Shown here: positions 1 to 64,000 of the stretch, one piece after another
Layout: each line of letters starts with the position of its first letter
Numbering within the stretch: position 1 is the stretch's first letter
Origin: an uncultured Chloroflexia bacterium
GTDB lineage: Bacteria; Chloroflexota; Limnocylindria; QHBO01
DNA: 64,000 bases
Reading direction: 5' to 3'
Assembly: GCA_963725885.1 (NCBI GenBank)
Contig: CAVSAH010000006.1
Span: 21,828 to 85,827, forward strand
Program-made: the position numbers and the translations under genes
Notes under the pieces: generated by a model
The model's database searches: none
What the model was told of the DNA's origin: nothing
The model's input: only the letters and a program-made list of their open reading frames with translations

Positions 1-584
1 GGGCCTGGGACGCCGATGCGGGCGCCTGGACGAGCTGTCGGACGACGGGCCCGTCGCGAACGTGGTGACCGGCTTCGGGTGGGATGCCGATCGCGACGTC
101 CTCGTTCGGTACGGCGGGATCCCGATGCCCGAGCAGGCCTGCGAGACCGCGACGTGGGAACGGACGTGCACCAGGTGGGCCGAGATCGAGGCAGATCCGC
201 CCGAGGCGCGACCACCTCGAGCTTGCGCCCGACCCGGTGACTGGGCCGGCTGATCCTCGTCGGTGCAGGCGCAGAACCTGGTGGGCGGCACCCGGGCCGC
301 GCAGCCATCACGGGTTCACGATCGGACCGGCCGGGGCGCTGCTCTTCGGCGGAGCGACCGGGGTGTCGACCTTCGGCTCGCTGGTCGACGAGACGTGGCT
401 CCTTGTCGACGGCGCGTGGACGCAGCACGAGGGCGAGGGCCCATCCGCTCGCGGAATGCCGGCCCTCGGCTATGACCCCAGCCGCGACGTCTACGTCCTG
501 CACGGCGGGTTCAACGCCGAAGGCTCGGAGCTTGCTGACACCTGGGAGTGGGACGGCGCCTGGAGGTGCGTCGCGAGCTGCTAG
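1..584 (+). CDS. Kelch-repeat domain protein, C-terminal part (5' end lies outside the window; frame switch near 260-300)
   Basis: ORF 84..584 carries Kelch-like motifs (GGATGVSTFGSLVDETWLLVDGAWT; DVYVLHGGFNAEGSELADTWEWDGAW). The upstream ORF 62..253, in another frame, also has Kelch-like motifs (VLVRYGG..ETATWER), so the gene is frameshifted. Confidence 0.45.
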
Positions 585-1480
585 AGGCCGGTCAGGACGG
601 GTCCTCGCCGGTGGCGACCGGCCACGCCGGCTGCGGGACCAGTCGCTGTACGAGCCGGGGTAGAGCGGTCGCGATCGGGCTGGCCGGCGACGCGCGGTGG
701 CGAGCGACGCCGCAGGCAGGCGGTCACCCCGCTGACCGCAGGACAGGACCAGCTCACGACGCCGGGCTCACCGTGCCACGGCCGATGACAGGCTGATCGC
801 GCAGCGCCTCGGGCGGAGAGGAAGCGTCCGTCCGGGCCCGAGGTTGCCCGACCCGACCGGGACGGTTCAGCGGGCTCCGGGGATGTGGCCGGCGACCGGG
901 TCGACCGGCTCGACCTCGCCGCGATAGCGCTCCGGGGCGCGAGCGTCGAGCGAGGGTCACGCCGGTCTGGCCCGCCGGGCAGCCGAGGGCTGCTCGCGAT
1001 CGAGCGCGCGGGGCCAGGCGGTCGCGCAGCGGTCAGGCGGCCGCGGCGGGCGGGCGGCGACCGCCTCGGTCTGGAGCGCGCCGCCCGCGGCGACCCAGGC
1101 GCACGCTGCCGCCGTCGAGGAGGCGGACGCACGGGGTGAACCCGAGGTCCGTCGAGCATCCACCAGAGCCGGGCGGCGACGCGTGCCACGCCGGCGTCGT
1201 CGTACGCCGCCGACTTCCGAGTCGGCCGACCCGATGCCGAGCGCGCTCCAGGCGGCCGCGCGAAGATCGCCGCCGGCGCCGGGGAGGGGATGGCGCCCGG
1301 GCCCGTCGTGGCCGCGACAGGTCGACGCTCGAGGTCGACGAAGACCGCGCCGGGCAGATGCGCGGCCTCGTAGTCGCTGCGGCCCTTGCCCGGATCGGTC
1401 AGCCACCAGCGAACGTCGGCGGGGACGACCGCCGGGTTGTCGATACGTTCGAGCAGCTCCTCCGCGCTGATGAGGCTCAT
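581..1480 (-). CDS. Two-domain rhodanese (3-mercaptopyruvate/thiosulfate sulfurtransferase, SseA-like), split over at least three frames
   Basis: MSLISAEELLERIDNPAVV..VRWWLTDPGKGRSDYEAAHLPGAVFVDLE in ORF 581..1876. GRHPLP..ALGIGSADSEV..ARLWWMLDG..WVAAGGALQTE in ORF 957..1541. A CGSGVTAC-like catalytic motif (SGVTAC) appears further downstream in a third frame. Confidence 0.5.
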   Translation of the reverse strand: MSLISAEELLERIDNPAVVPADVRWWLTDPGKGRSDYEAAHLPGAVFVDLERRPVAATTGPGAIPSPAPAAIFARPPGARSASGRPTRKSAAYDDAGVARVAARLWWMLDGPRVHPVRPPPRRRQRAPGSPRAARSRPRRSPPARRGRLTAARPPGPARSIASSPRLPGGPDRRDPRSTLAPRSAIAARSSRSTRSPATSPEPAEPSRSGRATSGPDGRFLSARGAARSACHRPWHGEPGVVSWSCPAVSGVTACLRRRSPPRVAGQPDRDRSTPARTATGPAAGVAGRHRRGPVLTGL

Positions 1481-1488
1481 GGATGGGC

Positions 1489-1880
1489 TCAGAACGGCTT
1501 GAGCACCATGAGCGTGATGATCGCGAGCAGGCCGATGCCACCGACCGCGGCGAGCACCTGCGGCCGCGGCAGCGCCTTGCGGATCCCGACGTAGTAGTTG
1601 GTGCCGTAGGCGTACATCACGGCGATGATGACGACCAGGATCCCGAGCGAGATCCAGATCCACAGGAGTATCCCCCATCAACCCGCCGCGATCCCGGCCA
1701 GCAGCAGGATGATCAGCGACGGATACATCAGCCCGAGGCTCAGCCCCGAGAGCTCCAGGCAGGCCGTGACGTTCTCGCGCGTCGGGTTCGAGCGGGCGCG
1801 AAAGGCTGCGAACGTGCTCACACCGTGGGCGAAGACGAAGCCGAAGGCGCCGAGGACATGCGCGAGGACGATCCACGGAC
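1489..1880 (-). pseudogene. Small integral membrane protein, paralog of 54819..55286; contains an in-frame TGA at a Trp position and has no clean start codon
   Basis: Minus-strand frame reads ..PWIVLAHVLGAFGFVFAHGVSTFAAFRAR..LLLAGIAAG*WGILLWIWISLGILVVIIAVMYAYG..LKPF*. This aligns with MYPWVVFLHVAGVFGFLLAHG..NWWRMAWIWVSLG..LFKPF at 54.8 kb. The TGA sits where the paralog has TGG. Confidence 0.4.
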
Positions 1881-2621
1881 TACCAGTTCATCGGTCGGTG
1901 ACCTCCTCGGGCGCCGACGGCGTTGATGGCGGATCGGCGGGAGAGTGTCACCAGGCGCGCTTGATGCTTCGGGATGGCGCGGGCGACGAGAGCGACGCTC
2001 AGGACGAAGATGACGATCGTCGCCGCGATGCCGAACGCGATCGCGAGGCCGCCGCCGACGCCGAGCACGAGCGCGATCACCGCCACGAGCAGGCCGCCGA
2101 CCATGCTGTTGATGAGCCCGATCATGCCCGCCGAGGTCGTCAGCGCGTACCAGGCCGTCCCCAGCACGCTCGCGTCCGCATCGTCGTCGTAGGCCATGGT
2201 CACGCTCAGGATGTCGTCGTGGGTGGCCGACGTGAAGTAGCGCTCGAGGTAGAGGCGCCGCCTCGATGTAGGCGTGGCGTATGCGCGCCATCGCATGCAT
2301 CGCGCGGAGGTCATCGACGTTGGCTCCGCCGATGCGTCCCAGCGCGGTTGCCCCGATCACGAAATCGAAGGCCAGGACGATCGCGACGATGGTCAGGAAG
2401 TCGTCGTTGAAGCCCAGCGCCTGGGCGAGGAGGGCCAGGCCGACGAACGACATCGACAGGAAGCTCAGGAACATCCCGCCCCGGGTGAAGGCCTCGTTGT
2501 AGGCCAGCGAGCGGGCCGACAGCTGGCTCCAGTGCTCCGTTGCGAGCATCTGGATCGCGCGCGGATCGTCGATCGACGTGATCGGCTTGGGGTCGCTCGC
2601 GGTCGGTGGCGACGAGGCCAT
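1880..2621 (-). CDS. Hypothetical polytopic membrane protein (paralog A), frameshift near 2270
   Basis: MASSPPTASDPKPITSIDDPRAIQMLATEHWSQLSARSLAYNEAFTRGGMFLSFLS.. in ORF 1818..2699 continues as ..THDDILSVTMAYD..hydrophobic helices..PMNW* in ORF 1880..2314. Confidence 0.5.
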
Positions 2622-2719
2622 GGCGCGAGCATAGGACAGCCGGAGCACTCGGAGCGGCCGATGCCGCGCCGTGCGCACGGGTAGCATCGGTCTCGACACC
2701 CGTGGCCCAGGAGCTGGAT

Positions 2720-3497
2720 ATGACGTACGACCGCATGCCGGGACCGATGGGGGGCGAGGCGATGCCGCCCTCGACCTCCGAGGACGGCACCGACCGCGAG
2801 CCGACGCCGGTCGGCATTCGGCTCCAGATCCTCAGCACCGAGCACTGGAGCCTGCTCGCGACGCGCAACCTCGCCTACGGAGTCATTCGCGCGCGCCGGG
2901 ATGTTTCTGTCGGCGCTCTCCGGCGCGATCGTGGCCTTGGCCCTCGTGGCCCAGGCAACCGCGTTCGGATCGGAGTTCCTCCTATTCGGGGTGGTGATCC
3001 TGCCGGTCGTCCTGTTCATTGGATTCTCGACGTTCGTCCGGCTCGGACTGGCCAACGACCACGACGCGATCACGGTCATCGGCATGAATCGGATTCGGAG
3101 TGCCTACGTCGAGATCGCTCCCGAGGTCGAGCCATACCTGGTCATGGGCTGGCACGACGACGTCGAGAGCCTCAGCGTGACGATGGGCGCCTCGCCGTGG
3201 CGCAATCCGGTCGACATCCTCGTGTCGGGGCCGTTCGTGATCGGCACGATCAACGCCGTCGTGGCGGGCGCCATCGCCGCGATGGTCGCCGCGCTGCTCG
3301 CGCTCTCGACCGCCGCGACCGTGGGGGCCGGGGTGATCGTCGCCCTCTTCGTCCTGGTCGCCCAGATCATCGGTGCCATGCGCAGCATCAGGGGCCTCAC
3401 CGCGAACTACCAACCGCGGTTCGCCGGAGGGGCCGACGAGAGCTCGCTGTTCCGCGGCCCTGGCGCCGATGCTGGGCCGGGCGACGAGGGCGTCTGA
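2720..3497 (+). CDS. Hypothetical polytopic membrane protein (paralog B, divergent from paralog A), one-base insertion near 2879
   Basis: ..IRLQILSTEHWSLLATRNLAYG then a +1 shift to ESFARAGMFLSALSGAIVALALVAQ..WHDDVESLSVTMGASPW.. (ORF 2901..3497). It is collinear with paralog A. Confidence 0.5.
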
Positions 3498-3502
3498 CCG
3501 TC

Positions 3503-3891
3503 ATGGCTGCCTGGGCGCCTGACGCTCGCGTGGACGCGTACATCGACGCCCTGCCCGCCTGGCAGCAGGAGATCTGCCGCGAGGTGCGCGAGATCGCCCA
3601 CGAAGCCGATGCTGAGCTGATCGAGACCATCAAGCGCAATGTGCAGCCGTACTTCGTGCTCGAGGGCAACGTCGCGGCCCTCCTCGCGGCCAAGGACCAC
3701 GTCAACGTCTTCATCTACGACCCGCTCGTGACGGTATCCGGAGGCGATCATCACGCATGGGCACGGGAACGAGACCGGCCGGCAGATCTGGATCAACGAG
3801 GGTGATCCCATCAACCGCCCGGCGCTCCTCGCCATGTTCCGCGAGATCATCGCGCGCAACCGAGCCGGCGGCTGGCGGAAGTTCGTCTAGG
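3503..3891 (+). CDS. DUF1801-like (YdhG-like) domain protein, frameshift near 3745
   Basis: MAAWAPDARVDAYIDALPAWQQEICREVREIAHEADAELIETIKRNVQPYFVLEGNVAALLAAKDHVNVFIYDP. The C-terminus in an alternate frame reads ITHGHGNETGRQIWINEGDPINRPALLAMFREIIARNRAGGWRKFV*. Confidence 0.5.
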
Positions 3892-4330
3892 GAGCGGCGC
3901 CGAGCTGTCGCATGATCGCGAGTGGATCGTGGGTGTGCCAATGCTCGACGACGCGCCCCTCGGCGATGCGGAAGAAGTGCATCTCGGCGCTCGTGTAGCG
4001 CTTGCCCTTCGCATCGGCGACGCCCATGAACTCGCCGGTCGGCGTGGCGCTCGACGTGAGGCGCACCGCGACCAGGTCACTCTCGGCAACCAGGTCCTCG
4101 ATCCGGAACTCGACGTTGGTCAGGCTGCCGTGCACCTTGGACATGGCTGCCTCGAGCGCCGCGGGCCCGTTCTCGGTGATGCCGAACGTGTGCGAGACGA
4201 ACTCGGGACCGACGAGCTCGTCGATCGGGCCGGCGTGACCGGCTTCGAAGATCTCTTCCACGAAGCGGCGCACGACCGCCTTCATGGCGCTCAGGTGAAT
4301 CTGGTCGGAGAGCAGTGTCGTGGTTCCCAT
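3887..4330 (-). CDS. SnoaL-like / ester cyclase family protein (NTF2-like fold)
   Basis: Intact 147-aa ORF: AVVRRFVEEIFEAGHAGPIDELVGPEFVSHTF..GRVVEHWHTHDPLAIMRQLG. Confidence 0.6.
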   Translation of the reverse strand: MGTTTLLSDQIHLSAMKAVVRRFVEEIFEAGHAGPIDELVGPEFVSHTFGITENGPAALEAAMSKVHGSLTNVEFRIEDLVAESDLVAVRLTSSATPTGEFMGVADAKGKRYTSAEMHFFRIAEGRVVEHWHTHDPLAIMRQLGAAP

Positions 4331-4395
4331 CGTGGGCCCTGAGATGCACGCGGCGTGCCTCGATCGGATTGCGGCGTATCGGGCAATATCGGTCC

Positions 4396-6735
4396 ATGAC
4401 GAAGGAGACCCCCGACTGGGGCGCCATCGAGGTGCGCGGCGCCCGCGAGAACAACCTGCGCGACGTCAGCCTGGACCTCCCCAAGCGGCGCCTCACCGTC
4501 TTCACGGGCGTCTCGGGCTCGGGCAAGTCCAGCCTGGTGTTCGAGACGATCGCGGCCGAGTCGCAGCGCCTGATCAACGAGACGTACTCGGCCTTCGTCC
4601 AGGGCTTCATGGCCACGCCGCCCCGACCCGACGTCGACCAGCTCGGCAACCTGACGCTGGCGATCATCGTCTGACCAGGAGCGCATGGGCATCAACGCGC
4701 GCTCGACGGTGGGCACCGTGACCGATGCCTACGACATGCTGCGGGTCATCTTCAGCCGCCTCGGCGAGCCGCACGTCGGCCCCGCCAGCGCCTTCAGCTT
4801 CAACGTTCCGGCCGGCACGATCAGCGGCGAGATCACGCTCGAACGTAAGGGCGGCCAGACCGAGGTGCGCGAGATCACGGTCGCCGGGGGCATGTGCGCG
4901 GAGTGCGAGGGACTCGGCCGCGTCTCGAGGGTCGACATCGACGCGCTGGTGGACCGCAACAAGTCCCTCAACGAGGGCGCCATCACGTTCCCGGGCTTCG
5001 GTGTCGGCACGTGGTACCACCGATCTTCACCGATTCGGGCTTCTTCGATAACGACAAGCCGCTGCGCGACTTCACCGATGCCGAATGGGAGCGCTTCCTC
5101 CACGGCCCCGAGGCCAAGGTCAAGACCGAGCTGGTGAACATGACCTACGAGGGCCTCGTCGACAAGATCCGCAGCCGGTACCTCATCAAGGACGTCGAGT
5201 CGCTCCAGCCGACCCTCCGCGCGGCCGTCGAGCGCATCGCGACCTTCACGGCCTGCCCCTCGTGCGGCGGCACGCGGCTGAATGCCGCGGCGCGGTCGTC
5301 ACTGGTCGGCGGCAGGAACATCGCCGAGGTCTCGGCGATGCAGATCAGCGATCTCGCCGAGTGGCTGCGCACCCTGGACGAGCCGGGCGCGAAGCCGATG
5401 CTCGACCAGCTCGGCGCGGTCCTCGACAACTTCGTGCGCATCGGCCTCGGCTACCTGTCGCTCGACCGCGAGTCTTCGACGCTGTCGGGGGGCGAGGCGC
5501 AGCGGACGAAGATGGTCCGCCACCTCGGCTCGTCCCTGACCGACGTGACCTACGTCTTCGACGAGCCCACGATCGGGCTTCACGCTCACGACGTGCAGCA
5601 GATGAACGAGCTGCTCCAGCGGCTGCGGGACAAGGGCAACACCGTCCTCGTGGTCGAGCACGACCCCGAGGTGATGCGCATCGCCGACCACGTGGTGGAC
5701 ATGGGACCGGGCGCGGGCACCCACGGCGGCGAGATCGTGTACGAGGGCTCGTCGCCGGCCTGCGCCGGCTCGGGCACGCTCACCGGGCAGCATCTCGAGG
5801 TGCGGCAGGCCATGAAGACCGATGTCCGCACGCCGAGCGGCACGATCCCCATCCGCAACGCCTCGCTCCACAACCTGCGTGACGTGTCGGTGGACGTGCC
5901 GACTGGCGTCCTGGTCGCCGTGACCGGAGTGGCGGGCTCGGGCAAGAGCTCGCTCATCCGCGGCTGCATGCCCCGCACCGATCCGTCGGTCACCTTCATC
6001 GACCAGTCGGCCATCCGCGGCTCGCGCCGATCGAACCCGGCGACCTACACCGGCATCCTCGACCCGATTCGCAAGGCGTTCGCATCGGCCAATGGGGTGA
6101 AGCCCGCGCTGTTCAGCGCCAACTCGGAGGGTGCCTGCCCGGAGTGCAAGGGCCTCGGGCTGATCTACACCGACCTCGCCTTCATGGCGGGAGTCGTCAG
6201 CGTCTGCGAGGTGTGCGAGGGCCGCCGATTCACCGATGAGGTCCTCGGCTACCGGCTGCGCGACAGGAACATCGCCGAGGTGCTCGACATGGCGGTCGAG
6301 GAGGCCGCCGAGTTCTTCACCGAGAAGCCGGTGCGCGTCATGCTCGACCGCCTCGCCGACGTGGGCCTCGGCTACATCACCCTCGGCCAGATGCTCAACA
6401 CGCTGTCGGGCGGAGAGCGGCAGCGCCTCAAGCTCGCGATCGAGATGAGCGGCGACTCGGACGTCTACGTCCTCGACGAGCCGACCTCGGGCCTCCATCT
6501 CCATGATGTGGACAACCTCATCGGGCTCCTGGATCGGCTGGTCGAATCGGGGCGCACGGTGGTCGTCATCGAGCACAACCTCGACGTGGTGGCGCGATCC
6601 GACTGGGTGATCGACCTCGGTCCGGGCGCCGGGCACGACGGCGGCCAGGTCGTGTTCAGCGGGCCTCCCGCGGCCCTGGCCGAGGCGACCGGCTCGCTCA
6701 CCGGTGAGCATCTCGCGCGTCGCGGCGCTGGCTAA
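4396..6735 (+). CDS. UvrA-like ABC ATPase paralog (excinuclease ABC subunit A family). The reading frame leaves at about 4672 and returns at about 5020, a compensating pair of indels.
   Basis: MTKETPDWGAIEVRGARENNLRDVSLDLPKRRLTVFTGVSGSGKSSLVFETIAAE; ..NARSTVGTVTDAYDMLRVIFSRLG; zinc-finger motifs CAECEGLGR, CPSCGGTR, CPECKGLG and CEVCEGRRF; signature LSGGEAQR / LSGGERQR; a second Walker A GVAGSGKSSL. Confidence 0.7.
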
Positions 6736-6738
6736 GAG

Positions 6739-7225
6739 CTAGGGCGTCTCCTCGGAGGGCTCTGGCGTGGGAACCGGCGGATCCGGGGTGGGTTGCGGCG
6801 TCGGCTCGGGCGTCGGGACCGGTGTCGGCGGCTGAGCGGTGGGCGCCGGGGTCGCCGGACGAGGAGTTGTGGCGTGGCGTGCTCGTCGGCGTTCCAGGGC
6901 CCGCGGTCGGCGCCGCGGTCGAGGGAACCCGCTTCTCGCCCGTCCCGCTGCTCCGCTGCCATTGCCGGCCCGCCGCCACCGCTGCTCCCTCCCGGGTTCG
7001 AGTCGTCGCCGGTAGGCGGGGGGTCGGCGGAAGCCCCCTCGGAAGCGTCCGATGAGGGCGCGGGCTCATGCGACGCCGGATCGGACGAGATCGGCTCGGC
7101 CGCCTCGCTGGCCGCCGGAGCGGCGCTGGAGGCTGACTCCGTCCCGTCGACCGGGCCCGAGGTGATGATCGCGACGGCGAAGACGATGACCGCCAGGCCG
7201 GCGACCGCGTGGGTTCGCGTGAGCA
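6739..7225 (-). CDS. Secreted or membrane-anchored low-complexity Pro/Thr/Ser-rich protein (frame uncertain)
   Basis: N-terminus MLTRTHAVAGLAVIVFAVAIITSG (signal/anchor) followed by an S/A/P/E-rich region. The 3' end reads APTAQPPTPVPTPEPTPQPTPDPPVPTPEPSEETP* in another frame, with stop TAG at 6739-6741. Confidence 0.3.
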
Positions 7226-7478
7226 TCGGATCGTCCTGTGCACGGGGGCCGCGATGAGCGCGCGGAGAGTACATGCCAGGCGCTTGGCCGCACAATGTGA
7301 CGATCTGCGACCGCGGATGGGCCCTCCGGCATAGCGCGTGGCCGGCCAAGGAAGGGCCGTCGTGCCTCAAGGGTCTTGGGCGCGGTACAGACCGCACGAC
7401 TGGATCGACGCCACGAACGTCGTGCTGCACCCAGCAACCCTGACAGCGGATGGGAGAGCCGGGTCCGAAGGCCGGGCC

Positions 7479-8174
7479 CTACCGATCGCGGAGGAAGAGC
7501 ACCTCGGCGCCGATGGGCCGATAGCCAGCCGCCAGGAACGCGCGCAGCGAGGCCACGTTGCCGGGCGCGACCTGGGCGTAGAGCGGCTCACCGGTGTCGA
7601 CGAGCGTCAGCGCCGCGCGGGCAAGGTCGGCCCCCACGCCATGGCCGCGGTGCTCGGGGAAGACCTCGATGCTCACCTCGAGCCGCTCTGCCAGTCCGCG
7701 ACCGATCACGACCAGCCCCCGCTGATCCGCGTCGGTGAAGACGCGGACGTCCGCCCGGTACCGATGCGCACGTGCGACCCGCTCATGGTCGGCCGCGTCG
7801 CCCTCGAACGGCGAGAGGCGCAGGGCCTTGGGAGAGGCCCATCCGGGATGCGCGACGAGCACGACGTCGATGTCGCCCGGCTCGGTCTTCAGCTGCTTGC
7901 CGAGCCAGGCAAGGAACGCGGTGCTCATCGGTGCCGAGGGCTCGTCCTTGGGGAGCCGGCGCCGGACCGCGGCCTCGCCCACATCGGCGGCCACGACGGC
8001 ATGGCTGGTGAAGGCGACGACCGCATCTGCCCGTCCGGGCGGTGACGGCATAACGGTCACGCTGCCGTCCGCTGGCGGGAATCGGTCCTGGGCGGCCTCG
8101 GCGAGGATGGCCGCCAGCGGATGCTCCGGCTCGGGCTCCGGCTGCCGGCACCGGCTCGGGCCGCTGCTTCGGCT
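7479..8174 (-). CDS. GNAT family N-acetyltransferase (start uncertain)
   Basis: EVFPEHRGHGVGADLARAALTLV..LYAQVAPGNVASLRAFLAAGYRPIGAEVLF, plus an upstream region EHPLAAILAEAAQDRFPPADGSVTVMPSPPGRADAVVAFTSHAVVAADV typical of this GNAT subfamily. Confidence 0.5.
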   Translation of the reverse strand, partial: SRSSGPSRCRQPEPEPEHPLAAILAEAAQDRFPPADGSVTVMPSPPGRADAVVAFTSHAVVAADVGEAAVRRRLPKDEPSAPMSTAFLAWLGKQLKTEPGDIDVVLVAHPGWASPKALRLSPFEGDAADHERVARAHRYRADVRVFTDADQRGLVVIGRGLAERLEVSIEVFPEHRGHGVGADLARAALTLVDTGEPLYAQVAPGNVASLRAFLAAGYRPIGAEVLFLRDR

Positions 8175-8214
8175 CCGACTTCGGAGTCGCTCGGCTGGGG
8201 CGAGGACGCGGCAG

Positions 8215-8455
8215 CGGGCGGACGGTCGTGCGCCGGGCCTCGGGAAGCGCGTCGCGCACCGCCGCCAGCGTGGGGTAAGGGCCCTGGACGATCTGCTGCC
8301 CGAACTCATCGGCCTGGGTCGTGTCGACCACGAACCAGCCGGTGCCGCCCTCCTGCACCTCGAAGCGCTCGTCGCGCGGACCGATACGCGCCGGCGCGCA
8401 CCCGCTTCAGCTCGTTCGGATCATCCGACGCGTCGGGCTTCGCCTTCTTCGGCAT
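8215..8455 (-). CDS. Small hypothetical protein, frameshifted near 8395; 3' end uncertain
   Basis: MPKKAKPDASDDPNELKRVRAG.. then a shift to ..DERFEVQEGGTGWFVVDTTQADEFGQQIVQGPYPTLAAVRDALPEARR (ORF 7783..8358). Confidence 0.3.
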
Positions 8456-8473
8456 GGTCGTAAGTGTGCCCGC

Positions 8474-9511
8474 TCAGGCGGACTCGGCGCTCGGGGGAAC
8501 GGCCGGGATGGCCGCGGCGGCCTCGTCGGCGACGTCGGTGAGCGAGATGCTCAGGTAGCCCACGGCCGCGGCCCCCACGATGGCGAACGGGATGGTCACG
8601 ATGGCGTGGGTCAGCAGGGCCATGGCCAGCGCCTCGTGGGCCTCCACGCCGAGCGCGGTGAGCGCCACCACCGCGGCCGCCTCGAAGGTCCCGATGTTCG
8701 CCGGCGCCGACGGGATGGAGGTCCCCAGGCTCGCCACCGCCGCCACCAGGATCGCGGCCGAGATCCGGATGTCGATGCCGAGCGACTGCGCGGCCAGCCA
8801 GAACGTGGCGGCGACGAAGGCCCACGTCGCGGCACTCAGCACGTAGGCGACGCCGAGGGATCCCCAGCCCCCGCCGCTTGCGCCCTCGCCGAAGTGTGAG
8901 AGCTGCGCGAACACCGCCCTGACTCGGCCGCTGCGCGCCCCGAGGAGTCGCTCCAGCCCCTCGACGCCGCGCGTGATCCCCGAGGCCACGAGGACGACGA
9001 CGAGCACGACGCCGATGACCGTGGCGATGATCGTGCCGCGCACGATCCACTCCGGCGCACCGACCTGGACTGCGGCCAGCGCCGCCAGGGGAGCGAGGCT
9101 GGCGAGGTCGAGGACGCGCTCGAGCACGACCGAGCCGAGCACCGGGGCAAAGGCGATCTGCTCGCGCCGGGCCAGCAGCAAGGCACGGACCGGCTCGCCC
9201 AGCCGGGCCGGGAGGACGAGGTTGGCGAGATAGCCGGCCAGGAGCACCGGCATGACGCGCCGCGCGGCGGGGCGCTTCCCGTCGGGGCGGAGCGGCAGGA
9301 CGGCGCGCCATCGATACGTGCGCAGGACGATCTGCGCCGGGACCAGCAGCAGTGTCGTCGCCACGATCCACAGGTTCGTGCGCGTCAGCGCCTCGATCGT
9401 TTCCCCGATGTCGATGAGGGTGACGAGCATCGCCACCGCCACGATGCTGATGACGAGGCCCAGCACGCCGGTGCCGATGCGCCGCGCCCGCGCCCTGGGC
9501 ACGCCCTGCAT
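8474..9511 (-). CDS. Lysylphosphatidylglycerol-synthase transmembrane-region-like (flippase-like, UPF0104) membrane protein
   Basis: Intact 345-aa ORF with 7-8 hydrophobic helices and the characteristic RTYRWRAVL..LLAGYLANLVLPARLGEPVRALLLAR motif. Confidence 0.6.
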   Translation of the reverse strand: MQGVPRARARRIGTGVLGLVISIVAVAMLVTLIDIGETIEALTRTNLWIVATTLLLVPAQIVLRTYRWRAVLPLRPDGKRPAARRVMPVLLAGYLANLVLPARLGEPVRALLLARREQIAFAPVLGSVVLERVLDLASLAPLAALAAVQVGAPEWIVRGTIIATVIGVVLVVVLVASGITRGVEGLERLLGARSGRVRAVFAQLSHFGEGASGGGWGSLGVAYVLSAATWAFVAATFWLAAQSLGIDIRISAAILVAAVASLGTSIPSAPANIGTFEAAAVVALTALGVEAHEALAMALLTHAIVTIPFAIVGAAAVGYLSISLTDVADEAAAAIPAVPPSAESA

Positions 9512-9559
9512 GGGTCAGCCGGCTCCGGTCGTCAGCATCGGCTCAGTATCGGTCCTGCG

Positions 9560-11017
9560 TCAGCACTCCAGCACGGGCGACTCGTCGAGCGGAGGCGGGC
9601 CGGTGAATGCGTCGGCGACCTCGGCCCGCAGGCGGGCGATCTCGGCCTCGTTCAGGGTCGGGTTGTGGATGTCGAACAGGACGTGGCTCTCCACCGGCCC
9701 GGGGTCGATCCGCATCATCTCCGGCACGTCCTCGAGGGGCAGGTTCGTCCACAGCGTGTCGCGCGCAACCTGGAGGATCGACGGCAGGTTGAACAGCAGG
9801 TTGCAGCTCAGCTCCTGGCCGAGCGCGCGGATGACGGTCTGCTGGCGGGCCATGCGCGACACGTCGCCGTCCTGGTGTCGCGTCCGCGCGTACGCGAGCG
9901 CGTGCCAGCCGTCCATGTCCTGCACGCCGACGGGGAAGTAGACCTCGTGGACGGTCACGCCATCGGGATCCGGGTACTCCGCGTCGTAGACCTCGGCCGG
10001 GACGTCGACGGTGATGCCACCCACCGCGTCGACCATCGCCACGAACCCGTTGAGATCGACGACCGCCATGCCGTCGAGCGTCACGTCGAAGAGTGTCTCG
10101 ACCGCCCCGCTCACGGCCGACCAGCCCTTCAGCTCGCCCTCGCCGGGGAACAGGTCGGGGTTCTGAAGGGCGAAGACGAACAGCGCGTTGATCGGCTCGA
10201 CCAGGCAGCCGCACGTGAAGTTCGATGCCGCGGGCTCGGGCAACGGCACGTTGTACGTGTAGCGCGGGAGGCTGAATGCGGCGATCCGTCCGGTGTCGAT
10301 GTCGACGCTGACGAGGATGATCGCGTCCGCGCGCTGGCTCCACCGCCCGGGGCCGGCGTCGGAGCCGATGAGCAGCACGTTGAGCCGCCCGTCAGCGGCC
10401 CACGTCGGGGGTGGCGTCGGGGTTGGCACGGGCGTGGGCGTCGGTGCCGGTGTCGGGGCGGCATCGCTGGGCCGTGGCGTCGCGTCGTCGGGCGTTGGAG
10501 GTGGTGGCGTCTCGCCGCTGCCCGGACCCGGACGGGTCGAAGACCGCGACCAAGGTCTCGCGGGCGCTCCAGCCAACGTAGGCGGCGTATGCGTGCATCG
10601 CGAACGTCGCGAGCAGGAGGCCGACCAGGACCATCACCGACACGGCCCGCAGCGCGGCCGAACGGCCGTCGACCCTGGCGATCGCGCCCGATGCGATAGG
10701 CGTCGATGATCGCCCAGAGCCGGTAGACACCGAACGCCACGATCAGCGCGACGATGGCACCCAGCAGCGTCGGGTCGAACAGGATGTCCAGGATGAGGCC
10801 GCGGTTCGTGAACCACGTGCCGATGACCGCGCCCGCCACGAGGAGCACGGGGCAGCGCGATGAGAAGGCCCCGCGTGCGTGCTCCGGCCCACGCCTGGCC
10901 GAGCCCGGGGATCAGGAAGGAGAGGGAGCTCGCGATGGCGCCCGACAGCGGAACTGGCGCCGTACCCCCCTCGTCGGCCTCGTCGAGGTCGACGTCATAC
11001 GGATGCATCGGGCGCAT
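9560..11017 (-). CDS. LytR-CpsA-Psr (LCP) family cell-envelope protein with N-terminal transmembrane segment; multiple frameshifts
   Basis: LCP core LNVLLIGSDAGPGRWSQRADAIILVSVDIDTGRIAAFSLPRYTY..GWHALAYARTRH (ORF 9560..10576). The N-terminus MRPMHPYDVDLD..IPGLGQAWAGARTRG (10634..11017) and transmembrane segments LLVAGAVIGTWF.., VSVMVLVGLLLATF are scattered over three frames. Confidence 0.6.
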
Positions 11018-11059
11018 CGTAGCGGCGGATCGAGATGCGTGCGCGGGCCGGACGCCTTC

Positions 11060-11687
11060 CTAGTTGGCCGCAGCCGCGACCGTCGGTGCGCGAAGCATGA
11101 GCCAGCCGTGGATGTCGGTATCGGGAAGGTCGAGCTCCTCGACCACGTCGAACCCGAGGCGCTCGTAGAGCAGGACGTTGCGGGCAACCGCGGTCTCGAG
11201 GTACGCGGGGGTTGCGGTCGCGTCGGCTCGCAGGAGCACCGGCCGAATGAGCGCCGTGCCGATCCCCTGGCCCTGGCGCGCGGGGTCGACGCCTACCGCC
11301 GAGAGGTAGAAGTGGCGCCCCGGCACATGGGCGTGGCGACGTGCGTCCAGGGCGTCGATCACGCGTGAGATCCTCCGCAGGTGCCCGTACCCTCCGGCGA
11401 GGCGGGCGAGCGACGGCATCATGCGGCACGCTGCCGACTAATCCGGCCCCGCCGTACCCGGGCGGGTGCCAGAGCGCCGCCCCGGCGTGATCATGGGTGG
11501 TGTAGGTGGTGGACAGCCCATCCGATGCATGCCGCAGCAGGCCCATCCACCCGACGCGCATCCGTTCGCTCCGCTCGGGAGCGTCCCCCGCGAGGTACCC
11601 GAAGAACGGGTCATGGGCGAACGCGCGGGCCAGCATCGCCGCAAGTGGCCCGATGTCATCCGCGATGGCGAGGCGGACCTCGGTCAT
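11060..11687 (-). CDS. GNAT family N-acetyltransferase, frameshift near 11390
   Basis: N-terminus MTEVRLAIADDIGPLAAMLARAFAHDPFFGYLAGD (ORF 10995..11687). C-terminus HFYLSAVGVDPARQGQGIGTALIRPVLLRADATATPAYLETAVARNVLLYERLGFDVVEE (ORF 11060..11422). Confidence 0.55.
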
Positions 11688-11731
11688 GACGCCCCGATTG
11701 TGCGCCTCGCTGCCGCGCGTATCCTTGCCGC

Positions 11732-12601
11732 ATGGCGCTGTACGAGCTCGCGGACACTCCCGACCTTGACGCCCCGGTGATGGTGGCCGCCCTGGAGGGC
11801 TGGGTCGATGCCGGGGGCGCCGGGACGACCGCCGCGAGCCAGCTCGCCGGCGACGGCACCGTGGTCGCGACGTTCGACGCGGACGCGATCTACGACTACC
11901 GCGCTCGGCGTCCCACGCTCGACATCGTCGACGGGCGTCCGCGCTCCCTCGACTGGCCGGCCCTCGAGGTCCGCGCGGTGCGGGTCGGGGAGCGGGACCT
12001 CGTCGTCCTGGTCGGACCGGAGCCCGACTACCGCTGGCGTGAGCTCAGCGCGTCGATGGTCGAGGTCGCCCGCCACCTCGGCGTCGCGAGCTGGGCCAGC
12101 CTCGGCGCGATCCCGGCGGCCGTGCCGCATACCCGGCCGGTGCCGATCCTCGCGACCGCATCGGTCTCCGGGCTCCTTCCGGAGGGAATTCGGCAGGGCC
12201 CCGATGGGCTGCTGCGCGTCCCGTCGGCGTGCCTGTCGGTGCTCGAGCTGGCCGCTTCGTCGGCCGGCATCCCCGCGGTCGGCTTCTTCGCCCAGGTCCC
12301 GCACTACGTGAACGCCTCGTACCCGGCGGCTTCCATCGCTCTGCTCAATGCGTTGGGCCGATATCTCGGCATCGATCCGCCGGTCGGGCAGCTCGCGACC
12401 CGCGCGCTCGAGCGTCGCAACCTGCTCGACGCCGCCACGGCGAGCGACGACGACACGAAGGCCCACGTGGAGCGCCTCGAGCTCCTCGCCGACGAGGCGC
12501 GGCTTCCCGAGGGCGACGAGCTCATCGCCGATATCGAGCGATTCCTTCGCGAGGGCAGCCCCGACGACGAGGGCGGTGACGGCGGCACGCGGCTCCATTG
12601 A
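11732..12601 (+). CDS. PAC2 (proteasome assembly chaperone-like) family protein
   Basis: Intact 289-aa ORF: MALYELADTPDLDAPVMVAALEGWVDAGGAGTTAASQL..LVGPEPDYRWRE.., typical of the actinobacterial PAC2 family. Confidence 0.6.
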   Translation: MALYELADTPDLDAPVMVAALEGWVDAGGAGTTAASQLAGDGTVVATFDADAIYDYRARRPTLDIVDGRPRSLDWPALEVRAVRVGERDLVVLVGPEPDYRWRELSASMVEVARHLGVASWASLGAIPAAVPHTRPVPILATASVSGLLPEGIRQGPDGLLRVPSACLSVLELAASSAGIPAVGFFAQVPHYVNASYPAASIALLNALGRYLGIDPPVGQLATRALERRNLLDAATASDDDTKAHVERLELLADEARLPEGDELIADIERFLREGSPDDEGGDGGTRLH

Positions 12602-12825
12602 GCGCCGACCTCTCGACGCGCGCCCACCGCACCGCTATGCTCCAGCGCATCGTGACCGCTGAACTCCGCTGCGCCCCAGGTTGCTCCTGTTCGTAGGCGG
12701 GAGGAGCTCCGCTCCCCGCCAATCGGTTGCGCGCATCGGTCAGCCGTCCGCTCGTCGCTAAGAGGCTCCTCCTCCCGCCACCAGGCGTTCCTCCTTCCTT
12801 CCGCCTGCCTGCAGGAGCCCGCGAC

Positions 12826-13557
12826 ATGTCCACATCCCTCGGTGCAGCCGATGCGTCCGGCATCCGCACCGCCGATCCCTATCGCGACATCGACGTCATC
12901 GACGCCCGTGCCCCGCGGTTCAACCAGGCCACCGTCGGCATCGTCTCGCTGATCGCCGTCCTGAGCGGCTGGTGGCCGCTCCTCGGCGTGCTCGCCGCGC
13001 AGCTCGGCATCGGCCTCCGCTTCGGCAGGCGTTACTGCCTGCCCTGCGTCGCGTACTTCGAGCTCGTCCAGCCGCGCGTCGGCGAGGGACCGATCGAGGA
13101 CTCCCGCCCGCCGCGGTTCGCCAACCAGGTCGGCTTCGTGGTGCTCTCGGCCGCGACGCTGGCGCACCTCGTCGGGCTCACGGCCGTCGGCAACGGCCTC
13201 GGCCTCCTCGTGGCCGGGCTGGCGCTGCTGGCCGCGGCCACCGGCCTCTGCGTCGGATGCGAGATGTACCGCATCGGCGCGCGGCTGCGGGGGATCCGCG
13301 GGCGCTCGATCGATCGGGTCGAGCTGTCCGAGCTCGGTGCGCCCCCGCAGGCCGGCGAGCTCGTCGTCGCGTTCAGCCACCCGCTGTGCACCGATTGCAG
13401 GGACGTGCTTGCCGATCTCGCCGCGGGCAAGGTCCCGTTCGTGAGCGTCGATGTCCGCGACCGCCCGGACCTTGCGCGCAAGTACGGCATCGCCCTGGTG
13501 CCGACGGTGCTGCGCGTCGCGGGAGACGGTCGGGTCATGCGCCAGGAAGCCGGCTGA
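12826..13557 (+). CDS. DUF4395-like membrane domain fused to a C-terminal thioredoxin/glutaredoxin-like domain
   Basis: ATG at 12826 is preceded by GCAGGAG. ..RFNQATVGIVSLIAVLSGWWPLLGVLAAQLGIGLRFGRRYCLPCVAYFEL..FANQVGFVVLSAATLA.. The C-terminus has SHPLCTDCRDVL..PFVSVDVRDRPDLARKYGIALVPTVL. Confidence 0.5.
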   Translation: MSTSLGAADASGIRTADPYRDIDVIDARAPRFNQATVGIVSLIAVLSGWWPLLGVLAAQLGIGLRFGRRYCLPCVAYFELVQPRVGEGPIEDSRPPRFANQVGFVVLSAATLAHLVGLTAVGNGLGLLVAGLALLAAATGLCVGCEMYRIGARLRGIRGRSIDRVELSELGAPPQAGELVVAFSHPLCTDCRDVLADLAAGKVPFVSVDVRDRPDLARKYGIALVPTVLRVAGDGRVMRQEAG

Positions 13558-13584
13558 GCGGGTCGACGGCGCGCGCGCTGCGGT

Positions 13585-13712
13585 TTGCACCCGGTGCAAC
13601 CAACGGCCACGTTGGGCCCGCGGCCTGTCCCGCCCGTGCAGCTCGCGGCACATACCAGCAGTGTGGGCGCCCCATCCGGGCTCGGGTTGGCCGTTGGTTG
13701 CATCCCATGCAA
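13585..13712. repeat. MITE-like intergenic repeat, copy A. The 14-bp inverted termini are 13595-13608 (TGCAACCAACGGCC) and 13689-13702 (GGCCGTTGGTTGCA), each next to a TTGCAnCnnnTGCAA palindrome.
   Basis: Inverted repeats and palindromes TTGCACCCGGTGCAA (13585-13599) and TTGCATCCCATGCAA (13698-13712) read directly from the sequence. A related copy lies at 15611-15722. Confidence 0.6.
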
Positions 13713-13751
13713 GCCGTCCGCCGCCGCGCGACCATCGCGTAGCCTTCGTGC

Positions 13752-14291
13752 GTGCGCCACCACATCCGCCTCGCCGATCCGGACCGCGACGCCGACGCGG
13801 TGGCTGCGATCTACGCCCTCGCGGTCACGTCGACCACGGCCACGTTCGAGGAGGTCCCCCCCGACGCCGCCGAGATGGCGCGTCGCATTGAAGCCGTGCT
13901 GCCGCGCACGCCGTGGCTCGTGGCCGAGGCCGATGGCGCGGTGATCGGCTATGCCTACGCGGCGCTGCACCGTGAGCGTCCCGGGTATCGCTGGTCGGTC
14001 GACGTCTCGGTGTATGTCGATCCCGCCCGCCACGGACGGGGCGTCGGACGTACCCTCTACGACGACCTCATCGAGCGGCTGCGCACGCAGGGCTACGTGA
14101 ACGCCTATGCCGGGGTCGCGCTGCCAAACCCGGCGAGCGTGGCGCTCCACGAGGCCATCGGCATGCGGCGCATCGGCGTCTACGAGCGCGTCGGATGGAA
14201 GTTCGGCGCGTGGGTCGATGTCGCGTGGTACGGGATGCGCCTGGCGGAGCCGGGCACACCGCCGGCCGAGCCGACGCCACCGTCGCGGTGA
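13752..14291 (+). CDS. GNAT family N-acetyltransferase (phosphinothricin-acetyltransferase-like)
   Basis: GTG start at 13752. Intact 179-aa ORF: HIRLADPDRDADAVAAIYALAVTSTTATFEEVPPD..GRGVGRTLYDDLIERLRTQGYVNAYAGVALPNPASVALHEAIGM. Confidence 0.6.
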   Translation: MRHHIRLADPDRDADAVAAIYALAVTSTTATFEEVPPDAAEMARRIEAVLPRTPWLVAEADGAVIGYAYAALHRERPGYRWSVDVSVYVDPARHGRGVGRTLYDDLIERLRTQGYVNAYAGVALPNPASVALHEAIGMRRIGVYERVGWKFGAWVDVAWYGMRLAEPGTPPAEPTPPSR

Positions 14292-14324
14292 TAACGACGA
14301 GACGAGCAGGAGGATGCAGGACTG

Positions 14325-14711
14325 GTGACGACGCCCACGACGAACATGGTCGACATTGCCGACATCGAGCCGATCCAGGTCTGGGAGGCAATCCGGGCGC
14401 GGCGGGTCGAGGGCGAGAGGATCACCCTGGCGATCGTCGAGCTCGACCCCAACGCCATCGCCCCGGAGCACACCCATCCGGCCGAACAGCACGGGATCGT
14501 GCTCAGCGGCGAGATTCGTTTTCGCGTCGGCGACGAGGAGCGGCTGCTGCACCCGGGTGGGACGTGGCGCATCCTGAGCGGCGTGCCGCACTCGGCAGTC
14601 GCGGGGCCCGAGGGTGCGGTGGTCATCGACGTCTTCAGCCCGACGCGTGAGGATTGGCACGCGCTCGAGGCGCTGGGGCTCTCGACGCCGCGCTGGCCGA
14701 CGGGGGATTGA
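14325..14711 (+). CDS. Cupin domain protein
   Basis: Intact 128-aa ORF: ..LDPNAIAPEHTHPAEQHGIVLSGEIRFRVGDEERLLHPGGTWRILSGVPHSAV. Confidence 0.6.
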   Translation: MTTPTTNMVDIADIEPIQVWEAIRARRVEGERITLAIVELDPNAIAPEHTHPAEQHGIVLSGEIRFRVGDEERLLHPGGTWRILSGVPHSAVAGPEGAVVIDVFSPTREDWHALEALGLSTPRWPTGD

Positions 14712-14744
14712 CTCTCCGGTTACCCGAGACTCCATCCTCGGATC

Positions 14745-15557
14745 ATGGATGAGCTTCTGCCGATCGGCCGATTCGCCCGCCTGAGCGGCCTGTCGATCGG
14801 CGCCCTGCGCCACTACCACGAGGTCGGCGTCCTCGAGCCTGCACGTGTTGACGCGACGACGGGGTATCGCTCGTACGCGCGCTCGCAGCTCGACGACGCC
14901 CGGCTCGTCGCCCGGCTCCGGGAGCTCGACGTCGCGCTGCCCGAGATACGGGCCGTTCTGGCAGCGGACGCCGATGGGCGCAGACGCCTGCTGGCGGCGC
15001 ATCGGTCACGCCTGTCGGCGCAGCTCACCCGCATCCAGCGCCAGCTCCACTGGCTCAACCAGACCATCGACCACGAGGTGCCGATCATGACCACCGCCAC
15101 TCCGACCGCCATCGATGCCGGAACGCACAGGGCCCTCGCGGTCGACCTGTTCAACCACGTCTGGACCCTGCTCGAGGTGCCGGCGCGCACGCCGATGCAG
15201 GACGACGAGATGATCCACGCGGCCCACGCGTCGAGGCATCACTGGGGCGTGGTGGGGGAGCCGGCCAACTTCGCTCGCGGCGAGTGGCAGTGCTCGCGGG
15301 TGTACTCGACCCTCGGCCATGCCGAGCCGGCGCTGTGGCACGCGCGTCGATGCCTCGCCATCTGCGAGGAGCACGGCATCGGCGACTGGGACATCGCGTT
15401 TGCCTGGGAAGCGGTGGCGCGGGCCGCGGCCGTGGCCGGGGACGCGGCCACGCGTGACGACGCGGCGCATCGGGCGCGAGAGCTGACCGTGGCCATCGCG
15501 GAGGACGAGGATCGGGAGCTCGTCCTGTCCGACCTGGCGACCATCCAGGGGGCGTGA
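14745..15557 (+). CDS. MerR family transcriptional regulator with C-terminal effector domain
   Basis: N-terminal helix-turn-helix LPIGRFARLSGLSIGALRHYHEVGVLEPARVDATTGYRSY. Intact 270-aa ORF. Confidence 0.65.
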   Translation: MDELLPIGRFARLSGLSIGALRHYHEVGVLEPARVDATTGYRSYARSQLDDARLVARLRELDVALPEIRAVLAADADGRRRLLAAHRSRLSAQLTRIQRQLHWLNQTIDHEVPIMTTATPTAIDAGTHRALAVDLFNHVWTLLEVPARTPMQDDEMIHAAHASRHHWGVVGEPANFARGEWQCSRVYSTLGHAEPALWHARRCLAICEEHGIGDWDIAFAWEAVARAAAVAGDAATRDDAAHRARELTVAIAEDEDRELVLSDLATIQGA

Positions 15558-15610
15558 CGCGCGCTGGCGGCGAGCACGATGCGGTCCATGCGATTGCGCG
15601 GGATGGCACT

Positions 15611-15722
15611 AACGGCCAAGTTGGGCCGCTGGCATGACCGCCATGTGCAGCCCATGGCACAGGCTGGCCAACAAGACGCCTGAATCAGCGCCTTCTTGGC
15701 CGTTGGTTGCACCGCATGCAAG
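15611..15722. repeat. MITE-like intergenic repeat, copy B. The right inverted terminus GGCCGTTGGTTGCA is at 15698-15711 with palindrome TTGCACCGCATGCAA at 15707-15721; the left arm AACGGCCAAGTTGGGCC at 15611-15627 is partly degenerate.
   Basis: Shares AACGGCCAnGTTGGGCC .. TTGGCCGTTGGTTGCAnCnCATGCAAG with copy A. Shadow ORFs on the opposite strand of both copies translate to shared peptides (CMGCNQRP / CMRCNQRP; GPTWPLV). Confidence 0.6.
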
Positions 15723-15810
15723 TGCTGGGAGCCGCACGCGCGAGAGAACCACGCCAACCCTGACGAAGCCGATGGACGGCGCCGACCGGCGGCCGTAGGC
15801 TGACCCCAGC

Positions 15811-17844
15811 GTGAGCACCTTCCGATATCGGCGCTGGGACGGCACCCAGCAGCTGCCCGCCTTCGACGCCGACGACGTCCTCGACGCGCTCGGGGACGAC
15901 GTGCTGGCCGAGGGGGACGTGCGGCGCGCGCTCCAGCGGCTCATGCAGCGAGGGATGCGCGGGACCCGCGGCGGCGACGTGGCCGGCCTGCGCCGGATCC
16001 TCGAACAGCTCCGGGCGCGGCGGCAGGCCGAGCTCGAAGAGTCGAACCTCGACTCGGTGCTCGGCGACGTCGAGCGACGCCTCGACGAGATCGTCGCGGC
16101 CGAACGCGCCGGGATCGAGCGCCGCGCGAAGGACGCGGAGCGACGCTCCCTCGACGCGCCTCCGGGACCGGATCAGGAGCAGGCGCGGCTCGCCGAGCAG
16201 GTGCTGCGCCGCACCGCCCGCCAGCGCGAGAACCGGCTGGACGCGCTGCCGCCGAACGCCGCCGGCCGCATCAGCGGCCTGCGCGACTACGAGTTCATGG
16301 ACGACGAGGCGCGGGACGCTTTCAACCAGCTCACCGACGAGCTGCGGCAACAGATGCTCGAGACCTACTTCGCCGGGCTCAAGGAGGGGGTCGAGCGCAT
16401 CACCCCCGAGGACCTCGACGGCGTCCGGGAGATGGTGCGCGACCTCAACGGGCTCCTGGAGAAGCACAGCACGGGCGCCGACGTGACCGATGACTTCAGC
16501 GCCTTCATGTCCAAGCACGGCCGCTACTTTCCGCCGGGCATCTCCACCGTGGACGAGCTCATCGAGCATCTTCACCGCCAGGCGTCGCAGATGGCGTCGC
16601 TGCTCAACAGCCTCAGCCCGCAGATGCGCGAGGAGCTGCGGTCGATGATGGACGAGCTGCTCCGCGACGATCGGCTGCGGATCGACATGGCGCGGCTGGC
16701 CGGCAATCTCCAGGCGGCGCGTCCCGACCTGCCCTACGGCGAGCCCTATCCATTCGAGGGCGGCGAGCCGATGGGCCTCTCCGACGCCCTGGCCGCGATC
16801 GACCGCCAGCAGCAGTACGACGCGATGGAGGAGGCGCTGACCTCGGCGCGCGACCCCGATTCGCTCGCGCAGGTCGATCCCGAGACCCTCCGCGATCTCG
16901 CCGGCGACGATGCCGTCGATGACCTCGACCGGCTGCACGAGCTCACGCGCACCCTCGAGGAGGCGGGCTATCTCAACCGCGAGGGTGGCCGCCTCGAGCT
17001 GACCCCGCGAGCGGCGCGCAAGCTGGGGATGCGCGCCCTGACCGACATCTTCAGCCGGCTGCGACGCGAGGGCTTCGGCGGACACGCGCTTCCGCTTGCC
17101 GGTCGTGGCGGCGAACCGACCGATGAGACGAAGCGCTACGAGTTCGGCGACCCGTTCGCGGTCGACATCAACCGCACCCTGTTCAACGCCATGGCGCGCG
17201 GCGGCCCGGGCACGCCGGTTCGCATCGGCGCGGAGGACTTCGAGGTCAACCGGACCGAGGAGACGACCACGTCCTCGACGGTCCTGCTGCTCGACATGAG
17301 CCGCTCGATGCTGCTGCGCGGCTGCTCATCGGCGGCGAAGAAGGTCGCGATGGCGTTGCACACGCTCATCCACACGAAGTACCCGCGCGACCGCCTGCAC
17401 GTCGTCGGGTTCGCGTACTACGCGCGCGAGCTGAAGCCAGAGAGCATTCCCACGCTGAGCCCGTACGAGTTCGAGTACGGCACGAACCTCCAGCACGCTC
17501 TGATCATCGCGCGGCGCCTGCTGGCCCGATCGAGCGGGGGCAACCGCGAGATCGTGGTCATCACCGATGGAGAGCCCACCGCCCACATCGAGGGCGGCCA
17601 GGTCGAGTTCGCCTACCCGCCCACGCTGCGCACGGTCCAGTCGACGCTGCGGGAGGTGGGCCGATGCACCCGCGAGGGGATCGTGATCAACACCTTCATG
17701 CTCGAGCGGTCGCGATACCTCTCCGAGTTCGTCGACCTCATGTCGCGCATCAACCGCGGCCGCGCCTTCTACGTGGAGCCCGAGCATCTCGGCGAGTACG
17801 TGCTCGTCGACTACGTCAGCAAGAAGACGAAGCGCGTCGCCTGA
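15811..17844 (+). CDS. von Willebrand factor A (VWA) domain protein with long N-terminal coiled-coil/acidic region
   Basis: Intact 677-aa ORF with GTG start. C-terminal VWA region: STVLLLDMSRSMLLRG..LHVVGFAYYARELK..REIVVITDGEPTAH. Confidence 0.6.
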   Translation: MSTFRYRRWDGTQQLPAFDADDVLDALGDDVLAEGDVRRALQRLMQRGMRGTRGGDVAGLRRILEQLRARRQAELEESNLDSVLGDVERRLDEIVAAERAGIERRAKDAERRSLDAPPGPDQEQARLAEQVLRRTARQRENRLDALPPNAAGRISGLRDYEFMDDEARDAFNQLTDELRQQMLETYFAGLKEGVERITPEDLDGVREMVRDLNGLLEKHSTGADVTDDFSAFMSKHGRYFPPGISTVDELIEHLHRQASQMASLLNSLSPQMREELRSMMDELLRDDRLRIDMARLAGNLQAARPDLPYGEPYPFEGGEPMGLSDALAAIDRQQQYDAMEEALTSARDPDSLAQVDPETLRDLAGDDAVDDLDRLHELTRTLEEAGYLNREGGRLELTPRAARKLGMRALTDIFSRLRREGFGGHALPLAGRGGEPTDETKRYEFGDPFAVDINRTLFNAMARGGPGTPVRIGAEDFEVNRTEETTTSSTVLLLDMSRSMLLRGCSSAAKKVAMALHTLIHTKYPRDRLHVVGFAYYARELKPESIPTLSPYEFEYGTNLQHALIIARRLLARSSGGNREIVVITDGEPTAHIEGGQVEFAYPPTLRTVQSTLREVGRCTREGIVINTFMLERSRYLSEFVDLMSRINRGRAFYVEPEHLGEYVLVDYVSKKTKRVA

Positions 17845-17849
17845 CCCTC

Positions 17850-18410
17850 CTAGGTCGCGGCCTTCCAGTCCGCGCGGTCGAGCGCCCACCACTCGACGTC
17901 GAAGTCGTGCCAGTGCGCCGTATCGCGACGGGTCAGCCCGAGCTTCTCCATCACGTGCCAGGACCTGCGGTTCTCCGGGATCGTGATGCTGATCAGCCGC
18001 GGGATGTCGAGCCGCCGGAACGCCCAGTCGCGGACGGCCATTGCGCCCTCGGTGGCGTATCCGCGGCCCCAGCGGTCCTGTTGCAGCGCCCACGCGATCT
18101 CGACCCGGTCGTCGCCCGCGGGCGAGTCGGGGTGATAGAGCAGGCCGATGCGCCCGACGAGCTCGCCTCCATCGCGCTCCTCGACCGCCCACATGCCGTA
18201 GCCGCGGGCGTCCCAGTGCATCGACATGCGGCCGACCGCATACGCCGTCTCCTCCAACGAAAGGGCGTCCGGCCGCCCGTGCCAGCGCATGACCTCCGGA
18301 TCGCCGTAGGCGCGGTGCAGCGCCTGCCAGTCGCCCGGGCGCCATTGGCGGAGCAGGAGACGAGGCGTCTCGAGCTCATCGGTGACCTCGAGTGGGGGAC
18401 CGACCCTCAT
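17850..18410 (-). CDS. GNAT family N-acetyltransferase (RimJ/RimL-like)
   Basis: Intact 186-aa ORF: ETPRLLLRQWRPGDWQALHRAYGDPEVMRW..GYGMWAVEERDGGELVGRIGL..RWGRGYATEGAMAVRDWAF. Confidence 0.65.
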   Translation of the reverse strand: MRVGPPLEVTDELETPRLLLRQWRPGDWQALHRAYGDPEVMRWHGRPDALSLEETAYAVGRMSMHWDARGYGMWAVEERDGGELVGRIGLLYHPDSPAGDDRVEIAWALQQDRWGRGYATEGAMAVRDWAFRRLDIPRLISITIPENRRSWHVMEKLGLTRRDTAHWHDFDVEWWALDRADWKAAT

Positions 18411-18667
18411 GAAGCGCCGCGACGCTCGTTGCCGCGCTTGAAGTTGCCGGTGGCGCGGGCCATGAGCTGCTGCGCGCCGGCCGGATCGGAGCCACCGATG
18501 CGGGTCGCGAAGCGCTCCGCAGACTGCCCGCGGAGCAGCGTCACCGGCGCGCCGTGATAGCGAATGACGACAGTGCCGTCCGCACGGGTCACGAAGCTGA
18601 ACGGCTCGCCGGCGAGAGGGTCCACGTCCGCCACCGCGGCACTGTACGTCCGCGGCGTGGGTGACAC
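18407..18667 (-). CDS. Small hypothetical protein (about 86 aa), translationally coupled to the downstream GNAT gene
   Basis: GTG start. VSPTPRTYSAAVADVDPLAGEPFSFVTRADGTVVIRYHGAPVTLLRGQSAERFATRIGGSDPAGAQQLMARATGNFKRGNERRGAS*. Its stop TGA overlaps the GNAT ATG. Confidence 0.4.
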   Translation of the reverse strand: MSPTPRTYSAAVADVDPLAGEPFSFVTRADGTVVIRYHGAPVTLLRGQSAERFATRIGGSDPAGAQQLMARATGNFKRGNERRGAS

Positions 18668-18676
18668 AATCGATCG

Positions 18677-19585
18677 GTGACGAGGCCGCTCAGGGTGGGG
18701 ATCCAGCTCCCCGAGGTCGAGCGCGTCGTGCGCTGGCCGGAGATCCGCGCCATGGCCGAGGCAGCGGAGCGCATCGGCCTCGACTCGGTCTGGGTCGGCG
18801 ATCACCTGCTGTATCGGGATCGCGGACCACAGCCGGTCGGCCCGTGGGAGGCGTGGACGCAGCTCGCGGCACTGGCCGCGGTCACGAGTCGCGTCCAGAT
18901 CGGCCCGCTGGTGGCGTCGACCAGCTTTCACAACCCGGCCATGCTGGCCACCAAGGCCGCGGCGGTCGACGAGATCAGTGGCGGCCGGTTGATCCTGGGC
19001 CTCGGCGCCGGCTGGAACGAGGACGAGTACCGAGCCTTCGGCTTCCCGTATGACCAGCGCGTGAGCCGCTTCGAGGAGGCGTTCACGATCATCCGGGAGC
19101 TGCTCCGCGATGGCCGCGCCGACCTTGACGGCCGCTTCTACCAGGTCCGTGACCTGCCGCGCGTTCCGCCGCCGGCCCGCGCCGGTGGACCGCCGCTGCT
19201 GATCGGGTCGACGGGGCCGCGGATGCTCGAGATCACGATGCCGCACGCCGATGCCTGGAACGCCTGGTTCGCGCAGTTCGGCAACAGCCTTGACGGCTAC
19301 CTGGAGCTGCGCGACCGCGTGGATGCGGCATGCCTGGCCGTCGGGCGCGACCCCGGGGAGGTCGAGCGCACCCTCGCGCTGCTGGTCGCCATGCCCGGAG
19401 CGGTCGGCCGTCCCGCCGGCGAACAAGGTGAACCGCAGCCGGACGCGATCCCGGTGGGATCGCTTGCCTCGAGGTTGCGCGCCTTCGCCGATGCCGGCGT
19501 CGGCCACGTCCAGCTCGTCCTCGACCCGATCACCGTCGAGGCCATCACCGCCCTGGCGCCGACCCTCGCCGCGTTGGACGGCTGA
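18677..19585 (+). CDS. Luciferase-like monooxygenase (LLM) class flavin/F420-dependent oxidoreductase
   Basis: GTG start. VGIQLPEVERVV..LDSVWVGDHLLY..LGLGAGWNEDEYRAFGFPYDQRVSRFEEAFTIIRELL. Confidence 0.65.
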   Translation: MTRPLRVGIQLPEVERVVRWPEIRAMAEAAERIGLDSVWVGDHLLYRDRGPQPVGPWEAWTQLAALAAVTSRVQIGPLVASTSFHNPAMLATKAAAVDEISGGRLILGLGAGWNEDEYRAFGFPYDQRVSRFEEAFTIIRELLRDGRADLDGRFYQVRDLPRVPPPARAGGPPLLIGSTGPRMLEITMPHADAWNAWFAQFGNSLDGYLELRDRVDAACLAVGRDPGEVERTLALLVAMPGAVGRPAGEQGEPQPDAIPVGSLASRLRAFADAGVGHVQLVLDPITVEAITALAPTLAALDG

Positions 19586-19605
19586 TACCATCGCGCCGAT
19601 GGAGC

Positions 19606-20012
19606 CCGCCACCGATCCCAGCCAGCCGAGCCTGCCGATCGGGCGATCAGCGCGACTCGAGGCGCTCGGGCTGGGCGTTGCTGGCGACCACGCGATCCTG
19701 GTCCGCGAGACCGGTGCCGGGCAACGCGGACGCGCCCTCCTGACCACCGACAAGCTGGCCGACGGCGAGCGCCTGGTCGTGATGCCGCTCGATCACGAGG
19801 TCGACGTCCGCGTCGACGGGGACGCCCTGGCAGTGCTGGCTCGGCGCCGGGTCCCTGGCGCAGCTTCCTCCCGATCAGGAGCCGATGCCCGCGCCGGGCG
19901 AGGTTCCGTGGTGGGCGACCGCGATCGGTGCGTTCCTGCTCATCCTGGTGCTCGCCTTTGCCGTCATCGGCTCGGCCGTGGCCTTCACCTGGCTGACGCG
20001 GCTCTTCTCGTG
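19606..20012 (+). CDS. Hypothetical protein with C-terminal transmembrane anchor, frameshift near 19850
   Basis: MEPATDPSQPSLPIGRSARLEALGLGVAGDHAILVRETGAG..VVMPLDHEVDVRVDGDALAVLA, then an alternate frame with PWWATAIGAFLLILVLAFAVIGSAVAFTWLTRLFS*. Confidence 0.35.
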
Positions 20013-20312
20013 AGCGACGCGCCGATCTCACCGGCGCCGACCGGGCTCGCCTCCATGCGCATCGGCCTGGAGTTCGGCAGCCTGGAGGGCTTCGGCGAGG
20101 TCCTCGAGCGCGCGCTGGCGCGCGGCGGCGAGCGGGGAGCGACGCTCGTCGCGAAGCTCGACATCGGCGATCTCGCCATCCACATTCCCCGGGTCGACGG
20201 GCCGTGCTGGAACTCGGTTCCGCTGGTCCACCTGCATCGGGGCGATCAGCCGACAGCCTCCGACTGGAGCACGACCGCCGGCGTCCTCGAGCGCCTCGAG
20301 CGCTACCGCTGA
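20011..20312 (+). CDS. Hypothetical protein (about 100 aa); its GTG start overlaps the upstream stop
   Basis: VSDAPISPAPTGLASMRIGLEFGSLEGFGEVLERALARGGERGATLVAKLDIGDLAIHIPRVDGPCWNSVPLVHLHRGDQPTASDWSTTAGVLERLERYR*. Confidence 0.35.
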
Positions 20313-20317
20313 GACCG

Positions 20318-21161
20318 ATGCGGATCTACGTCTCGGTCGACATGGAAGGGCTCGCGGGCGTGGCGCACCCGAACCAGGTCACGTTCGGCCGCGAGGTCGA
20401 CCGGGTCGACTACGACCGCAGCCGTGGGCTGATGGCCGGCGAGACGAACGCCGCCATCGAGGCGGCGCTCGAGGCCGGCGCGACCGAGGTGGTCGTCAAC
20501 GACAGCCACTGGCAGATGCGCAACCTGCGCGCCGAGGATCTCGTCCCAGGAGCGCGCATCGTCATCGGCGACAAGGCACTGAGCATGACCGAGGGCATCG
20601 GTGGGCCCGAGGATGGGGCGTTCGACGGCGCCGCCTTCATCGGCTACCACGCCGGGGCGGGGCATCCGCGCGGCGTGATCGCGCACACGTACTCGTCGGC
20701 CACCATCGCCGGCCTGCGGGTCAACGGCATGCCGCACAACGAGGCGGGGATCAACGCCATTCGGCTCGGGCATCACGGGGTTCCCGTCATGCTCGTCGCC
20801 GGGGACGACGCGCTGGCCGAGGAAGTCGCCGAGCTGCTGCCGTGGGCCGAACGAGTGGTGGTCAAGCGGGCGCTGGGGTACAGCACGGCGGCCTCGCTCG
20901 CCCCGGAGGAGGCCCGTGCCGCGATCCGCAACGGCATGGCCGCCGCGATTGGGCGGCTCGGCGAGATGCAGCCCTACCGCCCGGCGCCTCTCCGGGGAGC
21001 TCGACTTCCGACTGCCGGTGATGGCCGACTACGCCGGCATCCTCCCCGGCGTCGAGCGGGTCGGGCCGCTGACCGTCGCGTTCGACGCGGAGGACGGCGA
21101 GACGTTCTTCCGCACCTTCCTGGCCCTCGTCCGGCTCTCGGGCACCTCGTCGACGAGCTGA
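20318..21161 (+). CDS. DppA-family D-aminopeptidase (peptidase M55), frameshift near 20990
   Basis: MRIYVSVDMEGLAGVAHPNQV..AIEAALEAGATEVVVNDSHWQMRNL..GYHAGAGHPRGVIAHTYSS (ORF 20204..21670). The C-terminus ELDFRLPVMADYAGILPGVERVGPLTVAFDAEDGETFFRTF.. is in ORF 20916..21161. Confidence 0.6.
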
Positions 21162-21178
21162 GCGGCGAGCCGACCGAC

Positions 21179-21670
21179 GTGGATGATGCCGAGCGGGCGC
21201 GAATCAGGGGCCTGTTCGGGCGCTTCGCGACCGGGGTGACCGTCGTCGCCGCCCGGCACGGACCGCTGCTGGCCGGCATGACCGCCAACGCGGTGGCCAG
21301 CGTGAGCGTCGACCCGCCGGTGCTGCTGGCGAGCATCGCGCAGAAGGCGGAGACGCATCGGGCCATCGTCGGCTCGCACGCGTTTTCCATCAGCGTCCTC
21401 GCGGCCGACCAGCGCTTCCTGGCCGAGTGCTTCGCACAGCCGATCACCGCGGCCAAGCTCACCGGCTTCTGCGACGCGCCGTGGCACGAGGCCGAGACCG
21501 GGTCGCCCATCCTCGAGGGAGCGCTGGCCTACTACGACTGCCGCCTGAAGGCGCGCCACGATGCCGGCGATCACACGATCTTCATCGGCGACGTCGTGGC
21601 CGCCGGCTACCGCGAGGACGCGGCTCCGCTCCTGTACTACGCCTCGGAATACCGCGAGCTCCCCGGCTGA
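21179..21670 (+). CDS. Flavin reductase (FMN-binding split-barrel, RutF/HpaC-like)
   Basis: RIRGLFGRFATGVTVVAARHGPLLAGMTANAVASVSVDPPVLLASIAQKAETHRAIVGSHAFSISVL..DHTIFIGDVVAAG. Confidence 0.6.
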   Translation: MDDAERARIRGLFGRFATGVTVVAARHGPLLAGMTANAVASVSVDPPVLLASIAQKAETHRAIVGSHAFSISVLAADQRFLAECFAQPITAAKLTGFCDAPWHEAETGSPILEGALAYYDCRLKARHDAGDHTIFIGDVVAAGYREDAAPLLYYASEYRELPG

Positions 21671-21683
21671 CGCGGCTGCGGCC

Positions 21684-23275
21684 TCAGCCGGCCGGAGCGC
21701 GATCCTTGAGGATCTGACCCGCCGCGAGCCGTCCCGGCGCCCCCATCACGCAGCCGCCCGGGTGCGTTCCGGAGCCGCACTGGTAATAGCCCGCGATGGG
21801 GGTCCGATACTGCGACCAGCCCGGCGCCGGGCGGAGGAAGAACATCTGCGGCGCGGCGAGCTCGCCGGCGAAGATGTTGCCCTCGGAGAGGCCGATGGTC
21901 CGCTCGATGTCGAGCGGGGTGACCACCTCGCGATGGAGGACCAGGTCACCGAATCCGGGGAAGTAGCCCTCCAGCGTGGCCTGGACGGTGTCGCCGAGCC
22001 GCTGGCGCTCGGCATCCCAGTCGCTCTCACGCAGGTGGTACGGGGTGTACTGGATGAAGCACGACATGACGTGCTTGCCGGGCGGCGCCATGTCCGGGTC
22101 GATCACGGACTGGATGGCGCCGTCGATGTACGGCTCAGAGCTGTACCAGCCGTACTTGGCATCGTCGAAGGCGCGCTCGAGGTAGTCCATCGACGGGCCG
22201 ATGTTCAGGAAGCCGCGGAACATGTCCCCCCTGCGATCCGCCAGCGGCGGGTAGACCGGGAAGTCCGTTGAGCGCGAAGTTCACCTTCGAGGAGGTGCCC
22301 TGGAACTTCATGCGGCCGATGTCGCTGACGAGGTCGTCGGGAAGCTCGCGCGGGTCGACCAGCTCGAGGAACGTCCGTCGCGGGTCGAGCGCGCTGACGA
22401 CGACGTCCGCGGCGAACTCGGTGCCGTCCTCCAGCGCCACGCCGGTCGCCTCTCCGTCACGCGTGAGGACGCGCGCCGACGGGCGCCTCCAGCCGGATCT
22501 CGGCGCCGAAGGACTCCGCGGCCCGTGCCAGGACCTGGGTGAAGCCGCCATTGCCACCCTTGTGGAACGCCCAGGAGCCGAAGGACCCGTCGTGCTCGCC
22601 GAGGGAATGGAACAGGAGGACCAGGCCCGATCCCGCGGATCGAGGGCCGACCTTGGAGCCGATGATCCCCGACGAGGCGATCCAGCCCTTGAGCAGGTCC
22701 GACTCGAAGTAGTCGTCGAGGAAGTCTGCGGTGCTGCCGGTCATGAGCCGGATCGCGTTGTGGAACGTTCGCTTGTCGAGCGCCCTGAAGCGCGAGCCGA
22801 GCCCCGCCAGCGCGAGCAGCTCCTCGGGGTCATCGCTGAACGGATCGGGCGGGACCATGTCGAGCAGGGGCTTGAGCGCCTGGCAGACACGGTCCATGTC
22901 GTGGCCGTACTGCTCGTACGCGTCGGCGTCGTGCGGTGAGATGCGGGCGATCTCGCGCAGGTTCTGGTCGTGGTCCTGCGTGAACCACAGGTACTCGCCG
23001 CCCGGCGTCGGCGCGAACTTCGACGACATCAGGATCGGCATGAAGCCGTGCTTGGTCAGCTCCAGCTCGTGGATGATCTGCGGCCGCAGCAGCGACAGGG
23101 CGTAGCTGAAGGTGGTGAACCAGAAGCCCGGGACCAGCTCCTCGGTGATCGCCGCCCCACCGACGAGGTGGCGCTGCTCGAGGATCAGGGTCTTCAGCCC
23201 GCCCTTGGCCAGGTAGGCGCCGTTGACCAGGCCGTTGTGGCCGCCTCCGATGACGATCGCGTCGTATCGGTCCAT
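21684..23275 (-). CDS. Phytoene-desaturase-like NAD(P)/FAD-dependent oxidoreductase (COG1233-type), two frameshifts
   Basis: MDRYDAIVIGGGHNGLVNGAYLAKGGLKTLILEQRHLVGGAAITEE.. (ORF 22457..23485), middle part (22135..22557), and C-terminus ..YYQCGSGTHPGGCVMGAPGRLAAGQIL (21684..22223). Confidence 0.6.
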
Positions 23276-23276
23276 C

Positions 23277-24479
23277 TCAGGCCATCTTTCGCGAGGGGTT
23301 GTACAGCGGCAGCCGTGCGGTGTGGGCTGCGACCTGCTGGTAGCGATGGTCCACCGTGAACTCCAGGAAGACGCGGGTTCCGGGCTTGGCCATGTCCGGG
23401 CGCACCCGGGCCAGGGCGATGTGGCGCTGGAGGATCGGCGAGTACATGAAGCTCGTGGCGTAGCCCACGCGCTCCCGATCGTCATCGTAGACCATCCAGT
23501 CCTCGTGGACGGGCGTGTGCTCCTTCGGGGGAATCAGCCCGGCCTCGCTGTACACCCGGTCGTAGTCCTCCCAGTCGACGACGAGCCCCGCCATCCTCCA
23601 GCGCGACGACTTCGGTGGCCATCTCCTTCAGCAGCGCGGCACGGCCGATGAACGGGCGATCGTCATCGGCCAGCCCCTTGAACATCCACGACCAGCCGAG
23701 CTCGATCGGGGTCGACCGATGCGCGTCGTTGAAGGCGAAGCGGCTGTTGTCGAAGTCGACGGGGAGCAGCAGGAGGCCCGGCCTCGATGCGGAGCATGCG
23801 CAGGGCCGCGAGCCCGTACGGCAGCACGCCGTAGCCGTCGACCGAGTCCCACAGCGCGTCCCAGACGGTGACCGCGTCGGGCGTCTCGACCCAGATCTCG
23901 TAGCCGAGGTCACCGGTGTAGCCGGTCCGCGAGACCGTCACCGGCCGCGAGCCGATGGTGCCGGTGGTGATGCCGAAGAACGGCAGCTGCTCGACCTCCG
24001 GGACGAGCCGGGTGAGCAGGTCGCGCGAGCGCGGCCCCTGGACCGCGAGCGCCCCGATGTCGAGGCTCACGTCGTCGATGCTCACGCGCAGGCGCCCGAC
24101 CCGATCGGCGAGGTACGACGTAGTTCGGCTCCGCCGAGGTCAGCAGGTACTCGTCCGGCCCGCGCCGCTGGACGACGCCGTCCTCGAGCACGAAGCCACG
24201 CTCGTCGAGCCAGGTCGTGTACTGCGCCGCCACAGGCGGGCAGGCGCGAACGTCGCGAGCCAGGATGCCGGAGAGGAAGCGCTCGGCATCCGCTCCCGCG
24301 ATGCGGTACTTGAACAGCGGCGAGGTGTCGAAGATGCCGGCCGCGTTGCGGACCGCGAAGTACTCGAACTTGTCGCTGATCTGGTAGCGGTTGGCCGAAA
24401 GATGTCCGGCCCAGTGGTTCCACAGGCCGGTCTCGTTCAGCGCGCTGGTGCGCTCGTGGAACGGTGTCGTGAGGATCAT
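23277..24479 (-). CDS. Glycine-cleavage T-protein (aminomethyltransferase) family protein, about three frameshifts
   Basis: MILTTPFHERTSALNETGLWNHWAGHL..GIFDTSPLFKYRIAGADAERFL; ..SIDDVSLDIGALAVQGPRSRDLL..YTGDLGYEIWV; C-terminal barrel ..GYATSFMYSPILQRHIALARV.. These pieces are spread over ORFs 23910..24560, 23663..24085, 23482..23913 and 23277..23594. Confidence 0.55.
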
Positions 24480-24513
24480 CGGTCCCGGGCCGCCACCGAC
24501 GCTCGAGGCCCGG

Positions 24514-24910
24514 TCAGGAAGACTGCGCCGCGGCGAGCTGCGCCTGGATTGCCTCGACAAAGTCGATGAAGTCGAACGGCTTGCGCACGACCGGGGCCAG
24601 GGCCTCGAGCCGGTTGGCCTCCTCGTCGTCGATGGCGGTCACGAACAGCACCGGGACGTCCCGGTACTGCGGACGCTCGCGCAGCGAGTGGACGATGGTC
24701 GACCCGAACTCGTCGGGCAGGCGCTGGTCGAGCACCAGCAGATCGGGGATGAGGCCCTCCTCGACGAGGGCGGTGTACAGCTCCTCCGCGTTGCCGAAGC
24801 CGCGGCAGTCGTAGCCGAGGTCGCCCAGCACGGCCAGCATGGCAGTGCGGATGAGCGGCTCGTCGTCGACGACCCAGATGCGCTGACCGGCTGCTGCTTC
24901 TTCTTCCACC
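24514..24910 (-). CDS. Single-domain response regulator (CheY-like receiver)
   Basis: GTG start. RIWVVDDEPLIRTAMLAVLGDLGYDCRGFGNAEE..LLVLDQRLPDEFGSTIVHSLRERPQYRDVPVLFVTA. Confidence 0.55.
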
Positions 24911-24911
24911 C

Positions 24912-26240
24912 TCAGGCTCCGATCGCGGCGAGTGATTCGCCGATGATACCGATCGCGAGGTCGGCCTCGTCGTCGGTCGTCACCAGCGGCGGGATGACAC
25001 GGACCGCCTGGCCGCGCGTTCCGCAGCTGAGCAGGACGAGCTTGCGATCGAGTGCCGCGGCCAGCAGCGCCTTCGCCAGGTCGGCGCGCGGGGCGAGGGT
25101 CCCGGGCTCGGCGAACTCGATCGCGATCATCAGGCCGCGGCCACGGACCTCCGCAACGTTCGCATGCCCGTCCGCGCGCTCGCGCAACGCGTCGAGCATG
25201 CGCGTGCCGAGCTGCTCCGCCCGGTCGGCAAGCCGTTCGTCGTCGATGACGTCGAGGGTCGCCAGCGCCGCCGCGCAGGAGACCGCGTTGCCGCCGTAGG
25301 TCCCGCCGTGAGCGCTGGGTCCCCACTGGTCGAGCATGGCCCGCGGGGCGAGGATGCCCGACAGCGGCAGCCCCGAGGCGATGCCCTTGGCCATGATCAC
25401 GATGTCGGGGGTGGCATCGGTCCACTCGGTGGCGAAGAAGCGCCCGGTTCGTGCGTAGCCGGACTGCACCTCGTCGACGGCGAGCAGGATCCCGTGGCGG
25501 GACGCGATCTCGCGCAGCGCTGGCAGGAAGCCGTCGGGTGGGACGACGTACCCGCCCTCCCCGAGCACCGGCTCCACGATGAAGCACGCCACGTCGTCGG
25601 GCGCCACGAGGGTCGCGAACAGCTCGTCGATGGCCTCCAGCGTGGCCGCGAGGGCTGCGTCCGGTCCGCCCATGCGCAACGGATACGGGAACGGCACGAA
25701 GTGCACGCCGCTCATGAGCGGCTCGTAGTGGGCGCGGTACTTCACGTTCGAGCTGGTCAGCGCCATCGTGCCGTGAGTTCGGCCGTGGAAGCCACCGCGG
25801 AAGGCGACGACGTTGGGCCGCCGCGTGACGTACTTGGCCAGCTTGACCGCCGCCTCGACGGCCTCGGCCCCGGAGTTCGAGAGGAACAGGCCGTAGTCCG
25901 TGCCACCGGCCGGGTTCGGGAAGCGTCCGGGGAGCCGCCGATGGAGCTCGAGGCCGGGCTGGTGATACACGACGTTCTGCTGGAGGTGGATGCCCAGGGC
26001 CGCCTGCTCGGTGATCGCGGCGACCACGCGTGGGTGGGCGTGGCCCGTGTTGGTGACCCCGATGCCGCAGGAGTAGTCGAGGTAGCGCTCGCCGTCGACC
26101 GTCTCCAGCCACGACCCCGACGCGCGGGCCACCACGAGGTCGGTGTAGCGCGCCCAGACCGGTGCGACGCCGTCGCGCGAGCGCAGACGCCAGTCGGTGG
26201 TCGGTGGCGGCAGTGACCGCGGCGCCTCGCGCCGCTCGTG
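24912..26240 (-). CDS. Class-III aminotransferase (GabT / putrescine or 4-aminobutyrate aminotransferase-like); 5' end uncertain
   Basis: ..YLDYSCGIGVTNTGHAHPRVVAAITEQ..FHGRTHGTMALTSSNVKYR..VDEVQSGYARTGRFFATEW..DIVIMAKGIASGLPLSGI (ORF 24912..26363). Confidence 0.65.
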   Translation of the reverse strand, partial: HERREAPRSLPPPTTDWRLRSRDGVAPVWARYTDLVVARASGSWLETVDGERYLDYSCGIGVTNTGHAHPRVVAAITEQAALGIHLQQNVVYHQPGLELHRRLPGRFPNPAGGTDYGLFLSNSGAEAVEAAVKLAKYVTRRPNVVAFRGGFHGRTHGTMALTSSNVKYRAHYEPLMSGVHFVPFPYPLRMGGPDAALAATLEAIDELFATLVAPDDVACFIVEPVLGEGGYVVPPDGFLPALREIASRHGILLAVDEVQSGYARTGRFFATEWTDATPDIVIMAKGIASGLPLSGILAPRAMLDQWGPSAHGGTYGGNAVSCAAALATLDVIDDERLADRAEQLGTRMLDALRERADGHANVAEVRGRGLMIAIEFAEPGTLAPRADLAKALLAAALDRKLVLLSCGTRGQAVRVIPPLVTTDDEADLAIGIIGESLAAIGA

Positions 26241-26249
26241 CGCCGGCCT

Positions 26250-27027
26250 GCGCCGCTGCTCCAGAGCTGGACCGCGATGAAGACGATCGCGACGAGGAAG
26301 ATGAGGGTGCCCAGGACGTTGACCTCGGGCGGGATGCCGACGCGGCTGACGCCGAACACCCACAACGGGAAGGTGACGGTGCTGCCCGCGTTGAAGAGGG
26401 TGATGACGTAGTCATCGATCGACAGCGCGAAGGCCAGCAGCGCCGCTGCAAGGATGCCGGGGAAGATGAGCGGGAACGTGACCTTCCAGAACGTCGTGCG
26501 CTCGTTGGCATAGAGGTCCATCCCGGCCTCCTCGAGCGAGCGGTTGAAGCCGACAAGGCGGGCTCGAACGGTGACCACGACGTAGCTGATGTTGAACATC
26601 ACGTGGGAGATGAGGATCGTGACGAAGCCGCGCTGGGACGCCGATCGAGATCCACATGCGTCAGCAGCGAGGCACCGAGGATGATCTCCGGCGCCGCCAT
26701 CGGAATGAAGATCAGCAGGTTCATCGAGCCCCGGCCGCGGAACTCGTATCGCGTGAGGGCCAGGGCGATCATCGTGCCGAAGGCCGTCGCCAGCACCGTC
26801 GAGATCGCGGCGATCGCCAGGCTGGTGATCATCGGCCCGGTGATCTGCGGGCGGCTCCAGATGTCGATGTAGTTCTGCAGGGTGAACCCCTGCCACGTGA
26901 TGTTCTGACGGCCCGCGGGATCGTTGAAGCTGAAGATGATCATCACCGCGATGGGCGCGAACAGGAACAGCACCACGAGGGCCGTGAAGACCCGCAGCAA
27001 GGCGCGAGACGTCCCTGACTCGACCAT
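26250..27027 (-). CDS. ABC transporter permease, PotC-like (spermidine/putrescine family); frameshift near 26640 and no in-frame stop found at the 3' end
   Basis: N-terminus MVESGTSRALLRVFTALVVLFLFAPIAVMIIFSFND.. (ORF 26599..27027). It continues as ..ISHVMFNISYVVVTVRARLVGFNRSLEEAGMDLYANERTTFWKVTFPLIFPGIL..VNVLGTLIFLVAIVFIAVQLWSS in ORF 25757..26896. Confidence 0.5.
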
Positions 27028-27879
27028 CAGGTCGTGAGCCTGTCCGTGCCGAAGGCGCGGCTGTACGCCGCGACCAGGATGGTGACGCCGATGACGAGGA
27101 CGAACGAGAGCGCCGCAGCCGACGGGTAGTCGTTGGCGTTGATGTACTTGAACTGGATGACGTTGCCGATCATCTGCACGTCCGGGTTGCCGGCGCCGAT
27201 GACCTCGGCGTTGATGAAGTCGCCGATGGCAGGGATGAACGTCAGCAACGACCCGGCCAGCACGCCCGGCAACGACAGCGTGAAGGTGATCCGCCAGAAC
27301 GCCTGCCAGCGGCTGGCGTAGAGGTCATTCGCCGCCTCGATGAGGCGTCGGTCGATCTTCTCGAGCGCCACGTACAGCGGCAGGATCATGAACGGCAGGA
27401 GGTTGTACGTCAGTCCGAAGACGACTGATGCGGGCGTGGCGAGGAAGTGGAAGGCCTGGTCGAGCAGGCCGGCGTCCTTGAGCGTTCCGAACACGATGCC
27501 GTTGTCCGACAGGATCATCCGCCAGTTCAGGGTGCGGATCACGAAGCTGACGAAGAACGGCAGGATCACGATGAACAGGAGCGCGGTCTTGAAACGCCCG
27601 CCGTGGAACGCGATGGTGTAGGCCATCGGATAGCCGATGAGCATGGTGAACAGCGTGGTCAGGGCGGCGTAGATGAAGGATCGAACGAAGAGGTCCCAGA
27701 ACTCGACGATCACCTCGGGATAGATGCCGAAGTTCCAGGTCAGCGTGTACCCGGTGTCGAGCGACCCCTCCTGGAGCGAGACGCTGAGCATGATCAGCAT
27801 CGGGATCGCGAAGAAGATCGAGCAGCCAGAGGCCGCCCGGCAGCAGCAGAAGGTAGGGAGTCAGGCGGCTCCGACCCAT
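27027..27879 (-). CDS. ABC transporter permease, PotB-like; frameshift near 27810
   Basis: MGRSRLTPYLLLLPGGLWLL.. (ORF 27325..27879), then ..SLQEGSLDTGYTLTWNF..ALTTLFTMLIGYPMAYTIAF..IDRRLIEAANDLYASRWQAFWRITFTLSLPGV (ORF 27027..27800). Confidence 0.6.
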
Positions 27880-27902
27880 CAGAGTTCAGGCGCTCTCGAC
27901 CC

Positions 27903-29161
27903 TCAGCTCGTCACTTCGAGCCAGAGGTCGTTCCACTGCGCTTCCTCGTCCTCGGTCATCACCTTGTCGGTGTACGTATTCGCGAGCTGGTCCTCGGTGG
28001 GCACGACGGCCGGTGCAATGCCCTCGAGGTAGTCGCCCGTCTCGTCGTCGCCATCGGCGCGGGCGGCATCGGCATTCTCGATGATGCGGTCCTGGACCCC
28101 GTTCACGCCGGTGAAGTAGCCGATGTACTCGGAGATCAGTGTCGCGCCGTCCACGCCGTAGTAGTAGTTCAGCAGCTGGTGGGCGCCATCGCGCCGCTCG
28201 GCTTTCTTCGGAATGGCGAAGTTGTCGTTCCAGCGCATCGCACCGGTATCGGGAAGGACGAACTGGATGTCCGGGTTGTCGAACCTCATCTGGGTGACGT
28301 CGCCGGACCACGCCACGGACATCGCCAGGTCGCCATTGGACAGCGCGTCGTAATACTCGTTGCCGTAGTAGCCGCGGAACTGGTCCCGCCCGTTGGCCTC
28401 CAGCAGCACGTCGCGAGCGCGCGTCACGTCGTCGATCGTCGCGTTTTCCGGCTCGACGCCGAGCGAGAGGAGGGTGAGCCCGAACATGTCGCGCATGTCG
28501 CTGAACGCGCCCACGCGCCCGGCGAACTCCGGATCAAGCAGGTCGTCGAAGGTCGTGATCTCGCGGCCGGTAAGGTTCGGGTCGTAGCCGATGCCGGTGA
28601 TGCCGCCCTGCCACCACAGGCTGTATCGGTTGTCCGGGTCGAACCACAGACCCTTGGCGTAGTCCGCCGCGTTGGCGGTCCAGTTCGGCAGCTTGGAGTG
28701 GTCGAGCTCCTCGAGGAGGTCGAGCCGCGCGAGACGCTCGATCACCCATCCGCCGGGGGTGATGATGTCCCACCCGGTCGGGTTGCCGGCCTGGAGGTCG
28801 GGCAGGATCGTGCCCATGAACTCGGCGTTGTCCTGGATCGACTCGGTGTAGTTGACGTCGCGTCCGCTCTCTTCGGTGAAGGCCACCAGGCTCGGGTAGT
28901 TGCCGTCATCGTCGATGTCGATGTAGAGCGGCCAGTTCGCCCACTCGATGGCGCCCTCGACATCGGCTCCGCCGGAGGCTCCGCCACCGCCGGACGCTGC
29001 GGGACCGATGCCGCACGCGGCGAGGATGGAGGGAAGCGTCAGTGCCGAGCCGGCGATGACCGCGCCCCGACCGGTGTTGCGCAGAAAGCTCCGGCGGGAC
29101 ATCCGCCCGCTGGGACGGAAGGCCCGGGCAATGGCACGCTCGATCTGGCTCTCGTCACGCA
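27903..29161 (-). CDS. Periplasmic polyamine-binding protein (PotD/PotF-like) with twin-arginine-type signal; start may instead be the internal MSRRSFL near 29098
   Basis: ..MSRRSFLRNTGRGAVIAGSALTLPSILAACG then GAIEWANWPLYIDID..WDIITPGGWVIERL..YSLWWQGGITGIGYD (ORF 27903..29267). Confidence 0.65.
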
Positions 29162-30323
29162 TCGGTACCAAGCTCCTCCTGAAGGGCGGGATCGTTCTCG
29201 GTGGCGCCCTCGGCGCTGATGACGAAGGTGTGCTGCGGCAGCCACGTGAGCCGTACGCGCTGGCCATCGGCCAGGACCTCGCTGGCGCCGGCGGTCTCCA
29301 GGTTCTGCGCGTACACGATCAGGCGGTGGTCATACGGCGTGGCGATCAGGTACTGGGTGCTGACGCCCATGTAGGACGCGTCGAGCACGGTCCCCTCGAT
29401 CGCGTTGAGCTCCGAGGCGGACCGGGCGGCGCCGTCCTCGATGGCGGTGATGCGCAGCTTCTCGGGGCGAACGCCGACGCGCACGTCGGTCTCGCCGTTC
29501 ACCATGGCTGTCGGGTGCGCGGACGATCGTGCCGTCCTTGAGGCTGAGCGAGGCGAACCGGTCGTCGCTGCCGGCGACCTTCGCGTCGAGCAGGTTGCTC
29601 ACGCCAAGGAAGCGGGCGACGAAGTCGGTCGCCGGGCGCTCGTAGAGGTCCTCGGGGGTCCCGAGCTGCTCGATCCTGCCGCGATGGATGACGGCGATGC
29701 GGTCGGACATCGTCATCGCCTCTTCCTGGTCGTGGGTCACGAAGATGAAGGTGATGCCGACCTCGCTCTGGATCCGCTTGAGCTCCACCTGCATCTGCTT
29801 GCGCAGCTTGAGGTCGAGGGCGCCGAGCGGCTCGTCGAGGAGGAGGACCTGCGGGTTGTTGACCAGCGCCCGCGCCAGCGCGATGCGCTGCTGCTGGCCG
29901 CCGGAGAGCTGGCTGGGCTTGCGATCCTCGTAGCCCGGGCAGCTCCACCAGCTCGAGCATGGTCCCGACCTTCTCGCGCACTTCGGCGTCGGGCAGCTTG
30001 CGCCGGCGGAGCCCGAACGCGATGTTGTCGAAGATCGAGAGGTGCGGGAAGAGCGCGTAGTTCTGGAAGACGGTGTTCGTCGCGCGCTTGTAGGGCGGCA
30101 CATCGGTGACGTCGGTATCGCCCAGGTAGATCGTGCCGGAGGTGACGGACTCGAAGCCGCCGATCATCCGCAGCGTCGTGGTCTTCCCGCAGCCGGAGGG
30201 CCCGAGCATCGAGAAGAACTCTCCGGGCTTGACCTCGAGGGTCAGATCGTCGACCGCGACGAAGTCGTCAAAGCGCTTCGTCACCGATTCAATACGAACG
30301 TCAGCCTCGGGCACGCTCACCAC
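29155..30323 (-). CDS. ABC transporter ATP-binding protein, PotA-like, with C-terminal TOBE domain; two frameshifts
   Basis: [22 protein letters not shown] (Walker A), [32 protein letters not shown] (signature and Walker B), [11 protein letters not shown]-terminus ..[12 protein letters not shown].. The protein is distributed over ORFs 29499..30323, 29330..30103 and 29155..29505. Confidence 0.65.
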
Positions 30324-30701
30324 TCAACTTTGTCGCGTTGCAGTAGGCCCGCGGAGTATAGGTCTGGCCTGTCGCGCACTGTCAAGAAATTCCGAATTGA
30401 AGGCAGCGGTGGGCGGGAAACCTGCAACCAAGGCCGGTTCCCGAAGCGTCTGAGGGAACACGCACCAGGTGGGGAACCGGACACCTCATGGCCAAGCTCA
30501 ACCACCAGAAGCGACACCGTCCTCGCCCCGTCGCCAGCCGGCGACGCCAGGAAAGCCGAAAGCGCTCGGCGGACGAGCGCAGCAGGCGCCACCTCGAGCG
30601 CTGGCGCCGCTCCTCCTAGCCTCGGCATCATCCCCGCTCTCGACGACCCGATCGGTCCTTCCCCCGGTCGGGTCGTTCGCTTGCTAGACTCGCCGGCACC
30701 G

Positions 30702-31853
30702 ATGGACTTCGCCCTCTCCTCACAGCACGAGGACATTCGCCGCACCGTTCGCGAGTTCGCCGAGGGACGCATCGGCCCCGTGGCCGACGAGCTCGAGCGT
30801 CGAGGCGAGTTCCCGACCGAGATCATCCGCGAGGCCGCGGCGCTCGGCCTGCTCGGCGTGCCGTACCCGGAGGAGATCGGCGGCACCGGGCTCGACTCCC
30901 TGGCCTACGCCATCACCGTGGAGGAGCTGTCGCGCGTCAGCGGGAGCGTCGGGATCATCGTCAGCGCCCACACGAGCCTCGGCTGCAACCCGGTCTGGCT
31001 GGCCGGGACCGATGAGCAGAAGGAGCGTTGGCTGCGACCGATGGCGTCCGGCGAGGTCATCGGCGCCTACGGGCTCACCGAGCCCGGCGCGGGCTCCGAC
31101 TCGCGAGGAACGCAGACGCGCGCGCATCTCGACGGCGACGAGTGGGTGCTGAACGGCACGAAGCGCTTCATCACCAACGCCGGGGTCGCGGGAACCTACA
31201 TCGTGACCGCGGTGACCGACCGTGACACCGAGAGCCGGCGCATCACCGCCTTCATCGTTCCCGCCGATGCCCCCGGGTTCAGCATCGGCCGGATGGAGGA
31301 GAAGATGGGCCTCCACGCCAGCAACACCGGCGAGCTCATCTTCGACGGCTGCCGCGTCCCGGCCGAGAACATGCTCGGCGCCGAGGGCGAGGGCGACAAG
31401 CTGTTCCTCAAGACCCTCGATGGCGGGCGCATCGGCATCGCCTCGATGGCGCTTGGGCTGGCGCAGGCGGCCTACGAGGCCGCATCGGCGTACGCGAAGG
31501 AGCGACGCCAGTTCGGGCGGGCCATCGGCGAGTTCCAGGGCGTCGCGTTCATGGTCGCCGACATGGCCATGAAGATCGACGCGGCGCGGCTGATGACGTA
31601 TCGCGCGGCGTGGCTCAAGGACTGCGGCCAGCCCTACTCGACCGAGGCGGCGATGGCCAAGCTCTTCGCCTCTGAGGTGGCCCGCGACGTCACCAACGAC
31701 GCCGTCCAGGTCCACGGAGGCTATGGCTACATCACGGAGTACAAGGTGGAGCGCTACCTGCGCGACGCGAAGCTGACCGAGATCGGCGAGGGGACGAGCC
31801 AGATCCAGCGGATGGTCATCGCGCGCAACCTGCTCGGCCTGCGCTCCTTCTGA
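30702..31853 (+). CDS. Acyl-CoA dehydrogenase
   Basis: Intact 383-aa ORF: ..EIGGTGLDSLAYAITVEELSRV..GAYGLTEPGAGSDS..GELIFDGCRVPAENMLG..QVHGGYGYITEYKVERYLRDAKLTEIGEGTSQIQR. Confidence 0.75.
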   Translation: MDFALSSQHEDIRRTVREFAEGRIGPVADELERRGEFPTEIIREAAALGLLGVPYPEEIGGTGLDSLAYAITVEELSRVSGSVGIIVSAHTSLGCNPVWLAGTDEQKERWLRPMASGEVIGAYGLTEPGAGSDSRGTQTRAHLDGDEWVLNGTKRFITNAGVAGTYIVTAVTDRDTESRRITAFIVPADAPGFSIGRMEEKMGLHASNTGELIFDGCRVPAENMLGAEGEGDKLFLKTLDGGRIGIASMALGLAQAAYEAASAYAKERRQFGRAIGEFQGVAFMVADMAMKIDAARLMTYRAAWLKDCGQPYSTEAAMAKLFASEVARDVTNDAVQVHGGYGYITEYKVERYLRDAKLTEIGEGTSQIQRMVIARNLLGLRSF

Positions 31854-31861
31854 CCGCAGCC

Positions 31862-33814
31862 TCAGCGCCACCGCGGGGCGAGGTCCACGAAGGCGTCCAG
31901 CGCCGCCGGGTCGGCGAGCGATCCGCGCGAGGCGACCTCGTCGGGCGCGTCGCCGGACAGGATGCGCTTCACCGGCACCTCGAGCTTCTTGCCCGACAGC
32001 GTGCGCGGGACCGCGCGCGATGGCGATGATCTCGTCGGGGACGTGACGCGGCGACAGCGCGCTGCGCAGCTCGGCGCGGATCGCCGCGACGACCGCGTCG
32101 GTCAGCTCGTGGCCCTCTGCGGGGACGACGAAGAGCAGGAGCCGGTCGCCGGCGTCGAGGTGGATGACCAGCGAGTCGGCGATCTCGGGCAGGCCCTCGA
32201 CGACGCTGTAGAGCTCCGCGGTGCCGATGCGGACTCCGCCGCGGTTGAGCGTCGCATCGGAGCGTCCGCTGATGACGCACGATCCGCGCTCGGTGATCGT
32301 GATCCAGTCGCCGTGCCGCCACACGCCCGGGCCACGCTCCGAAGTACGCGTCGCGGTAGCGCTCGCCGGTCGGGTCGTTCCAGAACCCGACGGGCATCGA
32401 GGGCATCGGGCGCGTGATGACCAGCTCGCCCTGCTGGTCGATCAGTGGCTGGCCCTCGGGCGAGAAGGCCTCGACGGCGCAGCCGAGCGCGCGGCAGCTG
32501 ATCTCGCCCTCCCAGACCGGCACGAGGGGTGAGCCGCCGACGAACGCGGTGCAGACGTCCGTCCCGCCCGACACGGACTCGAGATGGACGCTCGGCGACA
32601 CGGCCTCCATGCACCCAGCGGAACCCCTCCGCCGGCAGCGGTGCCCCCGTCGAGCCGATGCCGCGAAGGCGCGTCAGATCGGCGATGTCTCCCGGCTCGA
32701 AGCCCCCGGCGCCGGCACGCCATGAGGAAGGGCGCCGACGTCCCGAAGTAGGTCACCTCCTCCTCGGCTGCCATGCGCCACAGGCTCCCGAGGTCGGGAT
32801 GAGCCGGCGAGCCGTCGAGCAGGACGATGGTCGAGCCGACGGCCAGGCCCGACACGAGGTAGTTCCACATCATCCAGCCGGTCGTGCTGTACCAGAAGAA
32901 CCGGTCGGCGTGCCCGAGGTCGTGCTGCAGGCCGAGCGCCTTGAGATGCTCGAGGAGGATGCCCCCGTGGCCGTGAACGATCGGCTTCGGCAGCCCGGTC
33001 GTGCCCGAGCTGTAGAGGACGTACAGCGGATGGTCGAACGCGACCGATGCGAACGCGAGCTCGCCCGGCTCCGCGGTCAGCTCCGCCCAGCTCGTCGCAT
33101 CGGGTGCGGCGGCCTCCGGGTCGAGGTACGGCAGCAGGACCGTGGCGCGCAGGCTCGGGAGGGCCGCGCGGATCTCCGCCAGCTGCTCGCCGCGCGCGAC
33201 GCCGCGCCCGTTGTAGCGATAGCCGTCGACGGCGAGGAGCACCTTCGGCTCGACCTGGGCCAGGCGATCGACGACGCTGCGCGTGCCGAACTCGGGCGCG
33301 CAGCTCGTCCACGTCGCCCCCAGCGACGCGGTTGCCAGCAGGCCGATGACCGCCTCCGGGACGTTGGGCAGGTACGCCGCCACGCGATCGCCCGGCCCAA
33401 CGCCGAGGCGCGCGAGCCCGACGCGGGCACGGGCCACGGCGTCGCGCAGCTCGTCGCCGGTCAGCGCGACCCGCTCGCGCGTCTCGGAACGGCCGATGAC
33501 CACGACCTCGCTCGGCATCGCGGCCATCGAAGCGCAGCGCGTGCTCGGCCCAGTTCAGCCGCGCGTCGGGGAACCAGCGCGCTCCCGGCATCCGTCCGCC
33601 GTGGAGCGCCGGGCCGGGATCGCCACCAACGCCGAAGTGGTCCCAGACGGTGCGCCAGAAGCCGGGGAGGTCGTCGAGCGACCATCGCAGGAGGTCGTCG
33701 TAGTTCGCGAGCGCGACACCGTGCTCGCGTTCCACTCGGTCCATGAACGCGCCGATGCGGGTCCGACGCTCGCGCATCGGCCGCCGGAGCCCACAGGACG
33801 GGCGGAGGGGTCAC
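31862..33814 (-). pseudogene. Acetoacetyl-CoA synthetase-like AMP-forming ligase, fragmented over four or more frames
   Basis: N-terminus VLWAPAAD..RIGAFMDRVEREHGVALANYDDLLRWSLDDLPGFWRTVWDHF..GRMPGARWFPDARLNWAEHAL. Middle ..LYVLYSSGTTGLPKPIVHGHGGILLEHL..FFWYSTTGWMMWNYL. C-terminus ..GDWITITERGSCVISGRSDATLNRGGVRIGTAELY. These pieces lie in ORFs 33461..33814, 32674..33777, 32442..33527, 31969..32610 and 30720..32324. Confidence 0.6.
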
Positions 33815-33855
33815 GCGCCCGATGATGCCAGAGCGCGCGTATCCTCAGCCGACCG

Positions 33856-35929
33856 ATGATCCTCGCGGCGTCACTCGTCCTCCTCCTCGCCGGCGCGCCG
33901 CTGCTCCCGCCAGGCCCGGCCGATGCGACGGTGACCGCCGTGCCGGACACGCCCGGGGCGACGATGCTCCCCGAGGCTGCCACCTACCACGCGATCGTCG
34001 CCGACGTCGACGAGGACGGAGCCGGCGACCTCGTGCGGCTGGTCGACGCCGGTGACGGCGCGATCAACCTCGAGGCGTGGAGCGTCGACGGCGACGGAGT
34101 GCCGCACCGCATCTCCGAGCCGATCACCGTGGCGCCCTCGCTCCAGGCGACCCTTCCCGGCGAGCTGGTGTATGCCGGATCACCCAGCGTCCTCCTGGCC
34201 AGGCGGATCGACGGGGTCGTGCGCGCGACGCTCGTGCGCCAGCCGCGGTTCGAGGAGCCGGGCCTCGAGGTCGACTGCTGCCTCTTCTTCCACGACGTCG
34301 TGGCAGCCGGCGGCGCGTTGCGACTCGTCCCGGTCGCCGACGAGGGCCATGTGGCGGACGCCGTCCTCGCCGTCGACCTGGACGGCGACGCGACCGACGA
34401 GCTGCTCCTCACGCGCAGCCTGCCGCCGCTCGGGCGAGACCACGTTCCCGACCGAGGCCCGCATCCTGCGCTGGACGGAGGACGGCTTCGGGCCACCGAC
34501 CCTCACCGAGATCGACGTCGGGTCGGGATACTCGCCCTTCGTCCTCGGCGACAGCGATGGCGAGCCCGGCGACGAGGCCGCATTCATCGCCGAGCAGTCC
34601 CGTCTGCACCGCATCTCGCTCCGCGACGGTGACGTGGTGGTGGCGGAGAGCGCGGAGCCGGGCGTCGGCGCCGCGGTGGCCGTGCCCATCGACGATGGCG
34701 TCGGGATCGCGACGGTGAGCTTCGCGGCGGGCACCACGGTGCGGCAATGGCCGCGCGACCGGGAGCGCGGGGAAGCCGTGGGCGTGCTGCCGATCTACGC
34801 CGCCTCGATCGTCGGCGTGTCGCACCTCGGCGACGGCGCGGGAATGGCGATCAGGCGACCCGACCTGCCGGTGCCCGTCCTCCTCGCCCTGCCCGAGCTC
34901 CTCGACGTCGCGCCAGCCAGCGACGACCCCGTCGTTGCCATGCTCGCGGACGGCCCGGCTCCCGCGTACGTCGGCCCGGTACCGGGCGGCCGCAACGGCG
35001 GGAGCGTGGTGGCGCTTGCCGGGTCGCTGGCCGTCGACGGGAACCTGGTGCCCAGCCTGCCCATGGCCGGCGTACGGCCGGTCGGCTTCCTGGGTCCCGA
35101 CGCCGCCTGGGTCGCCCTGTGGCATGGCGACTGGCTCGGTCCGTCGCCGAGCCCGGAGAGCAGCGCCCTCCGCGACCCGATCGCGCCCGCCGGCTCGGGC
35201 GTGAGCATCGTCCCGGCCGAGGCGATCATGTCGCCGCAGGCCGGCGATGGGATCCTCGAACCACCCGTCAGCGAGGCGGCGATCGATGGGGATCAGCTGC
35301 TCGTCACGTCGGACGGCTTCGTGGCATCGGTGGCGGCTCCGCCGGGATCGCGGGTGTACGTCACCGACGACCTCGGGCTGGAGCGTTGGGTCGACATCGT
35401 GCCGGCGACAGGAGAGCTTGACGTGCGGGTCAACGTCCCCGCCAATCCCGGGCCAGGCGGCCCCCGCGTCGAGCTCGCCGTCGCGACGCCGGCGGGACAT
35501 GGCTACGCGGCCGCCTGGTCGCTGCAGGTCCTCGACGAGGTTCCCGAGCTGTCCGCGCGCTCGACGACGCCCATCGGCTCGGCGCGGGTCACGATCAGCG
35601 GCACGACCGCTCCGGGCGCCATCGTCAGCGTCGCGGGACGCGAGGTCACCGTCGGGGTCGACGGGCAGTTCCGTTCCGAGCTGGACCTGCCGCCCTGGCC
35701 GACGACGGTCGAGGTCGTCTCCACCGACCAGCTGGGCCACGCCACCGAGCTGACCGTGGTCGGAGTGGGCTGGTATGACTACCGCGGGCTGCCGTGGATC
35801 GCGATCGCGGCGATGGTCGTGGCGATCGGAGGCGGCCTGCTGGCGGTCCGGGGTGCGCGGGTTCAGCCAGAGGACGCGCACGACGATGATGCCGTGATCA
35901 CCGACGAGCTCGACACCGAGGAGCTCTAG
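33856..35929 (+). CDS. Large hypothetical secreted protein with N-terminal signal and C-terminal transmembrane anchor; frameshift near 34430
   Basis: MILAASLVLLLAGAPLLPPGPADA.. (ORF 33856..34632) continues in ORF 34052..35929 (..AIVSVAGREVTVGVDGQF..). It ends LPWIAIAAMVVAIGGGLLAV followed by an acidic tail. Confidence 0.5.
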
Positions 35930-38916
35930 CCCCGATCAGCTCCCGCGCCGGCGTGCGGCGAGCCGTTCGGCAAGGGTCTCGGCCGAGAGTCGGATCCGCC
36001 GCGGACGTCGGTGCCGGCGGTTCGGTGGCTGCGGGCGCGGGCGCGGTGCGGGATGACGTCGCAGCGCTGCTCGGGCGCCGGATGGGCCGCGATCCGCGGT
36101 CGATGCCGGCGCCGTGATCGGTGACACGACCTCCGGCGCCTGCGTCGCGGCGGCGCCGCGCCCGGCACGCCGCTCTCCGCGGGCACGCGCCGCTCGCAGC
36201 TCGCCCAGCCCTGCGACAGCTTCGGGCTCGCCGCCCCCGATGCCCACGCGTCGCGCGGCCCAGGACCGCGCCCGGCTCGAGGTCGGAGCGGGCCAGCGCC
36301 ACGCGCCGCACGCCGACGTCGAGGGGCACGAGCACGATTGCCAGGAGGAGCAGCCACGGCCAGATCGGTGTCGGGAAGGCGCTCGCCGCGAGGTCGTGAC
36401 GCCACACTTCCGCCCCGGGCTCATCCGCGGCGAGCGGCAGCTCGCGTCCACCGCCCGCGGTCGCGAATCCGGCCAGCGGCTCGGTGTCCACGCCGAGGCG
36501 GCGGTACTCGGCGGCGGCCGGGGAGACGATGCCAAGGGTCCTGCTGGCCGCATCGGTCCGCTCCTCGTCCTCGTAGGTCTGCGCCACCCGGACGAGGTAG
36601 GCGCCCGGATCGGCGGCTCGCACGCGCCCCGCGTACCGCCCCGGGCCGACCTGGGTGAGCTCGGCCTGAAGCGGCTCCAGGTCCGGTGCCACGAGGCGCA
36701 GGACGGTGCGGTAGAAGTTGCGCGGCGCCCCGTCGTCGTCGAACGAGGTGACCTCGACGTCGAGCTCACCGTTGCCGGCGGGCGTGAAGCGCACGTCGAT
36801 TCCCTCCGCGTCCTGCGGCGGGAAGCGTCCACGCCACGAGCTGCGCGGTCAGGGTGCCGAACTCGGCGGTGCCGATCCACGGGGCGGCCCATTGCTCGCG
36901 CGCGTCGGACGTCCAGGCGACCGCGCGGCCGAGGCCGTACTGCCACTGCGCCAGCAGCGGGTCCTCGCGGGCGGTCAGGAGCGACACGGTCGCCGATCCC
37001 TTGGGAGTCGTCGCGTTGTACCCGAGGAGCTGCGGAAGCCGGCCGGCATCGAGCCCGTCGAGGATCTCGGAGCTCGCCGAGGGAATCGGCTGGAACGCCT
37101 CCTCGACGATGCGCTCGCCGGCCGTTCGGATCGTCTCGCGCAGGAAGATGTCGGGGATCGTGGACGCGTCGGGGGCGTTGTAGTAGCGACCGCCCGACTC
37201 GTCGGCCAGGCGGCGCAGGACGTCGGCCGACCCGCCGCCGGTCCCGATGGTCGACAGCGTGATCCCGGCCTCGCGCAGGTCGTCGAGCAGCTCGTCGTAC
37301 GCGCCGTGGGTCGACCAGCCGTCGGTCACCAGGATGATGTGGCGCAGGGTCGCGGGGTTGTCGCGGAGGTCCTCGTAGGCGGCCTGCAGCCCGGCGAAGA
37401 TGTTCGTCGCTGCCGTCGGCGCGGAAGCCGAGCCCGTCTCCGATGGCGCCGAAGTCGATCGGCGCGGTGCGGACCGCCCAGTGCGCGTTCTCGTCGAAGG
37501 TCACGACGCCGAGCTGGTCGGTCGGGGCGAGGGCCTCGGCGGCGCGCAGAATCGCCTCCTTGGCGATGTCCACCTTCTCGAAGCCTCGCTGGCCCGACGG
37601 GTTGGCCGTGTCGCGCGAGTCGCCGGTGCAGTGGCAGTCGGCCATGCTGCCCGACTTGTCGACCACCGCGACCATCGCGACGTCCGGCGAGCGCTCGCGG
37701 TCGCGGACGCTCATGTAGACCGGCATCGTCTCCTCGAGCGGCGTGTCGAGGTAGCCGCCGGCGCCGAAGCTCTCGCGCCCGCCGAGCATGACCAGGCCCC
37801 TGCCGAGGTCGCGCACGTAGACCTGGAGCGTGGCCATCGTCGCCTCGCCGAGGTCGTCGGCCGAAACGTTGTCGAGCACGATCGAGTCGTAGCCGGCCAG
37901 CGAGGTCAGCGCCGACGGCACTCCACCGAGCTCCGACCACCGTCACCTCGAGGTCGCCCTCGCCCAGCGACGCGACGAGGTCCGCGGCTCGCGCGGCGTC
38001 ATCGGTCGCGACGAGCACGCTGCGGCGGACCCGTTACGACCACGTAGGCGTCGGCCGCGTTGTTCTCGGCGAAACGGTCCTCGTCGGGCTCGATGACGGC
38101 CCGGAAGACGTGGAACCCGGCGCTGTCGGCCGTGACGCTGAACGGGATGGTCGTGATACCCGGCTCGAGCTCGATGTCGCGGGTGGTGACGGTCGCGCCG
38201 TCGGCAAGCAGGCGGATCGTGGCGCCGGTGGCGACCGTCGAGCGGACTCGCACGGTCATGTCGATCGTCTCGCCGACGCGCGCTCCGGTCGGTGCCGCGA
38301 GCTCGTCGATGAGCACCTCGGCCGGCTGGTCGGAGGACGGAGTGACGACGTCGAGACGGATGCCGCGGGCGGCGGCCGCGGCGATGGCATCGGTCTGCCT
38401 CCCCGGAGGTGTCGTTGCCGTCGGACAGGAGCACCAGGCGCTGCTGCATCCCGGCTGGCATGATCGCCGCACCGAGGCGAACCGCGGCGGCGACGTCGCT
38501 CGCCCCCGCGACCGGTGCCGATGCCGGGTCGTCCAGCTCCGCGAGCTCCGACGGCAACCGATCGACGAGCGCGTTGGCCCCGAACACGACCACGCCGGCC
38601 CGATCCCCGTCGGGCATGTCGCGCACCGCGGCGCGTGCCCACTCGACGAGCTCCTCCGAGGTCGGCGTCGAGCATCGAGTCCGATGCGTCGAGGAGGAAC
38701 ACGGTGGCGCAGACGATCGGACGGGAGCGCGAGCCGCATCCCGGCCAGCGACAGCACGAGGCACGCCGCGAGGACGAGCCGAATGACGAGCGATGCGGCG
38801 CGGCGCCCGGCGGGGAGCGTGCGGGATGCCGCCATCCATCCAACGACCACGATCACGACCGACGGCACCGCCAGCCACAGCCACATCGGGTCGCTGAAGT
38901 TGAGCGGGAAGCTCAT
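35898..38916 (-). CDS. Giant membrane protein: BatB-like N-terminal transmembrane plus VWA domain fused to a second VWA domain and a C-terminal transmembrane segment (about 1000 aa). Many frameshifts; the 3' end is uncertain between 35898 and 36330.
   Basis: ATG at about 38916 overlaps the upstream stop (ATGA). MSFPLNFSDPMWLWLAVPSVVIVVVGWMAA..; VWA-1 ..TVFLLDASDSMLDADLGGAR..VVVFGANALV..LVLLSDGNDT; VWA-2 ..AMVAVVDKSGSMAD..LGVVTFDENAHW..ILVTDGWSTHG..ADESGGRYYNA; ..IWPWLLLLAIVLVPLDVGVRRV. These pieces lie in ORFs 37999..40317, 38256..38843, 37943..39049, 37326..38018, 35936..37921, 36766..37329 and 35898..36794. Confidence 0.55.
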
Positions 38917-40884
38917 CGCGCCGCGTTCTCCGAGCGGCTGCGGGCGCCGACCGAACGCCCGCGCCATCGTCCTGCGCGTCGGGCGATGGAAGAGGATCCA
39001 CTCGACGGCGAGGAGCGCCAGTGCGACCAGGGCCAGCGGCCACCACCACTCGGTCCGCGACGGCTGGCCCGAGGTCGGAGCGTCGTCGGGGACGCGGCCC
39101 ATGTCGGTGAGGCGCGTCGGGTCGCCCGGGGCGACGTCCGACTCGTCGGCGCTGAACAGGTTGACCGCCGTCGTGCCGAGCAGCGTCCCGTCGACCGCGC
39201 CGTCGTCGCTGATGGCGCGGACCTCGCGCAGGCCCACCGCCGCGGCGCCGGGAATCGTCACCCGCCCATCGACCACCGGGAGCTCGACGCGCGCGTCGCC
39301 GTCCGCGGCGCCGGGCAGCCCGTCCGCGCCGATCGACGTCACGGCCACGCCGGTGACCTCGGGATCCACACTGACCGAAAGCGACTCGCCCAGGCCCATG
39401 GAGGAAGGCAGGATCCCGTCGGCCGTCGGCAGGAGGTAGTCGACGACGTTGCTGACGAGCAGCGGGAACGCGACCTGCAGCGGCAGGTCCGACTCGTCGA
39501 GGTCGAACGCCACGAGGCCGATGCGCTCTCCGCCGGCCTCGCCCACCGCGATGAGCGGCGCATCGCGGGTCGATGCCACCACCGCGCGCATGCCGGCGGC
39601 GAGCTCCACCTCCCTGGCTCGTCCGATGTGGACGCTGGCGAGGTCGACGAAGCGGAGCAGCGGGTCATCGGCGGTCGACCGCTCGATGAGCGGCCCTTCG
39701 ATGCGTCCCCCGACGCTGCCGAACGCCCCGTCGGCATCGGGGGCGACGTAGAGCGCCGCGGCGTCGGGCGCCTCATCGGGCACGACACCGTCGAAGACCA
39801 CGAGCCCGTAGGGCGTCCCTGCCTCCTGCGCTTCCTCCATGGCATCGGCGTAGCCCTCGGCACTCGACCGCGTACAGCTCGAGACGGGGGAGGAGGGCCA
39901 GCGCGCTCTCGAGGTACGCGGATCCCTCGCCGACGAGAAGCGCCCGGGTCGCGTCGGCGGCCGGCACGATCGCGAACGCCCGGTCGTCGGTGGAGAGCGC
40001 ATCGGACCCTGCCAGGCGCGCCTCGACGGCCACGGCCGATGGGGGAACGGTCGTGACGAGTGCCTCCGCCCGCTGGCCGGCCGCGATCGTGAGGTCCCGC
40101 GCGTCGACGAGCGCCCCGTCGGCGTAGATCTCGAGTCTCCTGGTGGCGTCCGCGCTCGACGGATTTGCCACGGCCACGAACAGGTCCAGCTGCGCCCCAC
40201 CCGAGCGGCGCAGGGCCGAGAGCGCCGCGATGGCCTGGTTGGCATCGGTCTCGCCGACGCGCTCGACGAGAACCGGAGCACCGACGCCGAGCTCTGGCAG
40301 GTCGTCGCCGGCGGCATCGGTCACGACCACCACGGTCGAGTCGCTGTCGCGAGCGGCCAGTGCCGATGCCAGGGCGAAGGCATCGGTCAGGTCGCCCACC
40401 TGCTGGGTTGCCTCGAGGCCGTCGATCGCCTCCAGCGCGGCCTCGCGGTCATCCGTCTCGGACACGAGCACGGTGGCGGTGTCGGCGGCCGCGACCACGG
40501 TGATCCGGCCGCCCTCGCGGCAGCCGTCCGACGACGTCCGTCGCGCGCTCGCGCGCGAGCGCCATGCGGTCCTCGGCGTCGGCCGGATGTGGCCATCGAC
40601 GCGCTGGTGTCGACCACGAGAACCACGTTCGCGGCCAGGTCCGAGGTCGTGGCGGCGAAGGGGCGGGCCGCGGCCATCACCACGAGCGCGGCGATGAGGA
40701 GCTGGAGCAGCAGCAGCCAGCTGAAGCGGAGACGCTGCCACGGCGCGTTGGCCTCGAGGTCGCGGACGAGCTGCTGCCAGAGGAAGGTCGACCCGACCGG
40801 CACGTCGCGCCGTCGCAGCCGGAGCATGTAGAACGCCACGATCACCGGCAGGCTGACGAGGCCGATGAGGGCCAGAGGCAGGAT
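38913..40884 (-). CDS. BatA-like protein: N-terminal two-helix aerotolerance-regulator-type membrane domain plus VWA domain and C-terminal transmembrane segment; frameshifted
   Basis: ATG overlaps the DUF58 stop (TGATGA). MILPLALIGLVSLPVIVAFYMLRLRRRDVPVGSTFLWQQLVRDLEANAPWQRLRFSWLLLLQLLIA..ANVVLVVDTSASMA; ..GGRITVVAAADTATVL..; ..TEWWWPLALVALALLAVEWILFHR. These lie in ORFs 40387..41010, 39773..40975 and 37999..40317. Confidence 0.6.
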
Positions 40885-40886
40885 CA

Positions 40887-41778
40887 TCACTCGACCACGC
40901 GTCGGCGGCGGAGGACGTCGAAGAGCAGGTCGGCGAGGTCGATGTCCGAGGGCACCACGACGTACGCGCCGCCACGACGCGACACGAACGTCGCGATCTC
41001 GGCCTGCCACTCGGCCAGGCGTGCGCGGTAGCGATCGACGAGGTCGTCGTCGCCGCTCACCTCGACCGGCTGGCCGGTCTCGTTGTCGACGAGCCGCGCG
41101 TCGGGCGGCACGTCGGGATCGAGCTCATCGGGTGCGAGGAGGTGGAGCACGGAGAGCTGCGAGCGCGTTCCGGCCAGGTCGCGCAGCGCGTCGAGGTAGC
41201 CGGGGTCCATGAGGTCGCTGATGAGGAGGAGCGGCCCGCTGCCGCGCATGCGCGACGCGTAGGCGCGCGCGGCAGCGGCGAGGCCGGTCATGCGCTCGGT
41301 CCGCGGCTGGGCGAGGAAGTCGAAGAGCTCCACGGCCCGTCGCTTGCCGCGGATGGGCCGCATCGCGGTCGCCGTGCCGTCGCCGAGGAACGCGACGCTG
41401 ACGCGGTCCATGCTCGCCAGGCCGAGGTACCCGAGCGCCGCCGCGGCCCGCCGCGCCGCGTCGAGCTTGTTCGGCGTCCCGAAGTCCATCGAGCGGCTCG
41501 CGTCGACGAGGACGTGGACCGTGACGTCCTCCTCCTCGACGAAGAGCTTGACGAAGAGGCGCTCGAGTCGGGCGTAGGCGTTCCAGTCGAGCTGGCGCAG
41601 GTCGTCGCCGGCGGCGTAGGTCCGGTAGTCGGCGAACTCGACGCTCTGGCCGCGCCGCACGCTGCGACGCTCACCCTTCATCCGCCCGGCGATGAGCCGC
41701 CGGGAGGCGAGCTCGAGCTGCTCGAGGCGGCGCAGGAAGGCCTCGTCGAAGAACGGCGCGCGCTCGGTCGACGGTCAT
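40887..41778 (-). CDS. DUF58 domain protein (MoxR partner), one-base frameshift right after the start
   Basis: MTVD then a shift to ..APFFDEAFLRRLEQLELASRRLIAGRMKGERRSVRRGQSVEFADYRTYAAGDDLRQLDWNAYARLERLFVKLFVEEEDVTVHVLVDASRSM (ORF 40887..41681). Confidence 0.7.
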
Positions 41779-41804
41779 CGGCTCGGCGGCCTGCGTCGGC
41801 CGAT

Positions 41805-41822
41805 CGTATATACGTATATACG
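41805..41822. promoter_or_regulatory. 18-bp perfect palindrome CGTATATACGTATATACG in the 59-bp MoxR-DUF58 intergenic gap
   Basis: Read directly from the sequence. This is an AT-rich island in a roughly 70% GC locus; it may be an operator, an RNA processing site, or an artefact. Confidence 0.4.
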
Positions 41823-41837
41823 GCGACCGGGCACCGA

Positions 41838-42875
<1,038 letters not shown>

Positions 42876-42879
<4 letters not shown>

Positions 42880-44698
42880 TCGCTCGGCTCCAGGCGGCTG
42901 AAGTAGTCACGCACGAAGTCCTTCAGGGTGATCGGCACCTGCTGCCGATCGAGCGCTGTCTGCGCGTAGTCCCGGAACAGGTCGTAGACGGACCGATACG
43001 GGACGACGCTGTCGTTGTCGAACCCGGCTCCGCTGCCCGATCCCGACTGGTCGGTGCCGCCGTTCCCGCCCGATCCGGCGATGAAGTCGGGATCGCCAGG
43101 CCGACCGAAGCGGTCGAAGTCGACGAGGACGTCGGATTGGTCGTCGACCCCGAACCCCTGGTTGCCCTGGGTCGGGCCGTCGAAGCCACCGGTGCGCAGG
43201 CCGCCGCCGGGAATTCGACGCACCGTGGTCCCGCCGCCGCCGCCCGGCTGTGATCCGGGGTTGCTGCCCGGGTTCGAACCCGGGTTGCTGCCCGGGTTGC
43301 ATCCCGGGTTCGACCCGGGTTGCTGCCGGGATTGCTGCCGGGGTTGCTGCCCGGATTGACCGGATTGCCCGGGTTGGATCCAGGGCTCGCGCCCGGCTGG
43401 CCTGAGCCGCCGGGTTGGCCGGGGCTGCCGCAGGTGCGCCGATGCGCCGGCTGTCCCGACGCCCCCGGCTGTCCCGATGCCCCGGGCTGTCCCGAGGCGC
43501 CCGGCTGCCCCGAGGCACCTGGCTGGCCGGCTGTTGGTTGGCCGGCACGCGCCACCTGCCGTGCGCCGTCCTGGAGGGCCGACTGCGCCGCGGCGATGTC
43601 GCGCTGGAGCTGGCGATCGCGGGAGGCACCCGCGCAGGGCATCCGCGGCATCCCGCAGGGCGTCCTCGGCGGCCTGGCGATCCTCCTCGGCTGCCGGTCC
43701 GCGCGGCACGCTCGAGCGCGTCGGCGGCCTCAGCGAGGGCTCGCGCCGCCTCCGGGTGCGACGTCGCTCCCGACTGAGCCGCCTGCTGGAGGGCGGCGGC
43801 TCGTGCCTCCGCCTCCTGTGGGGTCATCGAGCCTGCCTCGTCGGCGAGCTCCTCGAGGTCCTCTGCCGCCTCCTCGGGGTCACCCTCGGGGTTCGCCTCG
43901 TCGTCGTCTGTCGCAGCCTGCGAAGCGGCCCTGGCGAGCTGAGTCAGGGCGGCATCGCGCTGCGTCGCCTCGGGATCGGCTCAGGCGCGCGAGCGCCTCC
44001 TGGACGGAGCCGATGCGGGCGAGGGTCGCCTCGCGGTCGGCTCCCTGCTCGCGCAGCTGCCGGGCGAGCTCACGCAGCTGCGCGCTCGAGCTCCTCTCGG
44101 CGGGGATCGGGAGACGTTCTCCTCGGCAAGCTCGTCGGCCACCTCGTCGATGCGATCGGCCACTCGCTCGGCGGCCTCACGTGCGGCAGCGCGCTGCCGA
44201 AGGATGTCGTCCTGCGGATTCGGCCAGGCAACCAGCAGCAGCGTCATCGCGAGGCCGACGCCGGCGATGGCCAGCGGCCGGCGAGCGAGCCGCGGTCGGA
44301 ACGCGCTGCGCGCGTCGACGCTGCCGAGCTGGGCCCGCGCGTCGGCCAGCTGTCGGGCCTCGAGCGGGATCGTCGCTCTCGCGCTCGGCGATCTCGAGCG
44401 CCGTCCCGAGCCGCTGGCGGAGCTCGAGCTCCTCGTCGGCGCGGCGGGCAGTCTCCACGAGCGAGGGCCGGCGTCGCGCCACGTCCGCGGCCCATCCCGC
44501 GACGCCGATTGCCACGATCGCCGCCTGGAGCCAGGTGGCGTGCTCGAACGGGAAGGCGCGGGCTGCGAGCTGCACGAGCGCCACCGCGACGAAGGTGATG
44601 GCCAGCGCGACCAGGGCCGAGCGCACCGCGCGGCGCCACCACAGACGCCGGCGCAGTGCACGGAGGCGCCGCAGCGCAGTCGGTTCCGAGGCGCGCAT
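42876..44698 (-). CDS. Membrane protein (about 600 aa) with three transmembrane helices, a long coiled-coil, tandem (GQPGAS)n and (SNPG)n low-complexity repeats, and a conserved C-terminal domain. It is ATGA-coupled to moxR.
   Basis: MRASEPTALRRLRALRRRLWWRRAVRSALVALAITFVAVALVQL..WLQAAIVAIGVAGWAA (ORF 44177..44698); ..LAIAGVGLAMTLLLVAWPNPQDDILRQRAAAREAAERVADRIDEVADELAEE (43981..44796); MTPQEAEARAAALQQAAQ.. (42907..43827); QPGASGQPGASGQPGASGQPGASG..SNPGSNPGSNPG (42923..43651); C-terminus DFDRFGRPGDPDFIAG..VPYRSVYDLFRDYAQTALDRQQVPITLKDFVRDYFSRLEPSE* (42876..43709). The DNA shows 15-bp tandem repeats at about 43255-43380 and 43440-43540. Confidence 0.5.
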
Positions 44699-44725
44699 CG
44701 ATCGCGGCGCCCACGGTGCGATCGC

Positions 44726-45815
44726 TCATACGACCTCTTCCTCGATCTCCACCCTTGCCGCTTCGGGCGCCCGACGCGCGCGGCGCAGGCCGCCACGCAT
44801 GCCGGCGGGGACCACGAGACGCATCGACACGACGGTCAGCACGATCCCTAGGGCCACCATGCTGAGGGCGATCCGCGGCCACCAGTACCCAGCGCCCTCG
44901 TCGACCACCTGCTGGTCGGGCACACCGCCCGACGGGCTCGCAGCCGAACTGGTCACACACGACACCTTCGTCGACGCCGATCGGCTGATCGGGACGCGCT
45001 CCGGCCATCTGGCCGAGGAGGCTCGACAGGCCTGGGTCGCCGCCGCTGACCGCGATGACATCGACCATGGCGATGCCGGGGTTCACGTAGAGCAGGACCT
45101 CGGGCGCCGGCTCCGGATCGACGACGAAGCCCGAGGCGGACTGGTTGGCGAAGATCGTCCAGAACACGAAGATGGCGCCGGTCCCCAGGGTCAGGGCGAG
45201 CACCGTGATGTACGTCAGGACCGTTGCGGCCTGGGTTCGTTTCAGCAGCGCGCTGAAGAAGAGGCCGATCGCGCCAAGTGCGAAGGCCACGGCCAGGAGG
45301 ACCACCTGCTGCCGCACGATGTCACCGACGGTCACTCCGCCGTACATGAGGACGATGGCGGTGATCGGGATCGCGGCCAGGATCATGAGCACGACATATG
45401 CGAGCGCGGCGGCGAGCTTGCCGACCACGATGGCCCCCGGACGCATCGGCGTGCTGACCAGCAGGTCGAGGGTCTGCTTCTCGCGCTCGAGGCTGATCTG
45501 TCCCGACGTTGCTGCCGGGGCGATGAAGCAGATCAGGATGAGCTGGAAGATCGAGAGGACCACGAAGATCGACTGCCCGACGATGGCCGATGCGTTCGCC
45601 GGCTGGATGCCGACGCCAGTGCTCGGGGCGGCCAGGAGGTAGACCGCGTACGTGATGAGCGCCAGCAGGCCGAGGTAGATGGTGAGGAGCACGAACGCGC
45701 GTCGACCGCGCATGCGGGATCGCAGTTCCTTGGTCATGATCGTGCCAACCCCGCCGAGGAACTCGCGCGGAAGGGACCGCCGTGCCGGCGCGATGACCGT
45801 CGCCTCGGCGCTCAT
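44726..45815 (-). CDS. ABC-2 family transporter permease, frameshift near 44990
   Basis: MSAEATVIAPARRSLPREFLGGVGTIMTKELRSRMRGRRAFVLLTIYLGLLALITYAVYLLAA..SGQISLEREKQTLDLLVSTPMRPGAIVVGKLAAALAYVVLMILAAIPITAIVLMYGG.. (ORF 44244..46499). C-terminus ..YWWPRIALSMVALGIVLTVVSMRL.. (44726..45061). Its ATG overlaps the ATPase stop. Confidence 0.6.
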
Positions 45816-46786
45816 GCCGCCTCCTCCTCGACCTGGCCGGTCACCTTCAGGAATATCTCCTCGAGGTCGCTCGTCGCCTGGGTGAAGCCGGCCACGCGGT
45901 GCCCGGCGTCGATCATCGCCCGCAGGAGGGCGGCCTGGTCGTCCTGGGTGCCGTCGAAGGCCACCTCCAGTCGGGTCGACCCGGCCGAGTGCTGCGACGG
46001 AAGGACGTCCCCGACCCGCGGATCGGTTCCCAGCCACTCGCTGACCACCCGGACTTCGTCCTCGTCGCCGAGGACGTCGATGCGCAGGAGGGCGGTGGCC
46101 CGCAGGGACCGTTCGATGTCCGTGATCGAGCCGGCGCGCAGCACCCGCCCGTGATCGATGATCGCGACGCCGGTGCACATTTCGCCGAGCTCGGGGAGGA
46201 TGTGGCTGCTGACAAGGATCGTCTTGCCCATGCCGCGCAGCTCGCCGAGGATCTCGCGCATCTCGACCCGCGCCCGCGGATCCAGGCCCGATGCCGGCTC
46301 GTCGAGGATGAGCAGCGCCGGGTCGTGGACGAGCGTGTGGGCCAGGCACAGGCGCTGGCGCATGCCGCGCGAGAGGCTCTCGACGTATGCGTCGCGCTTG
46401 TCGACGAGGCCGACGATCTCGAGCAGCTCGCCGATCATGCGGGCTCGGCGCTTCGCCGGCACGTCGTAGCAGCGGGCGAAGAAGTCGAGGTACTCCCACA
46501 CCCGCAGGTCGTCGTAGACACCGTAGAAGTCCGGCATGTAGCCGATGCGGCGGCGCACCTCGATCGGGTCGGCAAGGACGGGGATGCCGGTCACGAACGC
46601 CTCACCGGCGGTCGGGGCGAGCAGCGTGGCGAGGATCTTCATCGTCGTCGTCTTGCCTGCCCCGTTCGGGCCGACCAGGCCGTAGATCTCGCCCGCTCCG
46701 ACCACGAGGTCGATCCCGGCCACGGCCAGGTTTGCGTCATAGCGCTTTACGAGGCCACGGGTCTCGACCACCGGGACCGCGGTCAT
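45812..46786 (-). CDS. ABC transporter ATP-binding protein
   Basis: Intact 324-aa ORF: GLVGPNGAGKTTTMKIL (Walker A), LSRGMRQRLCLAHTLVHDPALLILDEPASGLD, VSSHILPE. Confidence 0.8.
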   Translation of the reverse strand: MTAVPVVETRGLVKRYDANLAVAGIDLVVGAGEIYGLVGPNGAGKTTTMKILATLLAPTAGEAFVTGIPVLADPIEVRRRIGYMPDFYGVYDDLRVWEYLDFFARCYDVPAKRRARMIGELLEIVGLVDKRDAYVESLSRGMRQRLCLAHTLVHDPALLILDEPASGLDPRARVEMREILGELRGMGKTILVSSHILPELGEMCTGVAIIDHGRVLRAGSITDIERSLRATALLRIDVLGDEDEVRVVSEWLGTDPRVGDVLPSQHSAGSTRLEVAFDGTQDDQAALLRAMIDAGHRVAGFTQATSDLEEIFLKVTGQVEEEAA

Positions 46787-49204
46787 GGCGCCAGCACTCC
46801 GCGCACCTCGGCGCTGACGAAGACGCCGGCCTGGCCGAAGCCGGCATCGCTGGTCCCCGTGATGCGGACCTCGATGAGGCCAGTTGGGCTCAGGGCCGAG
46901 TCGACGTCGTCGATGACGAACGAGGATTGATCGCTCAGGTCACCGAGCATCTTCCACCCACCGGTCGCCGGGTCGCGTAGTTCCACCGTGAAGCCCTCGG
47001 GCCAGAAGCCGGCGAAGTCACCCTGCTCGCCCAGGACGATCGAGTAGTCCGGGCCGACCACGATCTCGACCTCTGTGGCCTCGAGCCCGGACGCCTCGAG
47101 CGGCAGGGCGATGCCGAACGTGACGAAGCCGTCGTTGATGATCACGCTGCCCGCCTCGAACCCGCCGACCACGTCTCCGTCGATCTCCGTCACCGAGACC
47201 GACATCTGGGCTGGTCGGACGGTCACTGCCCCGGTGCCGAGACCAGGCTGCACGGCGACGACTTCGACGACGCGACGTGAGCCGTCGCGTCGTGACGTCG
47301 TCGACCTCCACCGGGAGCACGCCCTCGCCCTCGTGCCACCCGATGACGAAGGGTCCGCGCCCGAACGTCACCGCCTCCATGCCGGCCCAACCGCCGTAGC
47401 CGACGAGGGCGTCGATGACCTGGCGACGCAGCGCGACCCGGCGTTGCTCATCAGTCGCGCTTTCGAAGCCGCCGAAGCCGTAGACCTGGTCCGACGCGCT
47501 CGACCCGTTGAAGTTCGGGTCGCCGAACTGGACTTCGGCGCTCGCTCCCGGCGCCAGGTCGCCGATGCGCTCGCCGCCTGCCGAGCTCACCAGCGCCACG
47601 TCGGTCAGCCGTTCGTCGGACACATTCGTGACCGTGCCGACAGCCGCGCCGTCGCGAACCGCCCAGGTGACCTCGAGCGCCGGCTCTGCATCGGCGATGG
47701 CGCTGGCCTCGATGCCGGCGAAGCCGAACGACGCGATGGAAAGCCCGCGAAGGTATGCCGGCCGTCCCTGCTCGATCATCGTTCCGCGGGGTGCCGGGGC
47801 CCCCCCGTTGTCGATGAATCCGTCGCCGGGAATCGGCGCCGACAATGCATCGGCGTCGACGCTGAGATCGTACGTGGAGCGGTCGGGTGAAAAGACGCCG
47901 GCGAACGTCTCGACCAATGCGGTGCCAGCCGACGTCGTTCGCACGACGGCGACCTGGTTCACGACGATGTCAGTGCCCTTGATGGTGCGTCCGATGCCGA
48001 ACGAGCAGGCACTGAACGTCACGATCAGGATCGGAGCGGTGACCCAGGCCAGCTCTCGTCGGTCCCATCGGCGGAGTGCGACGTAGCTGATCGGGCCGAT
48101 GAGAAGGATGTAGGCGACGATCACGCCGATCAGCAGCTCGGCCGAGGGTACGGTGAGCGTTGGCAGCGTGGAGAGGGCGTTTCGCATTGCCGACCGCATC
48201 TGGTCACGATCGCCGGCGCCACCGAGGAATTGGTCGATTGCCTGGGTCGTCGGGTCGACGCGATTCCAGAAGGTGATTGCCGCTGCCCATCCGGCGAGTG
48301 CGTCACTCGCCAGGTCCGCCCCCACGAGAACGACCTGCCCCGCGCCCTCGGGACGCATCGACAGAATCACGGTTCCGTCACTGCCCTCGATCACGGCGCG
48401 GGCGTCGTCTCGCAGCGGTCCGGTCGAAACGGTCGCGGTGCCGAGGTCCGTATCGGCGGCGGCGACCCAGTCGGCGAGCGGGGCGAGCGAGACGCCATCG
48501 GCCGACGCGAGGGTCGTCACCGGGAGCAGGGCAGCGAGCCCTGCCGTTCGGGTCTGCCAATCGGCGCCACCGATGACGATCAATCGGCCGCCGTCGGCGA
48601 CCCAGTGTGCGAGGCTGTCGCGCTGCCCGCCAGTGAGAGCGGTGGCGTCGCCCGCCCAGACGATCGTCCCGAGCCCGGACAGCGGCTCCGGCCGCTCGGG
48701 CAGCTCGGCAACGCCGAATGACACGATCTCGGGTCGCATTCCCTGCCCGGACGCCGTCAGCTGCTGTCGGAGCGTGCCGCGCGAGTCGCCGACGACGGCG
48801 ACCTGCCCGCTCGCCTGCTCGAGCACGCGAATCTCGCCGACGGCGGACACGCTGCCGTTCGTCTCCGCGTAGGTCACGGTGAGCTCGGTCTGGAATGCGC
48901 CGGGCCGCGCGTACAGGGGCACCACCTTGCGGGCGCCGGCCGGGAGGTCGACGTGGCGCCGAACGGTGCCGTTGTCCGTCTCCGCCACGAGGTACCCATC
49001 CGTCGGCGGGCCCTCGTTGACGAGCGTGACCGAGAGCGCGACCCAGCCCCCGACCTGGTAGCGCCCTCCAACCAACGGATGCAACTCGATCTGCACCGCG
49101 CTGGCGGCCATGGTCGGCATCGTCAGCGCGCCGACGACGACGCACGCCGTCGCGGCAGCAAGGACAAGGCGGCGGGCGCGGGTCATCGCGGACAGGATCG
49201 GCAT
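46783..49204 (-). CDS. Large secreted/membrane protein (about 800 aa) with signal peptide and internal two-helix transmembrane hairpin, probably the auxiliary component of the ABC-2 transporter (DUF4350/GldG-like by context). Frameshift near 47270; its stop overlaps the ATPase start.
   Basis: MTRARRLVLAAATACVVVGALTMPTMAASA..; ..HWVADGGRLIVIGGADWQ..; transmembrane segment LLIGVIVAYILLIGPISYVALRRW..WVTAPILIVTFSACSFGIG (ORF 47018..49204); C-terminus in ORF 46783..47253. Confidence 0.5.
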
Positions 49205-49333
49205 GGTCCCCTTTGGTCGAATGTACGCGTGGTCGAGTTCCCGCTAGACGTGGCGAGCGCCCGACCGGTTGCAGGCGCCCGGCGCTGACGAGTGTACGGA
49301 CGCACGAGCCGCCGATGCTAGAGTCCGATCGGG

Positions 49334-51238
49334 ATGGACGCATCGGTCGAGGGTCCGGACGAGCTGGAGCGCCACCTCGAGCGCCAGATGCGAGCGCAGG
49401 AGCGGCAGCTCGCCTGGGCGCGGCTCGGGATGGCGTTGCTGGCCGGAGCCCTCCTCCTCGTGCTCGTGGTGTGGGGACAGACCGACCTTCTCCCGTTGCT
49501 GGCGCTGGTGACGGCGCTGGCGCTTTGGAGCCTCGTCGTCCCGTGGCTGCTGCGCCGGTTCCCGGCACGCGAGGTCGGGATCGTGAGCACGGTCGTCGAC
49601 ATGGCCGCGGTGACGATCGCTGTCTACGCAGCGCCGGGCGCCCCCGACCTTTACCTCTTCTACGGGCTCGTCATCCTCGGGGCGGCGCTGCGGTTCGGAC
49701 TCGGGGCGGCCGTCTGGTCGTCGGTGGTGATGAGCGCGATGTACCTCGCCGTCGTCCTGCTCGGCCGGGGACAGGACCCGCCCCCGCCGGAGGTGCTGGG
49801 AGTTCGCGTCGCGTACCTCATCGGGTTCGGTCTCCTCGCCGGACTCTTCAGCCGGATCGTCATCGGCCGCGCGACCGAGAACGCTCGCCTCCAGGTCCGG
49901 CTTGCCGAGGAGGAGCGCCAGCAGGCAATGACCCGGGAACGAGAGGTGCTGAGCCGGCTCGGCCGGGACTTCGGAGCGTCGCTCGACCGCGAGGCCACCC
50001 TGCGGGCAGTGGCTGCGGGTGCCGCGCCGATCCTGGGCGGGGCGACGGTGGTGTTCACGGTCGAGGAGGCGGATCGCCGTCTCGTGCCCGCGGCCGCTGC
50101 CGGCCCGGATGGGGAGCTCGTCGAGGCATGGCGACGCTTCGCGGCCGAGCGGCCCGCTCGGCTGGGAGAGGGCCTGATCGGCGGCGTGGGGGCGACGGCG
50201 GCACCACGGCAGGCTCACTTCGACGAGGTCGCGACGGGGGACCCCGATGGGATGCGCGCGCTCGGCCTCGACTGGCTGCTCGCCGCGCCGATCCTGGCCG
50301 GTGGACGGCTGCACGGGGTGCTTGCCAGCGCGGGGCGGGCCGACCGCCCGTTGGGGGACGGGATCATGCGCATGGCGGAGGCGGTGGCCGACCGGGCGGG
50401 GCCGGCCCTCCAGAACGCGCAGCTGTGGTCCGACCTCCAGGATCGGATGGCGCGCGAGCAGGCGGCGCAGCGCATCAAGGACGACTTCCTCTCCATCGTG
50501 AGCCATGAGCTGCGGACACCACTGACGAGCATTCAGGGCTACTCACAGCTGCTCGAGGCGCGGCTCGCGGCGGACCTCGACATCGAGTCCAAGGAGATGG
50601 CGCACCTCCGCGTCATCCGCTCCCAGGTCGGGCGCATGCGGCGCCTCGTCGACGACCTGCTCGACGTGAGCCGCATCGATCGCCGCGGAGCGGTGAGCAT
50701 CGAGACGGTCGACTTCGACCTCGCCAACGAGGTGCGCGAGGCCGCGGCGCGCATCGCCCGCGAGCACAGCGACCGGCCGGTCGAGGTGACGACCTCGGGC
50801 AGCCTCGCCGTCCATGCCGATCGTGACCGCATCGGCCAGGTGCTGAGCAACCTGCTCGAGAATGCGATCAAGTACTCGCCCGACGGCGGCCCAATTCGCG
50901 TCAGCGCCGAGGGCCGCGGGGGAGAGGTCGAGGTGCGCGTCGCGGACACCGGCATCGGGATCGCCCCGGAGCACCGCGACAACGTGTTCGAGCGCTTCTA
51001 CCAGGCCGATGGGGACTCCGGGCAGCGCCGCTTCGGCGGCCTCGGTCTCGGCCTCTACATCAGCCGCGCCATCATCGACGCCCATGGCGGCCACATCTGG
51101 GCGGCCGGCAACACCGAGGACGGGAGGGGATCGGTCTTCGGCTTCCGCATCCCGCGCGTGCCGATGACGCTCGCGTCGGCGGCCGTCGCGCCCACCGGCG
51201 AGCCTCCCGCGTTCGTGGTGCGGCGCCGGGAGTCGTAG
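49334..51238 (+). CDS. Sensor histidine kinase: N-terminal multi-helix membrane domain, GAF domain, HisKA and HATPase_c
   Basis: Intact 634-aa ORF: ..FLSIVSHELRTPLTSIQGYSQLL..LLENAIKYSPDGGPIRV..DTGIGIAPEHRDNVFERFYQ..GGLGLGLYISRAIIDAHGG. Confidence 0.75.
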   Translation: MDASVEGPDELERHLERQMRAQERQLAWARLGMALLAGALLLVLVVWGQTDLLPLLALVTALALWSLVVPWLLRRFPAREVGIVSTVVDMAAVTIAVYAAPGAPDLYLFYGLVILGAALRFGLGAAVWSSVVMSAMYLAVVLLGRGQDPPPPEVLGVRVAYLIGFGLLAGLFSRIVIGRATENARLQVRLAEEERQQAMTREREVLSRLGRDFGASLDREATLRAVAAGAAPILGGATVVFTVEEADRRLVPAAAAGPDGELVEAWRRFAAERPARLGEGLIGGVGATAAPRQAHFDEVATGDPDGMRALGLDWLLAAPILAGGRLHGVLASAGRADRPLGDGIMRMAEAVADRAGPALQNAQLWSDLQDRMAREQAAQRIKDDFLSIVSHELRTPLTSIQGYSQLLEARLAADLDIESKEMAHLRVIRSQVGRMRRLVDDLLDVSRIDRRGAVSIETVDFDLANEVREAAARIAREHSDRPVEVTTSGSLAVHADRDRIGQVLSNLLENAIKYSPDGGPIRVSAEGRGGEVEVRVADTGIGIAPEHRDNVFERFYQADGDSGQRRFGGLGLGLYISRAIIDAHGGHIWAAGNTEDGRGSVFGFRIPRVPMTLASAAVAPTGEPPAFVVRRRES

Positions 51239-51246
51239 CGGAGCCA

Positions 51247-52319
51247 ATGGCGACGACCACGGCCGCGCTCCTCGCCGAGCTGGCCGCACGCCACGGGCTG
51301 GAGCTGCTCGGCGTGACGTCGGCGGATCCTCTCTCCGCGGATCGAGCCCGGATGGAGGCCAGTGTCGGTTCCGGGCGGATGGCGCGCATGGACTGGATGG
51401 GCGGCGAGCGGCCGGCGATCGCGACCGATCCGCGTCGTCATGACCCCGCTGCGCGTTCGGTCATCGTCGTCGCGGCGCCGTATGCGGGTGCGGAGCGCGC
51501 GCGATGGGACCCTGGGCCCGACGCCCTGCGTCGTGCGCTCCGTCCCGTCCTCGAGGCGGCTCCCGCAGAGCCCGCCGGGCGAATCGCGCGATATGCGCTT
51601 GGCACCGACTACCACGTGGCGCTGCGCGGCAGGCTCGAAGCGCTGGCGGCGGACCTGCGCGCATCGGGCGTCGAGGCAGGCGCGACCGCATACGTCGATG
51701 ACCGGCCGCTGGCCGAGCGCGGGTTCGCCGCGCGGGCTGGCATCGGCTGGATCGGGAAGAACACGAACCTATTGACTCACCAACGCGCCGGCTCGTGGGT
51801 CTTCCTCGGGGCCATCCTGAGCTCGGCCGAGCTGCCGGCCGACGAACCGATTCGCTCCAGCTGCGGCGGCTGCACGCGCTGCCTGAGCGGTTGTCCCGAC
51901 GGGAGCGCTGGTCGGGCCGCGCACCATCGATGCCGGGCGCTGCATTAGCTACCTGACGATCGAGCATCCCGGCGGCTTCGACCCGTGGGAGGCATCGGCC
52001 ATTGGCGATTGGATCTTCGGCTGCGACGTGTGCCAGGAGGTCTGCCCGGTGAACGCGCGACGCCGATGACCGCGGCCCGCTGCTCGTTCCGCTCCTGCCG
52101 CTCATCGAATGGCTCCTGCCGCTGGGCGGGCGCGCCTTCGCGCGTGCGGTGGGGGAGACGGCCCTGACACGTGGAGGGCGCCACCGGCTGCTTCGCAATG
52201 CCCTCGCGGCGCTCGGCAACGCCGGCCCGCTAAGCCCCGAGGCGCGTCGGCTCGTCGAGCGAGCAGCGGTGGACAGGCGAATCGAGGTGCGTCGCGCCGC
52301 GGATGCTCTGCTCCGCTGA
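51247..52319 (+). CDS. queG: Epoxyqueuosine reductase QueG (tRNA epoxyqueuosine(34) reductase), two to three frameshifts
   Basis: ..RIARYALGTDYHVALRGRLEALAADL..RPLAERGFAARAGIGWIGKNTNLLTHQRAGSWVFLGAILSSAELPADEPI..CGGCTRCLSGCP (ORF 51247..51948). The downstream iron-sulfur part ..RCISYLTIEHPGGFDPWEASAIGDWIFGCDVCQEVCPVN.. and a HEAT-like tail lie in other frames. Confidence 0.65.
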
Positions 52320-52567
52320 TCGCCGTTGCTGTGCACCAGCGGCACGCATCGGCCAACCCACGGCCGGCCGGTGCCCACTTCGTGCGGCTGGTGCATCTTC
52401 CCGGCAGGACACGGCGGCAGGATCCGCCAAAAGGGGTCCTTCTTGGCAGTTGGATGCCGCTGCGGAACACCCGAAGGGGCCGCTTGGTCCTGTGGTACCG
52501 CTGCCGCACGGCGCGGCCGACGAACGGAGACGCGAAGCCGACGCGCCCACCCGGCTATCCTGATCCG

Positions 52568-53914
52568 ATGCCCAGGGTCGCGCCGTTTCGGGGTCTCCAC
52601 TATGCGCACGCGCGCTTCGGCGCCGGTGCGGTGCCGGCCCGCGTGCAGACCAGCGACGACGCCGATGCGCCGCCCGCGAGCCTGGCCGACGTGACCGATG
52701 TTGCCTGCCCGCCGTACGACGTCATCAGCGACGCCCAGCGCCGCAGCACTGCTGGACCGTGATCCGCGCAACGCGGTCAGGCTCGAGTACAGCGCCGACC
52801 CCGACCCGCACGCGGCCGCGGCCTCGACGCTCACGGGCTGGCTGGCCGACGGCACCCTCGAGCGGCGCGCCGAGCCGGCGGCCTACTACTACCGCCACGC
52901 GACCTCGGCCGCTCCGGACGACCTCGTCGTCGAGGGGATCGCGCTGCGCGTGCTGCTCGAGCCGTGGGGCGATGGCATCCGGCCCCACGAGCACACCATG
53001 CCCGGCCCGAAGGCGGACCGACTGGCCCTGCTGCATGCCACGCGCACGCAGCTGAGCCCGATCCTGGCGGTCTACTTCGATCGCTCGGAACGGCACCACC
53101 ACCTCATGGCGCGGGCCTGGACGGACGAGTGGCGCGCGCGCGACGACGACGGCCTGCTCCACCAGCTGGCGGCCTTCGAGGCCGACGACCGGCTCCTGGG
53201 CCACCTCGGGCGCCAGACGTTCTTCGTCGCGGACGGCCATCACCGCTACGAGACTGCGCTCGCCTACCAGGCCGAGGTTCGCGCCGATCCGCGCTTTACG
53301 GCGGCGGATCCGGGGAGCCTCGCGGCCGACTGGATCCTCATGCTTCTCGTCAACGCGGAGCTCGCCGAGCTCGAGATCCTGCCCACTCATCGGCTCCTGC
53401 TCGAATCCGATGCCGATGCGCTGCGCGCGCTCGTCGGCGGGGACGACCCGCTATGGCAGTCCATCCCCGTATCGCCGGAGGGCCTCGACGGGGCCCTGGC
53501 CGATCGGGCCCCGAGCACGCGGCCCCGCGTTCGGGCTGGTGCTGCCCGGACGACGACGGGTTCCTGCTCCTCGGCGACACCGACGGGATCGAGGCGAGGC
53601 TTCGCCGAGAGGTGATGTCCGGCGCGTCGCGGGCCCTCGACCTCGCCGCTCTGCACACAACGATTCTTGGCGACCGCCTCGGCATCACGGCCGACGATCT
53701 CGCTGCGGGCACCCGCCTCGCCTACACTAGGGACGCCGACGACGCGCGCCAACGGGTGGCCACCGGCGAGGCCGCGGCCGCGATTCTCGTGCGCTCGACC
53801 CCTCTCGACCAGATGGCCGACGTGGCGACCGCCGGCGACGTGATGCCACAGAAATCGACCTACTTCTATCCCAAGCTCCTGACCGGGCTGGTCTTCAACC
53901 CCCTGGAGGACTGA
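52568..53914 (+). CDS. DUF1015 family protein, two frameshifts
   Basis: MPRVAPFRGLHYAHARFG..VACPPYDVISDAQR (ORF 52109..52762); ..AAYYYRHAT..HEHTMPGPKADRLALLHATRTQLSPILAVYFD..FFVADGHHRYETALAYQ (52698..53615); ..PQKSTYFYPKLLTGLVFNPLED* (52964..53914). Confidence 0.55.
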
Positions 53915-53922
53915 CGCGACCG

Positions 53923-54795
53923 ATGGTGCAGGCAATCAAGCGCGACGAGGTCTTCATCGAGCCCGAGGGCATCCACATCGAGACCCACCAGCCCGAGCGG
54001 CGTTCGCGCAAGCCCCCGTTGCTCCTCGTGCACGGCGTCCTGACCGGGTCATGGCTGTGGACCGAGTTCGCCGCGTACCTCGCCGAGCGTGGCTGGGAGG
54101 CGCATGCCATGAACCTCCGCGGCCACTTCACCAGCGCGCCGGCCGAGCTCGACGAGACCTCGATGTCCGACTATGCCGATGACGTCGCCGTGGCGATGCG
54201 CCAGCTCGGGCGCCCCGCGGTCCTGGTGACGTGGGGGATCGGTGCGCTGGCGGCTCTGATGTACGCCCAGCACAACCCGTCGCGCGTGCTCGGCCTCGTG
54301 CTGCTGGCGCCCTCGCCGCCGGCCGACGCGCTGCCTCGTCGCCCCGAGGACCACGAGCTGCGGGCGGTTCCCGCGGTCTACGACGCCGCCTGGTGGGGCT
54401 GGACCGGCACGACGCAGCAGCTCCGCGAGCGGATGCCGGACATGGACGAGCACGACATCTTCAAGATGACCGAGCTGCTCGACGGCGCTCGCGAGTCCGG
54501 GCTGGCACGCCGCCAGCGGATGGAGGGCATCGCGATCGACGCCGGCGGCGCTCGCCGACGTTCCCTCCCTCGTCATCGGGGCCGGCCGCGACGACGTCAT
54601 CCATCCCAACGAGACCCGCCGAACGGCGGACCTCCTCGAGGCGTCGTACGAGTACTTCCCGTCCGCGTCGCACTTCGGCCTCGTGATGGGGGAGCACAGC
54701 TGGCCCGAGGTTGCCGCGAGCGTCCTCGGCTGGCTCGAGGAGCGCCGCCCATCGATGACCGCGGCGGCCGGCATGACGGTCGGGGCGCGCCGCTA
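53923..54795 (+). CDS. Alpha/beta hydrolase fold protein, frameshift near 54545
   Basis: ..PPLLLVHGVLTGSWLWTEFAAYLAERGWEAHAMNLRGH..VTWGIGALAALMYAQHNPSRVLGLVLLAPSP.. (ORF 53923..54990). The alternate-frame C-terminus ..LVIGAGRDDVIHPNETRRTADLLEASYEYFPSASHFGLV.. ends at TAG 54793-54795. Confidence 0.6.
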
Positions 54796-54818
54796 GGAGC
54801 TGCCGCGGAGCCGCCGCC

Positions 54819-55286
54819 TCAGAACGGCTTGAAGAGCATCAGCCACAGGATGACGAGGAGGCCTCCGAACCCGACCACGGCGACGATCAGCGGTCGGCTC
54901 GAGGAGAGGAGCTCGTCGAGCTCCTCGTCGCTGGCCATGGGCGCCCCGGACGCCCGCGTTCCCACGGCCCTGCGGACGCGCCGGAAGTAGCCGGTCGCCA
55001 GCGGATACATCGCGCCGGCGATGGCGAGGAAGAGTCCGAGCGAGACCCAGATCCACGCCATCCTCCACCAGTTGCTCGATGAACCCGGCGAGGATGCCCG
55101 CGCCGAGGAGGACGACGATCGACACGTAGAACGCCGAGATCGAGGCGCTCGACAGATCGAGGAGGGTCAAGATCCGCTCGCGGTTCCGCTCGGTCCGCAG
55201 CCGGAACATGACGGCGACCGACGCGCCGTGCGCGAGGAGGAAGCCGAACACGCCGGCGACGTGGAGGAACACGACCCACGGATACA
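54819..55286 (-). CDS. Small integral membrane protein (paralog of 1489..1880), one-base insertion near 55065
   Basis: MYPWVVFLHVAGVFGFLLAHGASVAVMFRLRTERNRERILTLLDLSSASISAFYVSIVVLLGAGILAGFIE (ORF 54793..55857), then a shift to NWWRMAWIWVSLGLFLAIAGAMYPLATGYFRRVRRAVG..LVILWLMLFKPF* (ORF 54819..55061). Confidence 0.45.
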
Positions 55287-55291
55287 TGGCG

Positions 55292-56343
55292 CTAGTGGCC
55301 CGCCTCGTCGGCGTCCGCGAGCCCACTGGTGGCCGGACCCTGGATGACGGCGCCGAGAGCGTCGTAGCGCGAGCCGTGGCACGGGCAGTCCCATGTCCGC
55401 TCGTCGGCGTTCCATCCGACGATGCAGCCCATGTGCGCGCAGCGAGCGGACAACCGGTGGACGGTCCCCTCCTCGTCGCGGTAGGCAGCGATCGGCTCGC
55501 CGTCGATTCGGACGACGCCTCCGTCGCCGTTGGAGAGGTCGTCGACCTCGGAAGAGGTCGTCTTGACGATGAGCAGGTCGGTCGGAGCCTGGTGGGACAC
55601 CTTGTTCGGGATCGTCCCAAAGTGGAACCTGCCACCGAGCATTCCCCGGTTCCCGATGACGATGAGGTCGTACCCCTCGTCCTCCGCCACGCGGCAGATC
55701 GCATCGGCGGCGTCGCCGCGGCTCGAGGTCGTCTGAAGCGTGCCCGCCGGAAGGTAGGCCCCCGCCACCTCCTTGAACACGATCTCGGCCGTCTTCGGAT
55801 GGCCGGCGTAGAAGAGGACTGGCTTCGCGCCGGTGCGCTCTCCGAGGCCGTGCGCACGTCTCACCGCCTGCAGCGACGTCTGCGAGCCATCGGTCGCGAC
55901 CAGCATCGTGCGGTACGGCTCCTCGGCGCGACGCGTGCGCGTCGTCGGATGCCGTCCTCACGATCAGCAGGTCGCAGGGCGCGCTGTGGGAGATCCGATC
56001 CGGAACGCTGCCGAGCAGGAAGGCCGCTCGCCCGGACATGCCCTTGTTCCCGACGACGAGGAGATCGGCCCTCTCGTCGCGCGCCAGGGCCACCATGGCC
56101 TCGGCCGGCTCCCCGGAGACGGCCCGTGCGTCGACGCGCGGCCACGACGCCCGCGCCGCCTCGGCCGAAGCCTCCAGCACCTCGTCGCGTCTGATCGGCC
56201 TCATCCCGATGGGCGGTCGCGATGAGCAGCTGCGCGTCGTTGGCCCTCGCCAGCTGCGCGGCTCGGGCCTCGGCCAGGCGGGCCGTGGCCGAGCCATCGG
56301 TGCCGACAACGATCGTGCGGTACGTCACATGCGGAGTTTGCAT
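55292..56343 (-). CDS. Tandem universal stress protein (UspA) domains fused to a C-terminal Rieske [2Fe-2S] domain; frameshifted in the first USP domain
   Basis: USP-1 MQTPHVTYRTIVVGTDGSATARLAEARAAQLARANDAQLLIATAH (ORF 55861..56343) and ..ADLLVVGNKGMSGRAAFLLGSVPDRISHSAPCDLLIV (55167..56309). USP-2 MLVATDGSQTSLQAV..YDLIVIGNRGMLGGRFHFGTIPNKVSHQAPTDLLIV, then Rieske ..CAHMGCIVGWNADERTWDCPCHGSRYDALG (ORF 55292..55906). Confidence 0.6.
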
Positions 56344-56359
56344 CGGCTCGGAGGCCTGT

Positions 56360-56373
56360 TGCTAGACTCGCCA
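56360..56373 (+). promoter_or_regulatory. Candidate extended -10 promoter TTGCTAGACTCGCC for tRNA-Glu; identical 14-mer at 30681-30694 and related GCTAGACTCG at 60437-60446
   Basis: TGnTAnnnT-type extended -10 located 16 nt upstream of the tRNA 5' end. The other copies lie 7-11 nt upstream of the ATG of the acyl-CoA dehydrogenase and FAD-oxidoreductase genes. Confidence 0.35.
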
Positions 56374-56389
56374 CGACCTCCGATGCGTG

Positions 56390-56466
56390 CCGCATTCGTC
56401 TAGAGGCCTAGGACACCGCCCTCTCAAGGCGGAGATCACCGGTTCGAATCCGGTATGCGGTACCAG
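56390..56466 (+). tRNA. tRNA-Glu: tRNA-Glu (anticodon CUC)
   Basis: GCCGCATTCGTCTAGAGGCCTAGGACACCGCCCTCTCAAGGCGGAGATCACCGGTTCGAATCCGGTATGCGGTACCA. Near-identical D-arm and T-arm to canonical tRNA-Glu, anticodon loop CUCUCAA, and an encoded CCA. Confidence 0.9.
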
Positions 56467-56530
56467 CCCTCATCCTCAGAGTCCGAGGACCAACGCCCGC
56501 GGTGCACGATCCCGAACGGAGTAGACCGGT

Positions 56531-58755
56531 ATGGCCTCGGACGAGGCGGCGCTGCTCTCCCGCGAGGCGGTGCTCGCTGGTGACTCGGCTCGGCGCGCAA
56601 CGACGCTCCTGTTCGCGATCGAGAGCCGGACGGCGCAGCTGCTCGCGCGAGCACCGCAGGTTGTCCCGATCGTGCTCGACGAGCACGCCGCTCGCGCCCG
56701 CGAGGAAGCCTTCCTCCATGCGCTGGCACAGGGGCGCGCGCTGCCCGATCCGGCCCACCATCCGGGATCTCGAACGGCATGCGCCGGACTGGGCCGACCT
56801 GGTCCCGAACGATCCGGGCACGCGGGCCGGCGTCGCGCGTCTCCTCGGCGCGAAGCATGCTATTCCCGTCCAGGAGGCACCGCAGATTCGTTCCGCGCTG
56901 GGCCTTGAGACCGATGCCGTCCAGGGTGCATACCAGCGCCTGTACGGGGAGCCGCTGGCGACGATCTACGGCCGAGGGTCCGGCTCCTCGATCGAGTCCG
57001 ATGGGCGGCATCTCGGATTGCCGGCCAGCTGGATGCGCTGCCGACCTTCTGGCTCGCCTTCGTCGTCACGCTGATCATCGGCGCCGTCAACCTGGCGCTG
57101 CCGATCGCGGTGTCCGGTGTGGGTGCCCTGCCCGGGATCGCGCTGATCATTGCCTTCGGGATCATCAACATCGTCACCGTCGTGGCGATGGTCGAGGTCG
57201 TCACGCGCAGCGGCAGCATCCGGTACGGCAACGCCTTCATCGGCACGGTGGTCGCGGACTACCTCGGGAACGCCGGCTCGGCCATCCTCTCGGCGGTCCT
57301 CACCGCCTTCTCGTTCGGCCTGCTGCTGATCATGTACATCGGCATCTCGACGACCCTGGCGGACGCGACGCCGCTGCCCGGCATCGGGCTGGATGATCCT
57401 GCTGTTCGGGGTCGGGCTGTTCTTCCTGACACGCGGGTCGCTGAACGCCACGGTCGCCTCGACCATGGTGATCACCGCGATCAACGTGGGCCTCCTGCTG
57501 GCGCTCTCGGCCATGGCCTTCTCTCGCTTTCGGCTGGAGAACGTCACCTACGTCAACCTGCCGTGGAGCGCCGGCGCCTCGTTCGAGCCGATCGTCGTCG
57601 GGGCGCTCATCGGCGTGATCCTCGACATCTACGCGGCGCACATCCTCGTCGCCATCTTCGGCAGGACGGTGCTCGAGCGCGATCCCAGCGGACGTTCGGC
57701 GGTGCGCGGGCATGCCGCCGGCATCGGCTTCGCCATGGTCCTCAACGTCGTGTGGGTGCTTGCCGTGTGCGGCGCCGTCGCGCCGGAGGTGCTGGCCGGC
57801 CAGACCAGCACCGTGCTCGTCCCACTGGCGGCCGCGATCGGCCCGCAGGTCCAGGTGCTCGGCGCGATCTTCGTCATCCTCAGCATGGGCCTGGGGCTGA
57901 TCCAGTTCTCGCTGGCGCTCTTCAACCTGGCGCGCGAGCGCATCGGGCAGCGCGAGGTCTGGGGCGGAGCGCGCGGCCGCTTCCTGCTCGCGCTGGTCCC
58001 GCTGATCGGTGTCGTGCTGGTCGCCGAGTGGATGGTGCTGACCGACACCGGGTCGTTCGCCGGGCTCCTGGGCTTCCTCGGGGTGATGGTCCACTCGCTG
58101 ATGAGCGGCATCTTTCCGGTGCTGCTGCTGGCGGCGAGCCGGCGGAAGGGTGAGCTCGTTCCCGGGGTGAGCTACCGGGCCCTTGGCCATCCCGTGGTCA
58201 TCGGAGGCGTCTACGCGCTGTTCCTGGCCAACCTCGCTCTCCACGGGCTGGTGATCTGGGACGACCCGCTCATGCGCATCGGCGGCGTGCTGATGGCCCT
58301 GCTGATCGTGGTGGTGACGGCCGCGATGGTGCGCCGCGGGGCGTTCGCGCCGCGCCTCGTGGTCGAGCTGCGGCAGGACCTGCGGCGTGACGGCCGATCG
58401 TTCCTCGCGGTCACGGCCGACGGCCACCCGGCACAGGCCGAGATCCAGGTCCGAGATGGCGCCGGCGACCGGCAGATCACCAGCTGTCGAATGCGAGCTG
58501 CCCAGCTTCGACACGCTGCGCTCGGCCGCCGTCGAGGTGCCGGCGCGTGGCGCCAGGGAGCTGAAAGTGTGGGCACACACGATCTCTCCGGACGGGGACT
58601 CGGTCGGCCTCCCGGCGCACGTGGGCGTCCACGACGGAGGCGAGGCGAGCGAGGCCGAGCTGGGCCGCACCGCGAGCCAGATCGTCCTGCCCGTGGCGCG
58701 CGATAGGTGCCGGGTGGAGCTAGCGGTTGGTGAGGGTGGCACGATGCCGGCATGA
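56531..58755 (+). CDS. Large polytopic membrane protein (about 740 aa) with N-terminal soluble domain, possibly an amino-acid permease-like transporter; three or more frameshifts
   Basis: MASDEAALLSREAVLAGDSARRATTLLFAIESRTAQLLARAPQVVPIVL.. (ORF 56531..56908); ..LERHAPDWADLVPNDPGTRAGVARLLGAKHAIPVQEAPQ.. (56502..57074); membrane helices in ORFs 57110..58153 and 57393..58706; C-terminus 58387..58755 whose stop overlaps the next ATG. Confidence 0.4.
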
Positions 58756-59816
58756 AGCTGGCCCCCACGATCACGGCGGTGGACGCCCACGCCGGCGGCG
58801 AGCCGGGGCGCGTGATCATCGGCGGAGTGTCCGATGTCCCCGGCGCGACGATGCTCGAGAAACGCGACCACCTGGCGCGCCAGGGCGACCACCTGCGTCG
58901 GCTCATGCTGCGCGAGCCGCGCGGGTACCCCGCGACGTGCTGCAACGTGGTCCTGCCGCCGACGCACCCCGAGGCCGATGCGGGCTTCGTGATCATGGAG
59001 CAGGCCGAGTACCCGGCCATGAGCGGCAGCAACACGATCTGCACCGCAACGGTGCTGATCGCCGAGAAGCTCGTGCCGGTGACCGAGCCGATCACCGAGC
59101 TGGTCCTCGAGGCGCCGGCCGGCCTGATCCGGGTGCGCGCAGAGGTGCGCGACGGGAAGGCCCGGTCCATCACGTTCGAGAACGTGCCGGCGTTCGCCGT
59201 TCGGCTGGACGCCCCGGTCGAGGTGCCGGAGATCGGCACCGTATCGGTCGACGTCGCGTGGGGAGGGATGTTCTACGCGATCGTGGAGGCCGCGCCACTC
59301 GGGCTGGCGCTGACCCCGGACGAGGGCCGCGACATCGTGCGGCTCGGCGAGATGGTGAAGGCCGCGGCTCGGGAGCAGATCCCCGTCGTCCACCCGCTCA
59401 TGCCGGAGCTTGCCGGGATCAGCATCATCGAGCTCACCGCGCCGCCAACCGTGTCCGGTGCCAACGCGAAGAACACGGTCGTGGTGAGCAGCGGCACCCT
59501 CGACTGGTCGAGGCCGGCGTCGTTCACCGGCGTGCTGGATCGATCGCCGTGCGGTACCGGAACCTGCGCCCGGATGGCTGTCCTGCATGCCCGCGGCGAG
59601 CTGGCCATCGGCGAGGACTTCGTCCACGAAGGGATCCTGGGCACAACCTGGAGCGGCCGGCTCCTGCGCGAAACGACGGTGGGGGACCACCCCGCGGTCG
59701 TGCCGCAGCTGACCGGCAGCGCGTGGATCACCGGGCGTGCTGAGTACGTGGTCGACGCCGAGGACCCGTTCCCGGCCGGCTACACCGTCGGCGACCTGTG
59801 GGGCCTCACCGACTGA
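58752..59816 (+). CDS. Proline racemase family protein (4-hydroxyproline epimerase / hydroxyproline dehydratase-like)
   Basis: Intact 354-aa ORF: ..AVDAHAGGEPGRVIIGG..EPRGYPATCCNVVLPPTHPEADAGFVIMEQAEYPAMSGSNTICTATVL..RSPCGTGTCARMAVLHARGEL. Confidence 0.8.
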   Translation: MKLAPTITAVDAHAGGEPGRVIIGGVSDVPGATMLEKRDHLARQGDHLRRLMLREPRGYPATCCNVVLPPTHPEADAGFVIMEQAEYPAMSGSNTICTATVLIAEKLVPVTEPITELVLEAPAGLIRVRAEVRDGKARSITFENVPAFAVRLDAPVEVPEIGTVSVDVAWGGMFYAIVEAAPLGLALTPDEGRDIVRLGEMVKAAAREQIPVVHPLMPELAGISIIELTAPPTVSGANAKNTVVVSSGTLDWSRPASFTGVLDRSPCGTGTCARMAVLHARGELAIGEDFVHEGILGTTWSGRLLRETTVGDHPAVVPQLTGSAWITGRAEYVVDAEDPFPAGYTVGDLWGLTD

Positions 59817-60387
59817 CCTCGAAGGTGGCGAACAGGTAGCCGCGCACGAGATCGTGCTCGGCCAGGACCCGAAATCCGGCGCGGCCCATCTCGTCGCGCA
59901 CCCGATCCGGATGGGTTGCGTGGTGGCCCTGCCAGCGGGCGAGAGGCCCCGTGCGCCGCGCCTCCAGGATGGCGACGCGGGCGGCGGGGCGAAGGAACGC
60001 CCGTGCGGCGGCGAAGTAGGCGACACGATCGCGGAGGTGGTGATAGGTCGCCGAGACGAACAGCAGATCGACCGGCTCAGGGACCTCGAGCCGGTCGCGA
60101 GCGACGCGGACGGGGCGCAGGTTGGCGATGCCGCGCTCGGCCGCGGCTCGGCGCAGGTCGTCCAGCGTGGAAGCGCTTGCATCGAGCGCGTAGGCGACTC
60201 CCTCCGGCGCCACCGCCCGCGCCAGGCGCAGGGTGAAGTGGCCGTACCCCGGCCCAAGGTCGGCCACGATCAACCCCGGGGTCAGCCCGAGGGCCGCGAC
60301 CACCGCATCCGGATCGCGGAGCCGGTCCGCGCGCGTCCCGCCGGCGTACAGGAGGCGCTGCAGTGGTCCCGGAGTGCGGTCGAGCAT
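59806..60387 (-). CDS. Class I SAM-dependent methyltransferase (start uncertain)
   Basis: ..GLIVADLGPGYGHFTLRLARAVAPEGVAYALDASASTLDDLRRAAAERGIANLRPV..VDLLFVSATYHHLRDRVAYF. Confidence 0.55.
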   Translation of the reverse strand: MLDRTPGPLQRLLYAGGTRADRLRDPDAVVAALGLTPGLIVADLGPGYGHFTLRLARAVAPEGVAYALDASASTLDDLRRAAAERGIANLRPVRVARDRLEVPEPVDLLFVSATYHHLRDRVAYFAAARAFLRPAARVAILEARRTGPLARWQGHHATHPDRVRDEMGRAGFRVLAEHDLVRGYLFATFEVSR

Positions 60388-60451
60388 GAGGGGATGGTGA
60401 CGCCTTCCAACGGCACGCGCACCGCCTCCGGGCGGCGCTAGACTCGGCGCG

Positions 60452-61624
60452 ATGAGCCAGACGTCGCCGGGTCGGACCGAGGTCGCCATCATCGGCGGTG
60501 GCATTCATGGTGCGAGCGCCGCCTACCACCTCGCGAAGGCGGGCATGAACGTCACGCTCCTCGAGCGCCTGACCCTGGCCGGCGGCCCGACCGGTCGGTC
60601 GAGCGGGGTCTGCAGGGCGTACTACACGAACGAGGTCCTGGCCGAGGCGGCGCGCGACAGCATCGGCATGATGGCCGCGTTCGAGGAGATCGCTCCGGGC
60701 CACGATGCGGGGTACCGACGCACCGGCTTCGCGTACCTCCATCCACCATCCGACGTCGAGGACGTGCGACGCGCCGTGGAGCGTCTGAACGCGCTCGGAG
60801 TCCGGGTGGACATCCTCGACGCCGATGCGCTGGCGCGCGACCTCGGCCGTTTCAACCTCGACGGCATCGGGATCGTCGCGTTCGAACGTGACGCGGGGTA
60901 CGCCGATCCGGCCGGGACCACCTCCGGCATGGCGGCCGGGGCGAAGGCGGCGGGAGCCGCGATTCGCACGCGGACGGAGGTCGTGCGTCTGCGCGAACGG
61001 CCGGGCGGGGGAGCGTTCATCGAGACCGCAGACGGTGCCGAGCTCGAGGCGGAGCGGCTCCTGATCGCGGCAGGCCCCTGGACGGCTGGCCTGGCGTCCC
61101 AGCTCGGCGTCAGCCTGCCGCTGACCGTCGAGCGCCACGTCGTGGCGATGGCCGGGCTCGACCTCGCGACGGCCGCGCCCTTCGGCCATGGCGACCTGGT
61201 GACCGGCTACTACTGCCGGCCCGAGGGCGCGGACCAGTACTGCATCGGCTGGACCCACCCGGGGCAGGCCGCGGATCAGGACCATTTCGACGGCACGATC
61301 CACCACGACGAGGAGATCGAGCTGCTCGAGGCCGTCGCGCGACGCCTGCCCGCCGTGAACGACGCACGGCCGCGGAACGGATGGGCGAGCCTCTACGACG
61401 TCAGCCCCGACTGGCAGCCGGTCATCGGCGAGATCGCCGCCGGAGTCTTCGTGGATGCCGGGACCAGCGGCCATGGGTTCAAGCTCGCCCCGGCCCTCGG
61501 ACGGCACGTGGCCGACCTCGTTCTGGGCCGTCCCGATGCACGGATCGAACAGTTCCACCCCCGCCGGTTCGAGGCCGGCGAGCTGCTCGCGGCCGGCTAT
61601 CGCGACGCTCGGATTCTTGGTTAG
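60452..61624 (+). CDS. FAD-dependent oxidoreductase (DAO family; D-amino-acid / D-hydroxyproline dehydrogenase-like)
   Basis: Intact 390-aa ORF: VAIIGGGIHGASAAYHLAKAGMNVTLLE. Confidence 0.75.
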   Translation: MSQTSPGRTEVAIIGGGIHGASAAYHLAKAGMNVTLLERLTLAGGPTGRSSGVCRAYYTNEVLAEAARDSIGMMAAFEEIAPGHDAGYRRTGFAYLHPPSDVEDVRRAVERLNALGVRVDILDADALARDLGRFNLDGIGIVAFERDAGYADPAGTTSGMAAGAKAAGAAIRTRTEVVRLRERPGGGAFIETADGAELEAERLLIAAGPWTAGLASQLGVSLPLTVERHVVAMAGLDLATAAPFGHGDLVTGYYCRPEGADQYCIGWTHPGQAADQDHFDGTIHHDEEIELLEAVARRLPAVNDARPRNGWASLYDVSPDWQPVIGEIAAGVFVDAGTSGHGFKLAPALGRHVADLVLGRPDARIEQFHPRRFEAGELLAAGYRDARILG

Positions 61625-62761
61625 GTGCCGCCCGGCCACGACGTCATCGTCATCGGGCTCGGGGGGATGGGGTCCGCATCGGCGTATCACCTGGCGCGGC
61701 GTGGCCAGCGCGTGCTGGGTCTCGAGCAGTTCGAGCCGTTGCATCAGCGGGGCTCGTCGCACGGGCTGACCCGCATCATCCGCCTCGCGTACCACGAGCA
61801 CCCGAAGTACGTGCCGCTGCTGCGTCGGGCGTATGAGCTCTGGCGCGCCCTCGGGGCCGACGCGGGGCGCGAGCTGCTGATCACGACCGGCTCGCTTGAG
61901 GGTGGGCCCGCGGATGGGCCGATGTTCCGCGGGGCGCTCGAGGCGGCCCGGCTTCACGACATTCCCCACGAGGTCCTCGATGCGGACGAGATCGTGCGCC
62001 GCTACCCGGCCTGGAGTGGGCTGGACCCCGACATGCGGGTCGTGTATCAGCCCGACGGCGGGTTCGTGTTGGCAGAGGAGACAATGACCGCGCACCAGGA
62101 CGGGGCGCGCGCAGCCGGAGCCGAGCTGCGCTTCAACGAGGCCGCGCTCGGGTGGGAGCCTGTCGGCGCTGGCGTGCGAGTCACGACGGCCTCCGGAACA
62201 TACGAGGCGGATCGGCTGGTGATCTGCGCCGGCCCATGGATGGCACGGCTGGTCCCGTACCTCGACGGGCTGGCCGAGCCCGAGCGTCAGGTCCTCGCCT
62301 GGTTCACTCCCCGGACGTCCGAGGCATTCACCGCGGAGCGCTTCCCGGTCTTCATCGTCGACGTGGCGTCGGGCTCCTGGTACGGCTTCCCGGCGCATGA
62401 CGGCCACGGGCTCAAGGTCGGCTGGTACCACCACCTGCGCGAGCCGATCGACCCCGACGACCGCGACCGCTCAACCCGACCCGACGACGAGGCCGCCCTG
62501 CGCGGCTTCGTCGAGCAGCACCTCCCCGAGGGCGCGGGGCCGACCGAGATGCTCAAGGCCTGCATCTTCACGAACACCCCCGACGAGCACTTCATCATCG
62601 ACCGCCTGCCCGATGCGCCCCAGGTCGTCGTCGCCTCTCCGTGCAGCGGCCACGGCTACAAGTTCTGCTCGGTCGTGGGCGAAATCACCGCCGACCTGGC
62701 CATCGATGGTGCGACGCGCCACGACATCGGCCTTTTCAGGCTCAACCGATTCGGCGCCTGA
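61625..62761 (+). CDS. Monomeric sarcosine oxidase / N-methyltryptophan oxidase (MSOX/SolA) family FAD oxidase
   Basis: Intact 378-aa ORF: DVIVIGLGGMGSASAYHLARRGQRVLGLEQF..HGLTRIIRLAYHEHPKYVPL..ASPCSGHGYKFCSVVGEITADL (covalent-FAD Cys context). Confidence 0.75.
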   Translation: MPPGHDVIVIGLGGMGSASAYHLARRGQRVLGLEQFEPLHQRGSSHGLTRIIRLAYHEHPKYVPLLRRAYELWRALGADAGRELLITTGSLEGGPADGPMFRGALEAARLHDIPHEVLDADEIVRRYPAWSGLDPDMRVVYQPDGGFVLAEETMTAHQDGARAAGAELRFNEAALGWEPVGAGVRVTTASGTYEADRLVICAGPWMARLVPYLDGLAEPERQVLAWFTPRTSEAFTAERFPVFIVDVASGSWYGFPAHDGHGLKVGWYHHLREPIDPDDRDRSTRPDDEAALRGFVEQHLPEGAGPTEMLKACIFTNTPDEHFIIDRLPDAPQVVVASPCSGHGYKFCSVVGEITADLAIDGATRHDIGLFRLNRFGA

Positions 62762-62961
62762 CCCAGAGAGGCCCCAATCCGCTGCCATTGGTACGGGTGA
62801 GGTGTGGTTGTGGACGAAGATGTGGACAAGTTGGTGGACAGACCCCTTCCGGTGCGCACCATGGCGGGCATACCATCCGCCCCGGTCCTGCATCCTTCTC
62901 CGCGAGGACGCGGGACCAGAAATCATCAGAACTGTCGCGTCCCACACTGGAGGGTGCTCGC

Positions 62962-63264
62962 ATGACCCAGCGGTCGTCCGTGTCCGACGCCGCCCCTGCG
63001 GCCGAGACCCCGGCGGAGCTGCCCCCGCCGGATGTCGCCGCATTCATCCGTCACTGCCACGCGCTGCGTGGCGCCTCGTGGCCCGAGCTGTACGACGAGA
63101 TGTGCGGCGTCGCCTCTCGTCACGAGTTCCGTGGATGGGACCACGGGGATCTCGAGGCGCGCGGGCTCACGTTCTCGCTCCTCGAGATGCCCCGCCTCGC
63201 GGCCTGGTCGCGCGCGGTGGTCGCAAGCGAGGAGTCCCGCGTTCCCGAGCCCGCGCTCGCGTAG
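62962..63264 (+). CDS. Hypothetical protein (about 100 aa)
   Basis: MTQRSSVSDAAPAAETPAELPPPDVAAFIRHCHALRGASWPELYDEMCGVASRHEFRGWDHGDLEARGLTFSLLEMPRLAAWSRAVVASEE.. Confidence 0.35.
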   Translation: MTQRSSVSDAAPAAETPAELPPPDVAAFIRHCHALRGASWPELYDEMCGVASRHEFRGWDHGDLEARGLTFSLLEMPRLAAWSRAVVASEESRVPEPALA

Positions 63265-63279
63265 CTCCGGCCGCGCGCC

Positions 63280-63579
63280 TCAGTACGTGTGGCGGCGGGC
63301 CATCTCGCGCTCGATCATGCGCTCCATGACCATGTACTTCTCGATACGCCTTCGGAGCTCGTTCGCCTCCGGCGTGTAGAGGTGCACGAACTGCTGAAGC
63401 TCGAGGCTGAGCTTGCGGCTCGTGATCCGCGCGTGATCGAGGTTCCGGCGCAGGAGCACCTGGTCCATCCGACGAAGGTGCTCCTCGTTGAGCAGGTCCT
63501 CGTCGCGCAGCAGCTCACGATCGACGTCGAGCTGGGTGCGCTGGAGCTGGACCGGGGCGATGATCGGGTCGTCGGGCAT
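63280..63579 (-). CDS. Hypothetical protein (99 aa), helical and charged
   Basis: Intact ORF: MPDDPIIAPVQLQRTQLDVDRELLRDEDLLNEEHLRRMDQVLLRRNLDHARITSRKLSLELQQFVHLYTPEANELRRRIEKYMVMERMIEREMARRHTY. Confidence 0.4.
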   Translation of the reverse strand: MPDDPIIAPVQLQRTQLDVDRELLRDEDLLNEEHLRRMDQVLLRRNLDHARITSRKLSLELQQFVHLYTPEANELRRRIEKYMVMERMIEREMARRHTY

Positions 63580-63665
63580 GTCAGCCGCAGTGTAGCCGCC
63601 GCCACGCTCACCGGGCAGCGCCCTCGAGGGCGTGAGGTTGAGCGAGTGGGGCTATACTCCGGCCC

Positions 63666-63935
63666 GTGTTGATCATCGGGCTGATCCTCTTCGGGATGCT
63701 CATCGGCGCCGGAGCGCAGCTGCTGCTCGGCCGCCCCTCAGGACGAAGCATTGACTGGGGCAAGGCGCTCGTGTCCGGGCTGGCGGGCTCGTTCGTGGGC
63801 GGCCTGATCTTCAGCCTCCTCGCGGGTGACGGTCTCGAGCTGAGACCGAGCGGCATCATCGGCTCACTGCTCGGAGCCACGATCGTCAGCGCCGGCTGGT
63901 ACTGGTTCGAGCGGAGGGGCCAAGCGGCCGCCTGA
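63666..63935 (+). CDS. GlsB/YeaQ/YmgE family stress-response membrane protein
   Basis: MLIIGLILFGMLIGAGAQLLLG..GKALVSGLAGSFVGGLIFSLL..GSLLGATIVSAGWYWF. Confidence 0.6.
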   Translation: MLIIGLILFGMLIGAGAQLLLGRPSGRSIDWGKALVSGLAGSFVGGLIFSLLAGDGLELRPSGIIGSLLGATIVSAGWYWFERRGQAAA

Positions 63936-63954
63936 CCTCGGACAGGGCGGCCGC

Positions 63955-64000
63955 GAGCATCGGGGTCCCCGTAGCTCAGTGGACAGAGCAGCCGCCTTCT
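63955..64000 (+). tRNA. tRNA-Arg: tRNA-Arg (probable anticodon UCU), 5' portion truncated by the window end
   Basis: GTCCCCGTAGCTCAGTGGACAGAGCAGCCGCCTTCT matches the acceptor, D-arm and anticodon stem of argU-type tRNA (..TAGCTCAGTTGGATAGAGCA..CCTTCTAAG). Confidence 0.6.

Follow-up and report, generated by a model that had tools for sequence, protein, structure and literature searches.

Two palindromic elements flanking a resident GNAT–cupin–MerR gene group in Candidatus Limnocylindria are probably independent insertions of a MITE/REPIN-like family

Introduction

Candidatus Limnocylindria is an abundant, uncultured class of Chloroflexota found in soil and freshwater. In the 64-kb stretch of DNA analyzed here (the window), two copies of an inverted-repeat sequence, A and B, lie on either side of three small plus-strand genes encoding a GNAT protein, a cupin, and a MerR-family regulator. 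A sequence-only reading had proposed that this module was mobilized or recombined between the repeats, or that the palindromes in the repeats are operators. The locus therefore raises the question of whether the repeats are the borders of a cassette, regulatory signals, or elements in their own right. We found that A and B are probably small, non-coding, palindromic, non-autonomous mobile elements of a MITE/REPIN-like family of Candidatus Limnocylindria, which inserted independently of each other. No earlier description of small palindromic mobile repeats in this class was found in a limited literature search.

Results

A and B are directional copies of one inverted-repeat element

The 128-nt core of copy A is located at 13585–13712 and that of copy B at 15594–15721, both on the plus strand, with model R1 scores of 122 and 125 bits, respectively, and a start-to-start spacing of 2009 at both ends. 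The left arm of A (TTGCACCCGGTGCAACCAACGGCCA, 13585–13609) holds a 15-bp palindrome at 13585–13599, and the right arm (TGGCCGTTGGTTGCATCCCATGCAA, 13688–13712) holds the palindrome at 13698–13712. In copy B, the right arm (15697–15721) is intact and the left arm (15594–15619) is decayed, as the sequence-only reading had described, but the limits that it gave for this copy (15611–15722) had to be corrected to those above. The sequence features that it reported for two inverted-repeat copies about 2 kb apart are all present, and its internal hairpin corresponds to the palindrome CCAACGGCCACGTTGG at 13600–13615 of copy A. The 14-bp repeats and the 15-bp palindromes were likewise recovered, except that each palindrome shares 5 nt with its inverted repeat instead of adjoining it, and the true arms are 25–40 nt long. 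Complementarity of the inverted repeats is perfect over 14 bp, 92–100% over 25 bp, and 75% over 40 nt. The inverted repeat of A reaches beyond the core to 13581–13716, where 13581–13620 pairs with 13677–13716, and the left arm of A is 92% complementary to the right arm of B.

The 25-nt inverted arms TTGCAnnnnnTGCAACCAACGGCCA are common to A and B far beyond chance. The 14-nt arm motif GGCCGTTGGTTGCA occurs three times in the window (13595–13608 on the minus strand, 13689–13702, and 15698–15711), against an expectation of about 0.3, and a count of three was reached in none of 100 shuffles. The palindrome TTGCANCNNNTGCAA was found in the window only at 13585–13599, 13698–13712, and 15707–15721 (expected 0.1), and the 25-nt pattern TGGCCGTTGGTTGCANNNNNTGCAA gave three matches at up to three mismatches where none was expected. 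Ungapped comparison showed that A and B are 66% identical in the same orientation and 53% identical in the opposite one, indicating that they are directional copies. The identity is unevenly distributed: the right arms agree at 24/26 positions, the left arms at 18/25, and the interiors at only 42/77 (55%). With such diverged interiors, A and B are not a pair of recent duplicates and make poor substrates for homologous recombination.

Both copies are intergenic, as had been noted before: A lies between the stop codon of the DUF4395-thioredoxin gene (13557) and the start of the GNAT gene (13752), and B between the stop codon of merR (15557) and the start of the vWA gene (15811). The elements lack coding capacity, since they contain only spurious overlapping ORFs and show no GC3 coding signal. 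Their GC content is not anomalous either.

Related copies occur at other intergenic sites

A possible third, divergent copy, C, was detected on the plus strand at 52322–52478 (model R1, 18.4 bits, E 0.16), inside about 217 nt of inserted sequence located after the queG stop codon (52319) and before the start of a DUF1015 gene (52568). Outside the window, related copies were found at other intergenic sites of three metagenome contigs, namely L021 (3172–3317), L023 (1460–1605 and 3762–3907), and L087 (521–674), and the family members share the core CnAnCGGCCA...TGGCCGnTnG. The member in L087 is a different one, about 40% identical to B, and it sits in the same MerR-to-vWA spacer, which indicates an independent insertion. 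Within the sequence searched, the copy number is low: the 64 kb hold two clear copies and one doubtful copy, and the related DNA, about 0.69 Mb, adds four. Five of the approximately seven known copies lie within about 2.3 kb of a vWA gene, in a sampling that was centered on vWA; a locus-specific role could account for this clustering.

A search of 185,579 GTDB representative genomes with the exact arm motif gave only three matches, in unrelated taxa and at about the number estimated for chance, and no match was obtained in IMG/VR. Arm sequences vary from genome to genome, and an exact-motif pattern was therefore probably too narrow. Hairpin repeats of the type TACCAAC/GGCTTAGGC around HTH_31 genes (L004, L005, and L084) were considered as homologues; model R1 did not detect them, and thus we claim no homology.

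The arms covary, and both strands fold about equally well

Folded as RNA, copy A reached −79.4 kcal/mol (z −4.65) and copy B −62.9 kcal/mol (z −1.8), and folding of A as DNA gave −40 kcal/mol (z −2.9). Across the family the arms covary: 90% of cells are paired and 16 of 36 pairs show compensatory changes, a level that none of 500 shuffles reached. A short palindrome inside the arm is clear in both arms of A and in the right arms of the copies L021dn and L023dn, and is weak or absent in the others. A hairpin within the arm was rejected as a universal feature, being significant in only about half of the arms.

Rather than selfish DNA, such structures could also be functional signals of RNA or DNA that selection maintains where transcription units end, for example a terminator without a U-tract, an insulator, or an mRNA-stabilizing 3′ hairpin. 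The great stability of the hairpins (−79 and −63 kcal/mol) and the covariation of their helices agree with this explanation, as do the equal polarity of all copies relative to plus-strand genes and the position of five of them (A, B, C, L021dn, and L023dn), which begin 3–64 nt past the stop codon of a co-oriented gene. The wobble-asymmetry test, however, counted 23 G:T-type and 18 A:C-type mismatches, and the folding energies of the two strands are similar, so that a plus-strand RNA is not specifically favored and a structure confined to RNA finds no support. A tRNA was the sole match above the gathering threshold when Rfam was searched over the window, and nothing relevant appeared at E up to 10 over 13300–16000. 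A consensus scan of 13300–16000 yielded neither promoter matches nor T-tract terminators, with a consensus that fits a high-GC organism poorly. The copy L023up lies between divergent genes, which does not suit a 3′-end signal, and the closest relatives carry the same genes entirely without elements. We therefore regard a selected functional signal as unlikely.

The sites of A, B, and C are empty in close relatives

At site A, the spacer is 194 nt in the window and 39 nt in the closest relative, L088, whose GNAT is 96% identical in amino acids and 94.6% in nucleotides. At site B, merR and vWA are separated by 253 nt in the window, compared with 49 nt in L086, whose vWA protein is 95% identical to that of the window, and 69 nt in L089. 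L086 and L088 derive from the metagenome samples ERZ27251452 and JGI 3300035165. Seven related contigs (L088, L089, L090, L004, L019, L025, and L028) are empty at site A, five (L086, L089, L009, L018, and L028) at site B, and L091 and L092, each with a spacer of 31 nt, at site C. Since the more distant relatives (L004, L019, L025, L028, L090, L009, and L018) are also empty, insertion is more parsimonious than repeated deletion.

These empty sites also bear on whether a single ancestral intergenic palindrome was duplicated locally to give A and B, without transposition. The copies lie 2 kb apart in direct orientation and are identical in length, as such a duplication would leave them. However, neither site is occupied in relatives with 85–96% identity in the flanking genes, indicating that both copies are recent, and recent copies with interiors only 55% identical cannot be recent copies of each other. 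Together with the related copies at unrelated sites and in other genomes, this makes local duplication very improbable, and independent insertion is the reading that we retain.

The segment absent from L088 at site A spans 155 nt (13576–13730), and the L088 sequence at the unoccupied site is GCGAGTCGATGGCGCGCG|ACCATCGCGTAGCG. GGCGCGCG (13568–13575) and GCCGCGCG (13723–13730) may represent an imperfect target duplication. At site B, the segment 15558–15759 is missing from L086 and L089, whose sites are empty, and CGCGCG stands at both ends of the segment (15558–15563 and 15737–15742). CGCGCG-type sequence is present at both junctions of A, at both junctions of B, and in the empty sites, which is compatible with a short target duplication; this candidate is not established, because it is imperfect and lies in low-complexity GC-rich sequence. 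Longer target duplications were rejected: the sequence after A matches that before it at 12/18 positions and the resemblance at site C is 61%, a divergence too great for insertions that postdate the separation from L088 and L091 (roughly 5%), and we treat both resemblances as chance or GC-richness. The inserted segments (155, about 200, and about 217 nt) exceed the 128-nt core, and therefore the ends of the core are not equated with the true termini.

The bracketed genes are resident in the chromosome

The three genes between the copies are all on the plus strand. The GNAT gene (13752–14291), phosphinothricin-acetyltransferase-like by Pfam and syntenic with vWA, is followed by a Cupin_2 gene (14325–14711), which is present without elements in L004, L089, and L090, and by merR (14745–15557), which has orthologues without elements in L005, L009, L018, L028, L086, and L089. 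In L089, the order PAC2-DUF4395-GNAT-cupin-MerR-vWA is preserved; the two spacers there measure 31 and 69 nt and are both free of the element. More than 20 related contigs have GNAT immediately 5′ of vWA, and judging from this gene order the pairing is the ancestral arrangement rather than cargo. The bracketed genes do not differ from their flanks in GC content. The proposal that the module had been mobilized or recombined between the repeats thus does not stand: the same five-gene order exists without elements in L089, GNAT is ancestral beside vWA, GC is uniform, and the interiors of the copies are only 55% identical. GNAT, cupin, and MerR are resident chromosomal genes that were already in place and not a mobile cassette, and A and B are accordingly best read as ordinary selfish-DNA elements.

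A related explanation takes the elements as att-like or integron-attC-like recombination sites, with the DNA between direct copies as an excisable or exchangeable cassette. The DUF4395-to-vWA interval is indeed a variable hot spot, in which cupin, MerR, ASCH, and HTH_31 genes come and go among relatives; a minus-strand HTH_31 gene lies between direct repeats of other hairpin elements in L004, L005, L021, L080, and L084, and two copies bracket vWA in L023. Against this, not only does L089 have GNAT, cupin, and MerR in place without elements, but subsets of these genes are likewise found without them in L028, L005, and L004, and GNAT beside vWA is ancestral. The attC core sites RYYYAAC/GTTRRRY lack conservation, no integrase was found among the window ORFs, and no GC difference was seen, so we consider the cassette explanation most unlikely. 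A broader version, in which the DUF4395-to-vWA interval would be a hot spot dedicated to gene exchange, with diverse hairpin elements, including the A/B family, as landmarks of recombination or insertion, seems doubtful to us; under it, the cupin, MerR, ASCH, and HTH_31 genes may be gained and lost beside these landmarks through a process that involves neither integrons nor IS elements.

The palindromes do not behave as MerR operators

The sequence-only reading had alternatively suggested that the TTGCAnCnnnTGCAA palindromes may be operators of a helix-turn-helix regulator such as MerR. A putative MerR-type promoter/operator of merR itself was recognized on the plus strand at 14708–14738 (TTGACT-N19-CATCCT, with the dyad ACTCTC..GAGACT). 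An architecture with a 19-nt spacer is typical of MerR-family promoters, and from this match we infer an operator function for 14708–14738. L005 and L028 conserve this region, and traces of it persist in L017, L024, and L025. Downstream of element B, TGGACG-N17-TAGGCT (15773–15801, plus strand) is conserved directly 5′ of vWA in essentially all related loci and is likely to act as the vWA promoter. GNAT, merR, and vWA each have a conserved promoter-like sequence of their own.

Three 15-bp palindromes lie within 2.2 kb of merR and none elsewhere in the window, an arrangement that would suit the TTGCAnnnnnTGCAA palindromes as operator sites of the neighboring MerR or of a different helix-turn-helix regulator. 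However, the promoter-like region of merR has its own conserved dyad at 14708–14738, and TTGCAN5TGCAA was not found in any of 84 related loci (about 0.67 Mb), including the six with merR orthologues, nor in the related DNA as a whole (about 0.69 Mb). Unlike that dyad, the TTGCAN5TGCAA sites do not lie in a 19–20 bp spacer separating promoter −35 and −10 boxes, and their distance to the downstream −10 box is inconsistent, being 27 nt at A and 74 nt at B. The palindromes moreover overlap and form part of transposon-like arms, and the outer sequences of the homologous elements in L021, L023, and L087 differ from those of the window copies. These results contradict the operator assignment, which can hardly be correct.

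Discussion

The locus itself carries a negative message: GNAT, cupin, and MerR are resident genes rather than a mobile cassette, and the predicted MerR operator lies elsewhere than in the repeats. The elements are probably ordinary selfish DNA in a little-studied lineage, a new family of a known kind. In each element, two conserved inverted arms of about 25 nt flank a spacer of fixed length, whose sequence drifts while its ability to pair is kept, so that the whole unit can extrude as a long hairpin or cruciform. In the mechanism that we propose, A and B would have entered two pre-existing intergenic spacers separately, one after the DUF4395-thioredoxin gene and the other after merR, and both insertions would date to the recent lineage of the source genome. 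Insertion was presumably catalyzed in trans by a transposase encoded outside the window; no transposase, integrase, or Y1/HUH protein was found among its approximately 47 ORFs. Membership of a family, covariation of the arms, unoccupied orthologous sites, the lack of coding capacity, and the ancestral order of the genes are demonstrated by the present data. We infer transposition as the mechanism of insertion, an enzyme that would be of either the DDE or the HUH/Y1 kind, and any effect that the elements may have on expression. A narrower form of the gene-exchange reading above, likewise doubtful, takes the family as a REPIN-type population whose arms lack GTAG, which would be the first in an uncultured class of Chloroflexota and would have its own unrecognized single-copy transposase. 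A family with empty-site evidence offers a marker for strain typing and a handle for finding the responsible transposase, and it cautions annotators that such hairpins can be mistaken for riboswitches, terminators, or operators.

Among known systems, integron attC sites and CALINs resemble the elements in being imperfect palindromes (57–141 bp) with variable centers, in direct orientation around small genes such as acetyltransferases. They were nevertheless rejected as an identity, because the R″/R′ core sites (RYYYAAC/GTTRRRY) are not matched: the window has AACCAAC/GTTGGTT or GTGCAAC/GTTGCAY, each with one mismatch, and L023 has GCTATC/GATAGC, so that the AAC/GTT triplet is not conserved in the family. 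Unlike integron cassettes, the bracketed genes are ancestral by synteny, have promoter-like sequences of their own, and have no integrase nearby.

ERIC/IRU elements of enterobacteria are 127-bp imperfect palindromes that lie in intergenic regions beside stop codons and are patchy in related genomes, and no transposase is known for them. A and B share with them a nearly identical size, an imperfect palindrome over the whole length, an intergenic position by stop codons, and a patchy presence, but show no sequence similarity and no Rfam or other match, and belong to another phylum.

Bacterial MITEs with terminal inverted repeats include the Correia elements of Neisseria (definition in PMC11602168). 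The elements agree with MITEs in size (128–155 nt, within a MITE range of about 50–800 bp), in being intergenic without an ORF, in terminal inverted repeats of at least 14–25 bp (at least 10–15 bp in MITEs) that are better conserved than the interior, and in presence/absence polymorphism between close relatives. A short target duplication (2–10 bp in MITEs) is possible, although the candidates here are imperfect and not cleanly delimited. The elements differ from MITEs in that a parent insertion sequence sharing their ends was not seen in the window and in that the pairing runs beyond the termini through most of the A/B interior.

REPINs are REP doublets that form hairpins and are mobilized by RAYT tyrosine transposases (Bertels & Rainey 2011, PMC3116915), and one REP end is marked by a GTAG (or CGTC) tetranucleotide tag (PMC3733652). 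The arms of A and B are without a GTAG/CTAC or CGTC tag, the nearest being GTTGG in the window, GTTAG in L021, and GATAG in L023, and neither a RAYT gene nor a Y1_Tnp match was present among the scanned window ORFs. REPINs also usually number tens to hundreds, whereas 2–3 copies occur in the 64 kb here, and the possible short target duplication is not expected for IS200/IS605-type insertion. The correspondence in structure is nonetheless close: two conserved sequences of about 25 nt are inverted around a less conserved spacer of fixed length (PMC3116915), compensatory changes accompany the folding of the whole unit, about 110–130 nt, into a long hairpin, and the unit is extragenic and non-coding. 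REPIN arms can also hold a short palindrome of their own, as the window arms do with TTGCAC-CCG-GTGCAA; in the A/B family this palindrome is clear in some arms and weak or absent in others. The architecture of A and B is MITE-like and, more precisely, REPIN-like.

Two 128-nt palindromic elements flank the GNAT, cupin and MerR genes

All sequence features described in the sequence-only reading were found within 13400-15900. A repeat search and direct comparison confirmed the proposed extent of element A (13585-13712), whereas that of element B was corrected to 15594-15721. Each copy is exactly 128 nt, with an A-B offset of 2009 that is identical at both ends. The surrounding genes, all on the plus strand, encode PAC2 (11732-12601), DUF4395-thioredoxin (12727-13557), GNAT (13752-14291), cupin (14325-14711), MerR (14745-15557) and a large vWA protein (15811-17844); element A precedes the GNAT gene and element B the vWA gene. 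The GC content of the region is flat. The vWA homologues (80-95% identity), where named, are annotated as MAG proteins from Candidatus Limnocylindria or Chloroflexota.

The GGCCGTTGGTTGCA motif occurs three times in the 64-kb window (13595-13608 on the minus strand, 13689-13702 and 15698-15711; about 0.3 expected), and the palindrome TTGCAnCnnnTGCAA, for which the whole window was scanned, only at 13585-13599, 13698-13712 and 15707-15721. The 25-nt pattern TGGCCGTTGGTTGCANNNNNTGCAA likewise gave three matches with at most 3 mismatches, against 0 expected, and no further clear copy besides A and B was found in 64 kb. Aligned in the same orientation, the two copies share 66% identity, against 53% when one is inverted, indicating that they have polarity and lie as direct copies. 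By part, the right arms share 24/26 positions, the left arms 18/25 and the interiors 42/77. Both were predicted to fold into long hairpins as RNA (A, -79.4 kcal/mol, z -4.65; B, -62.9 kcal/mol, z -1.8) and also as DNA.

Related elements in other genomes share a covarying core

Using an HMM made from A and B to search the related loci, we found matches in L021 (3172-3317, 3' of the vWA gene) and L023 (1460-1605 and 3762-3907, flanking the vWA gene), which the family covariance model R1 scored at 122-128 bits. A further R1 match (L087 521-674, 38 bits) occupies the same MerR-vWA spacer as B, yet the two share only about 40% identity; we interpret this member as having inserted independently at a preferred position. 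The core common to the family is CnAnCGGCCA ... TGGCCGnTnG, and both arms vary in concert: left CCAACGGCCA and right TGGCCGTTGG in the window, CTAACGGCCA and TGGCCGTTAG in L021, and CTATCGGCCA and TGGCCGATAG in L023. In a five-sequence alignment, 90% of cells were paired and 16 of the 36 pairs carried two-sided changes, values that shuffled and slid controls came nowhere near.

If a plus-strand RNA were selected, the stem mismatches should be mostly G:U-compatible, but 23 were of G:T type and 18 of A:C type, and the two strands fold about equally well. The elements had no Rfam match and no canonical terminator was predicted in them. Most copies begin 3-64 nt past a stop codon, and the L023 member upstream of the vWA gene lies between divergent genes. 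Taken together, these results speak more for a palindromic element at the DNA level than for a dedicated RNA, and such an element could conceivably affect transcription as a side effect.

Filled and empty sites suggest recent insertion

At site A, the closest relative, L088 (GNAT 96% identical in amino acids, 94.6% in nucleotides), reads GCGAGTCGATGGCGCGCG|ACCATCGCGTAGCG across the junction, and the window has GCGGGTCGACGGCGCGCG, 155 added nt (13576-13730) and then ACCATCGCGTAGCC. At site B, L086 (vWA 95% in amino acids) and L089 run from the merR stop nearly directly to the conserved vWA promoter, and the window has about 200 nt more. Since both sites are also empty in more distant relatives, recent insertion of A and B in the lineage of the window is the parsimonious reading. 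CGCGCG-type sequence at both A junctions (GGCGCGCG at 13568-13575, GCCGCGCG at 13723-13730), at both B junctions (15558-15563, 15737-15742) and in the empty sites could be a short target duplication, an imperfect one in low-complexity sequence. Both insertions postdate the split from relatives about 5-10% different, and yet the A and B interiors differ by 45%, which means that neither was copied from the other and that they must have come from different source copies with the same arms.

A possible third, divergent copy in the window is a weak R1 match at 52322-52478 (18.4 bits, E 0.16). It falls within some 217 nt inserted between queG and the DUF1015 gene, an insertion missing in L091 (96% in amino acids) and L092 (87%), both with 31-nt spacers. 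Here queG (51247-52319) and the DUF1015 gene (52568-53615) look frameshifted against the intact L091 and L092 orthologues (356 aa; 447-448 aa); the DUF1015 N-terminus uses one frame from 52568 to a stop at about 52760, and then another. These genes may be either pseudogenes or the product of assembly indel errors.

The bracketed genes are resident

It had been proposed that the GNAT-cupin-MerR module may have been mobilised or recombined between the repeats. We collected 87 related loci with vWA, GNAT and DUF1015 proteins as queries, and in over 20 contigs their tblastn map placed GNAT immediately 5' of vWA. The usual order is DUF4395-GNAT-vWA, with cupin, MerR, ASCH and HTH_31 genes found between GNAT and vWA in some loci and not in others. 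L089 is decisive in this respect: it has the window order PAC2-DUF4395-GNAT-cupin-MerR-vWA (identities: DUF4395 79%, GNAT 85%, cupin 91%, MerR 87%), short DUF4395-GNAT and MerR-vWA spacers (31 and 69 nt) and no match to R1. The module is thus older than the elements; mobilisation was not borne out, and comparative sequence evidence indicates that the three genes are not cargo.

The GNAT-vWA spacer also appears to be a hot spot of small palindromic insertions. Other REP/BIME-like families occur there in L011 (3100-3290), L016 (680-850) and L012 (850-1030): GCCAACnnnnnTTGGC units alternate with GTGACCG...CGGTCAC hairpins in the first two, and hairpins in L012 are tagged CCCCACGGG. Immediately upstream of vWA, some loci have a minus-strand gene for an HTH_31 (XRE-type) protein of 216-242 aa, and in each of them other hairpin elements flank it as direct repeats, with units like TACCAACCAGnATCGGCTTAGGC and an inverted partner (L004 6693-7682; L005 1811-2010 and 2716-2910; L084 8888-9040 and 9752-9950; L080 1381-2544; L021 1-193 and 939-1089). 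The L021 repeat, about 190 nt, contains a second, decayed vWA promoter copy. The arrangement looks like gain of the gene through recombination that took place at, or involved, a palindromic element. Elsewhere in the window, tandem arrays at 43242-43358 (12-nt period CCCGGGTTGCTG, about 10 units) and 43435-43525 (18-nt period CCGGCTGTCCCGAGGCCC) are probably low-complexity Pro/Gly-rich coding repeats with no relation to the elements.

The palindromes are not MerR operators

An operator role for the palindromes, suggested by the adjacent merR gene, was rejected. Upstream of merR, at 14708-14738, lies a promoter for this gene, of the classical MerR type (TTGACT, a 19-nt spacer with the dyad ACTCTC..GAGACT, CATCCT), conserved in L005 and L028. 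TTGCAN5TGCAA was found in none of the first 84 related loci collected, six with merR orthologues among them; the right-hand palindrome ends 27 nt (A) and 74 nt (B) before the next downstream -10 box, and the outer sequences of homologous elements in other genomes differ.

The merR promoter overlaps the cupin stop codon, and its remnant upstream of vWA in L017, L024 and L025, where merR is absent, suggests loss of merR in those lineages. Nearly all vWA loci conserve TGGACG-N17-TAGGCT (15773-15801 in the window), with its end some 9-13 nt short of the vWA start codon, which implies that the vWA mRNA would be leaderless or have a very short leader; TAGCCT lies just 6 nt ahead of the GNAT GTG start. 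The vWA promoter spacer/-10 region at 15790-15801 (window, GGCCGTAGGCT; relatives, ATCGGCCTAGGCT) is similar to the element core arm at 15698-15709 (GGCCGTTGGTT; ATCGGCCA in L023), which may be chance or a hint at target or origin.

Comparison with known repeats

All families recognised by Pfam scans of roughly 47 window ORFs were housekeeping or metabolic ones, with no transposase or integrase among them. The exact arm motif gave 3 matches in unrelated taxa among 185,579 representative genomes, about chance by our estimate, and none in IMG/VR, a rarity that fits arms varying between genomes. As an integron attC candidate, the elements lack the core sites. The MITE-like label given from sequence is supported by the inverted arms, the empty sites and agreement with generic MITE criteria (PMC11602168); compared with a classical MITE, a parent IS was not found and the target duplication is only putative. 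REPs carry a GTAG/CGTC tag (PMC3733652), whereas the element arms do not. Compared with REPINs, arm-internal palindromes are clear in just about half of the arms and no Y1 transposase was seen among the window ORFs, but the match to the REPIN description (PMC3116915) is otherwise close: inverted arms that are conserved, a spacer of constant length that is less so, and a hairpin kept by compensatory changes. The elements are a new family, from an uncultured Chloroflexota class, of a kind already known, the MITE/REPIN-like palindromic repeat.

Follow-up and report, generated by a model that had tools for sequence, protein, structure and literature searches.

An operon of eight genes, in which an ABC exporter is linked with a MoxR/VWA "Bat-like" membrane module, lies on the minus strand of a 64,000-nt stretch of DNA (the window) from a member of the Chloroflexota, class Limnocylindria. 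It runs from 49204 down to 35936 and becomes readable only once the frames are corrected. The operon is real: intact orthologues resolve it into eight genes, g1 to g8, and the order proposed in the first-pass annotation proved correct when judged by Pfam and by tblastn with these orthologues. That annotation had also placed the end of the operon at 35898 and taken the Actinomycetota as its setting; the last stop is the TGA at 35938-35936, and the taxon is the one given above. The reading we favour is that of an uncharacterised envelope complex, putatively related, on the bacterial side, to the predicted archaeal DUF4350-MoxR-vWA system.

Results

The copy of the operon in the window carries ∼30 frameshifts in 13.3 kb; g2 is intact, and none of g1 and g3 to g8 is an intact open reading frame. 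Frameshift-aware alignment to the orthologues of one relative (L001) required ∼34 shifts, a few of which fall at alignment ends and are probably spurious. Once corrected, the proteins are 54-88% identical to those of L001 across the full length (for MoxR 84%, compared with 60% in a single frame), and the corrected translations are full-length orthologues with gene bodies free of in-frame stops. Coding-phase segments are equally short in the operon and in the whole window (∼880 nt per segment, median 360-420 nt), which noisy long-read MAG loci resemble in this respect; in clean relatives they reach ∼1000-1700 nt (median 720-1800). Genes flanking the operon are frameshifted as well, including an acetyl-CoA synthetase-like neighbour and a convergent gene.

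It could be argued that the operon is truly decayed, a pseudogene run with ∼30 real frameshift mutations. The number of frame changes in 13.3 kb would be in line with decay, as would shift sites outside homopolymers, some other window genes that stay unbroken for more than 2 kb, and window proteins of which no exact copy is on record. However, coding-phase fragmentation is equal across window and operon and matches that of other noisy long-read MAG contigs, the two neighbouring genes are shifted too, and corrected gene bodies lack nonsense codons while identity to orthologues is high. We therefore regard decay as highly improbable. The frameshifts are most likely assembly errors, and the operon is thus presumed to be functional in the organism. 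The error process itself is unexplained, because the sites lie outside homopolymers, without significant motif bias, and elsewhere in the window several genes longer than 2 kb are intact.

Start and stop codons overlap at 6 of the 7 junctions, five times as ATGA and once as GTGATG. Four coupled junctions had been named before, and all were found on the minus strand, as ATGA at g1/g2 (46786-46783), g2/g3 (45815-45812) and g4/g5 (42879-42876) and as GTGATG at g6/g7 (40890-40885); two further ATGA overlaps join g3/g4 (44729-44726) and g7/g8 (38916-38913). A consensus scan, which is weak for Chloroflexota, found no terminator-like site, and the Brevibacillus version of the operon is similarly compact. 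The view of the locus as a single tightly packed unit thus holds.

The first gene, g1 (46783..49204, minus strand as all eight, ATG start at 49204), encodes a membrane protein of ∼805 aa that begins with a TM/signal helix, continues with a beta-sandwich, an alpha/beta domain of the GIFT/GATase1-like kind and a TM hairpin, and ends in beta-rich ectodomains; its one frameshift lies near 47275. The ectodomain is of the GldG/IFT52 type (GIFT, GATase1-like fold), and its alpha/beta domain may be DUF4350/DUF7408-like. Matches to NCBIfam, to PF09822 (ABC_transp_aux) and to the GldG family (TIGR03521) were absent, and only the fold is common to g1 and GldG. The g1 family comprises 1393 clusters at E<=1e-30. 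The intact g2 (45812..46786) is an ABC ATPase of 324 aa of the DrrA/GldA-like subfamily, with Walker A, signature and Walker B motifs visible in the translation; its NCBIfam matches, drrA and GldA, are both under the cutoff. Pfam, tblastn frames and hydropathy identify g3 (44726..45815) as an ABC-2 permease with 6 TM segments and a C-terminal extension; it has at least one frameshift, near 44935-44970, and a C-terminal end whose frame is uncertain. The two adjoining genes form an ABC-2 pair by profile, with ABC_tran at 2.2e-27 and ABC2_membrane_2 at 4.2e-14 to 5.9e-17, both above cutoff. The TM hairpin of g1 probably docks on the permease.

Next in order is a stalk protein of ∼620 aa without a known family, g4 (42876..44729, ∼8 frameshifts, read from family alignment A3). 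It has N-terminal TM segments, a conserved segment of ∼70 aa, and another TM segment followed by PNPQ; after this come a long Ala/Glu/Arg coiled coil and Gly/Pro/Ser/Asn/Gln-coding tandem repeats of 12 and 18 nt (43242-43358 and 43435-43525). The C-terminus carries the conserved motif PY..V..Y...A...L....P.....VRDYFS.LEP. No match to g4 was found in Pfam or NCBIfam, and every homologue is annotated as hypothetical. A MoxR AAA+ ATPase (AAA_3 + AAA_lid_2) is encoded by g5 (41838..42879), with ∼6 frameshifts between 42396 and 41934; its AAA_3 profile scores 1.4e-44 in the window, split over two frames, and 2.4e-63 in an intact orthologue (L003). The DUF58 protein g6 (40887..41778, from the Pfam match at 4.6e-31 and the reading of the junction) is VWA-like, has a single frameshift just after the ATG at 41778-41776, and is 77-92% identical to 66 relatives.

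Two large VWA proteins complete the operon. The BatA-type g7 (38913..40887, ∼655 aa, frameshifts at 40584, 40517 and 39865) was delimited from Pfam BatA and VWA_2 matches, tblastn frames, hydropathy and Lys/Arg distribution, and consists of a BatA_N double-TM domain (PF07584), a MIDAS VWA domain, an ectodomain of ∼400 aa with a weak DUF7408-like signal (E 0.04), and a C-terminal TM segment. A BatA-like gene ending near 39773, as first drawn, is wrong; that g7/g8 boundary lay ∼850 bases too far upstream, and g8 runs from 38916 to 35936. The g8 protein (∼990 aa, ∼8-10 frameshifts) opens with a TM hairpin, VWA1 and a beta-sandwich. Its GATase1-like domain comes next, with VWA2 nested inside it, and then another beta-sandwich, a TM segment and a basic cytoplasmic tail of ∼110 aa ending ETLAERLAARRRGS; the predicted model is of moderate confidence (pTM 0.41). 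Since VWA2 is nested inside the GATase1-like domain after VWA1, the earlier picture of a BatB unit with an appended second VWA fails. A VWA domain of g8 is closest in structure to BatB. The claim that one gene encodes this two-VWA protein was borne out, against a two-gene alternative, by all relatives examined, which encode it in one piece. Nor is the architecture a rare fusion, as had been supposed, with 1711 g8 homologues at E<=1e-10 among 8000 candidates scored, beside the clusters of the g1 family.

The DxSxS motif is kept in all three VWA domains and in DUF58. Hydrophobic segments and Lys/Arg distribution, a hydropathy-level assignment, place the large domains outside, in agreement with the BatA-type protein BB0173, whose VWA domain is periplasmic by experiment (PMC5700661). 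Within the eight-gene set, beta-sandwich domains are confined to g1 and g8, and GATase1-like ectodomain modules are common to g1, g8 and, weakly, g7.

Conservation of the operon reaches from soil Chloroflexota to Brevibacillus (Bacillota). All eight genes recur, with their order kept and their sizes similar, in 45 Limnocylindria-type loci and in 14 Brevibacillus-type loci, whose flanks are unrelated to the Limnocylindria ones; tblastn misses the diverged g4 in 10 of these 14, where an ORF with g4-family motifs stands in its place. Other Chloroflexota have the set as well. It is also present in two further loci (L081 and L086) and expanded in Aggregatilinea (L082). Conservation within Limnocylindria is weak evidence of linkage, because synteny there extends well beyond the operon.

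Two modules, A (g1-g3) and B (g4-g8), are separable in evolution. One locus (L084) has g4-MoxR-DUF58-g7 without the ABC genes, g1 or g8, and another (L085) has g4-MoxR-g7-g8 without the ABC genes. The coiled-coil protein g4, previously grouped with the ABC exporter, thus travels with MoxR and not with the ABC genes. Distant g1 homologues in L087 and L088 are followed by ABC_tran and ABC-2 genes on short contigs with no MoxR genes in view, and in L090 a g1 homologue has no adjacent ABC gene.

Such separability raises the possibility of two independent, co-transcribed systems, an ABC-2 exporter with a GldG-like accessory and a separate Bat-like module, with no common substrate or contact. The MoxR block lacking both ABC genes and g1 in L084 and L085 would fit this, as would the g1-ABC triads on short contigs and the generic nature of ABC-2 exporters. 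On the other hand, Chloroflexota and Bacillota share the order of the two blocks amid unrelated flanks, ATGA overlaps tie g3 to g4 and g4 to g5 in the window, g1 has its GATase1-like module in common with g8 and weakly with g7, and the archaeal linkage of DUF4350, MoxR and vWA offers a precedent (PMC5898192). We consider two separate systems unlikely, though worth keeping in mind.

An intact GAF-HisKA-HATPase_c histidine kinase (Pfam; 49334..51238, plus strand) is divergent from g1 across an intergenic region of 129 bp, as the first-pass annotation had it. Its candidacy as a regulator fared less well, since it adjoins the module only within Limnocylindria (42 loci of this type), is absent beside it in Brevibacillus, L081, L082 and L084-L086, and has no response regulator beside it. 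The kinase is a neighbour and at most a candidate member of the system.

Discussion

Bat clusters of Bacteroides, Leptospira and Borrelia (BB0170-0176) have MoxR, DUF58 directly downstream and a BatA_N/MIDAS VWA protein in common with this operon. If it were a classical Bat (Bacteroides aerotolerance) operon, its role would be oxygen or oxidative-stress tolerance, and the presence of these three proteins, together with the structural closeness of a g8 VWA domain to BatB, would be expected. However, the eight proteins have no TPR, SH3 or BatD-type Pfam match of the kind expected for BatC, BatD or BatE parts. At 655 and 990 aa, the VWA proteins here exceed those of Bat clusters two- to threefold in size, are anchored a second time at the C-terminus and contain GATase1-like and beta-sandwich domains, and the ABC-2 transporter, the GIFT-domain protein g1 and the family-less g4 are foreign to Bat operons; the hosts are Chloroflexota and Bacillota. 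The module is carried by other relatives recovered, including Brevibacillus, which we take to be aerobes, and an oxygen-specific role is for this reason unlikely. Moreover, deletion of all bat genes in Leptospira biflexa left oxidative-stress resistance unaffected, and the aerotolerance phenotype is disputed (PMC3557215). A classical Bat operon is therefore improbable in our judgment.

Another parallel comes from archaea, in which operons of arCOG01314 (DUF4350), MoxR (COG0714) and vWA genes are predicted to encode a complex for secretion or membrane remodelling (Makarova, Galperin and Koonin 2015, PMC5898192). There, a membrane-anchored GldG-like protein has a flavodoxin/GATase1-like extracellular domain, the vWA proteins are extracytoplasmic with Ig-like domains, and the function is predicted only. 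COG0714 MoxR and extracytoplasmic vWA in one operon are common to both systems, and within the linkage once taken as unusual, the tie of a GldG-like protein to MoxR and vWA has this published counterpart. The operon differs from the archaeal system in its bacterial host, in a GldG-like protein that contains a TM hairpin and is paired with an ABC-2 transporter of its own, and in having DUF58 and BatA_N-type anchors, and the g4 family lies outside the archaeal set as described; separate Ig-like/S-layer membrane proteins (COG4743, PF07760) had no Pfam match in the operon.

The transporter also resembles GldA/GldF/GldG of Bacteroidota gliding. GldA is the second-best NCBIfam match of the ATPase and GldF the sole one of the permease, at 218.1 bits against a cutoff of 402.6 (equivalog TIGR03522) and 28.9 against 288.5 (TIGR03518), respectively; the GIFT fold of g1 is named after GldG and IFT52. 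Unlike in the Gld transporter, g1 comes first, at ∼800 aa and with extra beta-rich domains, and the T9SS/gliding context is absent.

Other MoxR and VWA membrane clusters point to the envelope. The phenotype of Rhizobium leguminosarum RL3499-RL3502 is reportedly tied to envelope protection or integrity. The membrane-associated MoxR and VWF/VWA cluster Arc2 of P. aeruginosa (PA4317-23) is tied to the same (PMC8926400). Both, which resemble the operon at the level of cluster type, have diderm hosts, and the ABC-2/GIFT module or the g4 family is not reported in them. A MoxR-vWA ternary anti-phage or conflict system is extremely improbable: conflict systems do contain MoxR-vWA pairs and g5 has a secondary match to the bpMoxR profile, but PADLOC gave generic ATPase-fold matches for the two ATPases and none for the other six proteins, Pfam found no beta-propeller or effector domain, and the chromosomal context is stable across the whole class.

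We lean towards one operon for an envelope-spanning complex of a single-membrane (monoderm-type) bacterium, built from two modules, with the frameshifts as assembly errors. Domain content, gene order, overlaps and cross-phylum conservation are observed, while the mechanistic steps are what we infer. Module A is a GldA/GldF-like ABC-2 transporter with its large GIFT-fold partner g1. Module B combines a cytoplasmic MoxR AAA+ and its DUF58 adaptor with g7 and g8, membrane-anchored at both ends and with MIDAS-bearing VWA, GATase1-like and beta-sandwich domains predicted to face outward, and with g4, which has a conserved juxtamembrane segment and a long coiled-coil, low-complexity stalk. MoxR/DUF58 may act from the cytoplasm on the short loops and tails that g4, g7 and g8 have there, one example being the basic helix conserved at the C-terminus of g8. 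The VWA ectodomains would thereby be driven, or licensed, to assemble into a metal-dependent scaffold at the surface. This coupling step is conjecture, because cytoplasmic MoxR/DUF58 cannot touch outward-facing VWA domains. The ABC/g1 unit might deliver substrate to the scaffold or alter its conformation, and the net role could be to build, remodel or maintain a cell-surface layer, or secretion, with nothing oxygen-specific.

The sole non-overlapping junction, MoxR/DUF58 (g5/g6), has a 59-nt spacer containing a perfect 18-nt AT-rich palindrome, CGTATATACGTATATACG (41805..41822, minus strand), which is unique in the window. In 24 relatives it occupies the equivalent position, and 1.04 Mb of loci contain one further copy. 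The aligned sequences indicate a conserved AT-rich hairpin: among 23 distinct sequences, stem pairs 1-7 are paired in all 23 and pair 8 in 22, as TA, GC, CG or TG.

Results

The locus is composed of a Bat-like MoxR/DUF58/VWA module, a GldAFG-like ABC unit and a family of stalk proteins with no known relatives. Its eight genes, all on the minus strand and here named in transcription order, encode a GIFT-domain membrane protein (g1, 49204-46783), an ABC ATPase (g2, 46786-45812), an ABC-2 permease (g3, 45815-44726), the stalk protein, of no known family (g4, 44729-42876), a MoxR ATPase (g5, 42879-41838), a DUF58 protein (g6, 41778-40887), a BatA-type VWA protein (g7, 40887-38913) and a giant protein with two VWA domains (g8, 38916-35936). 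The first-pass annotation had described a MoxR-DUF58-VWA operon with an ABC-2 exporter; after frame correction this description was largely right, but the genes are not intact ORFs in the window, and the interpretation attached to it was right in part.

The window (G+C 72%) is riddled with frameshifts, and every gene model taken from it requires frame correction against relatives. A codon-position G+C plot placed coding sequence on the minus strand between about 49.2 and 35.9 kb, with phase switches far outnumbering gene boundaries. Phase switching was also seen all through the window, for example at 1.5-2.6, 21.8-30.2, 32.7-35.9 and 52.7-54.7 kb. Pfam scans of ORF fragments recovered the families that the first-pass annotation had listed. 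Profile positions 1-114 of the MoxR AAA_3 domain fell in one frame and positions 99-130 in a second, BatA_N was in a different frame from its VWA domain, and one VWA domain was split into 1-50 and 76-172; such splitting of single domains implies that the operon genes are present, but not as intact ORFs. With tblastn of relatives' proteins, every gene gave a series of segments of high identity that jump among the three minus-strand frames. Frameshift-aware alignment guided by the proteins of L001, a homologous locus from a short-read assembly, introduced about 34 shifts, most of them for a single surplus base; a few of the shifts lie at alignment ends and are probably spurious. All eight corrected proteins were full length and 54-88% identical to those of L001, identity for MoxR rising from 60% in a single frame to 84%. 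Corrected g1 was 87% identical end to end to its orthologue P0077, and corrected g8 was 84% identical to the homologous protein P0186.

These frameshifts are most likely not real, and the contig appears to carry the indel noise typical of poorly polished long-read MAGs. Several comparisons argue for this. The corrected gene bodies hold no in-frame stops, and flanking genes are affected as well: an acetyl-CoA synthetase-like gene (32.7-34.1 kb) is shifted or truncated, the convergent gene at 33.9-35.9 kb is shifted, and farther out DUF1015 (52698-53615) is truncated or shifted. Coding-phase segments average 887 nt in the operon (median 420) and 877 nt in the whole window (median 360), compared with about 1000-1700 nt (medians 720-1800 nt) in clean relatives; visibly noisy long-read MAG loci (L043, L045, L066) resemble the window, and many “MFD” relatives also gave multi-segment tblastn matches. 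Genuine decay of the operon in this genome retains a small probability, since the frameshift sites lie outside homopolymers, no short motif such as TCGA or GATC was significantly enriched at them (TCGA, 11 observed against 7.1 +/- 2.4 expected), and several genes of 2-2.8 kb elsewhere in the window are intact. No exact-sequence record of the window's DUF58 fragment or ABC ATPase was found, and the closest locus showed about 78% nucleotide identity, so that the indels are not placeable by direct comparison.

The corrected genes are tightly packed. ATGA overlaps join g1/g2, g2/g3, g3/g4, g4/g5 and g7/g8, that at g3/g4 hinging on the uncertain final frame of g3, and the g6/g7 junction reads GTGATG. 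The four coupled junctions proposed at first were thus all correct, and two further overlaps were found. The only spacer, of 59 nt, separates g5 from g6. A scan for sigma-70 and intrinsic-terminator consensus sequences, which is uninformative for this phylum, gave no promoter- or terminator-like sites inside the operon. The operon end initially placed at 35898 belongs to another frame; the conserved C-terminal sequence ...ETLAERLA(A)RRRG shows that g8 in fact stops at 35936. An ORF downstream of g8 in relatives (“g9”) proved to be an antisense artefact, the real neighbour being the convergent gene (33935-35929, plus strand). The product of the convergent gene, of about 620-660 aa, is anchored in the membrane at its C-terminus and weakly matches Glucodextran_B (Ig-like); 43 loci matched it, with 36-44% identity and the same position in the best-matching ones.

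In the ABC unit, Pfam identified g2 as an ABC_tran ATPase and g3 as an ABC2_membrane_2 permease. The best NCBIfam matches of g2 include DrrA and GldA and the sole match of g3 is GldF, all below equivalog cutoffs. DUF4350/DUF7408 matches to g1 were sub-threshold in Limnocylindria, and DUF7408 was above cutoff in Brevibacillus. The AlphaFold2 model of P0077 (118-sequence alignment; pLDDT 83.5, pTM 0.83) shows an N-terminal helix, a beta-sandwich, an alpha/beta domain (134-294), a transmembrane hairpin (355-409) and about 400 residues of beta-rich domains. The g1 profile had no match among PDB sequences, and at E<=1e-30 the family comprised 1393 clusters at 50% identity.

The stalk protein g4, whole or in pieces, matched nothing in Pfam (pieces at E<=5) or NCBIfam, its only match among PDB sequences was a designed coiled coil, and its homologues are all annotated “hypothetical protein”. 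Members share N-terminal transmembrane segments followed by the conserved segment RPsL..AR..D..LGL.eRL.TALEL and another transmembrane segment succeeded by PNPQ, then a long coiled coil, Gly/Pro/Ser/Asn/Gln repeats and a conserved C-terminal motif ending VRDYFS.LEP. In the window gene the repeats take the form of tandem 12- and 18-nt DNA repeats at 43242-43358 and 43435-43525. A candidate homologue from Bacilli, P0056, had no module around its gene and was treated as a coiled-coil/low-complexity false positive.

Downstream, g5 carries AAA_3 and AAA_lid_2 and g6 is a DUF58 protein. BatA_N and a VWA_2 domain in g7 are followed by some 400 further residues and a C-terminal transmembrane segment. 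The order in g8 is transmembrane hairpin, VWA1, beta-sandwich, GATase1-like domain with VWA2, beta-sandwich, transmembrane segment and basic tail; since GATase1-like profile positions 29-141 precede and 172-244 follow a complete VWA2, the latter is nested inside the GATase1-like domain. The DxSxS MIDAS signature is kept in DUF58 and in all three VWA domains. From the Lys/Arg distribution around hydrophobic segments, the large domains of g1, g7 and g8 are predicted to lie outside the cell, in agreement with the experimentally periplasmic VWA domain of the BatA-type protein BB0173 (PMC5700661). Among 8000 candidates scored, 1711 g8 homologues at E<=1e-10 were found; their length is typically 960-1000 aa and their annotation “VWA domain-containing protein” or “uncharacterized membrane protein”. 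Directly after the VWA2 MIDAS motif (window about 37.6 kb, alignment positions 418-430) comes an invariant Cys-His-Cys insertion, DKSGSMADCHCTG, which may form a disulfide or an additional metal site. Limnocylindria and the homologous loci L081 and L085 have it and Brevibacillus lacks it, which rules out such a metal site as a family-defining trait of g8.

A DUF58-fragment scan of the genome collection returned 66 loci at 77-92% amino-acid identity, most of them labelled Candidatus Limnocylindria or Chloroflexota/Chloroflexia MAGs, the next-nearest being Brevibacillus species (37-42%). These matches place the window in Chloroflexota, and not in Actinomycetota as had been supposed. Near-identical Brevibacillus- or Limnocylindria-type operons also occur in L070, L025, L027, L031, L033, L040 and L050, from MAGs labelled Bathyarchaeia, Angelobacter, Binatia, Zixiibacteriota or Steroidobacteraceae; these contigs are probably binning contaminants.

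In relatives such as L001, L003 and L041 the region has eight long plus-strand ORFs, and collinearity of the full set extends to 45 Limnocylindria-type loci, each apparent absence coinciding with a contig end. However, the flanks are syntenic there too (kinase, QueG, convergent gene, acetyl-CoA synthetase-like gene), so that conservation within Limnocylindria alone proves little. More telling is Brevibacillus, in which all eight recur in unchanged order and at similar sizes (818, 308, 286, 577, 327, 293, 624 and about 950 aa), with compact junctions including three 4-nt overlaps, between unrelated flanks (proline dehydrogenase, GntR-aminotransferase, multicopper oxidase). The contexts of distant g4 homologues revealed the module complete in L081 and in L086 and expanded in L082 (Aggregatilinea, 11945-19690). 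In L082 two further genes encode 230 and 206 aa, another ABC ATPase gene and one for its 294-aa partner stand between MoxR and DUF58, and g7 is preceded by an added gene for a 903-aa protein. The ABC part is missing from L084 (g4-MoxR-DUF58-g7) and L085 (g4-MoxR-g7-g8). Distant g1 homologues are followed by ABC_tran and ABC-2 genes in L087 and L088, but not in L090. Judged by these gene contexts, the operon is a repeated joining of two evolutionary modules, g1-g2-g3 and g4-g8, with g4 on the MoxR side.

The MoxR/DUF58 spacer (41779-41837) contains a perfect 18-nt AT-rich palindrome, CGTATATACGTATATACG, at 41805-41822. A GTATAT..ATATAC inverted repeat occupies the same position in 24 relatives and occurs once elsewhere in 1.04 Mb of loci. 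Across relatives the stem is invariably paired at positions 1-7 and covaries (TA/GC/CG) at pairs 8-10, with a loop of 3 to 5 nt; the folding energy is unexceptional (z -0.96), the support for a hairpin being purely comparative. The palindrome could be an RNA hairpin acting in processing or stability, or a palindromic operator. In L003, L008, L019 and L061 (locus about 9770-9990) an insert of about 200 nt with the common motif GAAT(T/C)CGGCCA...GGCCGATACGC replaces the hairpin, and may be a small mobile or structured element.

Discussion

To our knowledge, few bacterial gene clusters that lack an accepted function are as widespread as the MoxR-DUF58-VWA (Bat-like) membrane clusters. Nothing in the present locus is categorically new, and the combination is abundant in databases, but we found no description of it as such in the full-text literature searched. 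Our results show that in two phyla a Bat-like cluster goes together with an ABC-2 transporter of its own, which has a GldG-fold partner, and with the g4 stalk. This leads to a concrete hypothesis: the products would form a machine for envelope or surface assembly that either exports a substrate or drives an ectodomain mechanically. Limnocylindria are known here from metagenome-assembled genomes only; the occurrence of all eight genes in cultivable Brevibacillus, together with the cross-phylum linkage, makes an old open question testable.

From composition, predicted topology and linkage we infer the mechanism that we favour. On the outer face of the membrane, the g7 and g8 proteins would expose MIDAS-VWA, GATase1-like and beta-sandwich domains, with g4 as the stalk of an envelope complex. 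Assembly would be licensed or remodelled from the cytoplasmic side by MoxR with DUF58, acting on short loops and tails such as the basic C-terminal helix conserved in g8, while the ABC-2/g1 unit would supply substrate or mechanical input. Such an envelope complex fits the envelope-related roles of other MoxR-VWF clusters, for example Arc2 of P. aeruginosa (PMC8926400). An oxygen-specific “Bat” role is unlikely: Leptospira biflexa deleted for all bat genes showed no oxidative-stress phenotype (PMC3557215), and Pfam gave no TPR or SH3 match that would point to BatC/D/E-type components in the operon. Nor does the idea of a defence system find support in PADLOC.

A more far-reaching proposal, which we consider improbable when all its parts are taken jointly, is that the eight genes would encode an unrecognised trans-envelope machine of single-membrane bacteria, with two ATP-driven motors on one surface apparatus. 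The motors would be cytoplasmic MoxR/DUF58 and the GldA/GldF-like ABC transporter with its GIFT partner, and the apparatus would comprise MIDAS-VWA, GIFT and Ig-like ectodomains and the g4 stalk. In bacteria this apparatus would correspond to the DUF4350 system predicted for archaea and would serve secretion, surface-layer assembly or surface motility, and the ratio between upstream and downstream genes would depend on the conserved intercistronic hairpin.

The first-pass annotation had also proposed the GAF-HisKA-HATPase_c kinase (49334-51238), which is intact and divergent from g1 at a distance of 129 bp, as a candidate regulator. The link is possible but unsupported: the kinase adjoins the module in Limnocylindria only, being absent in Brevibacillus, L081, L082 and L084-L086, and the gene after it is QueG-like, not a response regulator. 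Directly beside g1 in L081 (3609-4919) and L086 (3907-5265) stands a divergent DUF1015 gene, whereas in the window DUF1015 lies 3.4 kb upstream of g1 with the kinase and the QueG-like gene intervening; this suggests that an older pairing of DUF1015 with g1 was interrupted by insertion of the kinase. On the other side of the module, L081 (19503-21977) and L086 (20088-20957), both non-Limnocylindria, carry a sortase gene shortly downstream of g8, that of L081 coming after the gene for a 740-aa secreted protein; these neighbours hint at a link between the module and cell-wall-anchored surface proteins.
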